From contig JALMLS010000378.1 of the NCBI GenBank assembly GCA_038496445.1, positions 1 through 64,000 on the forward strand: a DNA stretch of 64,000 nt. Direction: 5' to 3'. This stretch comes from Trichosphaerium sp. ATCC 40318. Lineage: Eukaryota; Protista; Tubulinea. This document shows, piece by piece, positions 1 to 64,000 of this stretch. The notes under the pieces were generated by a model, which searched no databases, was not told where the DNA came from, and saw only the letters and a list, made by a program, of their open reading frames with translations. A program made the translations under genes and the position numbers. Every line of letters begins with the position of its first letter. Position 1 is the first letter of the stretch.

Positions 1-371
1 CACTTGGCGATAGCATTCTCACGTGCCACACGAATACTTTGAAGCGTTCGCCAACAACGTATTTTTCTTACTGCGGCAACCGTACTGTGAAGTCCACTAT
101 GCAAACACACAAGTATTGTCTGTGCCACTTGTAACGCGCCTATCATTGGCCCTTGCGTTGAAGCCTTCAGTACGTCCAACATTTTGGGGTTTTTTTTGTT
201 TTTCAAACTCAAGACATTCCTGTCAACAACCGCTCATTCCGCTTAGACAAGAAATATCACAACAATTGCTTTGTTTGTACGTTTTGCAACAACAGCCTGG
301 CAGGTGGCTCTTACATTGAAAAGAATAATTCGCCATACTGCCGAACATGCCATAGAAGACTGTTTGGCTAA
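1..371 (+). CDS. Paxillin-like LIM-domain protein, 3' end (partial; frameshifted within the first ~105 nt)
   Basis: Spliced over intron 170-246, it reads ..PYCEVHY..IVCATCNAPIIGPCVEAFNKKYHNNCFVCTFCNNSLAGGSYIEKNNSPYCRTCHRRLFG*, i.e. the last two LIM domains with a paxillin-type C-terminus. Confidence 0.85.
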
Positions 372-578
372 ACAACAACCTTGTAATTGTGAAATAAAAT
401 ATTATGTGTGTCCATTTAATCGACCCCCACTGCATACAAACTGAGCTCCACAAAGAAAACAAAAATAGTAAAATGCTGCACAAATGAAGGCAATCCAATT
501 TATGCGAGTTTTGTGTGCTGTACATGAGGTTGTGCATAAAAAGAAAGGGTTTGTTCCAAATATGTGTCATAGCAATTT

Positions 579-2917
579 TTAAGGTACAAAAAAATCTAGT
601 AGCCAAGTTTTAAATCTACCAGGCGCTTCCATGTAAGCGTCCATAACGGCTCTAGCATCAGCCTCCGATGGCATTCTGATAAATGCACGTCCCTGTATTT
701 CAGGGCGATCAGCACGGAGGTCATCGCCAATGAATACCTTGGCGCTCGCAACTGTAGCGTAATCTAAGCATAGGTCAGACTATTTTTGTTCTCAAAAAAC
801 AAAGAAAAGCAATGTGTATCACGAAGAGAGTTAAAGTGTGTCGCACCTCTGATAAGATTGACCACTTCATTGCGATCGCGTGGAGCTGTGAATAGGCATG
901 TAATGCGCAAAACTTCGCTTGGTGGGTTCCTAATACGTGCATAAGTTGGATGAACGCTTCCAGTACAACAACCACAGGGATAGTATTGTTTAGAGTGTAG
1001 GTACACCGAAACAAAAAAAAAAAAAAACCCAAAGTTTCGCACTTTACTACTGGGTCAGTGTTTTCTAGCCACATGCGACCTCCTTTGAAAGGCTTCCCAC
1101 CGAGATTGAACGCCTTTCTGGCATCGTTCCAGGTGTAGAACCACACGAAGAATATCCTAAAAATGAGCAACTTAGTTTTAAACACAACACGGTAGTGTGT
1201 TATCGTACGCTCCACGCCTTGTATCAACTTGTTTAATTTCAGCCACTTCCAGCTTGTGCTCCTTGAAAAATCCGACAATCTCGCCTGTACGTGCTTGGAC
1301 ATTTCGGACCAATAACCTACAAGAGGTGCAATCATTGCGCGGATCAAGCTTTTTCTTGGTGTCACCTTCAGATTCGCCTTTAATAAAAGTGAGACACCAC
1401 AGCAGGTAACAAAATGGCGGCTCTTACTCAATGAAGACTCATCACTTGATTCGTAGTCTTCCATGGTGACATCTTTTCCTGCTTTAGAGGCAGGTGGTGG
1501 TGCTGGGGAACTAGTAGACCAGGTTATTTTCCAAGCAGTCCAATAACTGTGTGTACCTTTGTTTTTGAACCTGTTCTTCAGGTTGTGCCTCCTTTTCACT
1601 TGCAGATCCAGAAAGCGCCGATTCTGAAGAAGAGGACGAAGAAGACGAAGACGAGGACGAATCCGACGAAGATGACGAGGATGAATCTGATGAAGATGAG
1701 CTCTCTTCTACCTCTTGTTTTTTTGGTTGAGGCGCTGCTTGCGTTTTGCGCTTTTTGGCAGGATGTGCATCTTCGTTTGCGACGTCAGGCTCACGGCTTC
1801 TCTTGCTTTTAAAAGGGGTTATCGTGCTTCTTTGACTGTATTGGATCAGTGTAGACATGAGCGTTTTTAATCCTTTAGTTTGCTTTGCTGACAGGTCGTC
1901 CAGCTGTTGTTGTCTCGCAACAAGTGTGTCTGCCATTTCATAAATAGCATTGAGAGAACAGCTGGCTCCAGTTCCGTTAGTCATTGTATCTACTTCTGGT
2001 ATCCGGGCTACGCGTTGCGGTTGAGGTAAATCTCGGTGTTGTGTGTCACGCTTTTGCTTAGCCTACAGATTAGGTGGGTATACGGCTGTGTGGCAACGGT
2101 TGCTTTCGCATAAAAATTTGTAAAGTAGCAGTGCGTTCGTTGTATCGTACCTTTTTAGCCTTTTTTTCTGCCTTTTCGGCTTTCTTGGCCGCTTTGGCTG
2201 CCTTCTTTTCTGCCTTAGCTGCCTTTTTATCTACTTTTTGAGGCTTTTTCTTTTGTGGCAGGAGATGGGATGGCACTGGCTTTGGTGGCGCCGGTTCCTC
2301 TTTTTTTGGTTCGGATTCAGTAGCAAACCACCTGATTTTTTGTTGCATCATTGTGCCTAATTAATTTGTAAGGTCGAATAAGCGCCAGGTCACCAACGAT
2401 TGTTATGGCAGATGAATCAAAAAAAAAAAAACAAAAAAGGGTACCTGGTTTTGGTCGCGCCCACGTAACCTTGGAGTCCTCAGGCCAATTGCTAGCAACA
2501 TGTCAGCTATTTTTTTAGCGAATATAGGACAGTTAAATTAATCAAAATTTCCTATTTTCCGTTTTTAAAAAACGTACGCGTTCAAACCTTCATTAGCTGC
2601 CTCGTGCGTACGGAAAACAATAAATGCTGAACTAGTTAACGTTAGTTACTCAAAAATTTTGACAATATTACAAGCGTACAGTGTATTGTTCACCCTGTTT
2701 GATTTAAGTGTTACTTTTAGTATTGGCAATCCACGCAGATATCGGTCCTTGTAGGCATTAATATAAGCACTTGCTAACGCAAAAACGAGGCAGTATGCAA
2801 TACCTTTATGCTACGCTCTGTAAGATTGGCATTTGCCTGTGAGAATTTTACGAAAATCTCTTTGTTTGGCGCTTGAACTGGTGCTTCACTCTCTGAAGAG
2901 CTGCTGGAGTCGCTCAT
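579..2917 (-). CDS. Multi-RRM RNA-binding protein with Lys/Ala- and Ser-rich low-complexity linkers (nucleolin-like composition)
   Basis: Spliced N-terminal RRM (EIFVK..SAFIVFRTHEAANEG..VTWARP), then KKAAKA repeats and poly-Ser, then C-terminal RRMs (IFFVWFYTWNDARKAF; GRAFIRMPSEADARAV). Confidence 0.65.
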
Positions 2918-3029
2918 GGTTGTTGGCACAGTACTGTGACGTTTAGTTAGGCGTGGTTCACAAAAAACGAGAAACTAAACCACTTGACTTTTTTTACCCG
3001 TTTTTACAACCAATTTGTGGCAAACAGTC

Positions 3030-6000
3030 ATGAGCAACAATAAGAATGCTCCTCCAACCGCAGAGCAGGAGAAAAAGCTCCTTGAAGAAGCGAAGGACGT
3101 TGTTCAGACACAGTCCTTTCAGATGAAGCGAGCTTTGGTACATACTCTAATTTCGTGCTTAAAAATATTACATACGTTTTGGTGTGTGTAAAGTAAAATT
3201 TTTGCGTGCTTTTGGGCTGATCCCAGGTGTCACTTCCCTTTTGGATCTAACACTCGAAAGGACAACAACAAACTAATGGACGCGCTCAGTCACGCTTCGA
3301 ACATGATTGGCGAACTGCATACCAGCCTATTGTCTCCAAAATGTTATTATGCCCTCTGTATCCTTATTTTTGTTGATAAAAACCACGTAGAACCATAGTC
3401 CTTGACAAATTATAAAGATATAGAAGCGATGGATCATCTACGCTACTTGGAGATGTATCTTGGCGAAGAGAAACATGGCAAGAGCATCAGCAAGCTTTAT
3501 GAATTGGTATGTGCGCATGGAGAACAGTAACGTTTATTTACTCGTTTAGGTGCAATACTCTGGCAGTATCATTCCTCGTCTGTACTTGCTAGTGACAGTG
3601 GGATCAGTTTACATTAAAAGTAAAAAAGTTCCAGCGAAGGTTCGACAAGCTCTAGAAAAAAAGCGGCTAAAAAGCACGTATCAACACTAAATCGCGTAGG
3701 ATGTATTGCACGATCTAGTAGAAATGTGTAGAGGTGTACAACACCCAACACGTGGTTTGTTTTTGAGAAATTACTTGAGCGAAATGACAAAGGATAAGAT
3801 GCCAGACACAGGCTCAGAATATGAAGGGTACAACAAACTAAATAGAGAAATTTGATTTTTTGAATGATAATTTTAATTTTATTTCTAATGACGCGTCTGT
3901 CGCTTACACAAATTTTAGAGCTGGTGGATCCACCAAAGATGCCATAAATTTCATTGTCGTCAATTTTATCGAGATGAATAAATTGTGGGTCAGAATGCAG
4001 CATCAGGTACCCCCTCCTTCACTCACCAGTTTTTACCGAATATTTTGTGTAATCCATTTGTACAGGGTCCAGCACGTGATCAAGGAAGACGCGAGCGCGA
4101 GCGTCAAGAATTAAAGATCCTTATCGGCAAAAATTTAGCACGTTTGTCACAACTTGAAGGCGTTGATGCCAGACAGTACAAGAGAGAGGTAAGTTATAAA
4201 TTTTTTTGCCAAACAGAAATAAATTCGCTATACCGTTGGTGTTAATGTCTTGTTCTTCTTCTTAGGTTTTACCAAAAATCTTGAACCAAATTGTGCAATG
4301 CAAGGATGTCATTGCTCAAGAGTACCTCATGGAAATTATTATACAAGTACGACGCGTTTTTAGTCGGTTAAATTTGTAACATTTTTGTCTTAGATCTTTT
4401 CTGATGAATTCCATCTTGCAACCCTCCCCCTCTTCCTCAAAACGTGTGGAAATGTAGACAGCAAAGTAGATATTAAGAAGATTATTGTGTCACTTATCGA
4501 CAGACTGGCCAAGTTTGCCAGCCGATCACCTCACGCCATCCCAACCTCCATCAAAATATTTGACATTTTCTACCAACAATTAGAAGCCATCATTTTGGTA
4601 CGTACAAAACCGCGAATCAACAACTTGAATTGTCTAAGTAACCATTTAAAATAGGAGAGGGAATCAATGAGCGATCAAGATAAATTGGCCATGCTCGTCT
4701 CTCTACAGAACTTGTCGCTTCACTGTTATCCTACTGAACTTGGTTATGTCGACACAGTATTGGCTCTGGCTACAAAGGTTGTAACCGCAGACAAAGGCGC
4801 AAAGGGGTACGTTCTGCGACATAGGGGTTTTGTTTTTGTTGTTGTTTGTTGTTACGTGTAAACCTTGTACTAACCTGTCGCCGCTACAGTGTTATCACTG
4901 AAAGAGCAGTATCTCTTGAAGTACAAAAATTGTTAAAAACCCCAATGAACACCTACAACAACGTATTGCAGCTCATCAAGCTCGAAAAATACACTGCCTT
5001 GTTGCAGACTTTAAAATACGCGGATAGAAAACGTACAGCCGCAGAGATTGGACAGAACGCCATAGACAACGCCACCAAAATCCCTAACGCGGATTCTGCT
5101 GTCAAGTTATTGGCCATTCTCAAACCTCTTGTGCAGGACGAAGACGATCAACCTGATGAAGAGATTGACCCAGTACGCCGTTGATTCTTAGCCACGCAAG
5201 CCTAAACAATAGCATTTGCTTTTTTTTTTATTGTCAAGTTGGGTAGCGCTCTCAATACATTTTTAACACACGCAATTGTAGGAAATGTTCCAAGATGAAC
5301 AAGCGCTCATCGCTAGATTGATCCATAGGTTTGACTCTGACACTATTGAGAGCCTCTTTGCAACGTACATTGAAGCAAAGAAGATTTTCGATTTGGGTGG
5401 TAAGTACCCTGCTTTGTTAGCCACAGTGCACCCCTTGAATACCTCAACAAATTTTTTACTTTGCCTACAGGAAACAGAAAACGATACACTTTCCTACCTT
5501 TGGCATTTGGTGTACTACGCCTAGCAACCAAGATCCAGACGAACCGCGAATCCGATGAAAACTGGGAACGCAAAGCCAAGAAAGTCTGTAAATTTGCAAT
5601 GGAGCTCGTCGGTAGCCTGCGCGAAGGTGATATACCTGTACGTACTTTTACAGTCGGAAAGGTCTTGGCCCCTCTGACACTACGCTACGCACAGTTTCTA
5701 AGGTTTTTTTTCAAGGTCATTACACTTCGTTTGTACTTGCAATGCGCATTGACAGCGAGCCAGTGCGGCTTTGAAGATTTCGCATACAACTTTGTAGCCC
5801 AAGCATTCGAAATCTACGAGGAGGAGATTGCTGATTCAAAATTGAAGTACGAGTGCATCGGCAGTATCGTCTCGGTTTTGAACCACGTCACTACCTTCGA
5901 TGATGACAACTACGACACGTTGGTGACACAGGCGACACAACACTCGTCCAGACTCCTCAAAAAGGTGGATCAGGTGCGCATCCCAACACATACCAACGCA

Positions 6001-6556
6001 CTCCTTCAATGACTACCTTGTTGCTAATGAACACTAGTCCCGAGCTGTTTGTAGATGTACACACTTGTTTTGGAACAAGAAGATCAAGGTTGGCGGAAGA
6101 GTCATGAAATGTTTACAGCGCTCACTCAAGATTGCAAACCAAACCAAGGCTGTAAGTATTTCCACTCTGCTTTTACTATTGCAACACATTTCTTTGGGTT
6201 GACAACGACAGCGCTAACCAGGAGTTATAGGTCGATACAGCGCACTTGTCGTTATACATTGAGATTTTGAATCATTGCTTGTATTACTTCCACGACCACG
6301 GCGCTGGGGAAGAAGCTGTACGACTCATTTTTTATTTTTAATACTATGTCTTAAATTTATGGGTGTGTAATAGATCGAACCGACATTCATAAACAATTTG
6401 ATCAATCACATCCAACAAACCTTTGATGACATGGGTCCAGAACTCAGCAAGAACTCAATCGCTTACACGCACTATGGAAGCACGTTAACTTTCATCAAGT
6501 TAAAGCAAGTCGACGTAGAGTCCTGGCAAGCAATCAAGCTTCCGGCCTCATCCTAA
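3030..6556 (+). CDS. VPS35: Retromer cargo-recognition subunit VPS35
   Basis: Exons give [31 protein letters not shown] (retromer motif), [33 protein letters not shown] and [14 protein letters not shown]; about 15 introns. Confidence 0.97.
3358..3417 (+). other. U12-type (minor spliceosome) GT-AG intron in VPS35
   Basis: Donor GTATCCTT and branch site TCCTTGAC about 10 nt upstream of the AG. Removing it restores YYAL|YIEAMDHL. Confidence 0.9.
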
Positions 6557-6736
6557 ATCCCCAATCACGTAAATAGCAAACAATTATAATACGAACACCT
6601 TTTTTTTCTCTTGTCTTAGCACTCCACGGTATTTTTTGAGTTCGAAGACTACGGTTTAGGTTTTGGTCACTTTTTTTTTTCAGTCCCGCAGAATCTGCCT
6701 GACTCGTTCGCTCGACATTATCCACACGCTAATAAC

Positions 6737-7068
6737 ATGAGCAGCACACCAATCGACTGGGCAAACTACAAGCCGGTGCTCAACAGAGAGTTTCCTAGAG
6801 TTAAGCGCGTTGCTTTGGCCGCTCGTCGCCTGAACTGGGCTGCATTCCCTGCAGTGTACCGTACACCTTTGTTGTGGCCTATTGCATTCGCTATTACCTT
6901 CACACACGTAACAAACTTCCCTAAGTACGGATCTGCGCGCATAAGGCTAAATACCGCTGCAATAAATCGTATTATAGCCTCTAATGTCGTTATAGGGCTT
7001 TTGCACAATACTTCCCATCCTCGAGGTACTTTGGCAACAAGTTTGCTCCATACTGGAACGAATATTAA
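6737..7068 (+). CDS. Small single-TM protein resembling cytochrome bc1 subunit 10 (QCR10/UQCR11)
   Basis: Two exons (intron ~6925-6995) give ~86 aa ending LLWPIAFAITFTHVTNFPKAFAQYFPSSRYFGNKFAPYWNEY*, a pattern similar to the UQCR11 TM and tail. Confidence 0.5.
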
Positions 7069-7331
7069 AGAGGAACAACGGGCATTACTCCCAAACACGC
7101 TATGTATTTACTGCGCTTGTATTTTTTTCTCGCCTCGTAATAAACACAACGATGCTTTAATACACAACGCGTACGAGTTAATATGAAAACTGATCCCTGT
7201 GAATGAAGTCACAGTGTAAAAAAAAAAAGTTATAGAGCAGGCAGTGGCTACAGTAGAGTACAATCTTTATTGAAAAAGACACCAAACAGACGCATACCAG
7301 CTAGCTACAAACAGTGGCTCCCTTGTGTAGG

Positions 7332-8934
7332 TCAAGAATGATTTTTATCATGATGAGATGATTTACGTTCAGAAACGGGATACGGGTGGTGTCGTTGTAC
7401 GCTCCTTTCGCGACTGGGCGGTGCTTTGCCGCTTGGCGCTGATGACGCTTTTTCCGTCGTCTCAGCCTTCTTCTCCACTTTCTCAGTGGGTGGTGGCGGC
7501 GGTTGACTTGGTTGTGGAGGCTTTGGCGGCTGTGGCTGGCTAGGTTGTGGTGGTCGGGGTGGCGGTGGTGGTCCTGAGGATCCAGGTGTTATGCTAGAAG
7601 GATCTAGCTTCTTGCCTTTATCTTGTACAGTCTGGTACAAATCCAATATCTTGTCGGATATTACTTTTAAATCTTCGATTTTTGCGTCAAATACCTCCCA
7701 CCAATCCTACACAAACAAATTCAGCAACGCAAAAAACGAAGGTGCAATGGATGACGTACGCCTCTCAGCTTCTTCTTCAAGAACTTGGAAGCCAAGAAAA
7801 TGGCGGCAGACGCCACAATGTGTGGCTTGAACTGTAGGCAAAGGGTCGTGCGCAGACTATGTGATGAATCAGTGTAAGGTCTTTTTGTCAAATTGGATTT
7901 TATGTGGTTTTTTTATTGTCGGTGCTTGAAAGGAAGAACCGGTTGAATAAACTGTGTCACGTGCGTACCTATCGTTTACGAAGTTCCAAGCGACTTGTGC
8001 CAAGTCTTTGTTTCCTATTGCGCATAAGGAGGCGAGGTAATAACGGCGTGTAGGCGGGGCGAACCATTAATCTTTTTACAATACGCCAACACAAACTTGT
8101 AAGGGTGCTCGATAGTGAGATCGAAGTACATGGTTTGCATCACAATGCGCTCATACACCAACATTCTATCGCGCAGATTTTTAAACTCCTAAACGGGACA
8201 CGGAGGATTTAGTACAAGGAACTCAAAAATAGCGTGGCAAAGTAATGTGATTGTGTTGGGCAAAACTCCAAAATCAGACGGAAAATTTGTGAAAAAAAAA
8301 AAAACCCAAACATTTTTCCCGCATTCGTACTTCACTCTCTACGTGCAGTGGCGCTTGTGTCTTATCACGCGAGTGGTGGCTGGCTACGAGCACATCTCGT
8401 AATTTCTTTGGCGTCTCTTCAACCTTGCCGGCAAGGAACAGACATGCCGTCGCAACAACCTATTGGTCACAAACTTTAGGGTACGATGATAAAATGATTT
8501 TGGTGCTTAAATGAATTCTCGAGTCTCCGAAAAAATTTGGTCAAATGGTGAGGGAGAGAAAAGGCAAAGCAGCAACTTAGCGCAGGTACTAACGTAGCGG
8601 TCGTAGGCCTCGAAGTCCTTGTAGACATAGAATCGGTGGAAATAAACGATGCCAGTCCCTATGGTTAACTGGGGCCTTTGGGAGCAAGAATTATTACAAT
8701 AACTAAAATTGAGCAACCGCAAGAGCGTACAATCGTAATTCTATGCCCAATTGTTGCATATAATCAATCGTGGGTCTGCGCCATTTTTCAAACCCCTTTG
8801 TAGCCTTGGGCGATCACGGTTACAGTTTATAACTTAAATATAGTCGCGGTAGTTGAATATTTATGTTTTTAACAATGTCTAACCTGTTGCGCGTTTATTT
8901 CCTCTGTGGTGAAATACCAGTTGTTAGTCTTCAT
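7332..8934 (-). CDS. Cyclin K/T family transcription cyclin with Pro-rich tail
   Basis: [65 protein letters not shown] and a poly-Pro C-terminus. Confidence 0.93.
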
Positions 8935-9091
8935 TTTTGGCGTGGTACAATCAATAAATAACAGTAACAAACAGAATTAGGAGCCAAATAGTGGCTTGCG
9001 GTCAAGAAGCATTCAACGCACCATTTTTTTTGTAGCTTTGTTAGACAGTTTTTTTACTACAAACCGATAGCGTAAACAGACTCTCGCAAAT

Positions 9092-10902
9092 ATGAGCACT
9101 ACAGCGACAAGTACAGTGTGTTTTCTTTTTCGTGTTTTTCACAATCCCTAGTTTATCAGTCTACGTCTACAGCACGCATAAATATGGCCGTTGTCAAGTA
9201 TTGGGGGAAGCGAAACGTAGAATTTAACCTACCCACAAACAGCTCCATTAGCGCAACTCTACAAGATCTAGTGACTGTTACAACCACAATGGCGAGCGAG
9301 AAGTTCACCAGTGACAAGTTCTGGCTGAACGGCGAGTGCGTGTCTTGCATTACCGCTCAGACGCGTTGAGAGTTAAAAATTTTGCGTAGGGAGCAGGATA
9401 TTGCATCTAACAAGCGCTACCAAAAATGTTTGCGAGAGATCCGAAAGCGTGTCGATCCACAGAAAGCCAAGCTACACATCCACACCGCTTCCAAGAACGG
9501 CTTCCCAACAGCCGCAGGACTAGCTTCGTCAGCGTCAGGATACGCAGCATTAGGTAGGTGCCTACAATGACTCACAAATATACCAATCACGCCATAGCGC
9601 TTGGTGTGTCGATCGTTAATATTTGCTAACGACCTATTGTAAGCGTACACCCTATGGACCATGTTTGAGCTTCCACAAGATCCGAAGTCACTAGCTGAGT
9701 TGACAACAATAGCCAGGTAGCTCCCTATATTGTTTAAAAAAACCAAAAACTGTTGAAAAATATTTTTTTAGTTTTTTCCATGGCGTGTGGCGTTGAACTC
9801 AAATCGAATAGGATGGGTTCAGGCAGTGCTTGTAGGAGCTTGTATGGAGGATTTGTAGAATGGCAGATGGGAACACGTGAAGACGGTACAGATTCCGTGG
9901 CCATTCAAGTACGTCCAACAATAAAACCAGTTGGTTTCAGCTTGGTTTGTTTATTCATTCGTCCACTCAATTACAACAAAAAGAATTTAAGCCAATTAAC
10001 TGTGCGGTAATAGGTTGCGAAAGAGGACCACTGGCCAGAGCTTCGCGTCATTGTTTGCGTTGTAAGTGATGAAAAGAAGGAGACAAGCAGCACTCAAGGC
10101 ATGCAGAGTACTGTCAAAACAAGCGAGTTGGCCACTGTACGTTACAAATCCCTATACAGGTGAGACTACTAGCAACACTTGACTCATTCGATATGCAGCA
10201 CCGCTATGCAAATATAGTACCTGAGCGCATGAAGCAGATGAGGAGTGCCATCCTCGAAAAGGACTTTGCCTCTTTTGGAAAGTTGATGATAAAGGACTCC
10301 AACCAGTTCCACGCTGTCTGTATGGACACCTACCCTCCTATTTTCTACATGAACGATACTTCAAAACTTATTATAAAGCTTATTACCGAATACAACAAGC
10401 GTGAGGGCGATGTAAAGGTGCGAGTCCATCATCATCATCATAAACTTGAAGAAAAAAAAAAGTCGACCTTGTTTTTTAACAACTTCTCACATTTGCCTGT
10501 CCAGGTTGCGTACACTTGCGATGCTGGTCCAAATGTGACAATATTCACACTAGATGACCAAGTAGATAAGCTATTATCAGCACTGCATCACCACTTGCCA
10601 CCATCTGACGTGAGCAAGTATGGCGGGTGCGTACTGCCAAACGGTGGATTGGGTAATAATTGTATTTGTTATTAACCCCTTTTGTCACCATAGACTCGAG
10701 AACCCAGTTGATGTTCAACCTTTGTTGTCGCACGTGCACAAGAACAAGGTCAAAGGTTACATACGAACAACCGTTGGGCAAGGACCTGCACAACAAGAGT
10801 CAGGTGCTCTCCTCAATCAACAAGGTACGAAAACCTCTTTTTTATACACTTTTTGTGTTATGTGGCTCATCTTCATTGTTAGGGTTGCCTGTAACATGTT
10901 GA
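9092..10902 (+). CDS. MVD: Diphosphomevalonate decarboxylase
   Basis: [71 protein letters not shown] and AYTCDAGPN. Confidence 0.97.
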
Positions 10903-11167
10903 AGAAACATTACACCAATGCTGCTTTTGGCAACATTGTTTTTTCATTTTTTCCGACAATATCTAGTACAATCAGGCTTATGCTTTCAAGTTTGTGCTAT
11001 TAATAAAGGCAACACTACTTTTCTTTTCTTGAGTTTATTGTTTTACTGGTACACGGGTTGTTAGAGATACACGCTTATATTATCATTATTATGGTACACT
11101 GGCGAGGCCATTTTCGGAGAGTGTTCTGAACTCGAAACACTTTTATTTTTAGGGCTTTACGCGAAAG

Positions 11168-11617
11168 TTATCTGAGGCGAAGTACGAGGTGGAGAGTTGC
11201 CTGTGTTTTCACACCGTATTCCTCCAAAGTGCGATCATCCTCAAGTTGTCTGCCCGCGAAGATAAGGCGTTGTTCATCAGGGGTAATGCCTATCACGTAT
11301 TAGCGCCCAAGTCCGCTTCGATTATCCGATAAAGTAGAAAATGGCGTTGGTGTTCCCGCCATAAGGATTTTAGAGACAGAATTGCCTCAAAAGGAGTTCG
11401 TAACACCAACCAGTTAGAATTGTGGTTGTCATTAAAGTCGTTCAACAAATACAGACATATTCTGTAAACCATTGCCAAGGTAGAGTTGTTTCATACTCCG
11501 AAAGGGGAGCGTACCTTCTTTGCTATGAATTTTTTGTTTTACAACTTCTACAGTGTGAGAAGGCGACACTTCAAGAGTAATTGTTCTACCGGTGAGTGTT
11601 TGTACAAAAATATGCAT
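11168..11617 (-). CDS. Divergent ubiquitin paralog, 74 aa, lacking the C-terminal Gly-Gly
   Basis: Two exons (intron 11290-11514): [74 protein letters not shown]. Confidence 0.9.
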
Positions 11618-11944
11618 TGTTGTATAGTAGTTGTTGCGTAAGTCGTCCGGATTGAGGATATTTGACTGACAACGACCCACTTGGCGATAATTCACTTCAA
11701 AAAAAAACACAAAATTTGGATTGTCATTATTTCACTTTGGTGAATGACGCACATCCTTTCTACACGAATTCTCACAGGTCGTCAAAGCGTACTGCAAATT
11801 GTGTTTGTACAAACAGAAGAGGCAAGGTTGTATAGAATGTAAAGTAGCAGTACAATAAAACTGTTGGCAACGCTTCAGCAAAATCTCAAGGTGCTGTTTA
11901 GATTTACAACAATTTTATTCCCTCTCTGGGCAGGTCTGCGTTAA

Positions 11945-13112
11945 TCAGTACCTGAGAAAGTAATTGGTTTGTAGATTGGCCTTGAGCATGTAGCCTACAA
12001 AGGTGACCAAGGACACCAACACAAACAAACCGGCCTGTGAATCGTGAATGTGTTCTGGCGGTTGCTTTTCGGCCAGTTTTGCGAGTTGGATCTTGAGAGG
12101 CGCTAAATTAATATCTGTCATTGGCGTGTCAAAGTGGGTCTTCATAATGTTGTTGCAGTAAGAAACGAGATTGTCGTGTGCGCTAATCAACAACTTCAAA
12201 GTATTCTTTGGTACAGGCGCGGAGAATGCTATCGCCAAGTATCCAAACGCCAATGCATCAAGTGAGGTTGGTCTAGTGATAAGAGTGTCACAATATAACC
12301 TACAGCAGTATACAGGAAAAAAAAAAAACTTACGTGTCACCAAAGAAGTATTTTTTAGAGCCTAACCGCTTTGACAGCGCCTTCAACGTTGCTTCGGCCA
12401 TTGTGTGAGCTTGCTCTGGTGTCTATGAATGGCATGAGTAACGTGTCATTTTTATAGTTATTTTGGCCTTGCTTGTTGTCAAAACAGGCAACTGGTTTAC
12501 AATTTGACACTTCGTGATGGTGTATGTACCTTAATGCCAGCCAGGTCTACCAGTTTTGCGTAAGTCCATCGTCTCCACCTGGGTTGAATCCAATTGAGTG
12601 GAAAGGGAATTGCTCTAGCGTATGCGAGGCCTATTGTAGAGGTGTAGTTTCGTTCTTCACAATACCAATTTTGTAGAAGACACAACCGAAGTTGCCAACC
12701 GATCAACGCTTTTATACTCGTCATATCTGCTCGTTGCGCGTCGTTGAGGTGCTTGTCAATGTCATAACCCTTTAATGTAATTGCATCAGCGTACAAATCG
12801 CTTACCCAACGTTTTTGTGCTACGTACAATGCCCTGGAGGTATGTAATAATATCTGAGTAACCACTACGTATTTCTTCAGCGCCAACGACTGACATTGGT
12901 AACGTCCCTTTGACAGATGTAAGTTGCCATAACCAGAGCTGAATTTATTTGCCTGATGGTGATTTACGCGTGTCATTACAGTTTATGAACTTAGCTGGTA
13001 CTTTTGCAAAGCGGGAGTACGCTCTAACGACCAGCGACTCGGGATGGAAAGTGGGTAAACCACACCAGCCTTTTGGTGCTGGTCCGTATCCATATACATG
13101 TACGGTATGCAT
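11945..13112 (-). CDS. Metaxin-1/Sam37-like GST-fold mitochondrial outer-membrane protein
   Basis: WCGLPTFHPESL, RKSPSG.LP, AIPFPLNW, ALSKRLGSKKYFFGDTPTSLDALAFGYL and a C-terminal TM helix. Confidence 0.88.
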
Positions 13113-13217
13113 GGCGTGGATACCACTCTGTTTGGTTGGCGTTGAAGCGTGCTAAAAACAAGGCGTTAAGTTAACCTTAAAAAACCTTTCCTTTGTACAT
13201 TTACCAGTTCAACTACT

Positions 13218-14925
13218 ATGGAAGCAACACCACGCGTAGAAAAGACTATATCATCGCAGGTATGCCAACCACTACGTTTGTCAAACGCGTAGTATAACTA
13301 AGCGCGTGTAGGCGCATTTGAGAGCGTATTTAAAGTCAACAGAATGCAAAGAATTTCAAGCGTTTTTAATGTCGCTCAATTCAGGTACGCTTCCAATTAA
13401 CAATCAGTTTTGAACGTCACTTGCGTCATCTTACCATTGAAATAGCTGTTAAGGGTAAAAAGAACTCAACAGAGGTACACCATCTTTTCGGGCGTTCCTA
13501 GTTGTGACCCTGTGTCAAGGTTGTAATTTCAGAAACAAACGCCAAACTTATCGCTTTGCTGAACGTCTTGCTTGACTGGATTAAAAGTACGCCACCCATT
13601 GATCAACAGATGAGATACGGAAACAAGGTGAGTACTCGGTTACATAGCCAGGAAAAACGTGCGCGTGCACGTGCTGTATGTTCGCCTCACACAACACAAC
13701 GCCTGCTGTGTTTCCATCTTGTTGTCTGCGGGTGATTAACATGTTTAAGGCCTTCAGGAACTGGCACGAACTCTTAGAAACGGTACCAAACTAATGTCTG
13801 TGGTCCTATGGCCACAACAACAAGCCACGCGTACTAACTGAGCGTATAGAACGCATGTAGTCAGATGGCGTCCATCCTGCCTCCAGAGCACCAAAGCAAG
13901 GCAGCCGAACTCGCAGGTTCTATGAGTGTCTCGCCATCACGAGTATCTCACCTTTTTTGTTGATTGTAGAGTACTGGGTTGCTTCGTTTGGAAACAAGAC
14001 GCGCATAGATTATGGCACTGGTCACGAGACTACCTTTTTTTGTCTATTATTCTGCTTGTACAAGTACGTTAGCATCGAAACAAACCAATATATATGCACA
14101 TATTCTCTGAGTAGTCGATTGTAACAATGCTTTAGATTGTCTATACTTGAGCTCAAAGATTTTGGTTGCGCTATCTTGAAGGTGTTTACAAAGTACTTGG
14201 AAGTTTGCAGGTATGCCTTTTGTAAACAAAACCACCATTAACGTATGCTCAACTATGTATAGGATGTTACAGAGTACGTACATGTTGGAACCAGCTGGAT
14301 CACGTGGCGTGTGGTGCTTGGACGATTACCAATTTCTCGTATTTTATTTTGGCGCATCTCAGCTCTTAGGTACATTGCCTCCCACTCACTACCAGATTAA
14401 CACAATCCTTCGCTAATTACTTTAACAGGACACCCAAGTTTCTTGCCTTCAATCACGCGAGACTTGAAATTAATAGAAGAGCATCGCTCAGAATACATGT
14501 ACTTGGATGCCATACACTTTATCCACAAGGCATGTCACAACTTTATATAAAGCTAGGCGGGGATGACTAACTACTTTATTCCAGATGAAAACAGGACCCT
14601 TTGCTGAACACTCTCCGTACTTGGGTACGTCACTTGTATGATGTTGTCTCACTCTAGTTTAGAATCTATTGCTGATGTGCCAGTATGGACTAAGGTAAAT
14701 AAGGGAATGTTAAACATGTATCGCGATGACGTATTGCGTAAATTTCCAGTGATGCAACACTTTCTGTTTGGCACTATCCTCAAGTTCCCAGACACGTCTA
14801 CTCTCACACCAATGCCACGAACAGACGCCGGGTTTGGTGCTGGCAGTAGGAACATTAATGGTGTCAACCAAGGCAACGTGCGCCAACCAACGTGGGCCAC
14901 TAAACGACCAACACCCAATAAATAA
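13218..14925 (+). CDS. PTPA: PP2A activator PTPA (PPP2R4/RRD)
   Basis: [57 protein letters not shown] and [14 protein letters not shown]. Confidence 0.96.
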
Positions 14926-14988
14926 AAAGACACGGTTTTTTTTTTATTCTACAATTTAAATTACAAAAGTGGTGTACACCCAGCTTCT

Positions 14989-17900
14989 TTACACGACAAC
15001 AACTGCACTTGTTTTAGGTTTGTTTTGCGGTTGGAACTCTACAAGACCGCAATCATACTGTAGAGTGAAGGCCTTAATTTGTTGTTCAATTGGCTTCAAC
15101 CCATATTTTGAGGCAAGCGTTGCGCCGTGTTGCCATGCTGCACGTGCCGCGTGCTTATCTTGCTTTAACGCTGAATACCAACCTCGCCACATGTCGTATT
15201 GGGGCACTAAGATGGCGTGTTTAGAAGATGTCGCTGCTAGCAGAGCCAGGCCTTCTTCCACGTGCTGAACAACACGCGAAATAACTTGTGCATCCAGTAT
15301 TGAATTGTCTTTCTTTGCGGATGCCCTAAAAGTTTATAAGAGACGGCGCAAACAGAAACAAAAATAAAAGGAGTGCCATACAAAACGTTGAGTTGGGTTT
15401 GCATAAACAGTGGCCAAAAAGCGTGCAAATGGCGACTACCATCAGCTGACCAGCCTTGAACAGCAGCACGTGATGCAAACGATGCAAAATCAAGCGCTTC
15501 AAGCCAATGCCCGTGTCTGTATTCGAGGAGAGATGCAATGGCATCATGTGCAGCCTTGTGCTCCCATCGGTGGTCGTCCGTCATGGCATTGCGGCAATCT
15601 TTCAACGCCTTAAGGCAGAGCGTGCTGTCACCACTAAGGTAGTAACAGTATGCTCGTATAAGCGCAATAGTTGGTGTTGCGTCACACTGTCCAAGGGTTG
15701 TAAGGACTTGGTGATAGTGTCCTTGCCCTACCAACGCGGCTGCTTTGATGGCATGTACTGACAAGTAACATTCCTTGTCTTTCTGTACGTCCATACAGGT
15801 GGTAATGCCGTGGTGTGCACACTGAATGGCATCATTCAAGGCTCCTGTCAAATAATTATGACGTGCTACCCACCACATGAAGAACATGTTGTATTCGGTT
15901 GTTGCACAATTGGATCTTGGCGATGCACAACTAGATGCACGCATGGCCCGTGGCACTAACCAAGTATTGGTAACTTGTTCGAAACCAAGGCGAGAGATGA
16001 CGTAGTGGGCCAAAAAGGCGGTACCAATTGCTTGCCTAGCTACAATGTCAATACAATCTGTCAATAAAAACAAAAACGAAATATAGTCGCACACCTGTTG
16101 TCACCTAAATCATTCGCCAGGTTGTAAAAGTGTAGGCATATGTACATGGAGTGGTACAAGGACACTGTGCGACTGCTTTTTTTCAAAATAGTAGCATACA
16201 CGTCCAGTGTGTATTGGATGTTGAGTACTGTCTTAACGTTGACAGTGCCGCCCAACCACAGTGTAAAGTTGTATAACCACGTGCCAATAAACGACATATT
16301 CATCGCAAACCGAAATACTTGCCACAGCAATAACACTGCACACTGTATGGGTTGCGAAGGTAAACTATGATTTGTGAGTGTACAGTATAGATTTCATTGC
16401 TTACTCATGGTGCAACAGAGCCAAGGCTTTGCGGCTATGCTGAAATGAGATGAGTGGACTGTAGGCTTCTCTTGCTAGTCTGTGTTGCTTTTTCGCCTTT
16501 TTATTAAAGTACTTGGAAGGCGAGCGCAGCTCCAAAGTTGCATATAACCTGTAACAAATTGTGTTAACGAGGAAATTGGGTTGTTGCCAATAAAATAACA
16601 TACGTCATGCACAATATAACGCACAAAGCCAAGTAGCAGTACGTGTAAGGATTGATAATGGTTGGTAATAAATCATCTAGTATTAATGACGTTACGCCAT
16701 ACCATGCACTTGCTGCAATAGTAGAAGCACCGTAGGTATGTCCCACGGCTAAAATCGGTGTTAGAAATAGTAACCTATAATCAGGTGCTCACGCACATTG
16801 TAACACGCGGCCATGACCCTGTTTAATGACTGTGCTTCCATACATTGTTGCGTGGCTATATATCCGGTAGAATAGACCAAAGAGGAGCGTGAACGACATG
16901 ATGTAACTACTATAGTCTGGGTTTCCACTAGTACCATTGTGTCCAAGTGGAGATGCATCATAATGGTCTTCATAGTAGGGTGTTGGCATATTGTACATGC
17001 CTCGCTGCTGCTGTGCATGCCCCATACCGGCTGGATGCACGTTGTGGTCTAGTGAGTGTTGATCAATGCCATCATGCACTGGCAAGGTTACTGAATGAGG
17101 CGTAGATACACTAGGCACACAGCTGTTTTGGTGTTGATTGTTGTTGTGGTCATCTAAAGGGATAATGAGTTGTTACAGCACGACTTTTTTCATTATTTTG
17201 CCTTGTTGTTGTTGAGAATGTGAAACTCTTGATCTTGCGGCGCTGCTCATGCGCGGTGGTGGCCTCGCTACTGGCTGAATAAACGGGTCTGGAGGCCCGT
17301 TAGATAATGGCCATGCTGCGCGGTGCATTGAGGGTTGTTTGTAGTCTTAAAGGTAGGGTTGGTACATTGATCACTTGGTAAAAAGGCCTGTACCTCGCAT
17401 GTGAGTCTTTGGACCGTCCAGTTCGTCCAGTCTCGCAATATCAGATGCAAGTGATACGGTTGACACGCTAGAAATGGGAGACATGGGGCAGTGCATTGGT
17501 GAGGGAGGACAATTCGAGTGTGGCGTTGCTGCTGTTAGAATATTATTTCGGGGACCTTCGGGCTGTGGTCTTGGTACCTCGTGGTTCGTCAAGCTCCTCT
17601 TTTACGCAAGTTATGTGCGTAGAGAACATATCAGTAGGTTTTAAATGGTCGCTATCTTTTTCTGCTTGGCTGCCTTTCGCAACGCTCGTATGCTCGGGAT
17701 CTAAGTGTTGACGCTTTGGTTCCCTTTCTGAGGTTGTTTGAGTGCCAGCTCTTTCGTATCAAAGTTAAATAACGCTACAAGTTGAGTCGTGTACCTATGC
17801 CATTCGCCAGTACGTTTTCGTGAGCGTTTTGTTGCAGGTTTACCAGTTTTCAGATATTCGACGTGCTCCACCTGTTTTGGTTGTCGTGCATTAGCATTGC

Positions 17901-18222
17901 GTAAATATGTACAAACAGATTTTTTGCTTATTTTGCGTACAATGTCTTGAAGCCCTGGTATTTCTTTTACACGCTCTAATAACCACTCGTCGTCTGATTC
18001 TTTGACAACACTGCCAATCTTTAAAAAGCTTGTGGCTTCCTTCACTAAAGCATTGCGTGAAAACAGGTTTGGAGAACCGTATTTCTTTTTTAAAACATCT
18101 CTCAGCTCATCAAAGGCCGAGTTGAGTGTTTCTCTCCGTTTTCGCTCGTATAACTTTCGTTTTTCTTTTGGGTTGCGGTAATCTGTATCGCTGGCGTCTT
18201 TTTTGCGATTTCTTTGTCTCAT
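14989..18222 (-). CDS. SREBP-like membrane-tethered bHLH transcription factor (bHLH - low-complexity linker - TM1 - loop - TM2 - SREBP-type C-terminal domain)
   Basis: An in-frame spliced path of about 10 introns joins the bHLH (ERKRRETLNSAFDELRDVL..SRNALVKEA) to TM1 (YIMSFTLLFGLFY), loop GRVLQS, TM2 (YCYLALCVILCM), and then LPSQPIQCAVLLLWQVFRFAMNMSFIGTWL..LHFYNLANDLGD, which resembles the SREBP regulatory domain. Confidence 0.75.
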
Positions 18223-18372
18223 TGCGCCTTTCCTTTAGCGTAAAGGGCTGACAAAAAAAGGTAAAAACGTCAACTAATTTTAGTGCTGACCTTAACTGGA
18301 AGGAATGTCACGCTTATCATGCTGCTTTGTTAAAAATGTACAGAGTGTACAAAAGACACTTAGGTTTACATT

Positions 18373-20301
18373 TTATTTGGTCTTTGCACAATAAATAGTT
18401 GGAGCGTAAGGGTTATTTTGTTCAACTGTACCAGGAACAGTGGAAACGGTGTAGTACTTTGAGCAAACATGAGGGTAGCCCCAATCGCATACAGGATTAT
18501 CACTGTTAACTTCCGGGCTCCAAGCAATGCCAGGTGTTGGCGTTATGGTCTGCTCAATAGTAAACTGCCCTGTAGATTCGATTTTACCGATAAATACCTA
18601 AAATCAATTATATGTAAATAATAAGTCAAAATACAAGAGGTGCTTGAACATAACAACAAAAGAGTCATACACCATTTTGAATAGCACGTACAGGTTTGCT
18701 CAAATGGTGGTTGGAGTTCATTGACACAGGTTGTCCTGAAGGAGCTTGCACAGTCTGCCCTTTCATTGCTTGGCGCACTGATTTAATATCTGTTGTTCCA
18801 GATTGGGTAACTGCTTGAGCCCACATTCTGAAGCCGATGTAATGGGCCTGTGTCACTACTTGTTAGCGCGTTCTAAGACTGAATCGTATGTTAAGTACCT
18901 CCATCGGATCGTTGGTAGTCGTATCGGCAAGAGGAGTGCCAATGAAGGTCGAGTAGCTAGTCAAAAATATGAGTTGCTTTGAATCAAATTTTAGCCCAAA
19001 AAAAAAAAATGTCTTACGCTTGTCTCCATGCGTCGTTTACAGGACTGTCCTACAGGCCAACAGTTACAAATTAAATAGGACAGTAAGATGCGTACAATAG
19101 ATTGAAAGTAGTTCCAGGATGCGAAATGACCAGCAAGATTATCTCTGTCTGTTTGCGTCAGAGCTGCAAGCTCAGCTTCTCCAACGGAAAAAGCCATTAC
19201 AGGAAAATCTCCAGGGTTAATGTTCTAGAACGAAGATAGTGAGAAAGGGTACCGCAGATCGTATCATTCAGTACTCGTCGTGCAATTTCAGCGTAGAAAA
19301 AGTTGTTTGCATCGCCGTTAATCGTTGATACAACGCAAGTTTTTCCACCGTTGGCAAATGTGCTAATGTCTTCCATAATGCCAAACCAATCCGCATGTCC
19401 AAATGGCGTATAAATAGTCCTAATTTTGTCGGCTGTAATGCCCTGGGTTTGTAAATAGCTCTCAAGGATCTCATTTGTTGTTCTAAGGAAGGTGTTACTA
19501 GCGCGTAGTGGTAATGGTTGCAAACTACGAACGACATGTCACGTCACGTCACGTACCTAGGGTATACGTAATCTGTGCCAATCAATACGTACTGCAAACA
19601 GCTCTGGTTATCTCTGAGGAAGTCGACTCCAGGTATGGCCTTTTTTTTCAGTTTTTAGTTTTCTGTTTAACCCGCGTATACAAAACGTCGTACCTGCTGG
19701 TTGGGTGCAGCGCCAGTGTAAAACACATTTTTTTCACACTCTTCGGCTTCATACTGCACAGGATAAAACAGCATATGGTCTAATTCCTAATTGTGTAACC
19801 GTGAGTTTTGTGGATATCCACACGCACACGTCTACAACCGCACCTGAAAAACAGATAACACCGATTTTCGGGAAACACTCGTCCAGCATCCAAATACAAC
19901 GGATACCTTGTAATCAGTGATAAGTTCTCGAGCCCTGGTAGCAAATAGCGGCCAGTTAGACTCTCCATCAACAATTACTAGTTGTATTTGCTTCCCTTTT
20001 GCAGTGATATCAGTACTAGCAACTATTCCGCATGGTTTAATTATATCGCACCTAGAAGGCCTCCCTGATTGTTTAATTCATCCGCCATAAACCGTATGGT
20101 GTTCATTAGAGGCGTTTCCGATATGCACAGAGTGCCAGTGAGAGAGTGTAGCACACCAACTCGAATATACCTTTCTGGATCATATTCGAGGGCGGTTACG
20201 TTAGTGACGAACGGCAAGCCATCGCAAGCACCGCTTGCAACGCAATTTGGTACAAACGTGCTCAGAAAGCATAATACCAATACTATTAGGTTGTAGTGCA
20301 T
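18373..20301 (-). CDS. urtA: Urea ABC transporter substrate-binding protein (UrtA/FmdD-like) with signal peptide and ~9 spliceosomal introns
   Basis: [110 protein letters not shown] and NHHLSKP. Confidence 0.93.
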
Positions 20302-20503
20302 CTCTAATGGTTATCCAGTAGTTTTTTACAAAAATACAGAGAAAAATACTTAATTAAGTGCGCGTGTTTGGAAGCACAACAAACAGCTTTTTTAGTTAAT
20401 TAACTATCCCAGTGTCTACCACTTTCCAAGTTAACACTGATGAGAAACTATTTATAATGTAAAAATAAACTACCTAGGTTTGGAGCGTTTTCTCCAAGTG
20501 CGA

Positions 20504-22200
20504 TCAATGAGAAGTGGAAATAATCAACGTCTTAACGAGGGATTGTAACGACCTATTCAGAACCAAGTCAGCACAGCGGGAACAACAAAAAGTACCTTTG
20601 TTTTGCTCTTTTAAATCCAGAAAATTGGTTCCACGTCCAGGATTCTGTTCTGTAGTACGTTGAGAGTACCCTAACAAATTACTAAATGAAGAAAGCACGA
20701 AAAAAGGGATTGGATGGCGCGTACCGAGGATAGTAAGCCAACATCCCTCCTCCACCTATCGCTTTCAAGTCGTGCCTGGACACTTCCAACCTGTGAAAGT
20801 GAGTACATCTTCCTACAGAGAGCTGATAGAGTACCATTGTTGCGGCTTTGATATATTAAGCTTTTCCTCAGCGAATTGCAAAAACTCAACAATATTTGTT
20901 GTCGATTGCCAGTATCCGTTCGGTTTATGTACTATTCCGCGATGTTTGGGTTTACGTCTAGACAATGTGCGTTCTATTTTATTGGTGTGCCAATGCCGCA
21001 TGTCCTTCCACACCACACTTGGAAATAAGGTCGATAGCGCATCGTGGACCGATCCATTATACCTAGAGCAGCCTGTTACACGCTCGGTTGATCATAAGTG
21101 AGGCAACGTACATAGTGAGTAGGTTGTTAGCACCACACCACTGCAATTCCTGCAACGTTACTTTGTGCCAATCCTGCAACAGTTTAACGTTCAATCTGGA
21201 TGCCATAAAATTGAGCTTATCGCTTTGTGCTTGAACGGTGTTTAAACTGTTCCGTGGTGGATTCCTTGAAGGGTAGTGAATGTCATGCAACACGTTTTGG
21301 CGTACACAAATCGCCATGGTTCCCACTTGGTTGCCGGATAAATCGAAGACAGCGCATTCAATAAGGATCCATTGTAGTCCTTGACCAAAAGGCCTCCTGC
21401 ACCGAGGGCGTGAAGGTGTGTGGATGTTTTACTGTACCAATCCTCCAGCAGTTTAACGTTTAGTTCTTGTGCAATGCTATCAAACATCTGCAACCTCTTG
21501 TTGCCAGCGTCGTCAGTCCAATAGCCCATTGGAGCGCACCTATCATCACTTTGTAAAACGGGTGCACTGTTCAAGTAAAAACGCACACGAATCTAGTTAA
21601 ATCCCAAGCATAGCTAGGGTACATAGACACAAGTACTTTACTAAGAGGTTGTCGCAACCTTTATTCATTAATGTAACAAATATTTGAGTATGCACATACT
21701 TAACATGACTGTTCAATCTCTTCGTTGTCACTCTATACCAATCATCCATGACGCACACGCCTAACGACTTTGCTGCCTGAAGCAGTCGCTTCTCAAAAAT
21801 GTCATCTTTGGTATGTGGAGATCGACACCTGCTCAAGTGGTCAAACACGAAAAAATGCTCAACATTCACTTACTGAAATTCGTGGATTTTCCACTTGTGC
21901 TCTGGGTACAAGGCAAACAAGCTCTTTCGAAGAGAATTTTTGAATCTAACGGTATTTAACTACAACGACTCTTTTAGTGACTAACCTGTTCGCTAGTATC
22001 CCAGAGCCACCTCTACGCTGTACTGCCCTCACTGGTACGTCGTACCACTGTGTGTAAACGAATAACCTCAAAGATTTCGCAATGTCATCTAAAATAACTC
22101 TCGCATGGCTATTGTCGCCTACATGGTGTACTTTTTGGTTTGAGTTGTGAGATTTGCTTTTAAACGCATTTGAAGAGTAACGCGGTGCCTGTTTTATCAT
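20504..22200 (-). CDS. Uncharacterised Trp-rich tandem-repeat protein (~70-aa units), possibly mitochondrion-targeted
   Basis: About 5 repeats of GYW..(F)..A..L.V....(D)WY.V....L...GG..LL..Y.GS...AL...YP...W..W.F, with a basic Ser-rich N-terminus. Confidence 0.7.
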
Positions 22201-22366
22201 ACGCACGCATGCGAATAACGAGTGTAATGTGTGTCACTTTAGTCACGCTACACGTTAAGTTGTTTTAACAGATTTTTTTTCTTGATTTATTTTTATGAAA
22301 TCGTAAGTAAACACAAAAATCGGTTTCAATATTACAAATAATTTAAGTGCGGCGCTATTGTGCCAC

Positions 22367-25300
22367 CTAGAACTCATCGTCTACTTCCAGACCTGGTGGT
22401 AAACCTGTCTTTGGCGAGGCATTCATGTACAACTGGCTTAAAATCCGCTTGAGCTGTTTAGATCGAAGCGTTGGGTTGAGTGAACTTGTTTGTGGATCAT
22501 CGATCACCGTCAGGAGTTCTGATACGGTGGCATCTAGTATGCGCTCTCCTCTCTGAGACAATTGCTGTTGTTGCTTATATGGATTATGAATGACACCAAT
22601 AGAGTGTCTGTGTTGAGCATTTCTTCTGACTTTATCGAGAGGATGTTTGCGTAGACTTCGTTTCCTTTTATCTTTGGGTTCTAGCGAGATAGTTTCCTCA
22701 TCATCGCTATCAATGGCATCTACTACTTGCCTACCTTTCATTTGCGGCGGGGGCCTAAACACACCACTACCAGTGGCGCGTGTTTTGCTCATCATGGCTT
22801 TCTTATTGAATGATATCGCAGGCTTCACAGGTTCACGTTCTTCACGCGTAGATGGAGCATCTTGCAATAAAATGTTAGCAGATAACCACTTTATAATTCA
22901 GTTGAGTTGCATACCTATACCATCTTCAACATCGGTGTACATTACAAGTTCCTCCTTGTCTGCCCCTACAATATCACATTAGCTTATTTGAAAATAAAAT
23001 GCGATTATTTAGTCGTACAAGCTGCAGCATGAATCCTACGTTCAGGTTGTTGAGGTACAACCGCTTTTTCCGGGCTAGTAATCTTATTGCCAATGAGAGC
23101 GGGAGCGCTAGCTCTTCTCCTTGCACTACGTGCACTCTGTTTCTCAACAGCTACACCCTCATCAACCATTTGTTCCAGCATTGCAAGGAGCTCTGGCCTC
23201 GCTGATGAAGGAGATGACTGTTTCGGTAGATTGTTGATTTTCAGCGCAAATTGTGACCTCGCAGATGATTGCATTGATTCGTCGTCGCTCACCTCATCCT
23301 GTGATAGCCAATGAGTTTCTGCACCAGTTAGGAGTATTCACGTACACGCTTGATGTTGCCTTCGCTTACACCCTCGAGGTACTCACATATGGACCTAGCC
23401 TTCGTTGATTGGGCCAGATCTGCTGCTGTGAATCCTCTGTTGTTCTCAATTACGAGACTAGCGCCTCTGGCCACTATAGCCTTTACTACATCGAGTCTAC
23501 AGGCTGTCAATAGATGTACAAACGGCCATATGAGTATACCGTTTCCAAAATACTGCAAGATGAAGTGCGGTTGCACCGTTTATGTTCTGGCAATTGATTT
23601 TGCCGTTTTGGCGAATGAGCATCTTAATCAGCGATAGAGGTGTGTCAGCTACTGCAACTGCCAACATAAGTGGCGTGTACATCTTAGCTTTCTCACAGAC
23701 ATCTGAAGTGCTGGCTCCTTTTTTAATGAGGAATCTACAAGCAGAGAAGCACAAGATAAGTCATACTACACAAATCACTAATAGTACGTACTTGGCCAGT
23801 TGAAAGAACCCTTTAGATAGCGTAATGTGGAGAGGCTTCCATCCTCCTTCGTAACCCAAGTTTACATCAGCGCCTATAAGAACATAGTTAAATAGAGAGA
23901 AACTGCCACTTAAACTGTTACGTACCATGATCCACCAAAAACTCAGCAACAGGCCTAGACCCTATTCTACATGCATGGAATAGAGGTGAGGTACCTTCGT
24001 CGCTTTGTACATTAATACGACTGGAGTAATCCTCAACCAACAATTTTACAATATCCAGGTTATTTCGAAAAGCAGCCGCATGCAGAGGTGACCATCCTTT
24101 AAAGTTCGGAAGGCCTGCATCTGCGCCATGTCTGAGCAGATACTCTGCAATACTATAATGGCCAAAATATGCAGCTCTGTGGCGATGATTAGGTGGGTAA
24201 GACATGAAACAAGATTGGAGACATACAAGTACAAAGCGGTGCTACCATCTCCTGTGCGCATATCGATGTATTGCTGCATGTCAATATCGCAATATCGAAT
24301 CAATATTTTGCCAATTCGCAAATGACCAACTTGTGCAGCATGGTGAAGCGGCGTCCATCCTTCCCTTTTAGGATGAAGTTAGACAACAAACTTACTAGAA
24401 AAACGCTTTCAAGACGTACATATCTCTGCTGTCTATCCTCACGCCTTGTTCAATTAATACGCGTACTGTATGCGTACGGCCACGAACAATAGTGTGCAGT
24501 GGTGTTTCAGCCATTTGTGCTTCGCTGCTGGTGGATCTGAGAGCCAGGGCAGGTACGGTAGGTTGTGTTTTTGAAGTGCCAACAGACACTGTAGAGTCAA
24601 TACTCTTTCTGTTTTTTGGACTATTGCTTGAGGATGACAACGACATCTTACTGCTGCTCACTGTCACTATGTCGAGTTACTCCAACGCCGGTTGACGTTA
24701 ATAAAGGTACTTGGTGATGGTAGTCTCATGGACTTGCCGGTGGAACGCGCAGAGACTGGCATTTGCTTACGCTTGAGCTTCACTGTACGCGATACTGACG
24801 CTCTAGAACCGCCTATGCATGGCGTGCTAAAACCTACGGCCAAGGATGCGCCGTACATTGCCGTACCGCGTATTTTGATTGTCAGTCTGTATGTTCCTGC
24901 TGACCCAGCGGCGAATGTCAGTTGGTATTGCGATCCTTTCTCTTGTATCTTGGGGTACAGTATGTAGCCGTCTGGATCTCTTACTTTAGCTTCGAATTTT
25001 TCGCCTGGGTGATAACGTTATACTACTTCGTCGAAATCGTATGTTTACGCACTTGTGAGTGTCCCTACATCAAAGTGGTAACATACTTCTCCGCTAAGGT
25101 GGTGTGTTTCGAAAGTGGCTTCAAACTTAGTGCCTACACTGCAGTTACGGTAAATCGGTCACAACGAGGTCATTAATTGTTTCAGCATAACAACTAATAA
25201 GGAAAATACTATACCTTGTGTAAATTTGCGTGATAGCTTGTTTTTGCCGCCTCTGGATAATGCTGGAGCGTCTCCTTTGCTCTTTTGCCTTCTCTTCGGT

Positions 25301-25569
25301 TTTTTTATTTTTGAACGTGCGTCGTTCTCAGATTTTACAGCGCTATTGCCCCCAGTAGATGCAGCGCGCCTTCCCCGCTTGTTTTTAATTTTTTTACTAC
25401 TAGACACTAACGCGCTTCTATCATTTTCCGATAGAGCGGCCCTGTCAACAGTTGCCCGTTTCATTTCATCGTTTGATTTCGATTTAGGAATTCTTTTTTT
25501 CTTGCTCTTCAACATGGTAGAGCGCGAACTCTCCGAACGCGACTTCGAATGGCGCACCTTTTTCTTCAT
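22367..25569 (-). CDS. Ankyrin-repeat protein with Lys/Ser-rich N-terminus
   Basis: Repeated ANK motifs: ETPLH, GWTPLH, GSTALY, GWSPLHAA, GTSPLFHA, GWKPLH, YTPLMLA, GATALHLA and GFTAADLA. Confidence 0.85.
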
Positions 25570-25808
25570 CGCCAAAAGGGCTCACCCAAGTGTGGGAGTC
25601 AGAAACTTGCTGGCCGTTTTTTACTAATCGGTACTAAAGTGGGAGCTAAAAATTACCGAGAATTCAGTACGTTTTGAGGTATTTTTCTAATTGCACAATC
25701 AGTTTAACGCGTGGGTTTGGTGTGTGATCAAAATTATTACAAGTACATCTTAAAAAAGGCGACGACATGAATCGCATTGTTGTTTTTTCCCTTTGACAAA
25801 ATGGGTAT

Positions 25809-28800
25809 TCATGGTAGTGACCATTTGTCTTGTTTGCCAACCATGGTGAGCGTTGACGAACTCATAAATCCCAAGTCTGGGACAGCGTCCAGTAAACTTT
25901 TTACAAGTGGATCTAGTGCTTCATCTAACGTATTAGGCTTGTCTTTAGTAGTTTTTGTAGGTTGCGTAGGTGCGGTTGTAACCTCAGCCGTTGGCGGACT
26001 TTCAAAATTGGCCCAATCCATATTTCCATCAATACTTGTTTGTGACCCTGAATTTCCAAGCGTAAACTGCTCACTCTGAGATTTCTTCTTGCTTTGAATC
26101 TTTTGGGATATATTCTTGAGAAAGTCATCAGCGCTTATTGGTTTGGAGGTTTCAGCTTTTAATGTGGCTCCACCAGCTAAAAAAAAAAAAGGTGTTAATG
26201 GTGGTATTTGTTGTAGTACAGCCGCCACATACCCATATCCTTAAATACGTCATCTAAGAAGTCATCGCCAGCGATAGGAGTTGTAGTTTTAGTGGTACTA
26301 GTTTTAGGTGGAGTGCCAAAGAATGAAAAATCGAGTGGTTGTGAGCTGTCTGTTGGTTTCGGCTTGCTTGTGGCCGTTGAAGGAGATTTCTTTGTGCTCT
26401 TTTTCGACTTGGACTTCTTTCTTCTGGGACTGCTTGATTTCTTTGATTTAGATGAGGAGCTTCTCTTTACCTTTGACTTTGGTGAAGCTCTTTTCGCCGG
26501 TTTCGCTACAAAATAGCATTATTGCACTGTTGTGACTATAAGAAAAGAAAATCATACCAACAACTACTGGTGCTAAAACATCCATGTGAGGATTTAGAGT
26601 AGGTAATTTTGGTGAATTACTCTCCATCGGCATAGGTAACCGAGGTGACAAATTCCAGTACTCAACATTAGTCCACGGCTTCATTGCGCCAGCATCTGCG
26701 GCTTCAGCCTAAAAAGTAGTCAGCGTTGGCTGCAGAAATGTTGTAAAATAATAATACCTCTGGCAGGCCCAGTACTAACCGTAAATTCTTCTCAATGGCC
26801 GTTCCAACAAATACAGACTGAGCAGGTACGCTGGCACTAATATACAATATTTAATTTTAATGTTGTTGAAAGGGTAGTTGATCATTGTACCTTTCATCTT
26901 TTTCTTTGCAGCGTTGAAGCAACGAAGGTACAGTTTTTTCTTTGTCAGCCTTTGCAAAATGATCGAACCCAGCTGATTGTAGTACATCCTGTATCTTGTG
27001 ATATAATTCTTTCTGTGGCAAATCATTGACCCAATGTTTTGAAGACTGAATGAATTCAGTTAAACGATGGTAATAATACAAGTCGTACACTGGGCTGTGG
27101 TGATGCCACTACAGGCTCTGGTTTAGGTGCAGGTGCCGCTGCAGGCGGCTCTTCAAAAGCTGCAAAATCACCAAATCCTCCAGCTAGTGAATAAGTAAGA
27201 AATTCACAGAGGGATCACGTGATAACGTACTTGCTGGCGCTTCGAACTCGCCAAATGCGGCAAAATCTCCAAAGTTACCCTGTAGGAATAATGAGGATCA
27301 TGAATGGTTTACTGTTATCTTACCGAAGCATCAGGTGGTTCATCAAATGAAGCAAAAGATGCTTGTGGCGCAGCAGTAGCACTGGGAGCTGGTGAATCAA
27401 ATGCTCCGAATTCAGGCATCTCTTTTGTGGCGGTGGATTCAGTGAAGGCAGCGAATCCTTCATCACTAGGCGCATCAAATGATCCAAACCCATCAGAATT
27501 ATCTTGCTGATCAATTTGTGCCTTGGCAGAGGGTTTATCACTACCCGACTCTACCGTGCCAGCATCATGTTCTGCATCGGTGGTATCCGCTACGCCCTCT
27601 TGGTCACTTATTTCAGCGACGCCTTCGTCTGTGCCTTTCTCACTAGCATCAACATCGTCTTTAGCTAGAGGATCTTGATCATTCGTTGATTCTGCAGAGC
27701 CAAAGGCGCCAAAATCTGGAGTATCTTGGGTATCTACGTCTCCAAAGGCACCAAACTCTGGAGTGTCTTGTGTGTTAGGTTCTCCAAAGTCACCAAATGC
27801 TGTTGTATCTTGGGTATTTGCATCCCCAAAGTCACCGAATGCTGGCGTGTCCTCCTCATTCGCATCTCCAAAAGCACCAAACTCTGGAGTGTCTTGCGTA
27901 TTTGATTCTCCAAAGTCACCAAATGTGAGCCCATCAGTTGCATTTGTTTCACCACTATCCACAGCACCATCTACTACATTTGTGGATTGTGAATCTGGGG
28001 CATCTTCTTCATTTGTGCTATCCACTTGAGTTGACTGAACATCACTGACAACCTCATCGGGACTATCATCATTACTAGCAGTAGAAGCTAACACTTCTTT
28101 TTCTGGTTCGTTAAAATTACCAAAGTCTGTGGCATCTGTTGAATCTGCAGAACCGAACTTAGTCACGTCTTGTGATTTGTCAATTCCTACAACTGCGCTT
28201 CCTTCTTGTACGTTATCAGCAGCAGGCTCAGTTATACTAGAATCTTGTGTCAAGTTTGTGGACTCGTCAGCGATCACATCAGGTGAAGTGGTTGCGTCAT
28301 TCACATCTGCTTCAAATGGCTTTTGCAAACTGTCAGCCTCCGAATCATTGCTGGAGTTATCGCCGCCACTAGCTGGAGGATCTTGCAAGGTATCAAAGTC
28401 TTTAGCTGGAGGCTCTTGATCATTCGTTGATTCTGCAGAGCCAAAGGCGCCAAAGTCGGGAGTATCTTGGGTATCTACGTCTCCAAAAGCGCCAAAGTCT
28501 GAAGTGTCTTGAGTATTTGATTCTCCAAAGTCACCAAAATCTGGTGTGGCTTGTGGAATTTCAGAGTCACCAAAGTTACCAAAACCGTTTACGTCTGAAT
28601 TCGCGGAGGTAACATCAGTTGTACCTTGCGTTGGAATGGTGAGAGTATCATTCTCTGGCTCTGTAGTTGTACTGGGATCATTGTTATCATGCTGACTTAC
28701 GGTGTCATTGACGGGTTCATCATCAGCAACATCTTCATTAATATCATCTGGCGTATTATCAAAAGGTACTTCTGTTGAGGAGGTACTACCATACTGCGCT

Positions 28801-30488
28801 TCCACAGCACTCAGTTTTTGTTGAGGCTCGGTTGAGTTGTCGCTGTGTTCGCTACGATTAGTATCATCTTCTGGGCTTGTGATACTGGAATCCGGTACAT
28901 TTTCAGTAGAAAGAGCGACCTCAGGATTATTTACTTGGCCAAACGAGAAATCAGCGCCATTGCCCATAGAATCAAACGCTCCAAATTCGGTAGATTGGTC
29001 ACTTGGCTCTGCAAATGCTGAAAACTGGGTATCATTTTCAGCAGCACCAACAACATTATTAAATTCAATAGAAGGTTGTGCGGTTATAGAGTTGTCAGAA
29101 CTCGATGAACGCGGACTAGAAACTTGTTCAATACCATTTGCAACAGATTCATCGTTAGCGCTTTCTTGTTCTTCATCAGCATCTGTGGTAGCAGCATCGC
29201 CAATGGATTCAGTAATGTTCTCTTGTGCTGTTTGGTCATCACCTACTTGTGCTTCGTCTTGTTCGTTGCTTGCTGTTTCTACAGGTGGAGCAGTTTCGTC
29301 GTTATCAATAGTACTTGACTGCGTTTCCATTGCATCAAACGTTGTGTCCATAGTCGGTGGACTAGCCATGCCAGGTTCACTATCTACATCAAATGAGGTA
29401 AATGAATCACCAGTTAAGCCCACATTGGTTGTTTCGGTAGTCACAAGTTCCTCGCTTGTATCTGCGAGGCCTGTAGGTGGCTCTACTACTTCAGGGTTAT
29501 CATCTGAGCCTGTCAAGGCGCCAAATTCGTGCGCTTGTAGCGTGTCATCAAGTTGGCTATCGGATTGATCAGTGCTAAAGTTGGTAGTTGATTGTGCTCC
29601 AACATTTGGTGTTGCAGAATTGTCTTGTGGTTCCTGAATATTACCCTCCACCCCATTTTGCTCAGGCAATGTGCCAGAGGTCCCATTCATATGCAGTTGA
29701 GCGTCAGTAGCTGCTGTGCCATTAGTAGCCTCCGAGGGAGCGCTCTCAAAGGAACCAAATGCATTAAAATCTGTCGATGTGCCGGCTGATTCAAAATTTG
29801 CGAATTGCGTGTCATCTGGGAAGCCATTCGCAGCGCCTTGTATAGGAGCGGCGAAAGAACCAAACGCTGAAAAGTCGACTTCTTCGTTAGTGCCACTACC
29901 TGCAACACTTGTGAGCATGTGGACGCAATGCTGTAGTATGTACCCCAAGCAGCCCACTCAGTGGTGGCGCCTCCCGTTTCGGAGTTGTCTTCAACGCGCT
30001 CATCCAGTTGTTGCACTCTGCTTCCTTGTTGCGATGGTCTGGTAATAATAATTAGCTGAATATCGGTTTTACAAAATGCCCAAAAAGGTACCTTGAACCA
30101 ACAGATCCTACTTCAACGCCAATTGACGAAGCGCCAATTGATGACGCATCATTGTCGCCATCAAATGAATGGTCTATGGCCAAAAATCCGTTGCCATTGC
30201 TATTTGTGTCGTTGTGCGTTGCTTGTTTATCAATATCACCAGATTTAACTACAGCTTCTAATTTTTGTGTAGTGAGGTGCCCATTTGTGTCTACAAGCTG
30301 TAAGGCTAGCGTAACACGCACGAATAGTTTAATAGATTTTCCCATCAACAGAACGAATAAATAATGTAACAGCAGCATAACGCACCTTCCATAGAATCTT
30401 GTGTCAATGTACTGTGCGTTGTTGGTTCCTCCGTTCCATCCAGCGTCAGATTATTTTGGTTGGTACCAGCGCCTGGAGGATTCTCCAT
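25809..30488 (-). CDS. Aftiphilin/CLBA1-like clathrin-AP-1 accessory protein
   Basis: Long acidic disordered region with many (D/E)FG(D/A/E)F gamma-ear-binding motifs, a DWANF (WxxF) motif, and C-terminal LLDAVPDLGFMSSSTL resembling the aftiphilin LPDLSFM box. Confidence 0.75.
27675..27925 (-). repeat. Coding tandem repeat, 42-bp (14-aa) unit, ~6 copies
   Basis: FGDFGESNTQDTPE / FGAFGDANEEDTPA / FGDFGDANTQDTTA / FGDFGEPNTQDTPE / FGAFGDVDTQDTPD / FGAFGSAES. Confidence 0.9.
28416..28587 (-). repeat. Second copy of the 42-bp coding repeat array (~4 units)
   Basis: FGDFGESNTQDTSDFGAFGDVDTQDTPDFGAFGSAESTNDQ; the DNA is nearly identical to the end of the 27675-27925 array. Confidence 0.9.
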
Positions 30489-30679
30489 CCGAGCGCCGTT
30501 TAATTTTAAATTTTCGGTTTTGAATTATTAAACAACAGTAGAAACGCGCTACGCTGTACAGGATCCAAGCACCGCTATTTCAACGCAAAGGTATGCGTAT
30601 TGATGAATAATGTTTAGCAGATTAGTCACGCCTGTTCAATTTAGACACCAAATTAAGTGAGTCTGTAACTGCTGCAAAC

Positions 30680-31868
30680 ATGGTACAACACATATTAGCT
30701 GTGCACTATTAACTGTTTTAGTCACGTTCCCGCTCAAGAAGTCGTTCACGCGATAGAGGTCGTTATTCAAGACGATCGCCCTCACCTCGTAGGCGCAGGT
30801 GCGTGTAACCCACGAACAAAGCCTTAATTAATGATAAACAAGGCCTCGAATGGACAACCGACGTAACACCGAGCAGTCTGTTACTTTATTCATTGGAAAC
30901 CTTTCCTACAACGTTGGTACGCTCATAGACCATAAGATGGCTCAAAACCAATTCTAAAGCCCTAAAGGAGAGAGAGAGTTATTTGATCTCATGGACAGGT
31001 GCGTAATAGCTCATTTCGCCATGCAAGAAAAAATCCTTGCTTTGGTTGAAACTCCTAAAGCTCGCTGAAGTCACTCATTTCATGCAGGGTTGGCCCAGTT
31101 GAATCCGTCACAGTTGGAATTAACAGGAGGAATGGTATGAGCAAGGGATACGCATTTGTAGAGTTCAAAGATCGAAGAGATGCCGAAGCAGCCTTTGCAA
31201 AGTACTATTCAGTTTGTCAATTGTTCAGAAAAAAACCAAACCTCCAGCCAAATACTTGATACTGACTACGCTAGATATGACGGCTACAACCTCGATAACA
31301 GGCGATTACGCCTCGATTGGGACATGGGTATAAAGAAAAAACGACAACTGGGCCTCGGTGGCGGAAGAGATAGACGGTTAGTGCCTTGACCAGTATGTAC
31401 TTCAATTGACAACGTTACAGCCGACGATCCTATTCCAGATCAAGATCGCGGTCTAGATCGCGCAACAGACGCAGAAGGTACTCTCGTAGTAGATCACGCA
31501 GCAGATCTCGCAGTCGTAGAAGAAAACGGTCGCGCAGCAGATCTAAGGATCGCAAGCATAGATCTCCAACTAGATCCGCTAGCAGATCCCGCTCAGACAG
31601 GTATTTGATTGTGCCAAGCCATTTAAACTTACAAAGAGCACTAGCAAACGTGATCGTTCGAGAGATAGGTCCCCTGATTCCAAAGATAAAACAGGCAAGA
31701 CAAATTGAAACTTTAAGTTCGTAAAGGGTTTACATTGAATTTTTAGATAAGAAACGGGATAGGTCCCCTGATAGTCGCAGCGACCACGATGAGCCTCCTG
31801 AGAAGCGCCAAAAACTCGAAGATGATGGCGACGCGCAGCCTGAAGAAGGAGATAAGGACAGAGATTAG
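30680..31868 (+). CDS. Tra2-like SR splicing factor (RS-RRM-RS)
   Basis: ATG-only first coding exon, SRSRSR tract, RRM (LFIGNLSY..KGYAFVEF..YDGYNLDNRRLRLDW) and a second RS domain. Confidence 0.88.
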
Positions 31869-32509
31869 GCTTTACGTAGACCATACTTTATTGGTTTTCC
31901 TCGCCTCTACTAGTTAATTATAATTGCGATATTACGATGTATGACCTCGCGTACCTTTTACAACCAGTAAAGAGAGGATGTGGATAAAGGAGATGCCAAA
32001 TGCATTTTATGATTTCTTAGCCAGTTCAATAGAGGCCTCTTTTTAAAATCGGTTAGTCTTTTTCACAGCACCAAAAACATATTTAAACTGGTGTATATTA
32101 ACTGATGAAAAGCGTGGAAGACCAGTTTTTTTTTTTTGTGCGGATTTGGGAGCATTTTGCGTTGGTTAAGTAGCCCTGTGAGGATGCACAAACGAGGAGG
32201 ACGCGGGGAAAGAATTGAAGAGTTGTTTGATGAAGAGATGATTAATAATTTAATGTGGTGTAAGCACCACAAGCTTAGTTACCTATTTGCCTTGTATCTT
32301 GTTACACGTAAACAAGGCGGTAAAATAGTCATAGTAAACGCAAATGACAGGAGAGTAAACGCAATTTTTTTGTCGCTTTAGAATATGTGTGACTTTACGA
32401 ATGTTTGACCGCAAGCATTATTGGCTCTACGAGTGTAGGCACGCTGCATAGTACTAGTAGTTGCTTAAAGTGAGTAAACTGTCTATTACCAATCTAATAA
32501 GCATAAAAG

Positions 32510-35500
32510 ATGCTCCAAAGCTTGAGGCTCACTACCGCACGCTCAAATGCGCGTGAGTCATTACAACGGGCGCATAGCAAACCTTCACGCGCCACAACAG
32601 CCAAACCATTGAATACACTACGCCATTATGGTAAACAATTTGGTAAAAAATCAAAGGAGGGAACTGTAGATGATAAAAAAGACAAGAAAGAGGAAGAACA
32701 AGAAGTTACACCACTTGAAGAGGACCAACAACCACTTCAAAATGAAGAACCAACTTCCCAGTTCTTTTCTTCGTCTAACTACGATCTATACGATAAAGGT
32801 ACGTCAACAGCCTATAACAGGCTGTAAACAGTTTTAAAATGACTGTGTGGTCTAATTAACAATTATAGATAAATCTTTCTTTGAGCAGCTGCCAAAAGTG
32901 TCCAAAGGCAGTAAATTCGTTGGTTGGATGGAAAGCATGCGTAAAGACGCTAAAAAGAAGGAAGATGCCGGGTTTACAGTATGTTTTATGCAAATCTCAC
33001 AAAAATAAGTTCAACTCATCGACGCGTAACTAATGGATGGTCTAGGTAGTAAAAGATGCGTTCGAACAGATGAAATTGCAAATGGACGACCCAGAACAAA
33101 CACCAGACACGATTATAGATGATTCCCACCCTGCATGGGGCGATCGTAAGAGTGATATAGATGACAACATGGACACGATTAGGTTAGTACAACAATATTT
33201 GATTGTCGGTTGTTAACTTGTCAAACTAACTTTTGCTCTTTTTAACTGACATTTTGTAAAGGTCCTTGATGAAGTACCACCCTGAAGAGTTTCACATGTT
33301 TTTTCAAGAGTCAATGAAAAAGAAGATTGCTGAAGACAATGATCCACTCGCTAGAGCATTCATGTCTGCATACGATTTGGTGTATGGCGTGCGCGATTTT
33401 GACCAAGAACAAAAAGAAGTAGATGACGCGGTCGCTGAAGGCAAAGCAAAGATTGAAGAAGGAACTGGCAGACCATACATTGAAACTAAAGCATTCGACG
33501 ATAAAGATATCATCGACCCTGACTTGCCAGAAAACGAGAGCCCTGACAAAGATTTTGATACCAGCCACAAAATACAAGACTTGGATAAAATGTACGTGTA
33601 CTCAACGGTGATTGACTGAAAAAAAAAAAAACTAACGCTGCGTCAAACGAATAGTGGAAATTTGAACGATGATATTCAGAACGACCCTACAGAAGCTGAA
33701 TTCGGCACAGCGCAATTGGAATCTGGCAAAAATAAGAACATAGAAGATCCTGAGGTGCTGAAACAGGAAATAGCCGATGAAGATCCTGCAGAAGCGCGAA
33801 AGCTATTGAAAGAGCAACAATGGTTCTGTGACAGATTTTTCTTGACAGGCGAGCAAGCAGAGAGATATGCTGAAACCCAAGCAATAAAAGCCAAACACAT
33901 ACGATTGCGTAACCGTGTGGTACAGGCTCTATCAGTTGCCGATGAGGAAGGTAAACTAAACTTGGCCAAATTCGTACGTAGCTTTAGTTTGGCAAAACAA
34001 GCTTACTCACTTGCCAACTCTACCATATTTCTGCTGTTTAATTTCGTTTTCGTAGCTCGAAGTGTTCGTTACGGATGAGTACCACAGAGATGCTAAGGCG
34101 ATTGCCGAGAGAATTGTAGAATGGAGTGATATCAAAACACTTATGGGTAAATTTTTAAAGAAGCTAGTGTGCACTACCAGTCGAGAACTAATGTCATTAT
34201 TTGTAGAGGATAATCTAAAAGACGAGAATTTTAAGCGTGTAGTTTCTCGTGCTAAAATTAAATTTGTTGAGCGCCAAGTGGCCAAGGACATTGAAGTCAT
34301 TGAGACACAAGGCAAAACTGATCTTGATGCTAACAAGAAGTTGATTGGAACATACAGTTTGAATGACTGGATGGACCTCTTTACCAACCGCAACCCGACA
34401 GAAGTCGATGAGAAAGCACCAGAGCCAACCCAATTCGAACGTCGGTTGGCCAAGGAGCTACACCAGAAAGATTACCCTACACCACAAGGAACTACATTGG
34501 AGGAGGTACTCAAATACGGCTTGTTCTTTACTGATTTGGTGTGCAGTTCGATGATGTTATGAAATCAATGGCGGATGATGGTGCTGGTATTTTGACAACA
34601 GATCATGATATTGAAAGACCTAGTACGTTTTTTACCCCACAAAACAAAAAGTACATCCGTTTTGTGAATAACACATTCGTTTAGGTCCTATCAGTGCTAA
34701 TACGAAAAATGAAATTGACGTTGTGGAACACGAATTCACACCTATTATGACTGAGTTTGATGCAACAACCCAATGGAAAGATGTATGCTGTGGATAACAG
34801 TCGGATTTATCACACGCTCACCGTTTGTAGGCATACTCTGAAGAAGGTATTCATCACTACATCAGATTTACAGAGGACGAACAAGCCAAATTTTTGCCAG
34901 AGGTTCGGTTTTCTTTACCCTTCTTATTTCCTGTTGCATAACTTGCTTGTTTTAATCCAGAGAACTGGTGGTGATCTTTACAAAGAAGAGAAGATCCATG
35001 GACAAGTTGGAATTTTGATTCGTCGATCAACCATCGATCTCATACAACGTTTAAAGCAATACGAAGAAAACGCGTTTGTCGACAGCAAACCAATTATCCT
35101 TTGTACGTACTCCTTTTTTTTCCTTGGTATGGAGTATATCCAGAACTGACACTCTGTAGCTGGTCACAGAGGCGTTGGTAAAAGTCAAGCACTGGGTAGT
35201 TTGGTGCACTGGGCGCGTAAGAATGGATGGATTGCCTTGTATGTAAAAGGTGCGTTAGTGTTGAAATCTTACTTGATTTCATTGTTGTTTGTGCGATACT
35301 TTTTGTTCATTGTAATAACTTTGTTGTTGTGTAGGTTACCACATCATGACGGCACAAACTAATATCATCAAAAACATGAAATTCAAGACAAAGCGAGGCG
35401 AAGTTCTTTGGGATCATCCTGTCTATTGCATGAGATGGTTGAAAGGTCTACTAGAGGCTCATGGTGTATGTTTGAAAACATGTTATCTAGTGAACTGACT

Positions 35501-36286
35501 TTCTACCTAGGATAAATTCAGAAATATCAAATTGCGAACTGGTATTTCTGATCTACCTGACTTTAAGGGAAGCACTGTATTTGATCTTGTTGAGTACGGA
35601 TCTGTCATGTACTTTGAAGGTACGAGAAGCGAGATGTGTTGATATTTGTTCATTGTTTGTTCTATTATAATTACCGCTTGCGTTGTTCTGACAAATGATA
35701 GCTGGTTCTGTTTGTATGCACCTCAGAAACGAGATGAAACATTGTGTTGAGTACCCTGTTCTTGTGTGTTTTGACGACGTGAGCGCCATGTCACAATACA
35801 GGACCTCTCACTTTGGTGATCCTGAGAGTCCTAGTATTGCTCCGAAACCACTGGTAAGCCATCCCCTTCTATTAAACACGTGCCCTATTACCTTTACTCA
35901 TTTCGTTATTTTAGAAAGGATACCGGTTTACGTTGAACTACATGTTCCACGAATGGTATGATGAGCACGAGTTGGCTTATGGTGCGATGGTTGGCGCCAG
36001 AACTGGTTTGCCTTCGTCCAAGGCTTGGGACATGCTACACTGTAGACCAGGCTTGGAATACGAGATTGAACCATTTACACGTAAAGAAGCAGATGCCCTA
36101 TTTGAATTTTGGGAGCGCCACAAGTACACTTCTATTGGTACGGTGCTATTTAGTTTGACAACTGAAAATCAAAGTTTTTTTCTCTAATTTACTTGCACAG
36201 AAATTGGTGGCCGCGTACGTGATTACATCCGGTGCATATGTTGTGGATCTGGTAGTGAAATGCAACGCTACGCAAAACACTTGTAG
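32510..36286 (+). CDS. DAP3: Mitochondrial ribosomal protein mS29/DAP3 with a long N-terminal extension
   Basis: Arg/Ser-rich presequence; C-terminal LIRRSTIDLI, P-loop GHRGVGKS, VHWARKNGWIALYV, YPVLVCFDD and IEPFTRKEA. Confidence 0.85.
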
Positions 36287-36694
36287 ATTTTTTTGATTTG
36301 GTGCTTGGTTACCAAAAAAAGCTCATAGAAACGGCATATGTACAGGGCTGTAATAATTTTGTAAAAAAAAGCAAAAAAAAACGAAACAGTCAAAGATTGA
36401 TAGACAACCAACCACATAGTTGCAAGTTTGTTACTTCTGGTACAGCTGGTACCAGCCATTTATGGTCTTAATTTTAATTGTACCTTAACTACAAAAAAAA
36501 TCAGCATTCGAGAGCCGATATAGAAAGCACCTACGCCTTATTTACACTATAGTACGAAAGGGTTCTAATTTGCGCATGCACAGTACATTTTGGTGTGATA
36601 TTTGTTGAGGACGTACTAGTAAGTGTAAAACACAACTTGAGAGCGAGTAAACCTGATAAACCTTTTTAGGTTTGAGTTTTGAGTTTCTTTCAAA

Positions 36695-38347
36695 ATGGCA
36701 TACAATCCAACAGATTTTGTATATGGGTACGCTATACTGCAAGCATATTATCTTCTCATGCGTGATTAGTATTCAACCCACGAATAGCACGGAAATCAGA
36801 GTTCCACCAATTGCGAAACAAGGTAACGGTAACAACCAAGCACATTGTAGCGTAGTCTGACCTTAATTAGAAAATGTACTACCACTCCGCGCTTCTGCCC
36901 CAACGTTGCCCCTGTTAAACCTACCAAAGAGAACTCCGTTGCCTGTGGTACATAATCAATTATGCTAACACGCAATTATCTAGTGACATGTCTAATCTCT
37001 CTTAGCCACACATTGGCGCAGAAGACGAGGAGACATCAATGTTTCCTGCGAGAGAATCAGGGCGTAGTAACGATGAACCAACAAAACGCAAATCTGTCCG
37101 CAGGTCGCTCAGTCTTGGCCGTGTAGAGGTGCTTAAAAGCCCAGCCAAAAAAAAGGATAGTGCGTATACAGTTCTTCTATTATAACGACTTGCACACTCA
37201 CCGCTGAGCTCTAGAGGAGAAGAAAATGAAAAAAACGAACAGCGTCAATTTTTCAAAAGAACGCAAAAGGAAGTCCTCAATAGGAGATAGCTCACGCAAG
37301 TTGACAAAAAAGAAGAGTAACAGGCGTAACAAATTAGAGAGAATTGATTCTGCCCGAAATAAAAAGAAATTAAAGCCGTCCTCACCATCCGATAAGAAAA
37401 AAAAGCCCAAAAAAGCCAAAGCCCCGAAAAAGTCTAGTACGTCAACAACAAAACAAACTAAAAACAGTAAGTTACTATAAAATTTAAGTTGACATTTTGT
37501 TACCAACAGGTTCTCGGCCCACTTCTCCTTTACGTGCTGGAATTAGTGCCGAAGACAACAACTTTAGTCTAGGTACGATTGTACTGCGAATGACAACACT
37601 AACACTTTTGCAGCCGGTGTACTATCTCCACGCCAGTATGCTTGGAAGAACTTTGAGGATGATGACGAATTTCCTCCAGAACCCTTCCCAAAACCAGTGT
37701 GGAAAGGAAAGCTTCCTAAGAAGAAGGAAACACCACGTGTGGCCAATTATAAAGCATACGCAAAACTTAAGTTGGTATGGGATTCGTGGGCAAACGCAAA
37801 GAAAATCTGGGAGGCGAACAAAATTAAACAAATGTTTGGCAATGTGGTACGTCATTTTTTTTAATTGTTGCTCTTTTTCTCCTAATAAACATTGCAACAG
37901 GAAACTCCTGCTATACCAATTAAAATCAGTGAGAGCGTGGATATTCCAGCATCCCAACCAAGTAAGATAGCCCCCCTTTGAGTCAACGTAGGTATCAGTG
38001 GTTAACATTGCGTATAGAACCTATTAGTGCACAGCCTTTGTCGAGATCCTTAGATTCTATACCTTCTCCTAGATCTCCTCATGCTCACTCTCCTCATTCT
38101 CCCTCAGCACGTACAGGGTACGATTCTTCACTACACATAAGTGTATAAAAGTATTAAGATTGTTTTATCAAGGATTTCTGTTTATACTGCGCGTAAAAAG
38201 TCTGCCAGAACTCCTGTTAAAGCAGTTTCATTTGGAGAAGATTGCATAAAAGCAGTACCGCAAGCTGCAGCGATACCAGTACGTGATAGTGACGCCCATG
38301 TCCAATATCACAGATGCTCTTCTAACGCAAATATTAGCCTCCTTTGA
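36695..38347 (+). CDS. Hypothetical basic, Ser/Pro/Lys-rich protein
   Basis: A GT-AG spliced path runs from MAYNPTDFVYG through Lys-rich and Trp-containing exons to SNANISLL*; no domain recognised. Confidence 0.5.
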
Positions 38348-38795
38348 GTAGTGCACGTGCTAAAGGTCATCGCTAATGACCGCACGGCTTGTCAGTTATG
38401 AGACACTTCTTATCAGTAATAGATTACTGCTGTGTCTCTTAAATTTGATAGTTGAAATAATAGCCAAACAACCTAGTAGTGATGCGTCATTGCATGATTT
38501 GTAAATTAACCCTGAAATTGACCTTATAAAAAAAACCAAAATTGTCACACCTTTGCTGTCTTTGGTTTGTCTTTTGCAGCTTTTGCATTTTTCATAACAT
38601 TTGTAGTGCCACACTAAAACATGTTTGTACGAGCTAGTGTTAAGTCACATGTTGTTCACTACCAATTTGCTCAAAGCAGAAAGAGCATTCCAGTACAAAC
38701 AATACGCTTAATTTGTAGGCTTTTGGTGACTTTTGGTGTAATTCTCCACAGCAAAAACAAAATACGCAAATAACTGTCCCTCGATACTATGATCC

Positions 38796-41700
38796 ATGAG
38801 TACCAAGCAGCATACCTTGCTGGTAATTGACAAGGGATTTGGCGGAATAAACGGGAACAGGTACAGATGTCTTGCTCGCGGGCCTTTTCGTGTGATTATG
38901 GTAGCAGGTACGCAATATATTAGTTTTCAGTTACTCAAAATGGGTTTTAGTGCCTGAACCAAGGCTAAACACTGATATTGAAGTCGGTGTAACTACACTC
39001 ACTAGCGCTAGTACGTTTAAAAAAGAAGCCTTATTTATTGAAATTATTGGTTTTTTTGTTTTAAAAACGTGTGTAGTTACAGAACACGATCCCGACGTAC
39101 TCGTTGTGTGCAGTCGTGGTGGTCGTTATGCTGCGGAACTTGTAAACAGAGGTATCTGGAATGGCTGCGTTTTGTGCATTTCTTCGCTTTACGTACGCCA
39201 GTTGTTTATATTTTGGCGTAGGCGTGCTGGTAACGCTCTAATGTTTCGATTTAGACTTCACGAATAATCCGTCCCAACATTCCCATTGTTTTGTGTCACG
39301 TACGCCCACGATAGAGATTCGATTAAAAATCTAGCGAGAAAAGACGCCATTGTTTGGCGCGTGCACAGTGGTTTTGATTTTTTGCGAATCCTACAGTGTC
39401 GATCCAAGTTTTATTTCTTTTGATTATTCAGATCTTTTTTTTGAAAAGTTCTTATCTCAAAAACCCAATTACGTTTTATTCTTGTTCTCCTCTTAATTCG
39501 CTTAAAGGGCTTGCAAGATAGACTCAATACTATATACAGCGTTCGAGGGGATATTGAACAAGGGACTAAAAGGCTGGTTGAGTTAGTAGAAGTGGATGAT
39601 GACCATAATTTGACTACACTTTTGAGCACAAACAAGCTTCATGACTTGGTTTTTCGTGTCATTCAATTAAGAGACTCTATCACGCGTAGCAATAATATAA
39701 GCCCTAGCGAATCTATTTCAAACGTTGATACAACCTCTAATATTAGTGAACAGCACGTGGAGGACGAGTGGTGGGACGTGACAAAGGGCGCCGAATTATC
39801 TAGTGTTGTAAATAATGCGTCCTCTTCTTTGGCTCCACCCTTACCGCGTTCTGGTGCTTCCAGTGGAGCATCTTCTATCGCTTCTAGTCGATCTACATCT
39901 TGGGAAAGTAGCTCGTCTCACTCTTCATCAGGAACTGATTCGTCATCGTCAGAGTCTAGCGATACGTCAGATTCTCTTGAAATACCAGATGTCATTAAAA
40001 TGAACAAAACTCTTCGCATGCCTCGACGTATAAAGGCGATATACAAGGAATCCAGTATGTCGTAAATCGTCTTTATGGATATCTATCTAACGTCTTTGGT
40101 AGAATCAGGCTCTGCAAGCCCAACAGCCGGAGCCAAAGGCTCAACAGCTGGTGTTAGTTTAGCTGGCACTGAAGCAGAATTGGATATTAATGGTATTAGC
40201 AATGACTCATTTTGTGGATTGTATTTTAACAGTTTTGTTTTAGCTCAATTTGCTGACATTGACGCATACCTCGTAATGGCGCAAAAGGTTTTTCAAGATA
40301 CATACGAGTCAGAAAGCGCTCTCAAAGCGTTTGATAGCTCAGTGGCAGCTGCAAACGGTGTTTCTACATTGCATTCATCCAAGTGTAAGCGTGACATTTA
40401 CTTTCATATTTTTTGTGACATTTCCTCTTTAGCTTCTGAGACAAGAGTATCTAAACCAAGACTAGTACTGGGTGGCAGCGAAAGTACACCTAAGTCACCA
40501 AGTGCTAGGAAGAGATTGGTACCTAGCGTTGGGTCAGATGAAGGATCACTGAGCATTCCTGCAAGCATCACATTGAGGCCTATTGCGCACCCTGCATCTG
40601 GTAGGAGCAGTCGCAAGGATCAAAGTTCTAGTGATTCGCGTCAATCCCATTCCATGCGTTCTTCTTCGTCCTCATGGGTGCGAGGTGTCGTTAGAGACAG
40701 CTTTGATTTTGAGAAAGTACTCCTTGCCGTACCAAAGCACAGTGCGTCTCAGTTTTTCATATCTTTTTATTTTCGTCCCCTTCCTCTCTTTGATGGGTTT
40801 TTACAAACTTTGGTTGATAGGAAGTCACCCAAAGAATCCTCTACTTCAGAGTCCAAAGAAGAAAAGACGTTCTAGGAAGAAACTATCTAACCCAGAGCCA
40901 ATGAAACGCGAAAACATTTCACCTACACGGAAAAAAATGACCAAAAAAATGTCTGATCTGGACAGATTGAAAAAACTGGAAGCCGACACGTCAGCTGAGG
41001 AGTCATACGACCTAGAAATATCTTCTTCTAGCGATGAAAGCGTATACAATAAGCCAGCTAGAACACCTCTAGCCAAGTTAATTGCTATTCGAGATAATAC
41101 ATTAGGTACGTGCATGAATTCTTAAACAAACTGCTAACTAAACTGTTCCTAGCCTCGCGATCGACCGAGAATCAGACATACTCCAGCGAGTCTGCGAGCG
41201 TTCCTGCACTGACCAAGAAGCTACAAGAGTACGATAATGTAACGGAAGAGTCTTCGTTGGCTAGCGCATCGAAAAGCAAACGCCATGAGAATCACTCTAG
41301 GAGCAGCAGTGGTTCGAGTAATACTGAAATGTCTCGCACGTTTTCGTCGAAGCGTGAGCTAGCCGGCGGCATCAAGGACACGATCATGTCATTGAGCAGA
41401 CAAGCATCCGACGAAGAGATATCTGGCGAATCAGGAGAATCGTCTTGCGTTAGCACCAGTAGTGAGGAGGATAGTCGTGCTGCATATTCGCTTGCTAGCG
41501 ATAGTGGTGATGAAATTACAACTTTCATGACACGTGAAGATAACAAAACGCTGTACGTTCAAAAGAAGCAATTATTTTGATTTAACCAGCCACTTATCTT
41601 GCTTGTCTAGTCACCAATCTGATATATCTCGTTTCCCTTCCATGAGGGAAAGCACAGCGCCAGCACTTATAACAACAATAGTACCAGTACTAGGTATGAC

Positions 41701-43682
41701 GTAGCTGTTTGATCAAATTGCTCCCAATTTCTGATTTTGGGCTTTTTTTTGCTTATTGTTGTTAGGATGGTTGAAAATAAGTATTGTGAGAGCAAAGGAT
41801 ATGTCTAGCGCAAGCAGGCCAAACACTGCGGAAGCCTATTGTGTAATAACTTGCGGAAATTTTCGTGCACAAACACCACCTGTTAAGGTACAAGCAATCA
41901 GTATTTAATACCAGCATCTGACATGTTTAAGAACCTTTCTTGGGATTTCACGTTTGTCATTGAACTTACAGCTGCCAGCGGACCTATACAGGTTGATAAT
42001 CTTTTATTTTTTGGTATCTATATTTACTGTTGAGTTGTAGGTGCAGTTATGGCATTGTAGCGCAGCATCGCAAGATGATTACATTGGTCAATTTGTTATG
42101 CAGATTGATGACCTCACTGCAACATCTGCGCTTACCGAAACTTGGCATAAGACGTCCAGGTTAGAGCATGCCATACTTGTTGCTCATGCGTGGACACCGA
42201 GAGAGGTACGTACACAGATTTGTTCCTGCGCCAATCGAACTAACACAAAGTACTAGCATACGAATACAGAAACGTCAGTCCCAATGTCGATATCAGTGCC
42301 AACGTCTGATCAGTACCGAAACGAAACCGTTTTGACACTTGACGATATTAGTCAGTCAATGCGCGACACCATGAGCAATGTACCAGAAACCATTACGATA
42401 GAACAAGTGTCTCAACTACCGACTACTGGCTTAACCATGACTACACGTAATCAAGAAAACTGCTCAATGAGTGACCAGAGTAGTAGCGCTACAGCCTCCC
42501 CACCGCGTATGGTCGTGCCAGAGATTGATAAGCGAAGAGTAGAATTTGACAGCAATCATGATCACAAACCAAAGAAGAAATCTAGTTCAGCAACTCTGGT
42601 CCCCAAGATTCGCCCAAAGTCCAGCAGGCTATGGAGGCTTAGTTCCATGCGTCCTGCAAGTTCAAGGGAAAAATCGATGACTATACACGGTAATTGTAAA
42701 GCATTCATTCTTGATCATACTGTTGTAAGACTACAGCACGATAAACGCCTTCACAACGTACGTTTCATATTGCGATTTATATCGATAAAAAAAAAAAGCA
42801 ATGCGGACTTTCTATTGTCAAAAGCATACCACCACTCACGTGTTTTATTTTTAGATATTTAAAATCCTTATAAAAAAGGATGGTAACGCATGGTCAGTAT
42901 ACAGAAGGTATTCTCAGTTCATAAAATTACAAAAACAGGTAAGTACTGTATTGCAATCAAATTCAAGTTGCACAAAATTTCTTGTTGAGCAAAGGCAAAC
43001 TTTGAACTCACTATTTTTGCACTAGCTGTTGCAAGGGTACAAGGGATCATTCGAACATGTCAAATTCAGCAGGCGGCGGATAAATAATTTGAGTCCACAT
43101 CACGTGGACAAGCGACAAAAGAAGCTTCAAAAGTGGTTATCTAACATCCTTCAAGCAGATGTCATACTACGAGATGCAAACCTCACCAAATTTTTAACAC
43201 TTAACAGAGTTCAAGAGCCCAAACTACACACAACCGAACACGTTGGATATTTGTATCGAATTATTGCACGAAAGTACCTAAAAAGACATGAAGTACGCAA
43301 AATATGGGTGTCGCTCAGGAACGGTGTGTTGTACAAGTACAAATCCAAAAAAGATAAACATCCATACAGCATGACGGATCTCAAAGTCAGCACCATAAAA
43401 CGGACTACACGGGAAGAAGACATTATGCTACACTTGGACACGAAGCAAGAGACTCAATCGGCCATGCACGTCTTGACAGACACAGGAAAGAGCTACTACT
43501 TTGCTGGCGCACAGCTCCACACGATTGATTGTTGGCTCAAGGCGATAAACAAGACAATGCCAAAGATTGGAGGGGATAGAAGAGTCAGCGATGACACTGG
43601 GTCTTGTGATGAGGAGGAAGAAGAGGAATCACGTGTGCAAACCATTTTGTTGGGCGCACGAAAGACGATCTGGATTCAGTAG
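38796..43682 (+). CDS. Alpha/beta-hydrolase - Ser-rich linker - C2 - PX - PH fusion protein
   Basis: Nucleophile elbow PDVLVVCSRGG, acid LCHGLQD, His EVDDDH; C2 (GWLKISIVRAKD..DDYIGQF); PX (WSVYRRYSQF..KRQKKLQKWL..KFL); PH (HVGYLYR..WVSLRNGVLYKYK..CWLKAI). The spliced path stays in frame throughout. Confidence 0.75.
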
Positions 43683-44008
43683 AAGGTGAACCACAACACA
43701 AAAACAAACAGAAAAAAAAGAAACAATCTGAGCTCACGCTTGATTCTCCGTTTCTAACTGTACTTATATATCCGAAAAAAGGGAGAGACAAACGTGGGTG
43801 GTGCAAGGAACGGGGAATAGAGTCATGCCGTTGGTAAAGCACGATATCGTGTATGGTGCAGTGTGGCGAGGAATGTATTGTATTATAGAAGTACCTATTT
43901 TGTAGATAACAACCAATTTCTTAATATAAGCTAAACACCCACTCTCTTGTACATATTCATCAGCTTTCGTAAAACTTGTTTCAAAACAACAACAAAGGGC
44001 ATGTGCTT

Positions 44009-44632
44009 TTATTCTTGTGTAATCAGGTCTCCATTTTCAAAGTGGCGGTGTATATTCAGCGTGCCATTACTACTCCAGAACTTGAATTCTCCGTCCAGCT
44101 TGTCATTCACAAAGTAACATTGCTTTTGCAATACTCCAGTTTCGTACCACTCCTTGTATTCTCCATAAGCCCTGCCTTTATCAAAACACGACTCTTTTTG
44201 TAATTGACCATTCCAGTGCCAACGCTTGTATTGTCCGTGCCGCTCTCCTTTCACATAGACAAACTGCTCCCACAGTTGATGGGAGTCAGCTTTGTTGTAC
44301 CAGCGCCTATAAAGACCGTCTCTTTTTCCATTGTCATAGCAACACTGCACAGCCACCGTGCCATCCTCATACCATTCTTTGGACTCGCCGTGTAGCACTC
44401 CATTTTGCCATCTTTCTTGCTTTGTTTTGTGGTAGGTAGGCGCTGCTTTATGATTTGTGGTTGTTGCGCTAAATTGTAGCCATTTGCCATGTTTTTGTAA
44501 TTTACCATCAAACCTTGTGGTTGTAGCTGTATGTTTGGACAATAAACTCCATTTTATAAATACTTCTGGCTCTAATTCTAAAATACCAAACTGTAACTCA
44601 ATTGGAAGAATGAGTAGATAGCATAACGACAT
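44009..44632 (-). CDS. Intronless F-box-like + MORN-variant (YwqK-type) repeat protein
   Basis: N-terminal LPIELQFGIL, followed by repeats G..K.WYE.G......Y..GK.DG. Confidence 0.85.
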   Translation of the reverse strand: MSLCYLLILPIELQFGILELEPEVFIKWSLLSKHTATTTRFDGKLQKHGKWLQFSATTTNHKAAPTYHKTKQERWQNGVLHGESKEWYEDGTVAVQCCYDNGKRDGLYRRWYNKADSHQLWEQFVYVKGERHGQYKRWHWNGQLQKESCFDKGRAYGEYKEWYETGVLQKQCYFVNDKLDGEFKFWSSNGTLNIHRHFENGDLITQE

Positions 44633-44788
44633 AACAACAAGAATAAAAATTGTAGGCTATCAGAATTTATTTGACGTAAAGCAACTCCATTTTTTCTTTC
44701 AGCAAAGTAATGATAATTGCTCTTTTGGTACATTATGACCTTCCGTTTTTAAAGTGAAAAAGAACCAAGTCATTTTGACTTGAAGCAT

Positions 44789-46333
44789 TTAGAATGGGCT
44801 ACATGCCCTTGCGTCCTCTCCTTGAGGCCAATCTTCAAAGTGGGTAACAACCCAAGTATTGTGTAATTTAGTCATAGCTTGTTTAGTAATATTGCAGTCA
44901 GTAACATCTATCCATCTCAAGTTGTTCATTGAAAAAATGCCAACATCTGTAATTTGATTACATTTTTTAAGGCTTACTTCTCTGGCACTTCTAAGGTATC
45001 CCAGCCCTTTATCTGTAATATGTTCACATTCATCAAGTATTAAACTCCGTACTTTCGCAAGATAACGCAAACCATCATCTGTGACTTGTACACATGCCAT
45101 TCTAAGTGAATCAACATTTCCAAGAGTTTTTATGCCTTCATCACTTATTTCTGTGTGAGATATAGATAGACTGTGAACGTTCTTTAGGTGTTTAATACCA
45201 CTATCTGTGATAAAATAGCATGCATTAATACTTACACTATGAGCATCCTTTAAAATCTTGAGTGAGTTGTCAGTTATGTCAGTACAATCAAGACTGATTT
45301 CATTCACTCTTTTAAGTTCTTTTACACCAACATCTGTCACACTTGTACCTGATAAATGTATTGTTTGAACACCACCTGCTAGTGCGATTACGCCAACATC
45401 AGTTACTTGAGTATCATTCAAGTTGAGTGTATTTGCTCCTGCCAATAGAGATATACCTTCATCTGTTATTTTATCACATTGTGAGAGATTAATACTGTGC
45501 ACTCCGGCTAGAGCTGAAAGACCATAATCTGTCACATTTGTTCCTGAAATATTAATAGAATGTATGCCTGCAAGGCGTCTAAATCCAACATCAGATAAAT
45601 TCTTAATATCTATTAATCCAATGTGAGTCAATGCTTTTGGAAGATAAGACAAAAAGTTATCACTAACAGATTGACAATATTCAAGTGACAACTTGCTTAG
45701 ATTTGTAAACAATCTGAAATCATCCAAGCTTAGTGGTAAATGAAAGGCTGTAAGGCAAGATAAATTAGTCAAATATGAAATAAGATGACTACCATATGAG
45801 GTTGTGAGTCCTAGATTAAGAGACTTGACATGAGAAACTGTCTCCAGAGTGTCAACATAGTACATATTAGAAATATCGATTGTATGTAATCCTTCAATCT
45901 TTGGAATGTTGTATAGATGTTTACAACTAGAAATACTTAGGGTATGTACTCCTTTGAGTGCTCTGAGCCCATTAGTCGTGATATGTGAACAATGAGAAAG
46001 GTCAATTGATTTCCTCCCTTGAAGGTATTTCAATCCTTTATCTGTTAGTGAGCCTTTACATCCTCCAGGAGAAACAGTTACTTTTGCATTGCGTAGTATA
46101 AGGTAAGACTGAAGCCTACGAGCGTCTTCATCCCCTTTAATACAAACACTGCGGTAGCCGATGTGTTCAGCTATTATCGATGCAAATAACTTACAAGTAC
46201 GAGCGGCGCTATTCCTGTCGATGTCTGGAAGCGCTTTAAGAACAAAGACTTTGATTTCGACTGGTAAATTGTCTAAACACGTTGCTGTACTCTCCAATAC
46301 ACTACAAGGATTCAGTTGTTTTTTTGTTGCCAT
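44789..46333 (-). CDS. Intronless F-box + leucine-rich repeat protein
   Basis: LDNLPVEIKVFVL..AARTCK F-box, then >15 LRRs of the form ITDxGLxxLxGVHxIxLS. Confidence 0.9.
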   Translation of the reverse strand: MATKKQLNPCSVLESTATCLDNLPVEIKVFVLKALPDIDRNSAARTCKLFASIIAEHIGYRSVCIKGDEDARRLQSYLILRNAKVTVSPGGCKGSLTDKGLKYLQGRKSIDLSHCSHITTNGLRALKGVHTLSISSCKHLYNIPKIEGLHTIDISNMYYVDTLETVSHVKSLNLGLTTSYGSHLISYLTNLSCLTAFHLPLSLDDFRLFTNLSKLSLEYCQSVSDNFLSYLPKALTHIGLIDIKNLSDVGFRRLAGIHSINISGTNVTDYGLSALAGVHSINLSQCDKITDEGISLLAGANTLNLNDTQVTDVGVIALAGGVQTIHLSGTSVTDVGVKELKRVNEISLDCTDITDNSLKILKDAHSVSINACYFITDSGIKHLKNVHSLSISHTEISDEGIKTLGNVDSLRMACVQVTDDGLRYLAKVRSLILDECEHITDKGLGYLRSAREVSLKKCNQITDVGIFSMNNLRWIDVTDCNITKQAMTKLHNTWVVTHFEDWPQGEDARACSPF

Positions 46334-46423
46334 GATAATGCGGAACGTTAGCCATGTAAAGAAGTACAAGGACTTTTTTGCAGATTATTTCCGTCTATTC
46401 AGCAAACCAGCTGTTTTACTTCT

Positions 46424-47777
46424 ATGGCGGCGTCATCTCTATTTTCGATAGCTCTAGTACATCACAAAGGCAAATTCGTGGCTGTTAAGGAATCTAGGGG
46501 CTGGTATTTACCGGCCGGCAAGTACGATGCTTTTTTGGGTGGGACAACATCTAAAACAGCGTAGGGTGGATCGTGGGGAAGGTTTTGCAACTGCGGGATG
46601 CAGGTACCTACAAACCAACGCATTCACAAAGAAAAATTGCTGACAGTTGTTTAGAGAGTGCGTGGAAGAAGCAGGTACCGTCAAAATACAGACGTTAACG
46701 TCTAAATATCCTATTCAAGGCATAGATATAATACTAGAGCGCCTTCTTCGTGTCGACTTTACACAGCGTGGTGGTACGCGTATGAGATGTATTTTCCTCG
46801 CCAGACCAAAAGACCCAAAGTCGCCGCTGAAAACAGTGCCAGACGAAGAGTCTGAGTTCGCCAAGTACGACCTCCTGTAACTATATTGTTTGGTTTTTAA
46901 TCACGTGTGTAGGTGGTTGACAGCAAAAGAATATGATGCCGTACCGTCATCTGTACACGTGATAATATTTACAGCAACTGACGTCACATGATAGGAATTA
47001 CGTGGTGCAGAAGGTCCTAGGCTTATTAGCTGGGCGAGTGCGCTCATAGAAGACAAAAAATTGGAATATTTTCCTCCTGTGCAAGGAGTACTAGAGGAGA
47101 CTGAGTTTTCCAAGATTGACAGAGAATACAAACGGTACAAACTTTGTAGTTTATTCGCCTAATATAGTGCTTAAAATGAATGAAAAGGGTAAATGTGACT
47201 TATGGCCTGGCCTGTGTTATACGCACTAAAAGTGGTGATACAGTGTGGGACACCACAGAGAGTTCAGGCTGTCTCCCTTATATTAGGTATACTTTTGGAA
47301 TACTGTGGTACTTGTACTTACTCTATAGGTTGAGTGGAGGTATCACTTTCTTGCCAACTTTTAAAAAAAAACTGCACGTCCAGGTACTGTCTTGTCTTTA
47401 TCAACAGCTATAAATAACTATAAACTAGCTTGGTGTGAAAAAGGATGATGTTGTTTTGGATGGTGTTTTAAAAGTGCGTTGGCTCTACCTGTACTGAACT
47501 CACTTGAACAAAAACTAACGCCCTATTCATTACATAGATTGTATTCAAAGCAACATCTATTGATGATGCTGACTGTCGTGTTATTTTCTTGGCTAAACTC
47601 AAGAAGGGTGTGAAACTAGATACTAAAAAATACACTTGCTCTGCTACACCACCTGATGGAGTGCCAGCGGACGATATTGCCCTCGTGGACTTTGCTTCAA
47701 CAAATCCAAAGACGTATGATCCAAAAATCCTGATTAACACAGAATATGCTCCGTTGTGGACTGGAAAAGAAAGCTAA
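46424..47777 (+). CDS. NUDT18/MTH3-like Nudix hydrolase with a second degenerate domain
   Basis: WYLPAGKVDRGEGFATAGCRECVEEAG Nudix box; RCIFLARP..LKTVPDEESEFAKW..ELRG. Confidence 0.8.
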
Positions 47778-47855
47778 AGCAAATCCAATCTTAAAGTATT
47801 TTACTAGTAAAAAATATGTAACTCTTTGTTGTTTTGAGAGTGTGGTCTCTTTTAT

Positions 47856-50800
47856 TTATTTCTTAATTTCATGTGGTACATTGAGTTGTTCCAAAATAAA
47901 TGAGTATTCGAATGCAATTTCTTTCAAATAATCATATCTACCAGAAGCGCCTAAGTTGTATTTTTAGTTAATTTTTTTTTCTTGTTGTTCAAACAAAAAG
48001 TCAAGGATAGTACCAGAGTGACCTTGATCCATGTTTGTTTTGAGGAGTAATAAATTTTTGTCTGCCTTAGTTGCACGTAATTTGGCTACGTATTTAGCAG
48101 CCTCCCAGTATTGGACACGTGGATCATTGAGCCCTATTTTGTGAACCAAGTTAATTTAAAAAAAATGAGGAACAAACAAACTTTTGTTTGGGTTTTTTAG
48201 ATGTTTGTACCTGCAAGGACAAGAGCACTAGGGTAATTAACAGGTTTTATATTATCGTATGGAGAATAACTGAGCATGTATTCAAAATAAGTCTTGTCGT
48301 TAGGATTACCCCATTCCTCGTATCTACAACTCGTCAAAAACAAATTTCGCAACAATATTGTCAACAAATCAAAATTATACTACTACGTACTCTACTACTG
48401 TCAAAGGTAATTGATCATCGAGCATAGTATTAACTACATCAACGAAAGGTACCTACGGAGACTAAGTTAAGTACAAAGTTGAGAGCACGCAGAATAATAA
48501 GAAAAATAGAGGAACGACAGACGTACATCAAGTATAGCTGCACGGAACAACTGTGGTGCCATATTAACGACAGCACCAATAAGTAGACCTCCTGCAGAAC
48601 CTCCTTGTATAGCTAGTTTATCTGATGTTGTATATTTCTAAAGGGAGAGGTGAGTAGAAACTGGCTTACACTAAAACGTTTAACTAAAAAAGTTGGTTGC
48701 GTACTTGTGCCAATAGGTGTTCAGCAACTGAGATAAAGTCCTTGAAGGTATTCTGCTTTTTTAGATACTTACCATCCTCATACCATTGGCGGCCCATTAT
48801 ACTGCTCCCTCTAAGTTCAAACATGAGAAACAAAGAAGAAGATCAAGTAGAGACAAGATATGCTTGTACATACCTGATATGTGCAATAGCAAACACAAAG
48901 CCACGGTCAAGTAAGCAAAATCGATTGGCATTAAATGTAGGATCAATAGTATAACCATATGAGCCATAACCATATAAGAATCCTGGGTTTGAACCGTCTT
49001 TTTTGAATAGAGATTTTTTATAAACAAGAGAAACAGGTATCTAAAACAAACACGTTTAGCTCAATGTTTTTTGTTGAAACAATAGTTCTAATACCTTGAC
49101 GCCATCGTGTCCAGTAGCAAATATTCTCTCGGATTTATACAAAGAAGCATCATATCCACCTAACACCTAAATAATTCGGTGAAAACCAGATTACTTTGGA
49201 TCGAGCGATAATCTTACTTCTTCTTGTTTCTTCAAGTACTTGACACGATTCGACATGTCATACTCGTATACTGACTTTGGTGTTGTCATGGAAGAGTACA
49301 TAAAGCGCACATAGTCTGTGTCATACCTAGTGGGAAACATCGTGTTAACACGAAGAAAAGACAAAGGAATCTTAGTAATTTCGTACTCGGCATTGATTGA
49401 GGAATAAACAAAGTAGCAAGGTTCGTCAAACTCAACGTGATGAGAATTAGATGGTTGCCATATATTTGCACGCATAAGGCCATCTATACGCTCCCATAAC
49501 TGTTTAGCATGATTAGCGTTATTTCAAATTTTCTTAAAACACGTGCCACTAAATGACGCTTAAAAACATCTATGTTTCGAGATAGTTTAACATTTTTCCT
49601 GTGAGGAATAACTTCCTTCCAACTTTCTTGTGATTTAGGATCTACTTTATCCTGGCAATCAGATATGTTAGTTCTTATTCAACAATATCTCATGAGCCGT
49701 ACCACTTCGACTGACATAAGCTTAAAATTAAGTGCATCTTGGTTTGTACAAACATAAAAGGTTCCTTCTTTGTGGTAGACGCTATACTAAAAAAAGGACA
49801 TGTGTCAGAAATAGATACTTGTTTTTTCATTGAATATTTTTATGTATGTATGTACCTCTACGTCTTGAGTTCTTGGATAGAATAGTTTTGGTTCTGCGGC
49901 AACATCACTAGCATCAAAATATCTTGCTTCAGTTGTCACAGCGCTTTCTGCGCTAATAATAATATACTTTTCATCTGATGTCTTTTCTAATCCAACATGA
50001 AATCCGTCATCTTCCTCTAAAAAAAAAATTACAACCTTACATATAACTGGCTGATTATACCATGGAATATGACAGAATCTTCTTCTTTCTGACCCATAGT
50101 ATGTCTTAAAACCTTATATGGTCGATCAGCATCATCGCGTACTGTATAACATTAGTACAAGTGAAACCATGCTTCAGCCAAATATCTTAAAAACGTACTG
50201 GTGTAAAATATTGTTTTGTTGTCATTGCCCCATTCCAAGGAATCTGTGTTTGTTATAGACTCGGATGATGTCTCACCAGTTACCAAGTTCTTAAATTGTA
50301 TCATGTACTGCTCATTTCCTTTTTTTTAGCACCGTATTAGCACGTTGCAATGAACATACAAACATAGCAAAATCCAAGAAACAACATCAAAGCATTTGTT
50401 TACCTTCAAAGTCTACAGAATATGCTAACGTCTTATGATCCGGACTTACATCATACTCTCCTAAACTACAAAACGAGTGACCTTCAGCCAAGTCATTGAC
50501 ATCGAGCAGTAGCTGTGAATCGATATTAGTTCACTTTTCTTCTTGTTTCGGATTTAATTGTTTTTACGGCTATGTACCTCCTCTTTGGCCGTTTTTAATT
50601 CATTTTCGTTTGCAGCTAATTTCCTGCAATAATATTTGTATTGCTTACCCTCCTCTGTTCGCGAGCTATTCACAAAATATTAATTTAGAATTCGGAAAAA
50701 AAAACAACCAAAGTAAAAAAAGGTGTCAACGCACTAATAGTAGTATGGACCGTATTTGTATGGTACTGATAAGTCAGTTTGTTTTAGTCTGCTGACCATT

Positions 50801-51348
50801 TCATTGTACAACTGCTCTCTGAATGCATCAGTGCTTGAAGTATGCGCTAAGGAATCCCGTTATTAATGGAATCATCAAAAATGGTTCTTTCGCTGGATGT
50901 TGACTAACCTGTTGTGTAAGCGTTCTCAGCGTTAAGATATTTTAGAACATCAGGGTTTTCCTTCTCTTTGAGCCAGTTGTAGTCATCCACAAGCTCGATA
51001 TCATGAACTTTCGTTACATGTGGTTTTTTGGCAGCAATAGGAGCTTCAACTATCAAACAGTGAGCATTGTGAGCGTAGACACTTGTTAGTATTTGAAAAA
51101 GCAAACAATGCGGCTAACCAACACCATTGTAATGAAAAAGGCAAAGATACGCTATTGCGAGCAATACTCCGACAACAAAGGATAGTGTAAGCGTTGAGAG
51201 CGAAAAGGAGCGTACTTGGTACAGCAGTAGACATGAGACGCACTACAAGTGGTTTTCTTGATTGCGACGAAGTTACGCAACGATTACCGTAGACTTTAGC
51301 GAAATTACCGTGTAAATTCGTACGTTTCGCGAAAGCGCGTCTTAGCAT
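47856..51348 (-). CDS. Oligopeptidase B (S9A) with mitochondrial-type presequence
   Basis: [83 protein letters not shown] and GHSG; many introns. Confidence 0.95.
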
Positions 51349-51491
51349 TATACTGAGTTTATATTTTTGCTTTGTTAAGGGACAACTTAGCGTTAAAAAA
51401 AACTAAACGCGTGCTATCGCAACTGGTTCGTAACATGTCTTAAAACGTAACACACAAGGCGGCCAGTATTTTTTTTGATCTCAAAAACCAA

Positions 51492-52254
51492 TTAAACAGG
51501 CTGGGGTATAATTATACATTGTTCTTTTTTTTTTTTTGTGAATGTCAGGTTTGTTTTCCAATGTGTCAATCAAAAATGTATTTGTCCTTGGATTTATCCA
51601 CAAGTACTTAAAGATGAACTTTGTTGCCTTCCATTGATATATACATCCCTTTCCATATATGATCGTAGTCTAGGGGAAAAAAAGGTATTAGCGATGCAAC
51701 GCAAACAGACTTAAAAAAAATCTAATGAACTTACTGTACTGCGGTAGGTATAATCCTTTCCATACTTCTTCTATGTAAGGTTTGATCATGTGACCTGATA
51801 GATTGTACACCCAGCTTGCCAATAAACCACACAATATACTTGGTACAAAGAAATCAAAGCAGTAGTACTAGATGAGCGTTAAACAATGTCACAAATCAAG
51901 GTTTTTTGGAACGTACAATTATTTTGGATTTCCTTGATAGTGTTCCTGTATCTCCCGTCCTTTTGGCTTGACGGACATACCTACGCGTATCGATGCCATA
52001 GAAGTCTGTCAAGAATAAGAGCCAGCCTCCAAAACCAGTTTTGAAAAAGACCTCATTCCCTTGCAAGTTGTAAATACACAGCGTATGCATCAAGCTACGA
52101 TCAATTAAATAGCCAAGAGCAAACCCAAGGCTTGTTGGTATTGCCGCCTCTGCAACCCACCGCATAAACTGCCTAGGAACGCGTAAGGGTTTGTATAGCG
52201 TTATTACGCGTACTTTAGTGTCCGAGGTGGCAGGTAAATCGGTTTAGATGCCAT
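51492..52254 (-). CDS. Hypothetical small membrane protein
   Basis: Four-exon in-frame path MASKPIYLPP..IIPQPV* with 2-3 hydrophobic segments. Confidence 0.55.
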
Positions 52255-52378
52255 TATGTGACCTCACTAGCTATAATTGATCTATAATTGATGGCTCAGC
52301 CGTGTGTAGGTGACTGATAGCGCCAGTGAGAATCACCAAAACTGTGGAGCTAAATGCTTATGTATACGCAAACGCTCT

Positions 52379-54795
52379 ATGTCCAGCGGCGATAAAAGGC
52401 CTAAGCGCGTATTGTGTTAAGTTTAACTTAATTCCAACAAAAAATTCGCATCTATCATCCACAGCTACACAAAAACGTACTGAAAGGTTATATTGCATAA
52501 TATGTACGTTGATACACGATTTTTAGAATGAAATAATTACTTACACCGAACCAGGTCAGGGAATGCCGAAGCCGACGCATTTAAACTTGAGGGTAACGAA
52601 AAATATAAAGTTGGCGATTATGCTGCAGCAGAGGAACTATACAGCAAAGCGCTAGGCAAGTGTACTATCCAGTAACAACCGCCTTACAATCCGTATAGAA
52701 TTAGTACCAGAGTGGGTACCTGTCATTGGAAATCGCGCAGCCGCTCGCCTCATGGCTAAAAAGGTACAGCAATGGCGCTATTGTTTGTGTTTAACGCGTC
52801 CAAGTACAAAGAATCGCTCAGCGATTGCAAAAGAGCTTTATCGCTTGACTCTTCATATGTAAAGGGATATTTGAGGTACACCAAAGCCTTTGAAAGCCTT
52901 TTCATTTAAATTACAAAAAGAGGTGGTAAATGTTACATGCAACTCGGCAATTTTCAAGCAGCACGATACAACTACAACAAAGTTCTAGAACGTGAGCCTA
53001 AAAACCGATCAGCAAGCGAAGAGGTAAATCCAAACTTTCAAAAAAACAAAAAAAGAACGAGTTTTCATCGAATTACGCGTCATTTCTTGGACACTACTAT
53101 CATTTACGAAAAAAATTGAATACTAACTTGGTACACTAGATTCGCTTGTTGGATCGAGTAGAAGACGATTTAGCACAGGCTAGAGCAAATGTTACTAACG
53201 AGCGGTACTCAAATGCTTTGAGGCTGTACTCTAGCGTTTTAGAGCGTTGTGAGAACGTTGCTGTTGCCCGATTGGGTCAAGCTGAAGCCTTGATGGGTAT
53301 GAAACGCTACCATCAAGCAAGCAAGATGATAAAGTACGTACATGCTTCTTTTTGGATTTCTCCTCATCACTTAATCCTTAAAATCAATTAATGAATTTGA
53401 TAATCAATTTTCGATTGCAGAAACAGGTTTTCGGCGTCAGGCTTCTTAAAGAAGCTTGCACTGCACTTGATTTTTTTATTTTTTCTTTATCATTATTTTT
53501 TTTTTGGTTCTGATGTGTTAACGGACGTGGTTAGTGCTGTATTACAAGAGGATAAAGAAAATCTCTATGGGTTTTACTTGCGTGCAAAGTCTATGTATTT
53601 TGCTGGACACTTGGAGTCAGCTGAGACATTATTAAAGAAAGTATTGAACATGGATCCCGATGATAAAAATTGTAAAGTTTTGTGGAAGGTACAGTACAAA
53701 CTCAAAAAAAACTTTGTTTTGTTGGCTCGAAAAAAATTTATTGTGCCTTTGGCGCAATCAATAACTTGTTATGAAGCTGTACTGACATGTTATAGAAAAT
53801 TAAAAAATTACTGGGCTTAAAGAAGAGAGGAAATGACGCTTTCCGCACAAAAGATTACCAAAGCGCAATTGAGTTGTACACACAGGCAATCGAGGAAGAT
53901 CCTACTCTTGATGCCTTGAATGCTACTCTTTATGGTAATCGTGCAGCTGCTCATATGGGTCTAGAACAGTATGAAAATGCTGAATACGACTGCACAAAAT
54001 CGTTAACGATAGATGAGAACTACAACAAAGTCCGCTTGCGACGTGCTAGGTACCTACCTCAGCTTTTTGATTGTCAATGCTAACCTCGTTTTGCTAGATG
54101 CTATATGAGTCTGGAAAAATACGATGATGCTGTAAGAGATTACGAGCATATTGCTAGAAGTGATGGAGAAGCTAGTGGAGGTACTTGTGAAGTCACACCA
54201 CTTAACTTTCTGTTGACTCTTTTTTTTTCAAATAGACATGAGAGAAAAAATCCGAGAAGCCAAAATGCTTGCTAAACGCGCAAAGCGTAAAGATTACTAC
54301 AAAATTCTGGGTATCACACGGCATGCTACTGAATCCGAAATCAAAAAGGCGTACAGAAAGATGGCACGCAAATGGCATCCAGATAAAAACAATGGAAGCG
54401 AAGATGAGACGAAAGTGGCTGAAGCAAAATTCAAAGAAATATCCGCAGCATACGCAATATTATCAGACCCTGTACTACTAATACTATTTACACAACTGTG
54501 TTATAACTCACACATCTGTTTCAATAGGACAAGAAGAGAAAATTTGACTCAGGCGCTGATATGGAGAATGAATCGTCAGGATTCCAAGGTACTTATTTTT
54601 CTTGTTTGAAAATCAAAACTCGATATGACAACAATGTTTTTGTACTCACACATGTCTGTTTTAGATATGGATGTCAGCGATCTTATGTCAATGTTTATGG
54701 GCGGTTTTGGTGGGCCTATGAGAGGAGGACCTCGAGGAAGACCAAGAGGCGGACACGGACATGGTGGTCCAGGGTTCTCATTCCACTTTGGATAA
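52379..54795 (+). CDS. DNAJC7: TPR + J-domain co-chaperone DNAJC7 (start approximate)
   Basis: Multiple TPRs ([24 protein letters not shown]), then [22 protein letters not shown] and a Gly/Phe-rich tail FSFHFG*. Confidence 0.93.
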
Positions 54796-55123
54796 GCCGT
54801 TGGAGTGTAGAACAATACCACAAAAAACCCCAAGAATGCCATCAAAACAATTGTAAGTAACATAAAAAAGAACGGTCCACGGCCGAATTTTGGAAGAAAA
54901 AATGCAAAAAAAAAAAGAAGTCTTGTCATTTCCGCGATTGGTGGCGTATACAAAGTAATTAAATATCTCGCACACAAGCTGGTAGTAGTTGCTTCATTTG
55001 ACTCTCTAGCTGGCTTGCACCTGACACTTTAACGTGACATGCATCAGCATGTTGAGTGTGTCGCTTAATGCACTTCTGGGCGTTTAAGTCTTCTTGTGTT
55101 TCTCGCAGTTGTACCTTGTTGTT

Positions 55124-56434
55124 ATGGCTTCGGAGGACGAAGAAGTAATGTATGTAGATTGGCAAGAGGCCTTACAGTACTTAGACGATGACTCTTTGAT
55201 GGAGTTTTTTGAACAGCTAGGTATCGCGTTTACTACGTTGTATTATCGCTTACGAGTCATAGAGGACTGGGAAGATCCTTCTAACGAGCTTGTTTACATT
55301 TTGCGTTGTACATACTGCAAAAAGCAGTTTTGCGAGCGAGGTGAGTGTCTAACGTTAGAGTACTGTTAACTCCGCTAGGAATGAGCGTCAAACTAATCGC
55401 TGATCCAAATGTTACTTTGTATTCTACCGATTTAGTATCAGAGTACGCTATTGTCTGTTAATACCCTTTGTCAACTGTGTACGTAGTTATGTTGCAGAAC
55501 TTGGTACTCCGTACAAAATCAACAGCTGTAACTGCAACATCAGAGATGTAGCATGTAGGAACTGTTCCTGCCTTGTCGGTTATCACGTCGTTAAACCTTG
55601 TAAAGAATGCACTGAAGGTACAATATCGAAAACTACATTCTCAACCTACACAGCCAAAGCCTCCAATAATGACAACTTAGGTGGTAATAATGGACATCAC
55701 TGGATGTTCGATGGTGGAAAATGTGCTGTTCAAGAGCGACAAGGAAAAGAAGGTATGGTCACAATAGTTGTTTTGTTCAAATAGAGGAACTACCTAAATT
55801 TTGGCGAGTTTTCTGGTCACGTTTTTTTTATTGTTCAATGCTGACTGTAACTTAGGGTCCATGACATGGGGAGATTTATCATTAGAGCTACAAGAAGTAC
55901 CAATTGTACTTGAGAAACCTCCAGATGCCGAATTGTTGTGCATGATTTGCCAGGACATCCTGAACAATCCTTTTAAAACACAATGTGGTATGTCACCAGT
56001 AACTGGTTTTTCACCTCATTCCCTATTGCCTCGTTTTGTGACCTTTTTCTAGGGCACTCTTTCTGTAAAAAATGTATCACAAGACAAGTAGACTTGGCGA
56101 GAGAATGCCCGCTTTGTCGAAGATCACTTAGTTTCCAAGATATTGCTCCAGATCCGGCATGTGCTTCTCTCATAGCATCTTTGCATGTGCATTGTAGATA
56201 TGGATGTGAGCGAAATTCTCAAGGCATGTGGGAACGTAGTAAAGGTACGGATGACGAACTGGTTAATCCTCAGAAGGCGAAAAAAGTCCAGTTGGAAAAG
56301 GATTTAGAAGTTGAAGCTTATTCAGCTTAGGTGGTTGTACACAAATAATTGCCTTGGGTACACGAACTAACCACGAGTCTACTTGTGAATATAGACCAAA
56401 CAGTGGGCTTAAAAAGGGTACTGAAGGTGTATGA
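55124..56434 (+). CDS. FAM72 domain - RING finger - TRAF-type zinc finger fusion
   Basis: VYILRCTYCK..RGMSVKLIAD..LYSTD..CNCNIRDVACRNCSCLVGYHVVKPCKEC..NNGHHWMF..TWGDL (FAM72); CMICQD..CGHSFCKKC..CPLC (C3HC4 RING); VHCRYGC..GC..HESTC. Confidence 0.9.
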
Positions 56435-56857
56435 CGAAGTAAGAAAACTTGGCACCTCAAGTGATTGTAATTTTGTACTAAATTTGGTCTTGCTGCTTAA
56501 ATCGTGTAGAGTAAACGATTTCTACTTGTACTATAATAATATAAACCATTTAAACGTATACAACGATTTTTTGACTGTGGATATTCACGTGACACGTGAA
56601 CAAGTGTTTGAAGTGACAAAAAATATTCAAAATCGATTAGTTGTTGGCTAGTTTTTTGTTTATTTTGGTGGCAGAGTTTTTCTTGTTTGCTTGTTTGTTT
56701 GTATTGTGTGTAATACGGTGGGATTGGACGTTATATTCCATGATGGACCTTCGTATTTTTTTGCGAACCGTCTTTTTTGTTGGTGAAGTTATTTGTTTTT
56801 GTTTGGGTGGATCATGTGTTGCTAGCCGTTGGTGAATTGTTATCATTTTTAGTGCTT

Positions 56858-58392
56858 TCAGTATCCAATGTCTTGTAGATAATGAGGATAAAAATCATCG
56901 CTCAAATCGTCATCAGTGGATAGGTAAGGCTCTATAGCAAACCGTGGTTAAATGTTGCCTTCACTTTTTTTTGACATTTTCTATTAGAAGCGTACCTTCG
57001 ATGTAGGCTATAAAATCGTTCCAGGAAATATCAGGATATTCGTCACTTGACCTGATGAATCACATGTGAGAAATCGTCGAATCACGTGATAAAAAAATAA
57101 AATTAATAAACAAAAGTAGTATGGTACCAATCATTGCGTCCTATTACAGCTGCATCGCGAATACTATGCAATAGAGTAATTAACAACTAAATTCAAATAA
57201 AAGTAAGTTATTTCGTTCTCAATATTTCCCGCACGTGTTGTCTTGAAGAAACTTGATTTCTTCGTCGTCGAACTTTAGGATTTGGCCCTGGTTTACCATC
57301 TCTTGTAACATGTGCATAAAAGCACGAACTACGGAGAGTGTCACTTATAATAAAAGCCAGAAGTTTGGACAAGATAAAATGACAAGTGTATTCAACGTAC
57401 GCTCCAAAAGGGCAAACACCATCTGAGAACTTATAGTATTTACAAGGTATCTTACCCAATCTATTTTTATATTCTTGTTCTATCTTGTGTTTTTCATCAC
57501 CTTTTGCAAAGGTGCTTGAAGGAATAACATAGTGTGACAACTCCCTTAAAAGATCAATTACACCTCGGTTGAACAAAAAGATTTGAGCGCCTACCTGCAA
57601 ACAGGGCATTTATGTGTTACACCTTTTGAACCACTATCAGCATCAACATTTGATTTACGCCAACTTCGGATACATTGTAAACAAAACACGTGATCACAAT
57701 TTTCTAAGAGGTAAATAAGAAGTTAAAAAAAAAACTGTTTGTTTTTTTGATCAACGATCTAAAAACTCCATTTTCCCATTTTCCCGCGTTTTTTGGTACG
57801 TACGGAGTAGTCCGAATGTCTTTTGATTTTCAAGTACATTTTCCAGACAAACAGAGCACTGTGCATCATTTTTCGGGGCTGTATCTGCCTATTTAAGCGA
57901 CAATCAATATAATTTTTTTTGCAACTGAAAAACGAAAAAAAAAAATATGTACTGGTTGTATAACACTGTGTAAATAAGGGCATGTATCACCACGGAGGCA
58001 ATTTCCTTGATTTAGAAATTAGATTTTTTCGGCACATTTATAAAAGCGGTTTGATGACTGCCCCCAAACTGCCTTTACGGGTAAAATCGTACCACTCTGA
58101 AAGAATTTACAAGGTCTTTGTGAACGACAATCGTCCTCTGTGTGATCTACAGTTGAACTTTTAACTAACAATCTTTAGTCAGCTTATAAAATTGTTACAG
58201 CATTTGTTACCATCCCCAGCATGTAGCCAATGGCAGTTATCGCCATATTTGCACTTTCCAAGCAAGTAATACCTACACGCAATATCCTCTACGATTTAAT
58301 TCATCAGAAGTTACTCATAGACGCGAAGGTATTATTCTGAGCGTTTTGAAAGAGTAAAGCTCTGAGATGAAGTAAAACGTACTTTTATTCAT
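56858..58392 (-). CDS. MKRN: Makorin-like CCCH/RING E3 ligase
   Basis: CRYYLLGKCKYGDNCHWLH, CKFFQSGNCLRGDTCPYLH, RING CSVC..FGLLENCDHVFCLQCIRSWR..CPVCR, YVIPS and CKYYKF..CPFGSSCFYAH. Confidence 0.92.
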
Positions 58393-58497
58393 TTGATCGA
58401 AACTAAGGGTAGTGCCGCTACAATTTCACAATTGTTGTAGATTGGTTTGTACAAACCGTTTACGCAGATTTGGTCAAAGTTAGTAATAACCGCAGTT

Positions 58498-59930
58498 ATG
58501 GCCACAACTAAAGCTATCAAGGATCCTGAGCAATTTGCCAAGTTCTATGCACTCAATTTTCTATATACAGAGCATTATCAATACTACCTGCAGTTGCTTG
58601 ACCAGTTAGATAAATATAAGCATTTAAATGGCTTGATAGATACATTTATGTGCGTTTGGTAGTTAACGACAGTATTTTAACAGTTTTTAGAGCTTTTGAT
58701 CAGAGTCTTAAAGATACAGACGTTCAGACGGAAGCTAGAGCTCAAAGAGCGCGTGTTGTAGATGTTCTAGCAAATTCAAAGGTACTAGTATTGCTATTCT
58801 TACAATGACGTCTAAAAACCATTAAGGCAGTTAAAGAAATGAACGAGTATACTCTCACAACACCTTGTTTAACTGACACTTTGAAGCCACATCTAGATGA
58901 TCGGTACAAACACAAAAACAAGTACTTGCTCAGTATAGACATTGCAAAGGCGTGTAAATGTTTTGGTCAATCACATACATTTTAACACTCAACTAGGCTA
59001 ATTACAGCACTCTCAAGCTTTTTGATACAGAAAATTTACTAAAAGATTCTTGGACAACTTTTCTTGAGTCTCTCGATATCGATCAGGCAATTGTACATTC
59101 CAAAGTACGTGTTTAGTCCTTTGCAAGAGTTTACTTAATGGACTTCTAGCGGTTGCGACAGACGACGTTTGGATTTGTGAATCCACAGCGAAGCAACCAA
59201 CTTCAAGCTATTGTATGTACTTTCAAAAAAAAAAAGAAGGAGTGATTGTGTTGTTATTGCATTGCCTATCCTTATTGCCACTAGATCGTGCACTCTATCA
59301 TTTCACAGCTTCTATCGGATTCAGTTACAATTGATAAAGTGATTATGGCTTCTGCAGATGAGATTGTATTTGTTGTGGAAAATGAAGACACCAATCCAAA
59401 TCTTGATGCTATACAATCTGTAAGAGTTTTTTGTATTTAGTTTAGATCTCTTAGTTAACAGTACATGTTAGGTTTTCCGCACGTTGACCAAAGGAGTTAA
59501 TATACTTGACAAAGCCACTTGGAAATTGCATGAAAACTTGCGGCCGACGCTTTTCAAGCTTACTGCAGTACATCCAAGAAAACCTCAAAGGTACGGGTAT
59601 TAAACAAACATCTTATGTTTTTCTTTTCTGCACATGATCCTTACTTCACTAGTTGGTGTGTCAAGACCATCTACAATGTGAATCAAGGTACGCTTAGTAT
59701 AATACTTGTTGCGTGTATTTATTTATTGTTTAGATGAAGGGAAGGTTCTTGGCGTTACAGAAAAATGGAAAGAGCTATTTGGTGTTCCTGCTCAAATGTT
59801 CTACATTGAATTGAAGAACTGTATCTTAAAACAACCTGTTGAACGACGTGATTTGCCTACAAATGTTAATAGAAAGCTTGCTTCTTGGGTTAACCTAGAA
59901 AAAGAGAAAATCGAATCCAACAAACAGTAG
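58498..59930 (+). CDS. Uncharacterised intron-containing protein with polymerase-palm-like motifs (phage/giant-virus-type family)
   Basis: Spliced: YLLSIDIAKANYSTLK..SW..FL..SKRLRQTTFGFVNP..ASADEIVF..ELFGVP..F; about 8 introns. Confidence 0.6.
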
Positions 59931-60446
59931 ACAAACCAGCTACAAGACCTTAATGGTGAAAAAAATGCACTGGTAATAAAGTGATATTACAGTATCCAAC
60001 ACCTCCTTCATTCTACATCCTCGCCTTTTTCTAGAGCTACATACAACAAAGAGCAGAACAGCATGATCACATTCTTGTGACATAAAAGGCAGACTTGAGT
60101 TTGGTCTTTAGTAATAAAACAAAAGTATCCTCCCTAGGTGAGGACACGGATTTTTGTTTGTTTTCATTCAGATGCACTTCCTAGGTAAGGCCGCTGGTTA
60201 TTTTTTTTCGAATTCTTTTTTTAGGTACCAAGTAAGTTCTATGGTCACCGATACTTTCAGATCACGGAAGCCGCTCATAGATTTGTTACTATTTTTTTTT
60301 TTTTTTTGGATTTTTGTGTTGGTTTTATAGACCGACCATTATGTGTCTACTTTCGTCAGCCACTACGAAAGGTTTAGGGGGGTTTTATGTGAGTCGCTTC
60401 GGTTAGTCAAACCGAAACTAGCTGTGGAGAACTACTTCCATCTGAT

Positions 60447-60674
60447 TTCTAGAATATATTCGTTTCTTTTTATACCCATAAAGTTGTCGAAAAAATTAAT
60501 TGTGGGAGATCGAAGCTTCTAGAAGCTCTTATTTTTTAATAAAAAACCAAGCATGGTATTACATTATACTGCTCACGGAACAACGAATTACGTTGGTTTA
60601 GGTAGTTTTCCTGTTGTGGATTTTTTGGATATTTTTTTCGGAAAAAAAGAGGAAAGTTGCTTCTAGAAGTTTCG
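60447..60674. promoter_or_regulatory. Cluster of heat-shock elements (inverted nGAAn repeats)
   Basis: cGAAgcTTCtaGAAg at 60511-60525, cTTCtaGAAgtTTCg at 60660-60674 and TTCtaGAA at 60447-60454. Confidence 0.55.
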
Positions 60675-61114
60675 ATAGAAATAAAAGGTTACTCCAACCA
60701 TGACGTTACCTCAACTTGATTAAACGATTGGGTACTTAAATTACCTTGTTTGAGTCTAGCGATTGGACGAGAAGCTAAGTTATAATCCTAAACAGTAAAG
60801 ATTTGCACTTCTGTCTGAAAACGGGACTATAATTCTTCTTAAAAGCAACCATTTTCGTTGTCAATTATAACCGTGAAAGCAAGCAACAATGACACGATTA
60901 AACTTGGATAGAAATGAACGTAACTTTCTATTTTAATGATTTTAATTCAAAAGGCTGATCTTTTTTGTACACACTTCCAACGAGGCAATTAAACGTTATT
61001 TTCTGACCTTACACAGCTTGACTATTCACAAAACCCTCGCCAAAAATAGTTTTTCTTCAAAAAAATTATAAGCCCTACAGCACGTGAACAAAAACAGAAG
61101 TAAAAGGGCCATTA

Positions 61115-63799
61115 ATGGAATCTATTACGTCAGTAGCAACAAAACTAGCTTTTGCATACAACGATCCCAAGTTTTCCGACGTTCTTTTACATTTTACCGC
61201 TCCGAAGCCTTTGACGATATCAGAACTAACATCAACACGAGAAACACTACAAATTAACCGCGTTAAAACTCTTAAAACAAAATTTGAATTAAAACCAGAC
61301 ATTGGCTTTGAAAGTGAGAACAGTGGCGATAGTGGCGGTCCTAAAAGTGAACAAGAGGCAGAAATGCGTCCTTCAGATAAAATAGAGCATAATTCTTTAT
61401 GGGTATCAAAGGCACGTGATTATTTAAATGTTTGGCAGTTATTGTACTTTTTGGACGTACTTGCTGAATTTTTTTTTTGTTTTTGATTTTTTTGTTCAAC
61501 GTTTCGTTTGTGGGAGATTTATTGCTTTGGTTAATGACTTCTAGGCTATATTGGCATCTGAGAGTGGTACAGCGGTTCAATATCTTTTTTTTCGATGCAG
61601 TAAAACTGAAATTTCGTCGAGCATCTTTTGTTGTGTTATGCTTACACGTGTATTCTTAGAGTATTTTCGGATGCTTTTCTCTAACGGTATGAAAGAAACA
61701 GGCAAGAAAGAGGTATGTTAATGTTATAAATGCGTCTTCTTATGCTGTTTCAAGATATATATTGAGTTAAGCGATGAAAAGCAAGAGTATTTTAGAGAAG
61801 GTACAACAACATCAGCTGAAAACACGGCTGTTTACTGACCTAACGTAGTTATATATTTTTTATATCACAAGAACTTCTCTGGGCGGGAGAGATCATATAC
61901 TTTTACAGATCATATTCACCTTCTACTGCTCGCAGGTACGCAATTTTTTTTGGGGTGAAATCAAAGCTAACAAATCGCTTTAGATCAGGCACGATTTTGT
62001 AACCTAAATTAAAGAGTCTCAAAGCTTTTTATATTGGCGTCTAATTGCTTGCTTAGTATGCTGTAATGGCCGTTGTAAATAAATGTAAGAAGCTCATAGA
62101 AGGTACTACCAGATTGTATAGTGAATGTATCTTGTCACTAACGATGATTGTAGAAAACGTTCGATTATTCTCTGGTTGCTTCCAAGTACGTTTTTAACAG
62201 AAAAAAATAAGAAAATTCTGCAAAGCACGTGTTAATTTTTTACTAGTATCTCAAGCTCATAGATAGCTACGAACGTTTAAATGACTTTCCTCAAATTATT
62301 TCAGAATGTCATCATAGCTTGATAGTGTGTATCCTAAAACGTTTCCTTTTCACAACTTTTGTGCACAATACAGAACTTCTGGTTTAACTTTAACACAATG
62401 AAAGATTTTAAAGAGTTCGAAGACATTTTCGCCTTCAAGAACGTCCATGAAGATTTTTTGAGGTACAGTCGAATTATAGAGTTTACGGTTTGGTAAATGT
62501 ATTAGTTTAAACGCAACAGCTCTCAAAATTCTGCTTGATAGTAACGTCTTGAAAGTAACTTCAGAAAACTCAATTTTTCAAGGATTGGGTAAGACCAAAA
62601 CCTATTTGCAGCGTTCCTCTGCTAATTCTTGTGGTCTTGTAGTGTTATGGTTAAACGAAGATAAATCAAGGAAATCGTATCTTCCAGAACTCATAACAAA
62701 GCTTAGATTTGCTCAAATGGATGTACGTATAGCGCGGCAAGATATGAGATTAATTTTAAAAAAGGTAAACTTCATAACAGATGTTGTTCTTCAAAACGCT
62801 GATGTTAAGGAACTTGACGAGTTTCTGGTACGTGAAATGGTATTGATTATTAACTAACAAAATCTTTAAGGAGCTTGTACAAGTTGCTTTAATGTTCCAC
62901 AGCTTCACAGAAAAGCGTAAACGAATATCAAAGGATCACTATTTCGGTCCAAAATACGAAAAAATGTTCATCACTAGAGATATAATAAATAAGGCACGTG
63001 ATACATCTAAATAGCATGGATTGTTTAATTATCCAATAGAAGCGAGAAACACGATTTGAATGGGAGGTAACAAATGTATCTGAAGTAGAAACAGAAATGT
63101 CAGAATCATTTTATCTCAACGGATACTATTTGTACGTTCGGATCGAAGAAGAAAGAATCCTTCACGACTGTGTTCTATGTCTGAATATTCGAATCGTTAA
63201 CGATTTTATAATAGGTGCCTTGTGTTGAAGAAAAAGCGAAGGAGAGAACATTTGGAGTTATACTTGTACACAGTAAGTGATTGTTACAACAATCTCTTTT
63301 AAATTTTGTTTATCTAACTTCTTCCTACAGGATGAGCACCAAACGGTTCGTGTTTATATATTTTACTTTACTACATTTCCTTAAAACGTACTAAAATATA
63401 TGCGTTAGCCACTTCCAGATAAGTATTTCGTTGCTGGTACGTCCGTCTTCACCTTTTTTGTTTTTAATTTGTTCAAAAAAAACTGATGTCATTGCTAGTC
63501 AAGTATAGATTTTGGGTTAAAGGTATCAATGTCTTTAAAATTAAGACTTTTTTTAACACCTAAGATAGACGTAAGAAGCGTAGAGTGGCATCCGACAACA
63601 GATAGGTGGTATGAAAACGTGTTCACTGATTTTTCAGGATATGGTACCAAATCCTTGCTTTTTTAAAATGAGCTTACTAACTCACCTACAAGGTACCTCC
63701 CGGTTCCTTAGTTGTGAGGATATAGCAAACGGTAATTGCTCGTATGTAAGTGATAACGACAGCGTCAGTATCCGCGTTGATGTAAAAATGGGCGATTAA
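61115..63799 (+). CDS. BTB/POZ - BACK - MATH protein (Cullin3 adaptor type)
   Basis: YNDPKFSDV, WVSKAILASESEYFRMLFSNGMKET, LLLADQYAV, LKVTSENSIF, LRFAQMD, RFEWEVTNVS..SESFYLNGY and VSIRVDV; about 19 introns including microexons. Confidence 0.88.
62329..62404 (+). other. Probable U12-type intron in the BTB gene
   Basis: Donor GTATCCT and branch-like CTTTAAC about 10 nt before the AG. Of the adjacent GT positions, only this donor restores frame (HSLIV|YFKEFEDI). Confidence 0.65.
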
Positions 63800-64000
63800 T
63801 TTATAAATACAAATAAGTCGGTGATACACAATATGCCGTATTTATAAAAAAAAAACCACTCAACACTGGTTTGGTATCACGTGATACTTTAAGACATTTG
63901 GTGTACAGTTATTATTATCATATACAAGCCTTTGCTAGTACTTGTTTTAGACAGAACCAGTCGTATATTTAGCGGAAAGTTCCTTAATTGGATGGACATG

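Follow-up and report, generated by a model that had tools for sequence, protein, structure and literature searches.

A probable SREBP-related, membrane-tethered bHLH transcription-factor precursor with arginine in place of the hallmark tyrosine in a unicellular eukaryote

To our knowledge, the membrane-release mechanism of SREBPs has been characterised in animals and fungi only. The window (the whole stretch of protist DNA that was analysed, 64,000 nt) contains a minus-strand locus that raises the question of whether a bHLH factor lacking the tyrosine of this family can nevertheless share its membrane anchor and regulatory domain. In the literature, the SREBP family is defined by this one tyrosine, which confers dual or alternative DNA specificity, and its presence in place of a conserved arginine serves as the criterion for inclusion (PMC6329520). 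Here, we argue that the locus is probably one gene for a membrane-tethered bHLH transcription-factor precursor that is derived from, or of common origin with, the SREBP family, and that it most likely represents an unusual form of the known SREBP system rather than a new kind of system. The encoded protein is SREBP-related but not a canonical SREBP, because the hallmark tyrosine is an arginine, a leucine zipper is not evident, and the DRSR and the Asn-Pro in the middle of the first transmembrane segment (TM1) are absent.

In a six-frame reading, the locus appears broken into many short minus-strand ORFs. The sequence-only reading had proposed that splicing joins these fragments, and this is borne out by a spliced model in which ten exons and nine short introns yield one 933-aa frame, from an ATG at 18222 to a stop codon at 14991-14989. 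The elements of the gene model are:

14989-18222, minus strand: complete coding region, ten exons, 933 aa (spliced model, minimum-intron control, codon-usage frame scores)
18222-17795, 17750-17578, 17531-17394, 17345-17202 and 17153-16797, minus strand: exons 1-5 (spliced model)
16748-16604, 16548-16405, 16364-16105, 16057-15382 and 15325-14989, minus strand: exons 6-10 (spliced model)
17751-17794, minus strand: intron 1, 44 nt, GTACAC...GAAAG, which ties the bHLH exon to the remaining gene
17154-17201, minus strand: GC-AG intron, 48 nt
14943-14948, minus strand: AATAAA, likely polyadenylation signal, 41 nt beyond the stop codon

The introns are 40-56 nt long, eight of the nine have GT-AG ends, and several carry CTAAC-like branch sites; GC content is 46% in the exons and 37% in the introns. 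In a dynamic-programming control, reading through the locus with introns of 38-60 nt took a minimum of nine introns on the gene strand, as compared to 23-24 on the antisense strand. The codon-usage score of the model frame was best or near-best in each exon, the exceptions being a near tie in exon 8 and exon 3, where one antisense frame scored slightly higher. Judged from the DNA itself, the ten exons would form a single transcript. Some splice choices matter for the interpretation and others do not. The GC-AG intron that had been postulated does preserve the frame but is not required, as the frame is kept equally well by a GT-AG alternative (17176-17123, 54 nt), which alters just about 17 residues of the linker. 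For intron 5, the donor GTGCGT at 16796 (48-nt intron) is needed to keep an RVLQ motif, which a 69-nt alternative derived by hand would delete. The better acceptor of intron 8, at 16058 (intron 16104-16058), gives NLANDL-DCID, whereas GD follows NLANDL only if a weaker acceptor is used (intron 16094-16036). The neighbouring gene is a convergent PTPA gene, the two stop codons are 63 nt apart, and the genome is very compact.

Along the 933 residues, the model can be divided as follows:

17998-18174, minus strand: bHLH domain, residues 17-75 (Pfam PF00010, nearest ESM Atlas clusters, direct reading)
16927-17997, minus strand: low-complexity linker with abundant P, S/T and Q/N/H, residues 76-370, spanning introns 1-4 (composition)
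16861-16911, minus strand: putative TM1, residues 376-392, of low hydrophobicity (Kyte-Doolittle 1.18 across the 17 residues)
16651-16860, minus strand: predicted lumenal loop, residues 393-446, 54 aa, spanning intron 5
16530-16650, minus strand: second transmembrane segment (TM2), residues 447-468, spanning intron 6, strongly hydrophobic (Kyte-Doolittle 1.8-1.95)
16274-16442, minus strand: SREBP-like block, residues 498-540, spanning intron 7 (16404-16365)
14992-16273, minus strand: distal C-terminal domain, residues 541-933, predicted to be all-helical and resembling TPRs, about 390 aa of a domain of about 465 aa

The bHLH domain lies at the extreme N-terminus, as had been stated, and residues 20-45 match Pfam PF00010 with an E value of 4.6e-6 (26.8 bits, cut-off 20.7). 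Helix 2 is recognisable by eye (SRNALVKEATSFLK), and the genuine SREBF1 bHLH exon, used as a control, gives a similar partial Pfam match (E 6.5e-8). The nearest ESM Atlas clusters of the bHLH exon are all HLH, comprising only generic HLH and INO4-like clusters (score 0.8); no match was found in the PDB or in a database of 5.8 billion clusters, and the subfamily is not placeable by sequence search. The basic region, KLYERKRRE, has Arg5, Glu9, Arg12 and Arg13, and both substitutions described earlier, of arginine for tyrosine and for His5, can be read from it directly. The position of the SREBP hallmark tyrosine is occupied by Arg29 (ERKRR), as compared to EKRYR in the SREBF1 exon of the 12.7-kb contig L001. 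This position has a role in binding to E-boxes versus sterol response elements, and basic regions with arginine there use a Glu-Arg salt bridge for E-box binding (PMC6329520). Arg29 is able to pair with Glu9 in the usual salt bridge, so the released factor is predicted to bind palindromic E-boxes (CACGTG type, as indicated by Glu9 and Arg13) rather than sterol response elements, which are non-palindromic. A leucine zipper is not evident by eye, the helix being broken by Gly69 and Pro88 and lacking a regular leucine heptad.

The low-complexity linker reported earlier is present, although it is about 300 and not 250 aa long. Of the proposed TM1-loop-TM2 arrangement with RVLQ, the segments and the motif were recovered, but TM1 is weak and the motif depends on the choice of donor. 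RVLQ, which has the R-x-hydrophobic-x form of a site-1 protease site, lies at residues 410-413 (16809-16798), about 18-20 residues past TM1, and carries no statistical weight, as chance alone would place a four-residue motif of this kind in a loop of 54 aa. The loop also contains a third, semi-hydrophobic stretch at 420-438. The site-2 protease determinants of SREBP TM1, DRSR at the cytosolic edge and Asn-Pro inside the helix (DRSR...FNP in SREBF1 on contig L001), are both missing from the putative TM1; the only Asn-Pro dipeptides directly precede TM1 (371-372) and TM2 (445-446). TM2 is followed by six Lys/Arg within 15 residues and preceded by none within 15, and two acidic residues precede it. 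By the positive-inside rule, this basic stretch would put the C-terminal domain on the cytosolic side, as is the segment after TM2 in SREBPs. In that orientation, the weak TM1 must span the membrane as well if the bHLH is to be cytosolic. TM1 and TM2 would thus both cross the membrane in the hairpin topology of SREBPs.

Likeness of the C-terminal domain to that of SREBPs had been suggested from SREBP motifs. These motifs are genuine, as they occur in SREBF1/2 fragments and in contig L001, and LPSQPIQ..LLLWQVFR..IGTWL as well as NLANDL are present in the C-terminal domain of the model. The suggestion is supported for about 45 aa after TM2, which are significantly similar and at the same position, but not for the remainder of the domain, which looks TPR-like and gave no SREBP match. 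The SREBP-like block can be aligned gaplessly with the vertebrate SREBP1/2 exon that directly follows TM2; 16 of its 43 residues (37%) are identical to a vertebrate SREBF fragment (BLASTP, 33.5 bits). In the pairwise comparison, the Smith-Waterman score was 75, whereas shuffled sequences averaged 32 and not one of 5,000 attained the observed value (Gumbel P, about 1e-5), and the block is the best tblastn match of the whole 933-aa model on contig L001. A profile of 58 real SREBF1/2 exon fragments scored 17.6 bits against the model, which ranked first among the 1,268 ORFs of the window (next unrelated ORF, 9.0 bits), and 19.3 bits against the C-terminal domain only, a value that none of 40,000 composition-preserving shuffles reached (best 14.5). 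All statistics were computed on database-retrieved sequences; the retrieval bait was a 59-aa stretch of human SREBP-1, to which one retrieved sequence was 80% identical over the full length. The spliced protein was compared by script, and database and structure searches took single exons. Counted from where the TM2 window begins, the offset of the block is 57 residues, as compared to 61 in SREBP1, and the block follows TM2 and the adjoining very basic stretch by about 30 residues. The gapless run of the alignment over the exon 7/8 junction also supports the splice of intron 7.

Smaller pieces of this region are less informative when taken alone. The exon-8 part of the block scored 8.5 bits in BLASTP with compositional adjustment, and the basic stretch after TM2 is not significant by itself. 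Neither is the flanking NLA...GD motif (P about 0.1), whose GD needs the weaker acceptor. In a control search, the real vertebrate SREBP block matched Tom20 weakly; this TPR-like flavour of the genuine block makes partial convergence conceivable. A search of literature text with an SREBP peptide gave no match.

For the distal C-terminal domain, the counterpart of which in SREBPs includes the SCAP-binding end, we found neither tblastn similarity to contig L001 nor a match in the PDB. The C-terminal exons belong to no Pfam family, which is equally the case for the real SREBP1 C-terminal domain that served as control, and a Pfam trace of ANAPC3 stayed below threshold (E 0.041, 14.6 bits, cut-off 27.2). 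An exhaustive phmmer search of exon 9 (224 aa) against 1.84 billion proteins returned two matches only, both repeat-driven and spurious, and exon 9 had no counterpart in the metagenome loci. In the ESM Atlas, TPR clusters (0.94) shared 134-156 of 256 features, and exon 8 showed low recognition and no named cluster. An AF2 model of exon 9 made without alignment was all-helical with a pLDDT of 49. Foldseek comparison of this low-confidence model with AFDB-SwissProt and the PDB gave weak TPR matches (E 0.02-0.2, TM below 0.5) and no SREBP or Sre1. The helical domain of about 465 aa would serve as a regulatory or escort-binding domain.

The order of parts, i.e., bHLH, linker, putative TM1, predicted lumenal loop, TM2, basic stretch and large helical C-terminal domain, is that of vertebrate SREBP-1 and SREBP-2, which also share the 43-aa block at an equivalent offset and, in the form of the chance-prone RVLQ, an Arg-x-hydrophobic-x motif some 20 residues past TM1 in the loop. 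SREBPs themselves bind SCAP and are cleaved in response to sterols or oxygen. The vertebrate proteins differ in that their bHLH lies about 90 aa from TM1, behind an N-terminal activation domain, whereas it is about 300 aa away here; in their tyrosine and His5, and in their zipper, which is not evident here; in the DRSR and mid-helix Asn-Pro of TM1; and in the distal 390 or so aa, which lack detectable similarity. No intron positions are shared. Fission-yeast Sre1 and other fungal SREBPs are likewise membrane-bound bHLH precursors with a helical C-terminal domain. The tyrosine, as inclusion criterion, is kept in all fungal SREBPs, and little is conserved outside their DNA-binding domain (PMC6329520). 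The C-terminal domain of Sre1 forms a bundle of eight helices and binds the Scp1 WD40 domain (PMC5099872). No exon of the present gene matches this structure in the PDB; as the real vertebrate block likewise gave no match to it, the comparison has little power.

Could such a protein have arisen independently of SREBPs? A conventional bHLH of the E-box type might have acquired, by fusion, a hairpin anchor together with a TPR-like domain of a generic kind, the 43-aa likeness then being convergence of hydrophobic, Trp/Leu-rich TPR-like helices. The TPR-like character of the distal domain (ESM features, weak Foldseek matches, the ANAPC3 trace at E 0.04), the Tom20 match of the real SREBP block, the low adjusted score of the exon-8 part and the missing tyrosine and TM1 motifs are all in line with this scenario. 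However, composition-preserving shuffles never match the observed score, the profile picks out a single site and passes over the other TPR-like repeats, and the conserved LP, LLW, R and G-WL differ from the TPR consensus. The distance between the block and TM2 is as in SREBPs, and we know of no family other than SREBPs that combines a bHLH with a transmembrane hairpin. We therefore regard an independent origin as unlikely, albeit deserving serious consideration.

A different objection concerns the unity of the gene. If intron 1 is left unspliced, the bHLH ORF is complete at 173 aa with its own stop at 17703-17701, so that a soluble bHLH protein (18222-17701) might be followed on the same strand by a separate SREBP-like membrane protein starting from Met183 (17631) or later; a very compact genome, with the stop of the PTPA gene so close, is compatible with such crowding. 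Yet the gap between the two would be just 70 nt, no AATAAA occurs between 17701 and the ATG at 17631, and one does follow the final stop. The 40 open codons before Met183 contain no Met and are strongly coding, the model frame scoring +12.8 and the other two frames -15.6 and -15.5; exon 2 being clearly coding 5' of its first Met, an upstream exon is needed. An SREBP-type anchor and C-terminal domain directly 3' of a bHLH exon is, moreover, what a single gene would be expected to show, and two genes appear improbable to us. Still more improbable is a single-pass type II factor in the manner of ATF6/CREB3, with residues 447-468 as its sole membrane-spanning segment and with the C-terminal domain, which contains Cys, as a lumenal sensor. 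The weakness of TM1, the Asn-Pro immediately before the strong TM2, and the 2.8% Cys and two N-x-S/T sequons near the start of the C-terminal domain fit this topology, but the charges around TM2 predict a cytosolic C-terminal side, which would leave the bHLH lumenal unless a second segment spans, and the SREBP block is cytosolic in SREBPs.

In the favoured reading of one SREBP-related gene, proteolysis at or within the membrane would free the N-terminal part of about 370 aa, which would then move to the nucleus. It is tempting, if only as a tentative and rather doubtful extension, to see in it an SREBP-lineage protein from a unicellular eukaryote, one that kept the hairpin and the proximal block together with an Arg-type, zipper-less N-terminal bHLH, representing either an ancestral state from before the tyrosine or a re-wired paralogue that couples membrane release to E-boxes beside a canonical SREBP encoded elsewhere in the genome. 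An SREBP anchor and partial regulatory domain joined to an ordinary arginine splits the definition of the family into DNA-binding novelty and membrane regulation, and SREBP relatives can escape screens based on the tyrosine. If confirmed, the protein would provide a natural test of the contribution of the tyrosine, evidence on the order in which tyrosine and membrane regulation originated, and an entry point to membrane-regulated transcription in a little-studied eukaryote.

Outside the SREBPs, the DNA-binding residues resemble those of group-B E-box bHLH factors (Max, USF and Pho4 type), with which Glu9, Arg12 and Arg13 (ERKRR) are shared; those factors are soluble and have His or Lys at position 5, unlike the protein described here with its arginine, predicted membrane hairpin and C-terminal domain. 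As a putatively dormant, membrane-anchored factor with a predicted proteolytic release, it recalls the ATF6/CREB3 bZIPs, Spt23/Mga2 and MYRF, which differ in their DNA-binding domains, have single-pass or tail anchors and are without an SREBP-like block.

The predicted product of the minus-strand gene at 18222-14989 is most likely an SREBP-related protein of SREBP architecture that bears a conventional bHLH domain. The window is eukaryotic, compact and rich in introns (about 42% GC), and its ORF list presents the locus as a chain of short ORFs that change frame from one to the next. A spliced model, assembled by hand and then checked by script, joins 10 exons across 9 introns of 40-56 nt into a single frame of 933 aa. 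Eight of the nine introns are GT-AG, and several contain CTAAC-like branch points. As determined by dynamic programming, passage from ATG to stop requires at least 9 introns of 38-60 nt on the real strand, as compared to 23-24 in any antisense frame. GC content is 46% in the model exons and 37% in the introns. A codon-usage score trained on the window's other long ORFs ranked the model frame at or close to the top in all exons, with a near tie in exon 8 and one antisense frame slightly ahead in exon 3. The sequence-only reading had joined bHLH, membrane hairpin and C-terminal domain at this locus; the single spliced frame is confirmed at the sequence level, with corrections to splice details. 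Its GC-AG intron 17201-17154 is unnecessary, as intron enumeration revealed a frame-preserving GT-AG alternative (17176-17123) that alters only a few linker residues. Presence of an RVLQ motif hinges on the choice of the intron-5 donor, and presence of Gly-Asp after NLANDL on that of the intron-8 acceptor.

If left unspliced, the first exon constitutes a complete 173-aa bHLH ORF ending at 17701, and the locus could thus comprise a separate bHLH gene followed by a downstream gene. However, from the intron-1 acceptor (17750) to the first downstream Met (17631) the sequence runs for 40 codons with neither a stop nor a Met, and these codons score +12.8 for codon usage in the model frame versus -15.6 and -15.5 in the other frames. 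Coding-like codons that lack a Met must join an upstream exon. The spacer before a separate downstream gene would also measure only 70 nt, and no AATAAA follows the stop at 17701; the minus-strand AATAAA signals are located at 18377 (end of the upstream gene), 16505 (within coding sequence) and 14948 (41 nt beyond the final stop). We therefore regard two genes as improbable and a single ten-exon gene as the more likely reading. In the upstream gene on the same strand, the AATAAA within 18366-18377 (minus strand) precedes the stop codon by 6-11 nt, and this gene ends just 144 nt ahead of the bHLH ATG. A T-run followed by CAG at about 18245 (minus strand) resembles a 3' splice site and could mark a 5'-UTR intron.

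The encoded protein comprises the following segments, all from the minus strand:

Residues 17-75: bHLH domain; Pfam HLH, E 4.6e-6, covering the basic region and helix 1
Residues 76-370: linker of low complexity, high in Pro, Ser/Thr and Gln/Asn/His
Residues 376-392: putative TM1, moderately hydrophobic (Kyte-Doolittle 1.18)
Residues 447-468: TM2, strongly hydrophobic (Kyte-Doolittle up to 1.95)

Helix 2 of the bHLH is legible by direct reading, and the ESM Atlas neighbours of the bHLH exon are HLH clusters without exception. Beyond helix 2, which is broken by Gly69 and Pro88, no zipper is apparent on inspection. Six Lys/Arg occur in the 15 residues after TM2 and none before it, which by the positive-inside rule argues for a cytosolic C-terminal domain. 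If the bHLH is cytosolic as well, the weaker segment 376-392 must cross the membrane, and the two segments are predicted to form a hairpin whose 54-aa loop includes RVLQ.

The basic region reads ERKRR, with Arg rather than His or Lys at position 5 and with Glu9 and Arg13 present. At position 12 the model carries Arg29 in place of the Tyr that is the hallmark of, and inclusion criterion for, SREBPs (PMC6329520). An Arg here is salt-bridged to the conserved Glu behind E-box contacts (PMC6329520), and an equivalent Arg29-Glu bridge would predict E-box-only specificity. TM1 of the model also lacks determinants that are present in the SREBF1 gene retrieved for comparison. With both the Tyr and the TM1 determinants missing, the protein is not to be classed as a canonical SREBP; it is better described as an SREBP-like precursor without the signature tyrosine. 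Conservation outside the DNA-binding domain is slight among fungal SREBPs (PMC6329520).

Genuine SREBP sequence was retrieved with a 59-aa bait modelled on human SREBP-1. This bait served solely for retrieval, and all comparison statistics rest on tool-returned sequences. Among the natural fragments that it recovered, one matched the whole length of the bait at 80% identity, and a second search from one retrieved fragment yielded 55 SREBF1/2 exon fragments, for one of which the source gives the name SREBF1. A bird-like SREBF1 gene with EKRYR, DRSR...NP, TM2 and C-terminal exons is present on a 12.7-kb contig (L001). The compact, GC-rich vertebrate gene lies at 5700-11400 (plus strand) of this ENA metagenome scaffold (sample ERZ28614944) and is presumably host DNA.

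In BLASTP, residues 498-540 of the model align gap-free with the SREBP exon after TM2, with 16 of 43 positions identical (33.5 bits), including those of LP, LLW, R and G-x-WL. The same block is the best tblastn match of the 933-aa model across the six frames of L001. By Smith-Waterman it scored 75, the shuffled sequences averaged 32, and no score as high arose in 5,000 shuffles under either scheme (Gumbel P ~1e-5). With a profile of 58 SREBF1/2 fragments, the model scored 17.6 bits, top among 1,268 natural ORFs of the window, and the next unrelated ORF 9.0 bits. The C-terminal domain alone reached 19.3 bits, a value attained by none of 40,000 local composition-preserving shuffles (best 14.5). 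In windows starting at TM2, the block is offset by 57 residues in the model and 61 in SREBP1. The gap-free alignment across the exon 7/8 junction provides independent support for that splice. Homology of the proximal C-terminal domain to SREBP is thus well supported by these comparisons.

The SREBP interpretation of the sequence-only reading is partly supported: the similarity withstood shuffling for the stretch after TM2, and for the whole domain homology is no more than a possibility. Neither flank was significant by itself: NLA...GD gave P ~0.1, and this with the weaker splice variant only, and the basic stretch after TM2 P ~0.5; the exon-8 part alone scored just 8.5 bits in BLASTP with compositional adjustment. 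The distal ~390 aa showed nothing in common with SREBP. They looked TPR-like in the ESM Atlas (0.94, with modest shared-feature counts), and their model, of pLDDT 49, gave TPR-type Foldseek matches at E 0.02-0.2. The genuine SREBP block itself weakly matches Tom20 in TPR fashion. Searches with single exons uncovered no SREBP and came back empty from Pfam (C-terminal exons), from PDB sequences and from the metagenome contigs searched; Pfam has no family for the genuine SREBP1 C-terminal domain either. Exhaustive phmmer comparison of the largest C-terminal exon with 1.84 billion proteins produced two matches, both spurious.

It is conceivable that the precursor enters the ER membrane as a hairpin and that the cytosolic helical domain retains it or binds an escort. 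Signal-dependent cleavage would free the N-terminal ~370 aa, which could dimerise via the HLH and activate E-box genes. Candidates for the protease route are S1P/S2P and, as in some fungi, a rhomboid acting together with a Dsc ligase.

A convergent gene for the PP2A phosphatase activator PTPA (13500-14925, plus strand; two exons match Pfam PTPA, at E 8.7e-18 and 4.8e-16) stops only 63 nt from the bHLH-gene stop at 14989, and the 3' ends must thus abut or overlap. At least one of its introns is apparently ~130 nt long, as estimated by eye, exceeding all bHLH-gene introns. An unbroken 880-aa ORF at 27315-29957 (minus strand), in which Pfam detects no domain at a threshold of E 0.001, is unusual in that short introns split most genes of the window. 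The neighbouring ORFs at 44789-46369 and 44009-44632 (both minus strand) are likewise intronless; a look-up of the smaller one's exact product in public assemblies gave no record, and the larger encodes a protein with an F-box (F-box-like E 2.3e-6) and leucine-rich repeats (LRR_6 E 5.5e-17).

Follow-up and report, generated by a model that had tools for sequence, protein, structure and literature searches.

A spliced protist gene for a UrtA-like, putatively urea-binding protein, probably derived from an old transfer of a proteobacterial-type urtA

The window, the whole stretch of 64,000 nucleotides that was analysed, contains on its minus strand a UrtA-like coding sequence that runs from an ATG at 20301 to a TAA at 18375-18373. 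In the three-frame translation and the list of open reading frames (ORFs) of the region 18373-20301, UrtA-like peptides were scattered over several frames, and the resulting gene model comprises 10 exons with 461 codons plus the stop codon. The coding sequence coincides exactly with the span given in the original prediction, and all six of the motifs quoted there could be found in the exon translations. About nine GT-AG introns had been predicted, and nine were indeed identified, with lengths of 56, 57, 54, 74, 50, 46, 61, 51 and 94 nt (46-94 nt). All nine are of the GT..AG type, the donors mostly read GTRCG, and three codons (Gly, Arg and Ala) are split by an intron. The features are listed below, where X1 to X4 denote public runs whose contigs were used.

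18373..20301, minus strand: whole UrtA-like coding region (exon-wise Pfam and NCBIfam matches, splice sites, spliced contigs)
20233..20301, minus strand: predicted ER signal peptide, approximately residues 1-23, a hydrophobic core followed by VAS|G (hydrophobicity; cleavage site by eye, -3/-1 rule)
20052..20301, minus strand: exon 1, signal peptide, 22-aa linker with a Cys and an N-glycosylation site, and start of lobe 1 (Peripla_BP_5 positions 1-37; without contig cover)
19996..20051, minus strand: intron 1, 56 nt, GT..AG, inferred (collinearity with bacterial UrtA; without contig cover)
19844..19995, minus strand: exon 2, GCWTS with the urea-contact Trp and Ser (family matches; joint 19786/19844 in X1 and X2)
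19694..19786, minus strand: exon 3, FYPVQYE (contact Tyr, Gln and Glu) and GAAPNQQ (family matches; both flanking joints seen)
19557..19639, minus strand: exon 4, DYVYPR with the contact Tyr; position 192 is Tyr, as in the proteobacterial type (TIGR03407 match; joints in X2)
19275..19482, minus strand: exon 5, STINGDAN with the contact Asn (Peripla_BP_5; joint with exon 4 seen, exon 5/6 junction as a loose end in X2)
19096..19224, minus strand: exon 6, AFSVGE with the contact Ser, and WNYF (Peripla_BP_5; X4 contig 9)
19018..19049, minus strand: exon 7, 32 nt (both joints in X4 contig 9)
18899..18956, minus strand: exon 8, 58 nt, 3' end NDPME (both joints in X4 contig 9)
18692..18847, minus strand: exon 9, return of the lobe and NHHLSKP (Peripla_BP_5 positions 277-332; joint in X4, 3' junction as a loose end in X3)
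18373..18597, minus strand: exon 10, UrtA C-terminal tail with CDWGYPHVC, 20-residue extension and stop (aligns with bacterial UrtA tails; covered by X1, X3 and X4)
18372..18377, minus strand: AATAAA poly(A)-type signal overlapping the stop codon (sequence; contig ends at 18356-18370)

Over 18300-20400 the window was aligned with contigs of public runs that stem from three studies. Six introns are skipped exactly by spliced contigs (18848-18898, 18957-19017, 19050-19095, 19483-19556, 19640-19693 and 19787-19843), and two further introns (18598-18691 and 19225-19274) are backed by loose ends of contigs. Eight of the nine introns are thus visible in spliced contigs, while exon 1 and intron 1 lie outside their cover and intron 1 follows from homology alone. 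The source runs are presumed, not certain, to be RNA, and the intron-free copies show splicing either way. The original prediction had made its case dependent on spliced reads, and spliced contigs were found in all three studies. For intron 1 (20051-19996) the site was set by gap-free collinearity with bacterial UrtA (GGLL-G-KQIQL versus GGLLGKKLE). A 29-nt alternative of this intron, which would add nine residues, was rejected, as the 56-nt version gives the gap-free alignment.

Contigs of two runs are identical to the window. In X1 and X2, which belong to one study, a spliced variant of 95-99% identity was observed that carries an in-frame CGT insertion after 19354 and a C>T exchange at 19754; this variant probably represents a sister strain or species. 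The additional codon falls in the loop preceding GGKTCVV, in which bacterial UrtA has one residue more than the window protein. At the 3' end of the gene the contigs stop at 18356-18370, ∼20 nt past the AATAAA. Since the stop codon overlaps this signal, the contigs end there and the next ORF begins at 18222, a further exon encoding an anchor is excluded. The spacing is very compact, with ∼150 nt between the UrtA-like stop and the start of this next minus-strand ORF.

Within the 64 kb the neighbours of the gene are ordinary eukaryotic genes, among them Vps35, mevalonate-diphosphate decarboxylase (MDD), Tom37/metaxin, F-box/LRR, PX-PH, MORN and ankyrin-repeat genes. The UrtA-like gene has an exon GC of 44.7%, an intron GC of 37.9% and a GC3 of 41.7%, and both exon GC and GC3 are close to those of the neighbouring host ORFs. 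When 1289 ORFs taken from the flanks of 80 bacterial urtA loci were compared with the window, neither urtB nor any other urtA-flank gene was found in the 64-kb window; the only match was the UrtA gene itself. This agrees with the earlier statement that no urtBCDE genes lie nearby.

The family membership of the protein was examined by scanning the exons one by one. Seven exons match Peripla_BP_5 (PF13433) and TIGR03407 (urea_ABC_UrtA) in strict order, at profile positions 1-38, 38-88, 91-120, 121-148, 150-212, 216-254 and 280-336. The exon-wise E-values of 1e-5 to 1e-20 are far beyond chance, and six of the seven exons, which together span PF13433 positions 1-332, pass the 27-bit cut-off of this profile singly. 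For TIGR03407 the scores of the separately scanned exons sum to ∼313 bits, where the cut-off of 492.75 applies to a whole-protein score. Exon 10 has no Pfam or NCBIfam match, but still aligns to the C-terminal tail of bacterial UrtA. Among 80 bacterial UrtA sequences, 132 columns are at least 95% identical; the exons cover 127 of these and keep 111, and the changes at such near-invariant columns are mostly conservative. Judged by these scores, the protein appears to be a divergent rather than a canonical UrtA.

Solved structures of UrtA are 8HIC, 7S6E and 7S6F. In UrtA of Prochlorococcus (PDB 8HIC) urea is held by the conserved contacts W120, S122, Y141, Q144, E146, Y190, N246 and S274, most of which were confirmed by mutation (PMC10392092). 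All eight residues (W, S, Y, Q, E, Y, N and S) recur unchanged in the window exons. At position 192 the window protein has Tyr, as do all 56 proteobacterial-type UrtA, whereas all 24 of the cyanobacterial type have Phe. AmiC of the Pseudomonas amidase operon (PDB 1PEA, 1QNL) belongs to the same Pfam family and provides a precedent for ligand sensing without a transporter. It departs from UrtA at several of the urea-contact positions, and its pocket motifs CYMS, YPTPYE, TVVGTG and LTTSE stand against GCWTS, YPVQYE, TINGD and AFSVGE in the window protein, so that the pocket is of the UrtA and not of the AmiC type. The window exons also score as UrtA and not as AmiC, and AmiC is cytoplasmic and has no signal peptide. 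Because the eight contact residues are intact, the protein most likely binds one urea molecule with high affinity, its lobes closing as in bacterial UrtA. In a dinoflagellate, a transcript with an AmiC-like annotation ('aliphatic amidase expression-regulating protein') was upregulated under nitrogen depletion (PMC4860509).

A Kyte-Doolittle scan of the 461-residue protein identified a hydrophobic segment at residues 3-17 (mean 2.27) and no second one. This segment, with VAS|G after it, corresponds to the predicted hydrophobic signal peptide and is followed by a linker of 22 residues with one Cys and an NVT site. The hydrophobicity is thus confined to the N-terminus and the stop overlaps the AATAAA, which bears out the prediction that the protein has neither a transmembrane anchor nor a fused kinase or cyclase. 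Likewise, a membrane-spanning output domain of the kind found in Venus-flytrap receptors (class-C GPCR, receptor cyclase or kinase) is absent from the window gene. From the predicted signal peptide it is inferred that the protein enters the secretory pathway and may be secreted.

Several cysteines had been described as added, which holds for part of them. The cysteines were compared with a panel of 56 proteobacterial-type and 24 cyanobacterial-type UrtA, with the cysteine of GAC in the N-terminal linker lying outside the alignment. Those of TLC, QSC and KTC are absent from every one of the 80 panel sequences, but those of EEC, CDW and HVC do occur in bacterial UrtA: the EEC and CDW cysteines are universal in the 24 cyanobacterial-type proteins and absent from the proteobacterial type, and the HVC cysteine is present in 84% of the proteobacterial-type proteins. 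The cysteines of the window protein thus form a mosaic of both UrtA types together with its own.

For homology searches and trees the spliced model was used exon by exon, with exons as separate rows. An exhaustive HMMER search of 1.84 billion cluster representatives, with exon 2 as the query, gave 764 matches; when these were ranked by summed tblastn over all exons, the best were bacterial UrtA with ∼50% identity, and no closer representative or fragment was found. A profile scan of species-representative bacterial genomes with exon 5 yielded at least 80 loci with 51-61% identity, mostly from Alpha-, Beta- and Gammaproteobacteria and Campylobacterota. Among the matches listed, proteobacterial-type UrtA reached a mean of 385 bits and a maximum of 455 in summed tblastn, compared to a mean of 297 and a maximum of 319 bits for the cyanobacterial type. 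The top scorers among the matches listed were Minwuia, followed by Pleomorphomonas, Hyphomicrobiaceae, Azospirillum and Xanthobacter. The tail motif DWxYPxVC was found, among the matches listed, only in the window protein and in three Rhodospirillales-like sequences (L007, L015 and L039). Two further scans were of less use: the 108-aa exon-5 ORF retrieved from a protein word index, in which a length filter hides full-length relatives, a single fragment of an unrelated lineage with 56% identity, and a match to exon 10 in a metagenome scan (L006) was discarded as a chance match without UrtA similarity.

UrtA-type proteins were also identified outside the bacterial panel. P0001 (L001:432-11669, also in L002-L004) is a protein of 3745 aa on transcript-like contigs of four public runs with a GC of 62%. 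It consists of ∼nine tandem UrtA-type domains, each with intact urea contacts, followed by a class-C GPCR domain (7tm_3), and looks like an undescribed eukaryotic receptor with an array of urea-type flytraps. In its 5' region an upstream ATG with a signal-peptide-like start was observed. P0148 and P0059 are fragments with tandem domains on JGI contigs; P0148 and L005:151-1671 carry tandem UrtA domains on two JGI contigs that have no introns and are metatranscript-like, and both cluster with P0001. P0001, P0148 and P0059 form one clade beside cyanobacterial-type UrtA and have kept the urea pocket. Bacterial proteins of 1450-1600 aa (P0004, P0005, P0014, P0027 and P0141) have a UrtA domain at each end and, in the middle, HEAT repeats and a STAND (NACHT/NB-ARC) NTPase; one of them comes from a Deltaproteobacteria MAG. 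These could be urea-sensing STAND switches.

The exon rows were added to a backbone of 90 sequences, the bacterial part of which was drawn from the exon-5 loci. When placed freely, exons 2, 3, 4, 5, 6 and 9 went to the proteobacterial-type clade, either into it or to its base, and two of these (5 and 9) joined Insolitispirillum, Azospirillum and Minwuia. The positions of exons 1, 8 and 10, which are short or variable, were unstable. When all exon rows were forced into a single clade (FastTree, 80 column-resampled bootstrap replicates), this clade was in all 80 replicates sister to or nested in UrtA of the proteobacterial type and of no other. In 44 replicates its sister group comprised all 56 proteobacterial-type sequences; in another 24 it was a subset of 46-48, and in the remaining 12 it was one leaf. 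The log-likelihoods (lnL) of alternative placements were as follows.

Free placement: lnL -28272.4, cost 0
Window gene with the three Rhodospirillales-like sequences: lnL -28275.9, cost 3.6, not meaningfully worse
Window gene with the cyanobacterial type and the tandem family: lnL -28308.5, cost 36.1
Window gene with the eukaryote-like tandem family: lnL -28346.3, cost 73.9
Window gene with the cyanobacterial type: lnL -28351.8, cost 79.5

These placements indicate that the window gene is a deep-branching UrtA of the proteobacterial type. Both the identity of ∼50% to proteobacterial-type UrtA and the unanimous bootstrap replicates agree with the bacterial origin that the original prediction had assigned to it. 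The donor was possibly a Rhodospirillales-like or an unsampled lineage, and a closer donor may exist beyond the panel. The transfer had also been proposed to be old, and this is supported, because the gene has nine host-style introns, an ameliorated composition and a deep branch.

Compared to UrtA of the bacterial UrtABCDE importer, of which Minwuia, Pleomorphomonas, Azospirillum and Insolitispirillum have the closest sampled sequences, the window protein shows the same two-lobe Peripla_BP_5 profile in order and at full length, with the eight contacts. It resembles the proteobacterial proteins in Tyr 192 and the C-terminal Cys, and the Rhodospirillales-like subgroup in the DWxYPxVC tail. In contrast to the bacterial genes, the window gene is nuclear, is interrupted by nine introns, encodes a signal peptide of the ER type, carries a poly(A) signal and has no urtBCDE beside it; its product is only ∼50% identical, with at least three cysteines absent from the panel, a C-terminal extension of 20 residues and the EEC/CDW pair that is otherwise typical of the cyanobacterial type. 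Literature searches yielded no eukaryotic UrtA that is nuclear and has introns, nor anything direct on UrtA in amoebae or eukaryotes. A giant virus as an intermediate left no sign in viral contigs, where the matches were only of bacterial grade (45-58%). A chrysophyte giant virus, ChrysoHV, carries two UrtA copies with 81-90% identity to Prochlorococcus (PMC13595923). As in the window, a stand-alone urtA appears there to have passed from bacteria to a genome tied to a bacterivorous protist; however, the ChrysoHV copies are recent, cyanobacterial-type, viral and intron-free, whereas the window gene is old, proteobacterial-type and nuclear.

Urea ranks among the main forms in which nitrogen is recycled. 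The substrate-binding protein of an ABC importer is generally regarded as useless if its permease is missing, and to our knowledge eukaryotes do not operate such importers. The window UrtA has long been under clear constraint in a eukaryotic genome, its pocket is intact and no permease gene was found beside it, which suggests that its high-affinity urea binding serves a purpose other than transport. The window gene is probably a nuclear, expressed and spliced protist gene that goes back to an old transfer of a proteobacterial-type urtA and encodes a soluble urea binder of the secretory pathway, uncoupled from ABC transport. A proteobacterial-type urtA would have been taken up long ago by horizontal transfer into an amoeba-type protist, and would since have acquired the base composition of the host, nine introns in the style of the host, a signal peptide of the eukaryotic kind and a poly(A) signal. 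Its product, a soluble two-lobed Venus-flytrap protein of 461 residues, would be routed to the secretory pathway and close on one urea molecule with high affinity. Because no UrtBCDE gene is present in the window and none is expected in a eukaryote, the binding step would be uncoupled from ABC transport. The protein would most likely bind urea in an unattached state, either extracellularly or within endocytic/phagosomal compartments, and might there hand the urea over to a eukaryotic transporter or receptor in the membrane, or keep it sequestered. As an anchor-free soluble binder would diffuse away from a free-living cell, a role as extracellular scavenger is awkward; in our opinion a luminal (endocytic/phagosomal) site or a role as co-receptor is somewhat more plausible than scavenging in open water.

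It is conceivable, although unlikely, that the protein serves as a soluble co-receptor, which in its urea-loaded form docks on a membrane receptor, such as a kinase or a 7TM protein of the class-C type, and steers chemotaxis or nitrogen-status signalling. Bacterial binding proteins dock on chemoreceptors when loaded with ligand, and the fusion of ∼nine intact-pocket UrtA-type domains to 7tm_3 in P0001 indicates that the UrtA fold has already served as the ectodomain of a eukaryotic receptor. Fusions of UrtA with STAND NTPases occur in bacteria, and the window protein has kept 87% of the near-invariant UrtA columns, which goes beyond the needs of the pocket. However, there is no known receptor partner and nothing partner-like is located nearby in the window, the gene has no fused output domain, and P0001 comes from a different UrtA lineage.

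That the gene was passed down vertically within an old UrtA family of eukaryotes, and was not transferred into this lineage, is considered very unlikely. Eukaryote-like UrtA proteins do exist in P0001, P0148 and P0059, which share the EEC and CDW cysteines with the window protein but not with the proteobacterial type; exons 8 and 10, when taken alone, place beside these three proteins, and orthologues in other eukaryotes are possible, as the searches were made exon by exon. Nevertheless, these proteins group with the cyanobacterial type, and the best matches of P0148 are cyanobacterial (51-53%). All 80 bootstrap replicates place the window gene with the proteobacterial type, and uniting it with the eukaryote-like group costs 74 lnL. 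Moreover, of 57 type-diagnostic columns covered by the exons, 38 are proteobacterial and six cyanobacterial in the window gene, and nothing closer than ∼50% was found among the 1.84 billion representatives. The original prediction had named a broad eukaryotic clade as an observation against it; the other eukaryote-like UrtA that were found form a cyanobacterial-type clade instead. The tandem proteins resemble the window protein in their UrtA-type domains, intact urea pockets and eukaryote-like transcripts, but they are arrays, one of them fused to a GPCR, are 35-40% identical to it, and a common origin is disfavored by the 74 lnL. As they derive from cyanobacterial-type UrtA, P0001, P0148 and P0059 appear to be a recruitment of the UrtA fold separate from that of the window gene.

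Equally doubtful is the possibility that the fold was kept while the ligand or role changed, be it to another small amide, to a structural role without binding, or to a decaying gene. The identity of ∼50%, the exon-wise TIGR03407 sum under the whole-protein cut-off, the cysteines (at least three) found in no panel UrtA and the 20-residue tail extension would fit such a change, and the family relative AmiC (PDB 1PEA) binds amides. However, all eight urea contacts are unchanged, with AmiC different at several of them, and the frame is intact over ten exons and is kept by the close variant despite its indel. Bacterial contamination or mis-assembly might be suspected because the protein is clearly of bacterial type and because two of the runs contain, as loose ends, another urtA-like contig with a high GC. 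This is refuted by the nine GT..AG introns, of which eight are seen to be spliced out in contigs of three studies, by the flanking intron-bearing eukaryotic genes on one 64-kb stretch, by a GC3 of 42%, and by the eukaryotic signal peptide and the AATAAA. The introns had rightly been put forward against contamination, an argument with which the spliced contigs, the eukaryotic neighbours and the host-like GC3 agree.

If the protein is indeed a soluble urea binder of the secretory pathway, one small soluble protein and one ligand would provide a simple entry to urea sensing and handling in protists. A more speculative and rather improbable extension is that a phagotroph has turned the bacterial binder into a luminal or extracellular urea factor, acting either as a soluble co-receptor or by withholding urea from urease-positive prey in the phagosome. 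In the phagosomal case such prey would be starved of the urea that it uses for acid neutralisation. Together with the lineage of the UrtA-array GPCR, this would mean that the UrtA fold was recruited at least two times in eukaryotes for transport-independent urea recognition. The GPCR with ∼nine UrtA-type domains further hints that flytrap modules of the urea type could form a class of eukaryotic sensor domains that has been overlooked.

Two other regions on the minus strand of the window attracted attention. At 21063-22206 four consecutive ORFs of 86-114 aa share the motif LNVKLLEDWY / VMDDWYRV and probably constitute one gene with a repeated domain. At 27315-29957 an acidic low-complexity ORF of 880 aa contains many T(P)DFGAFG / FGDFG repeats, which look like adaptor-binding or FG-type motifs.
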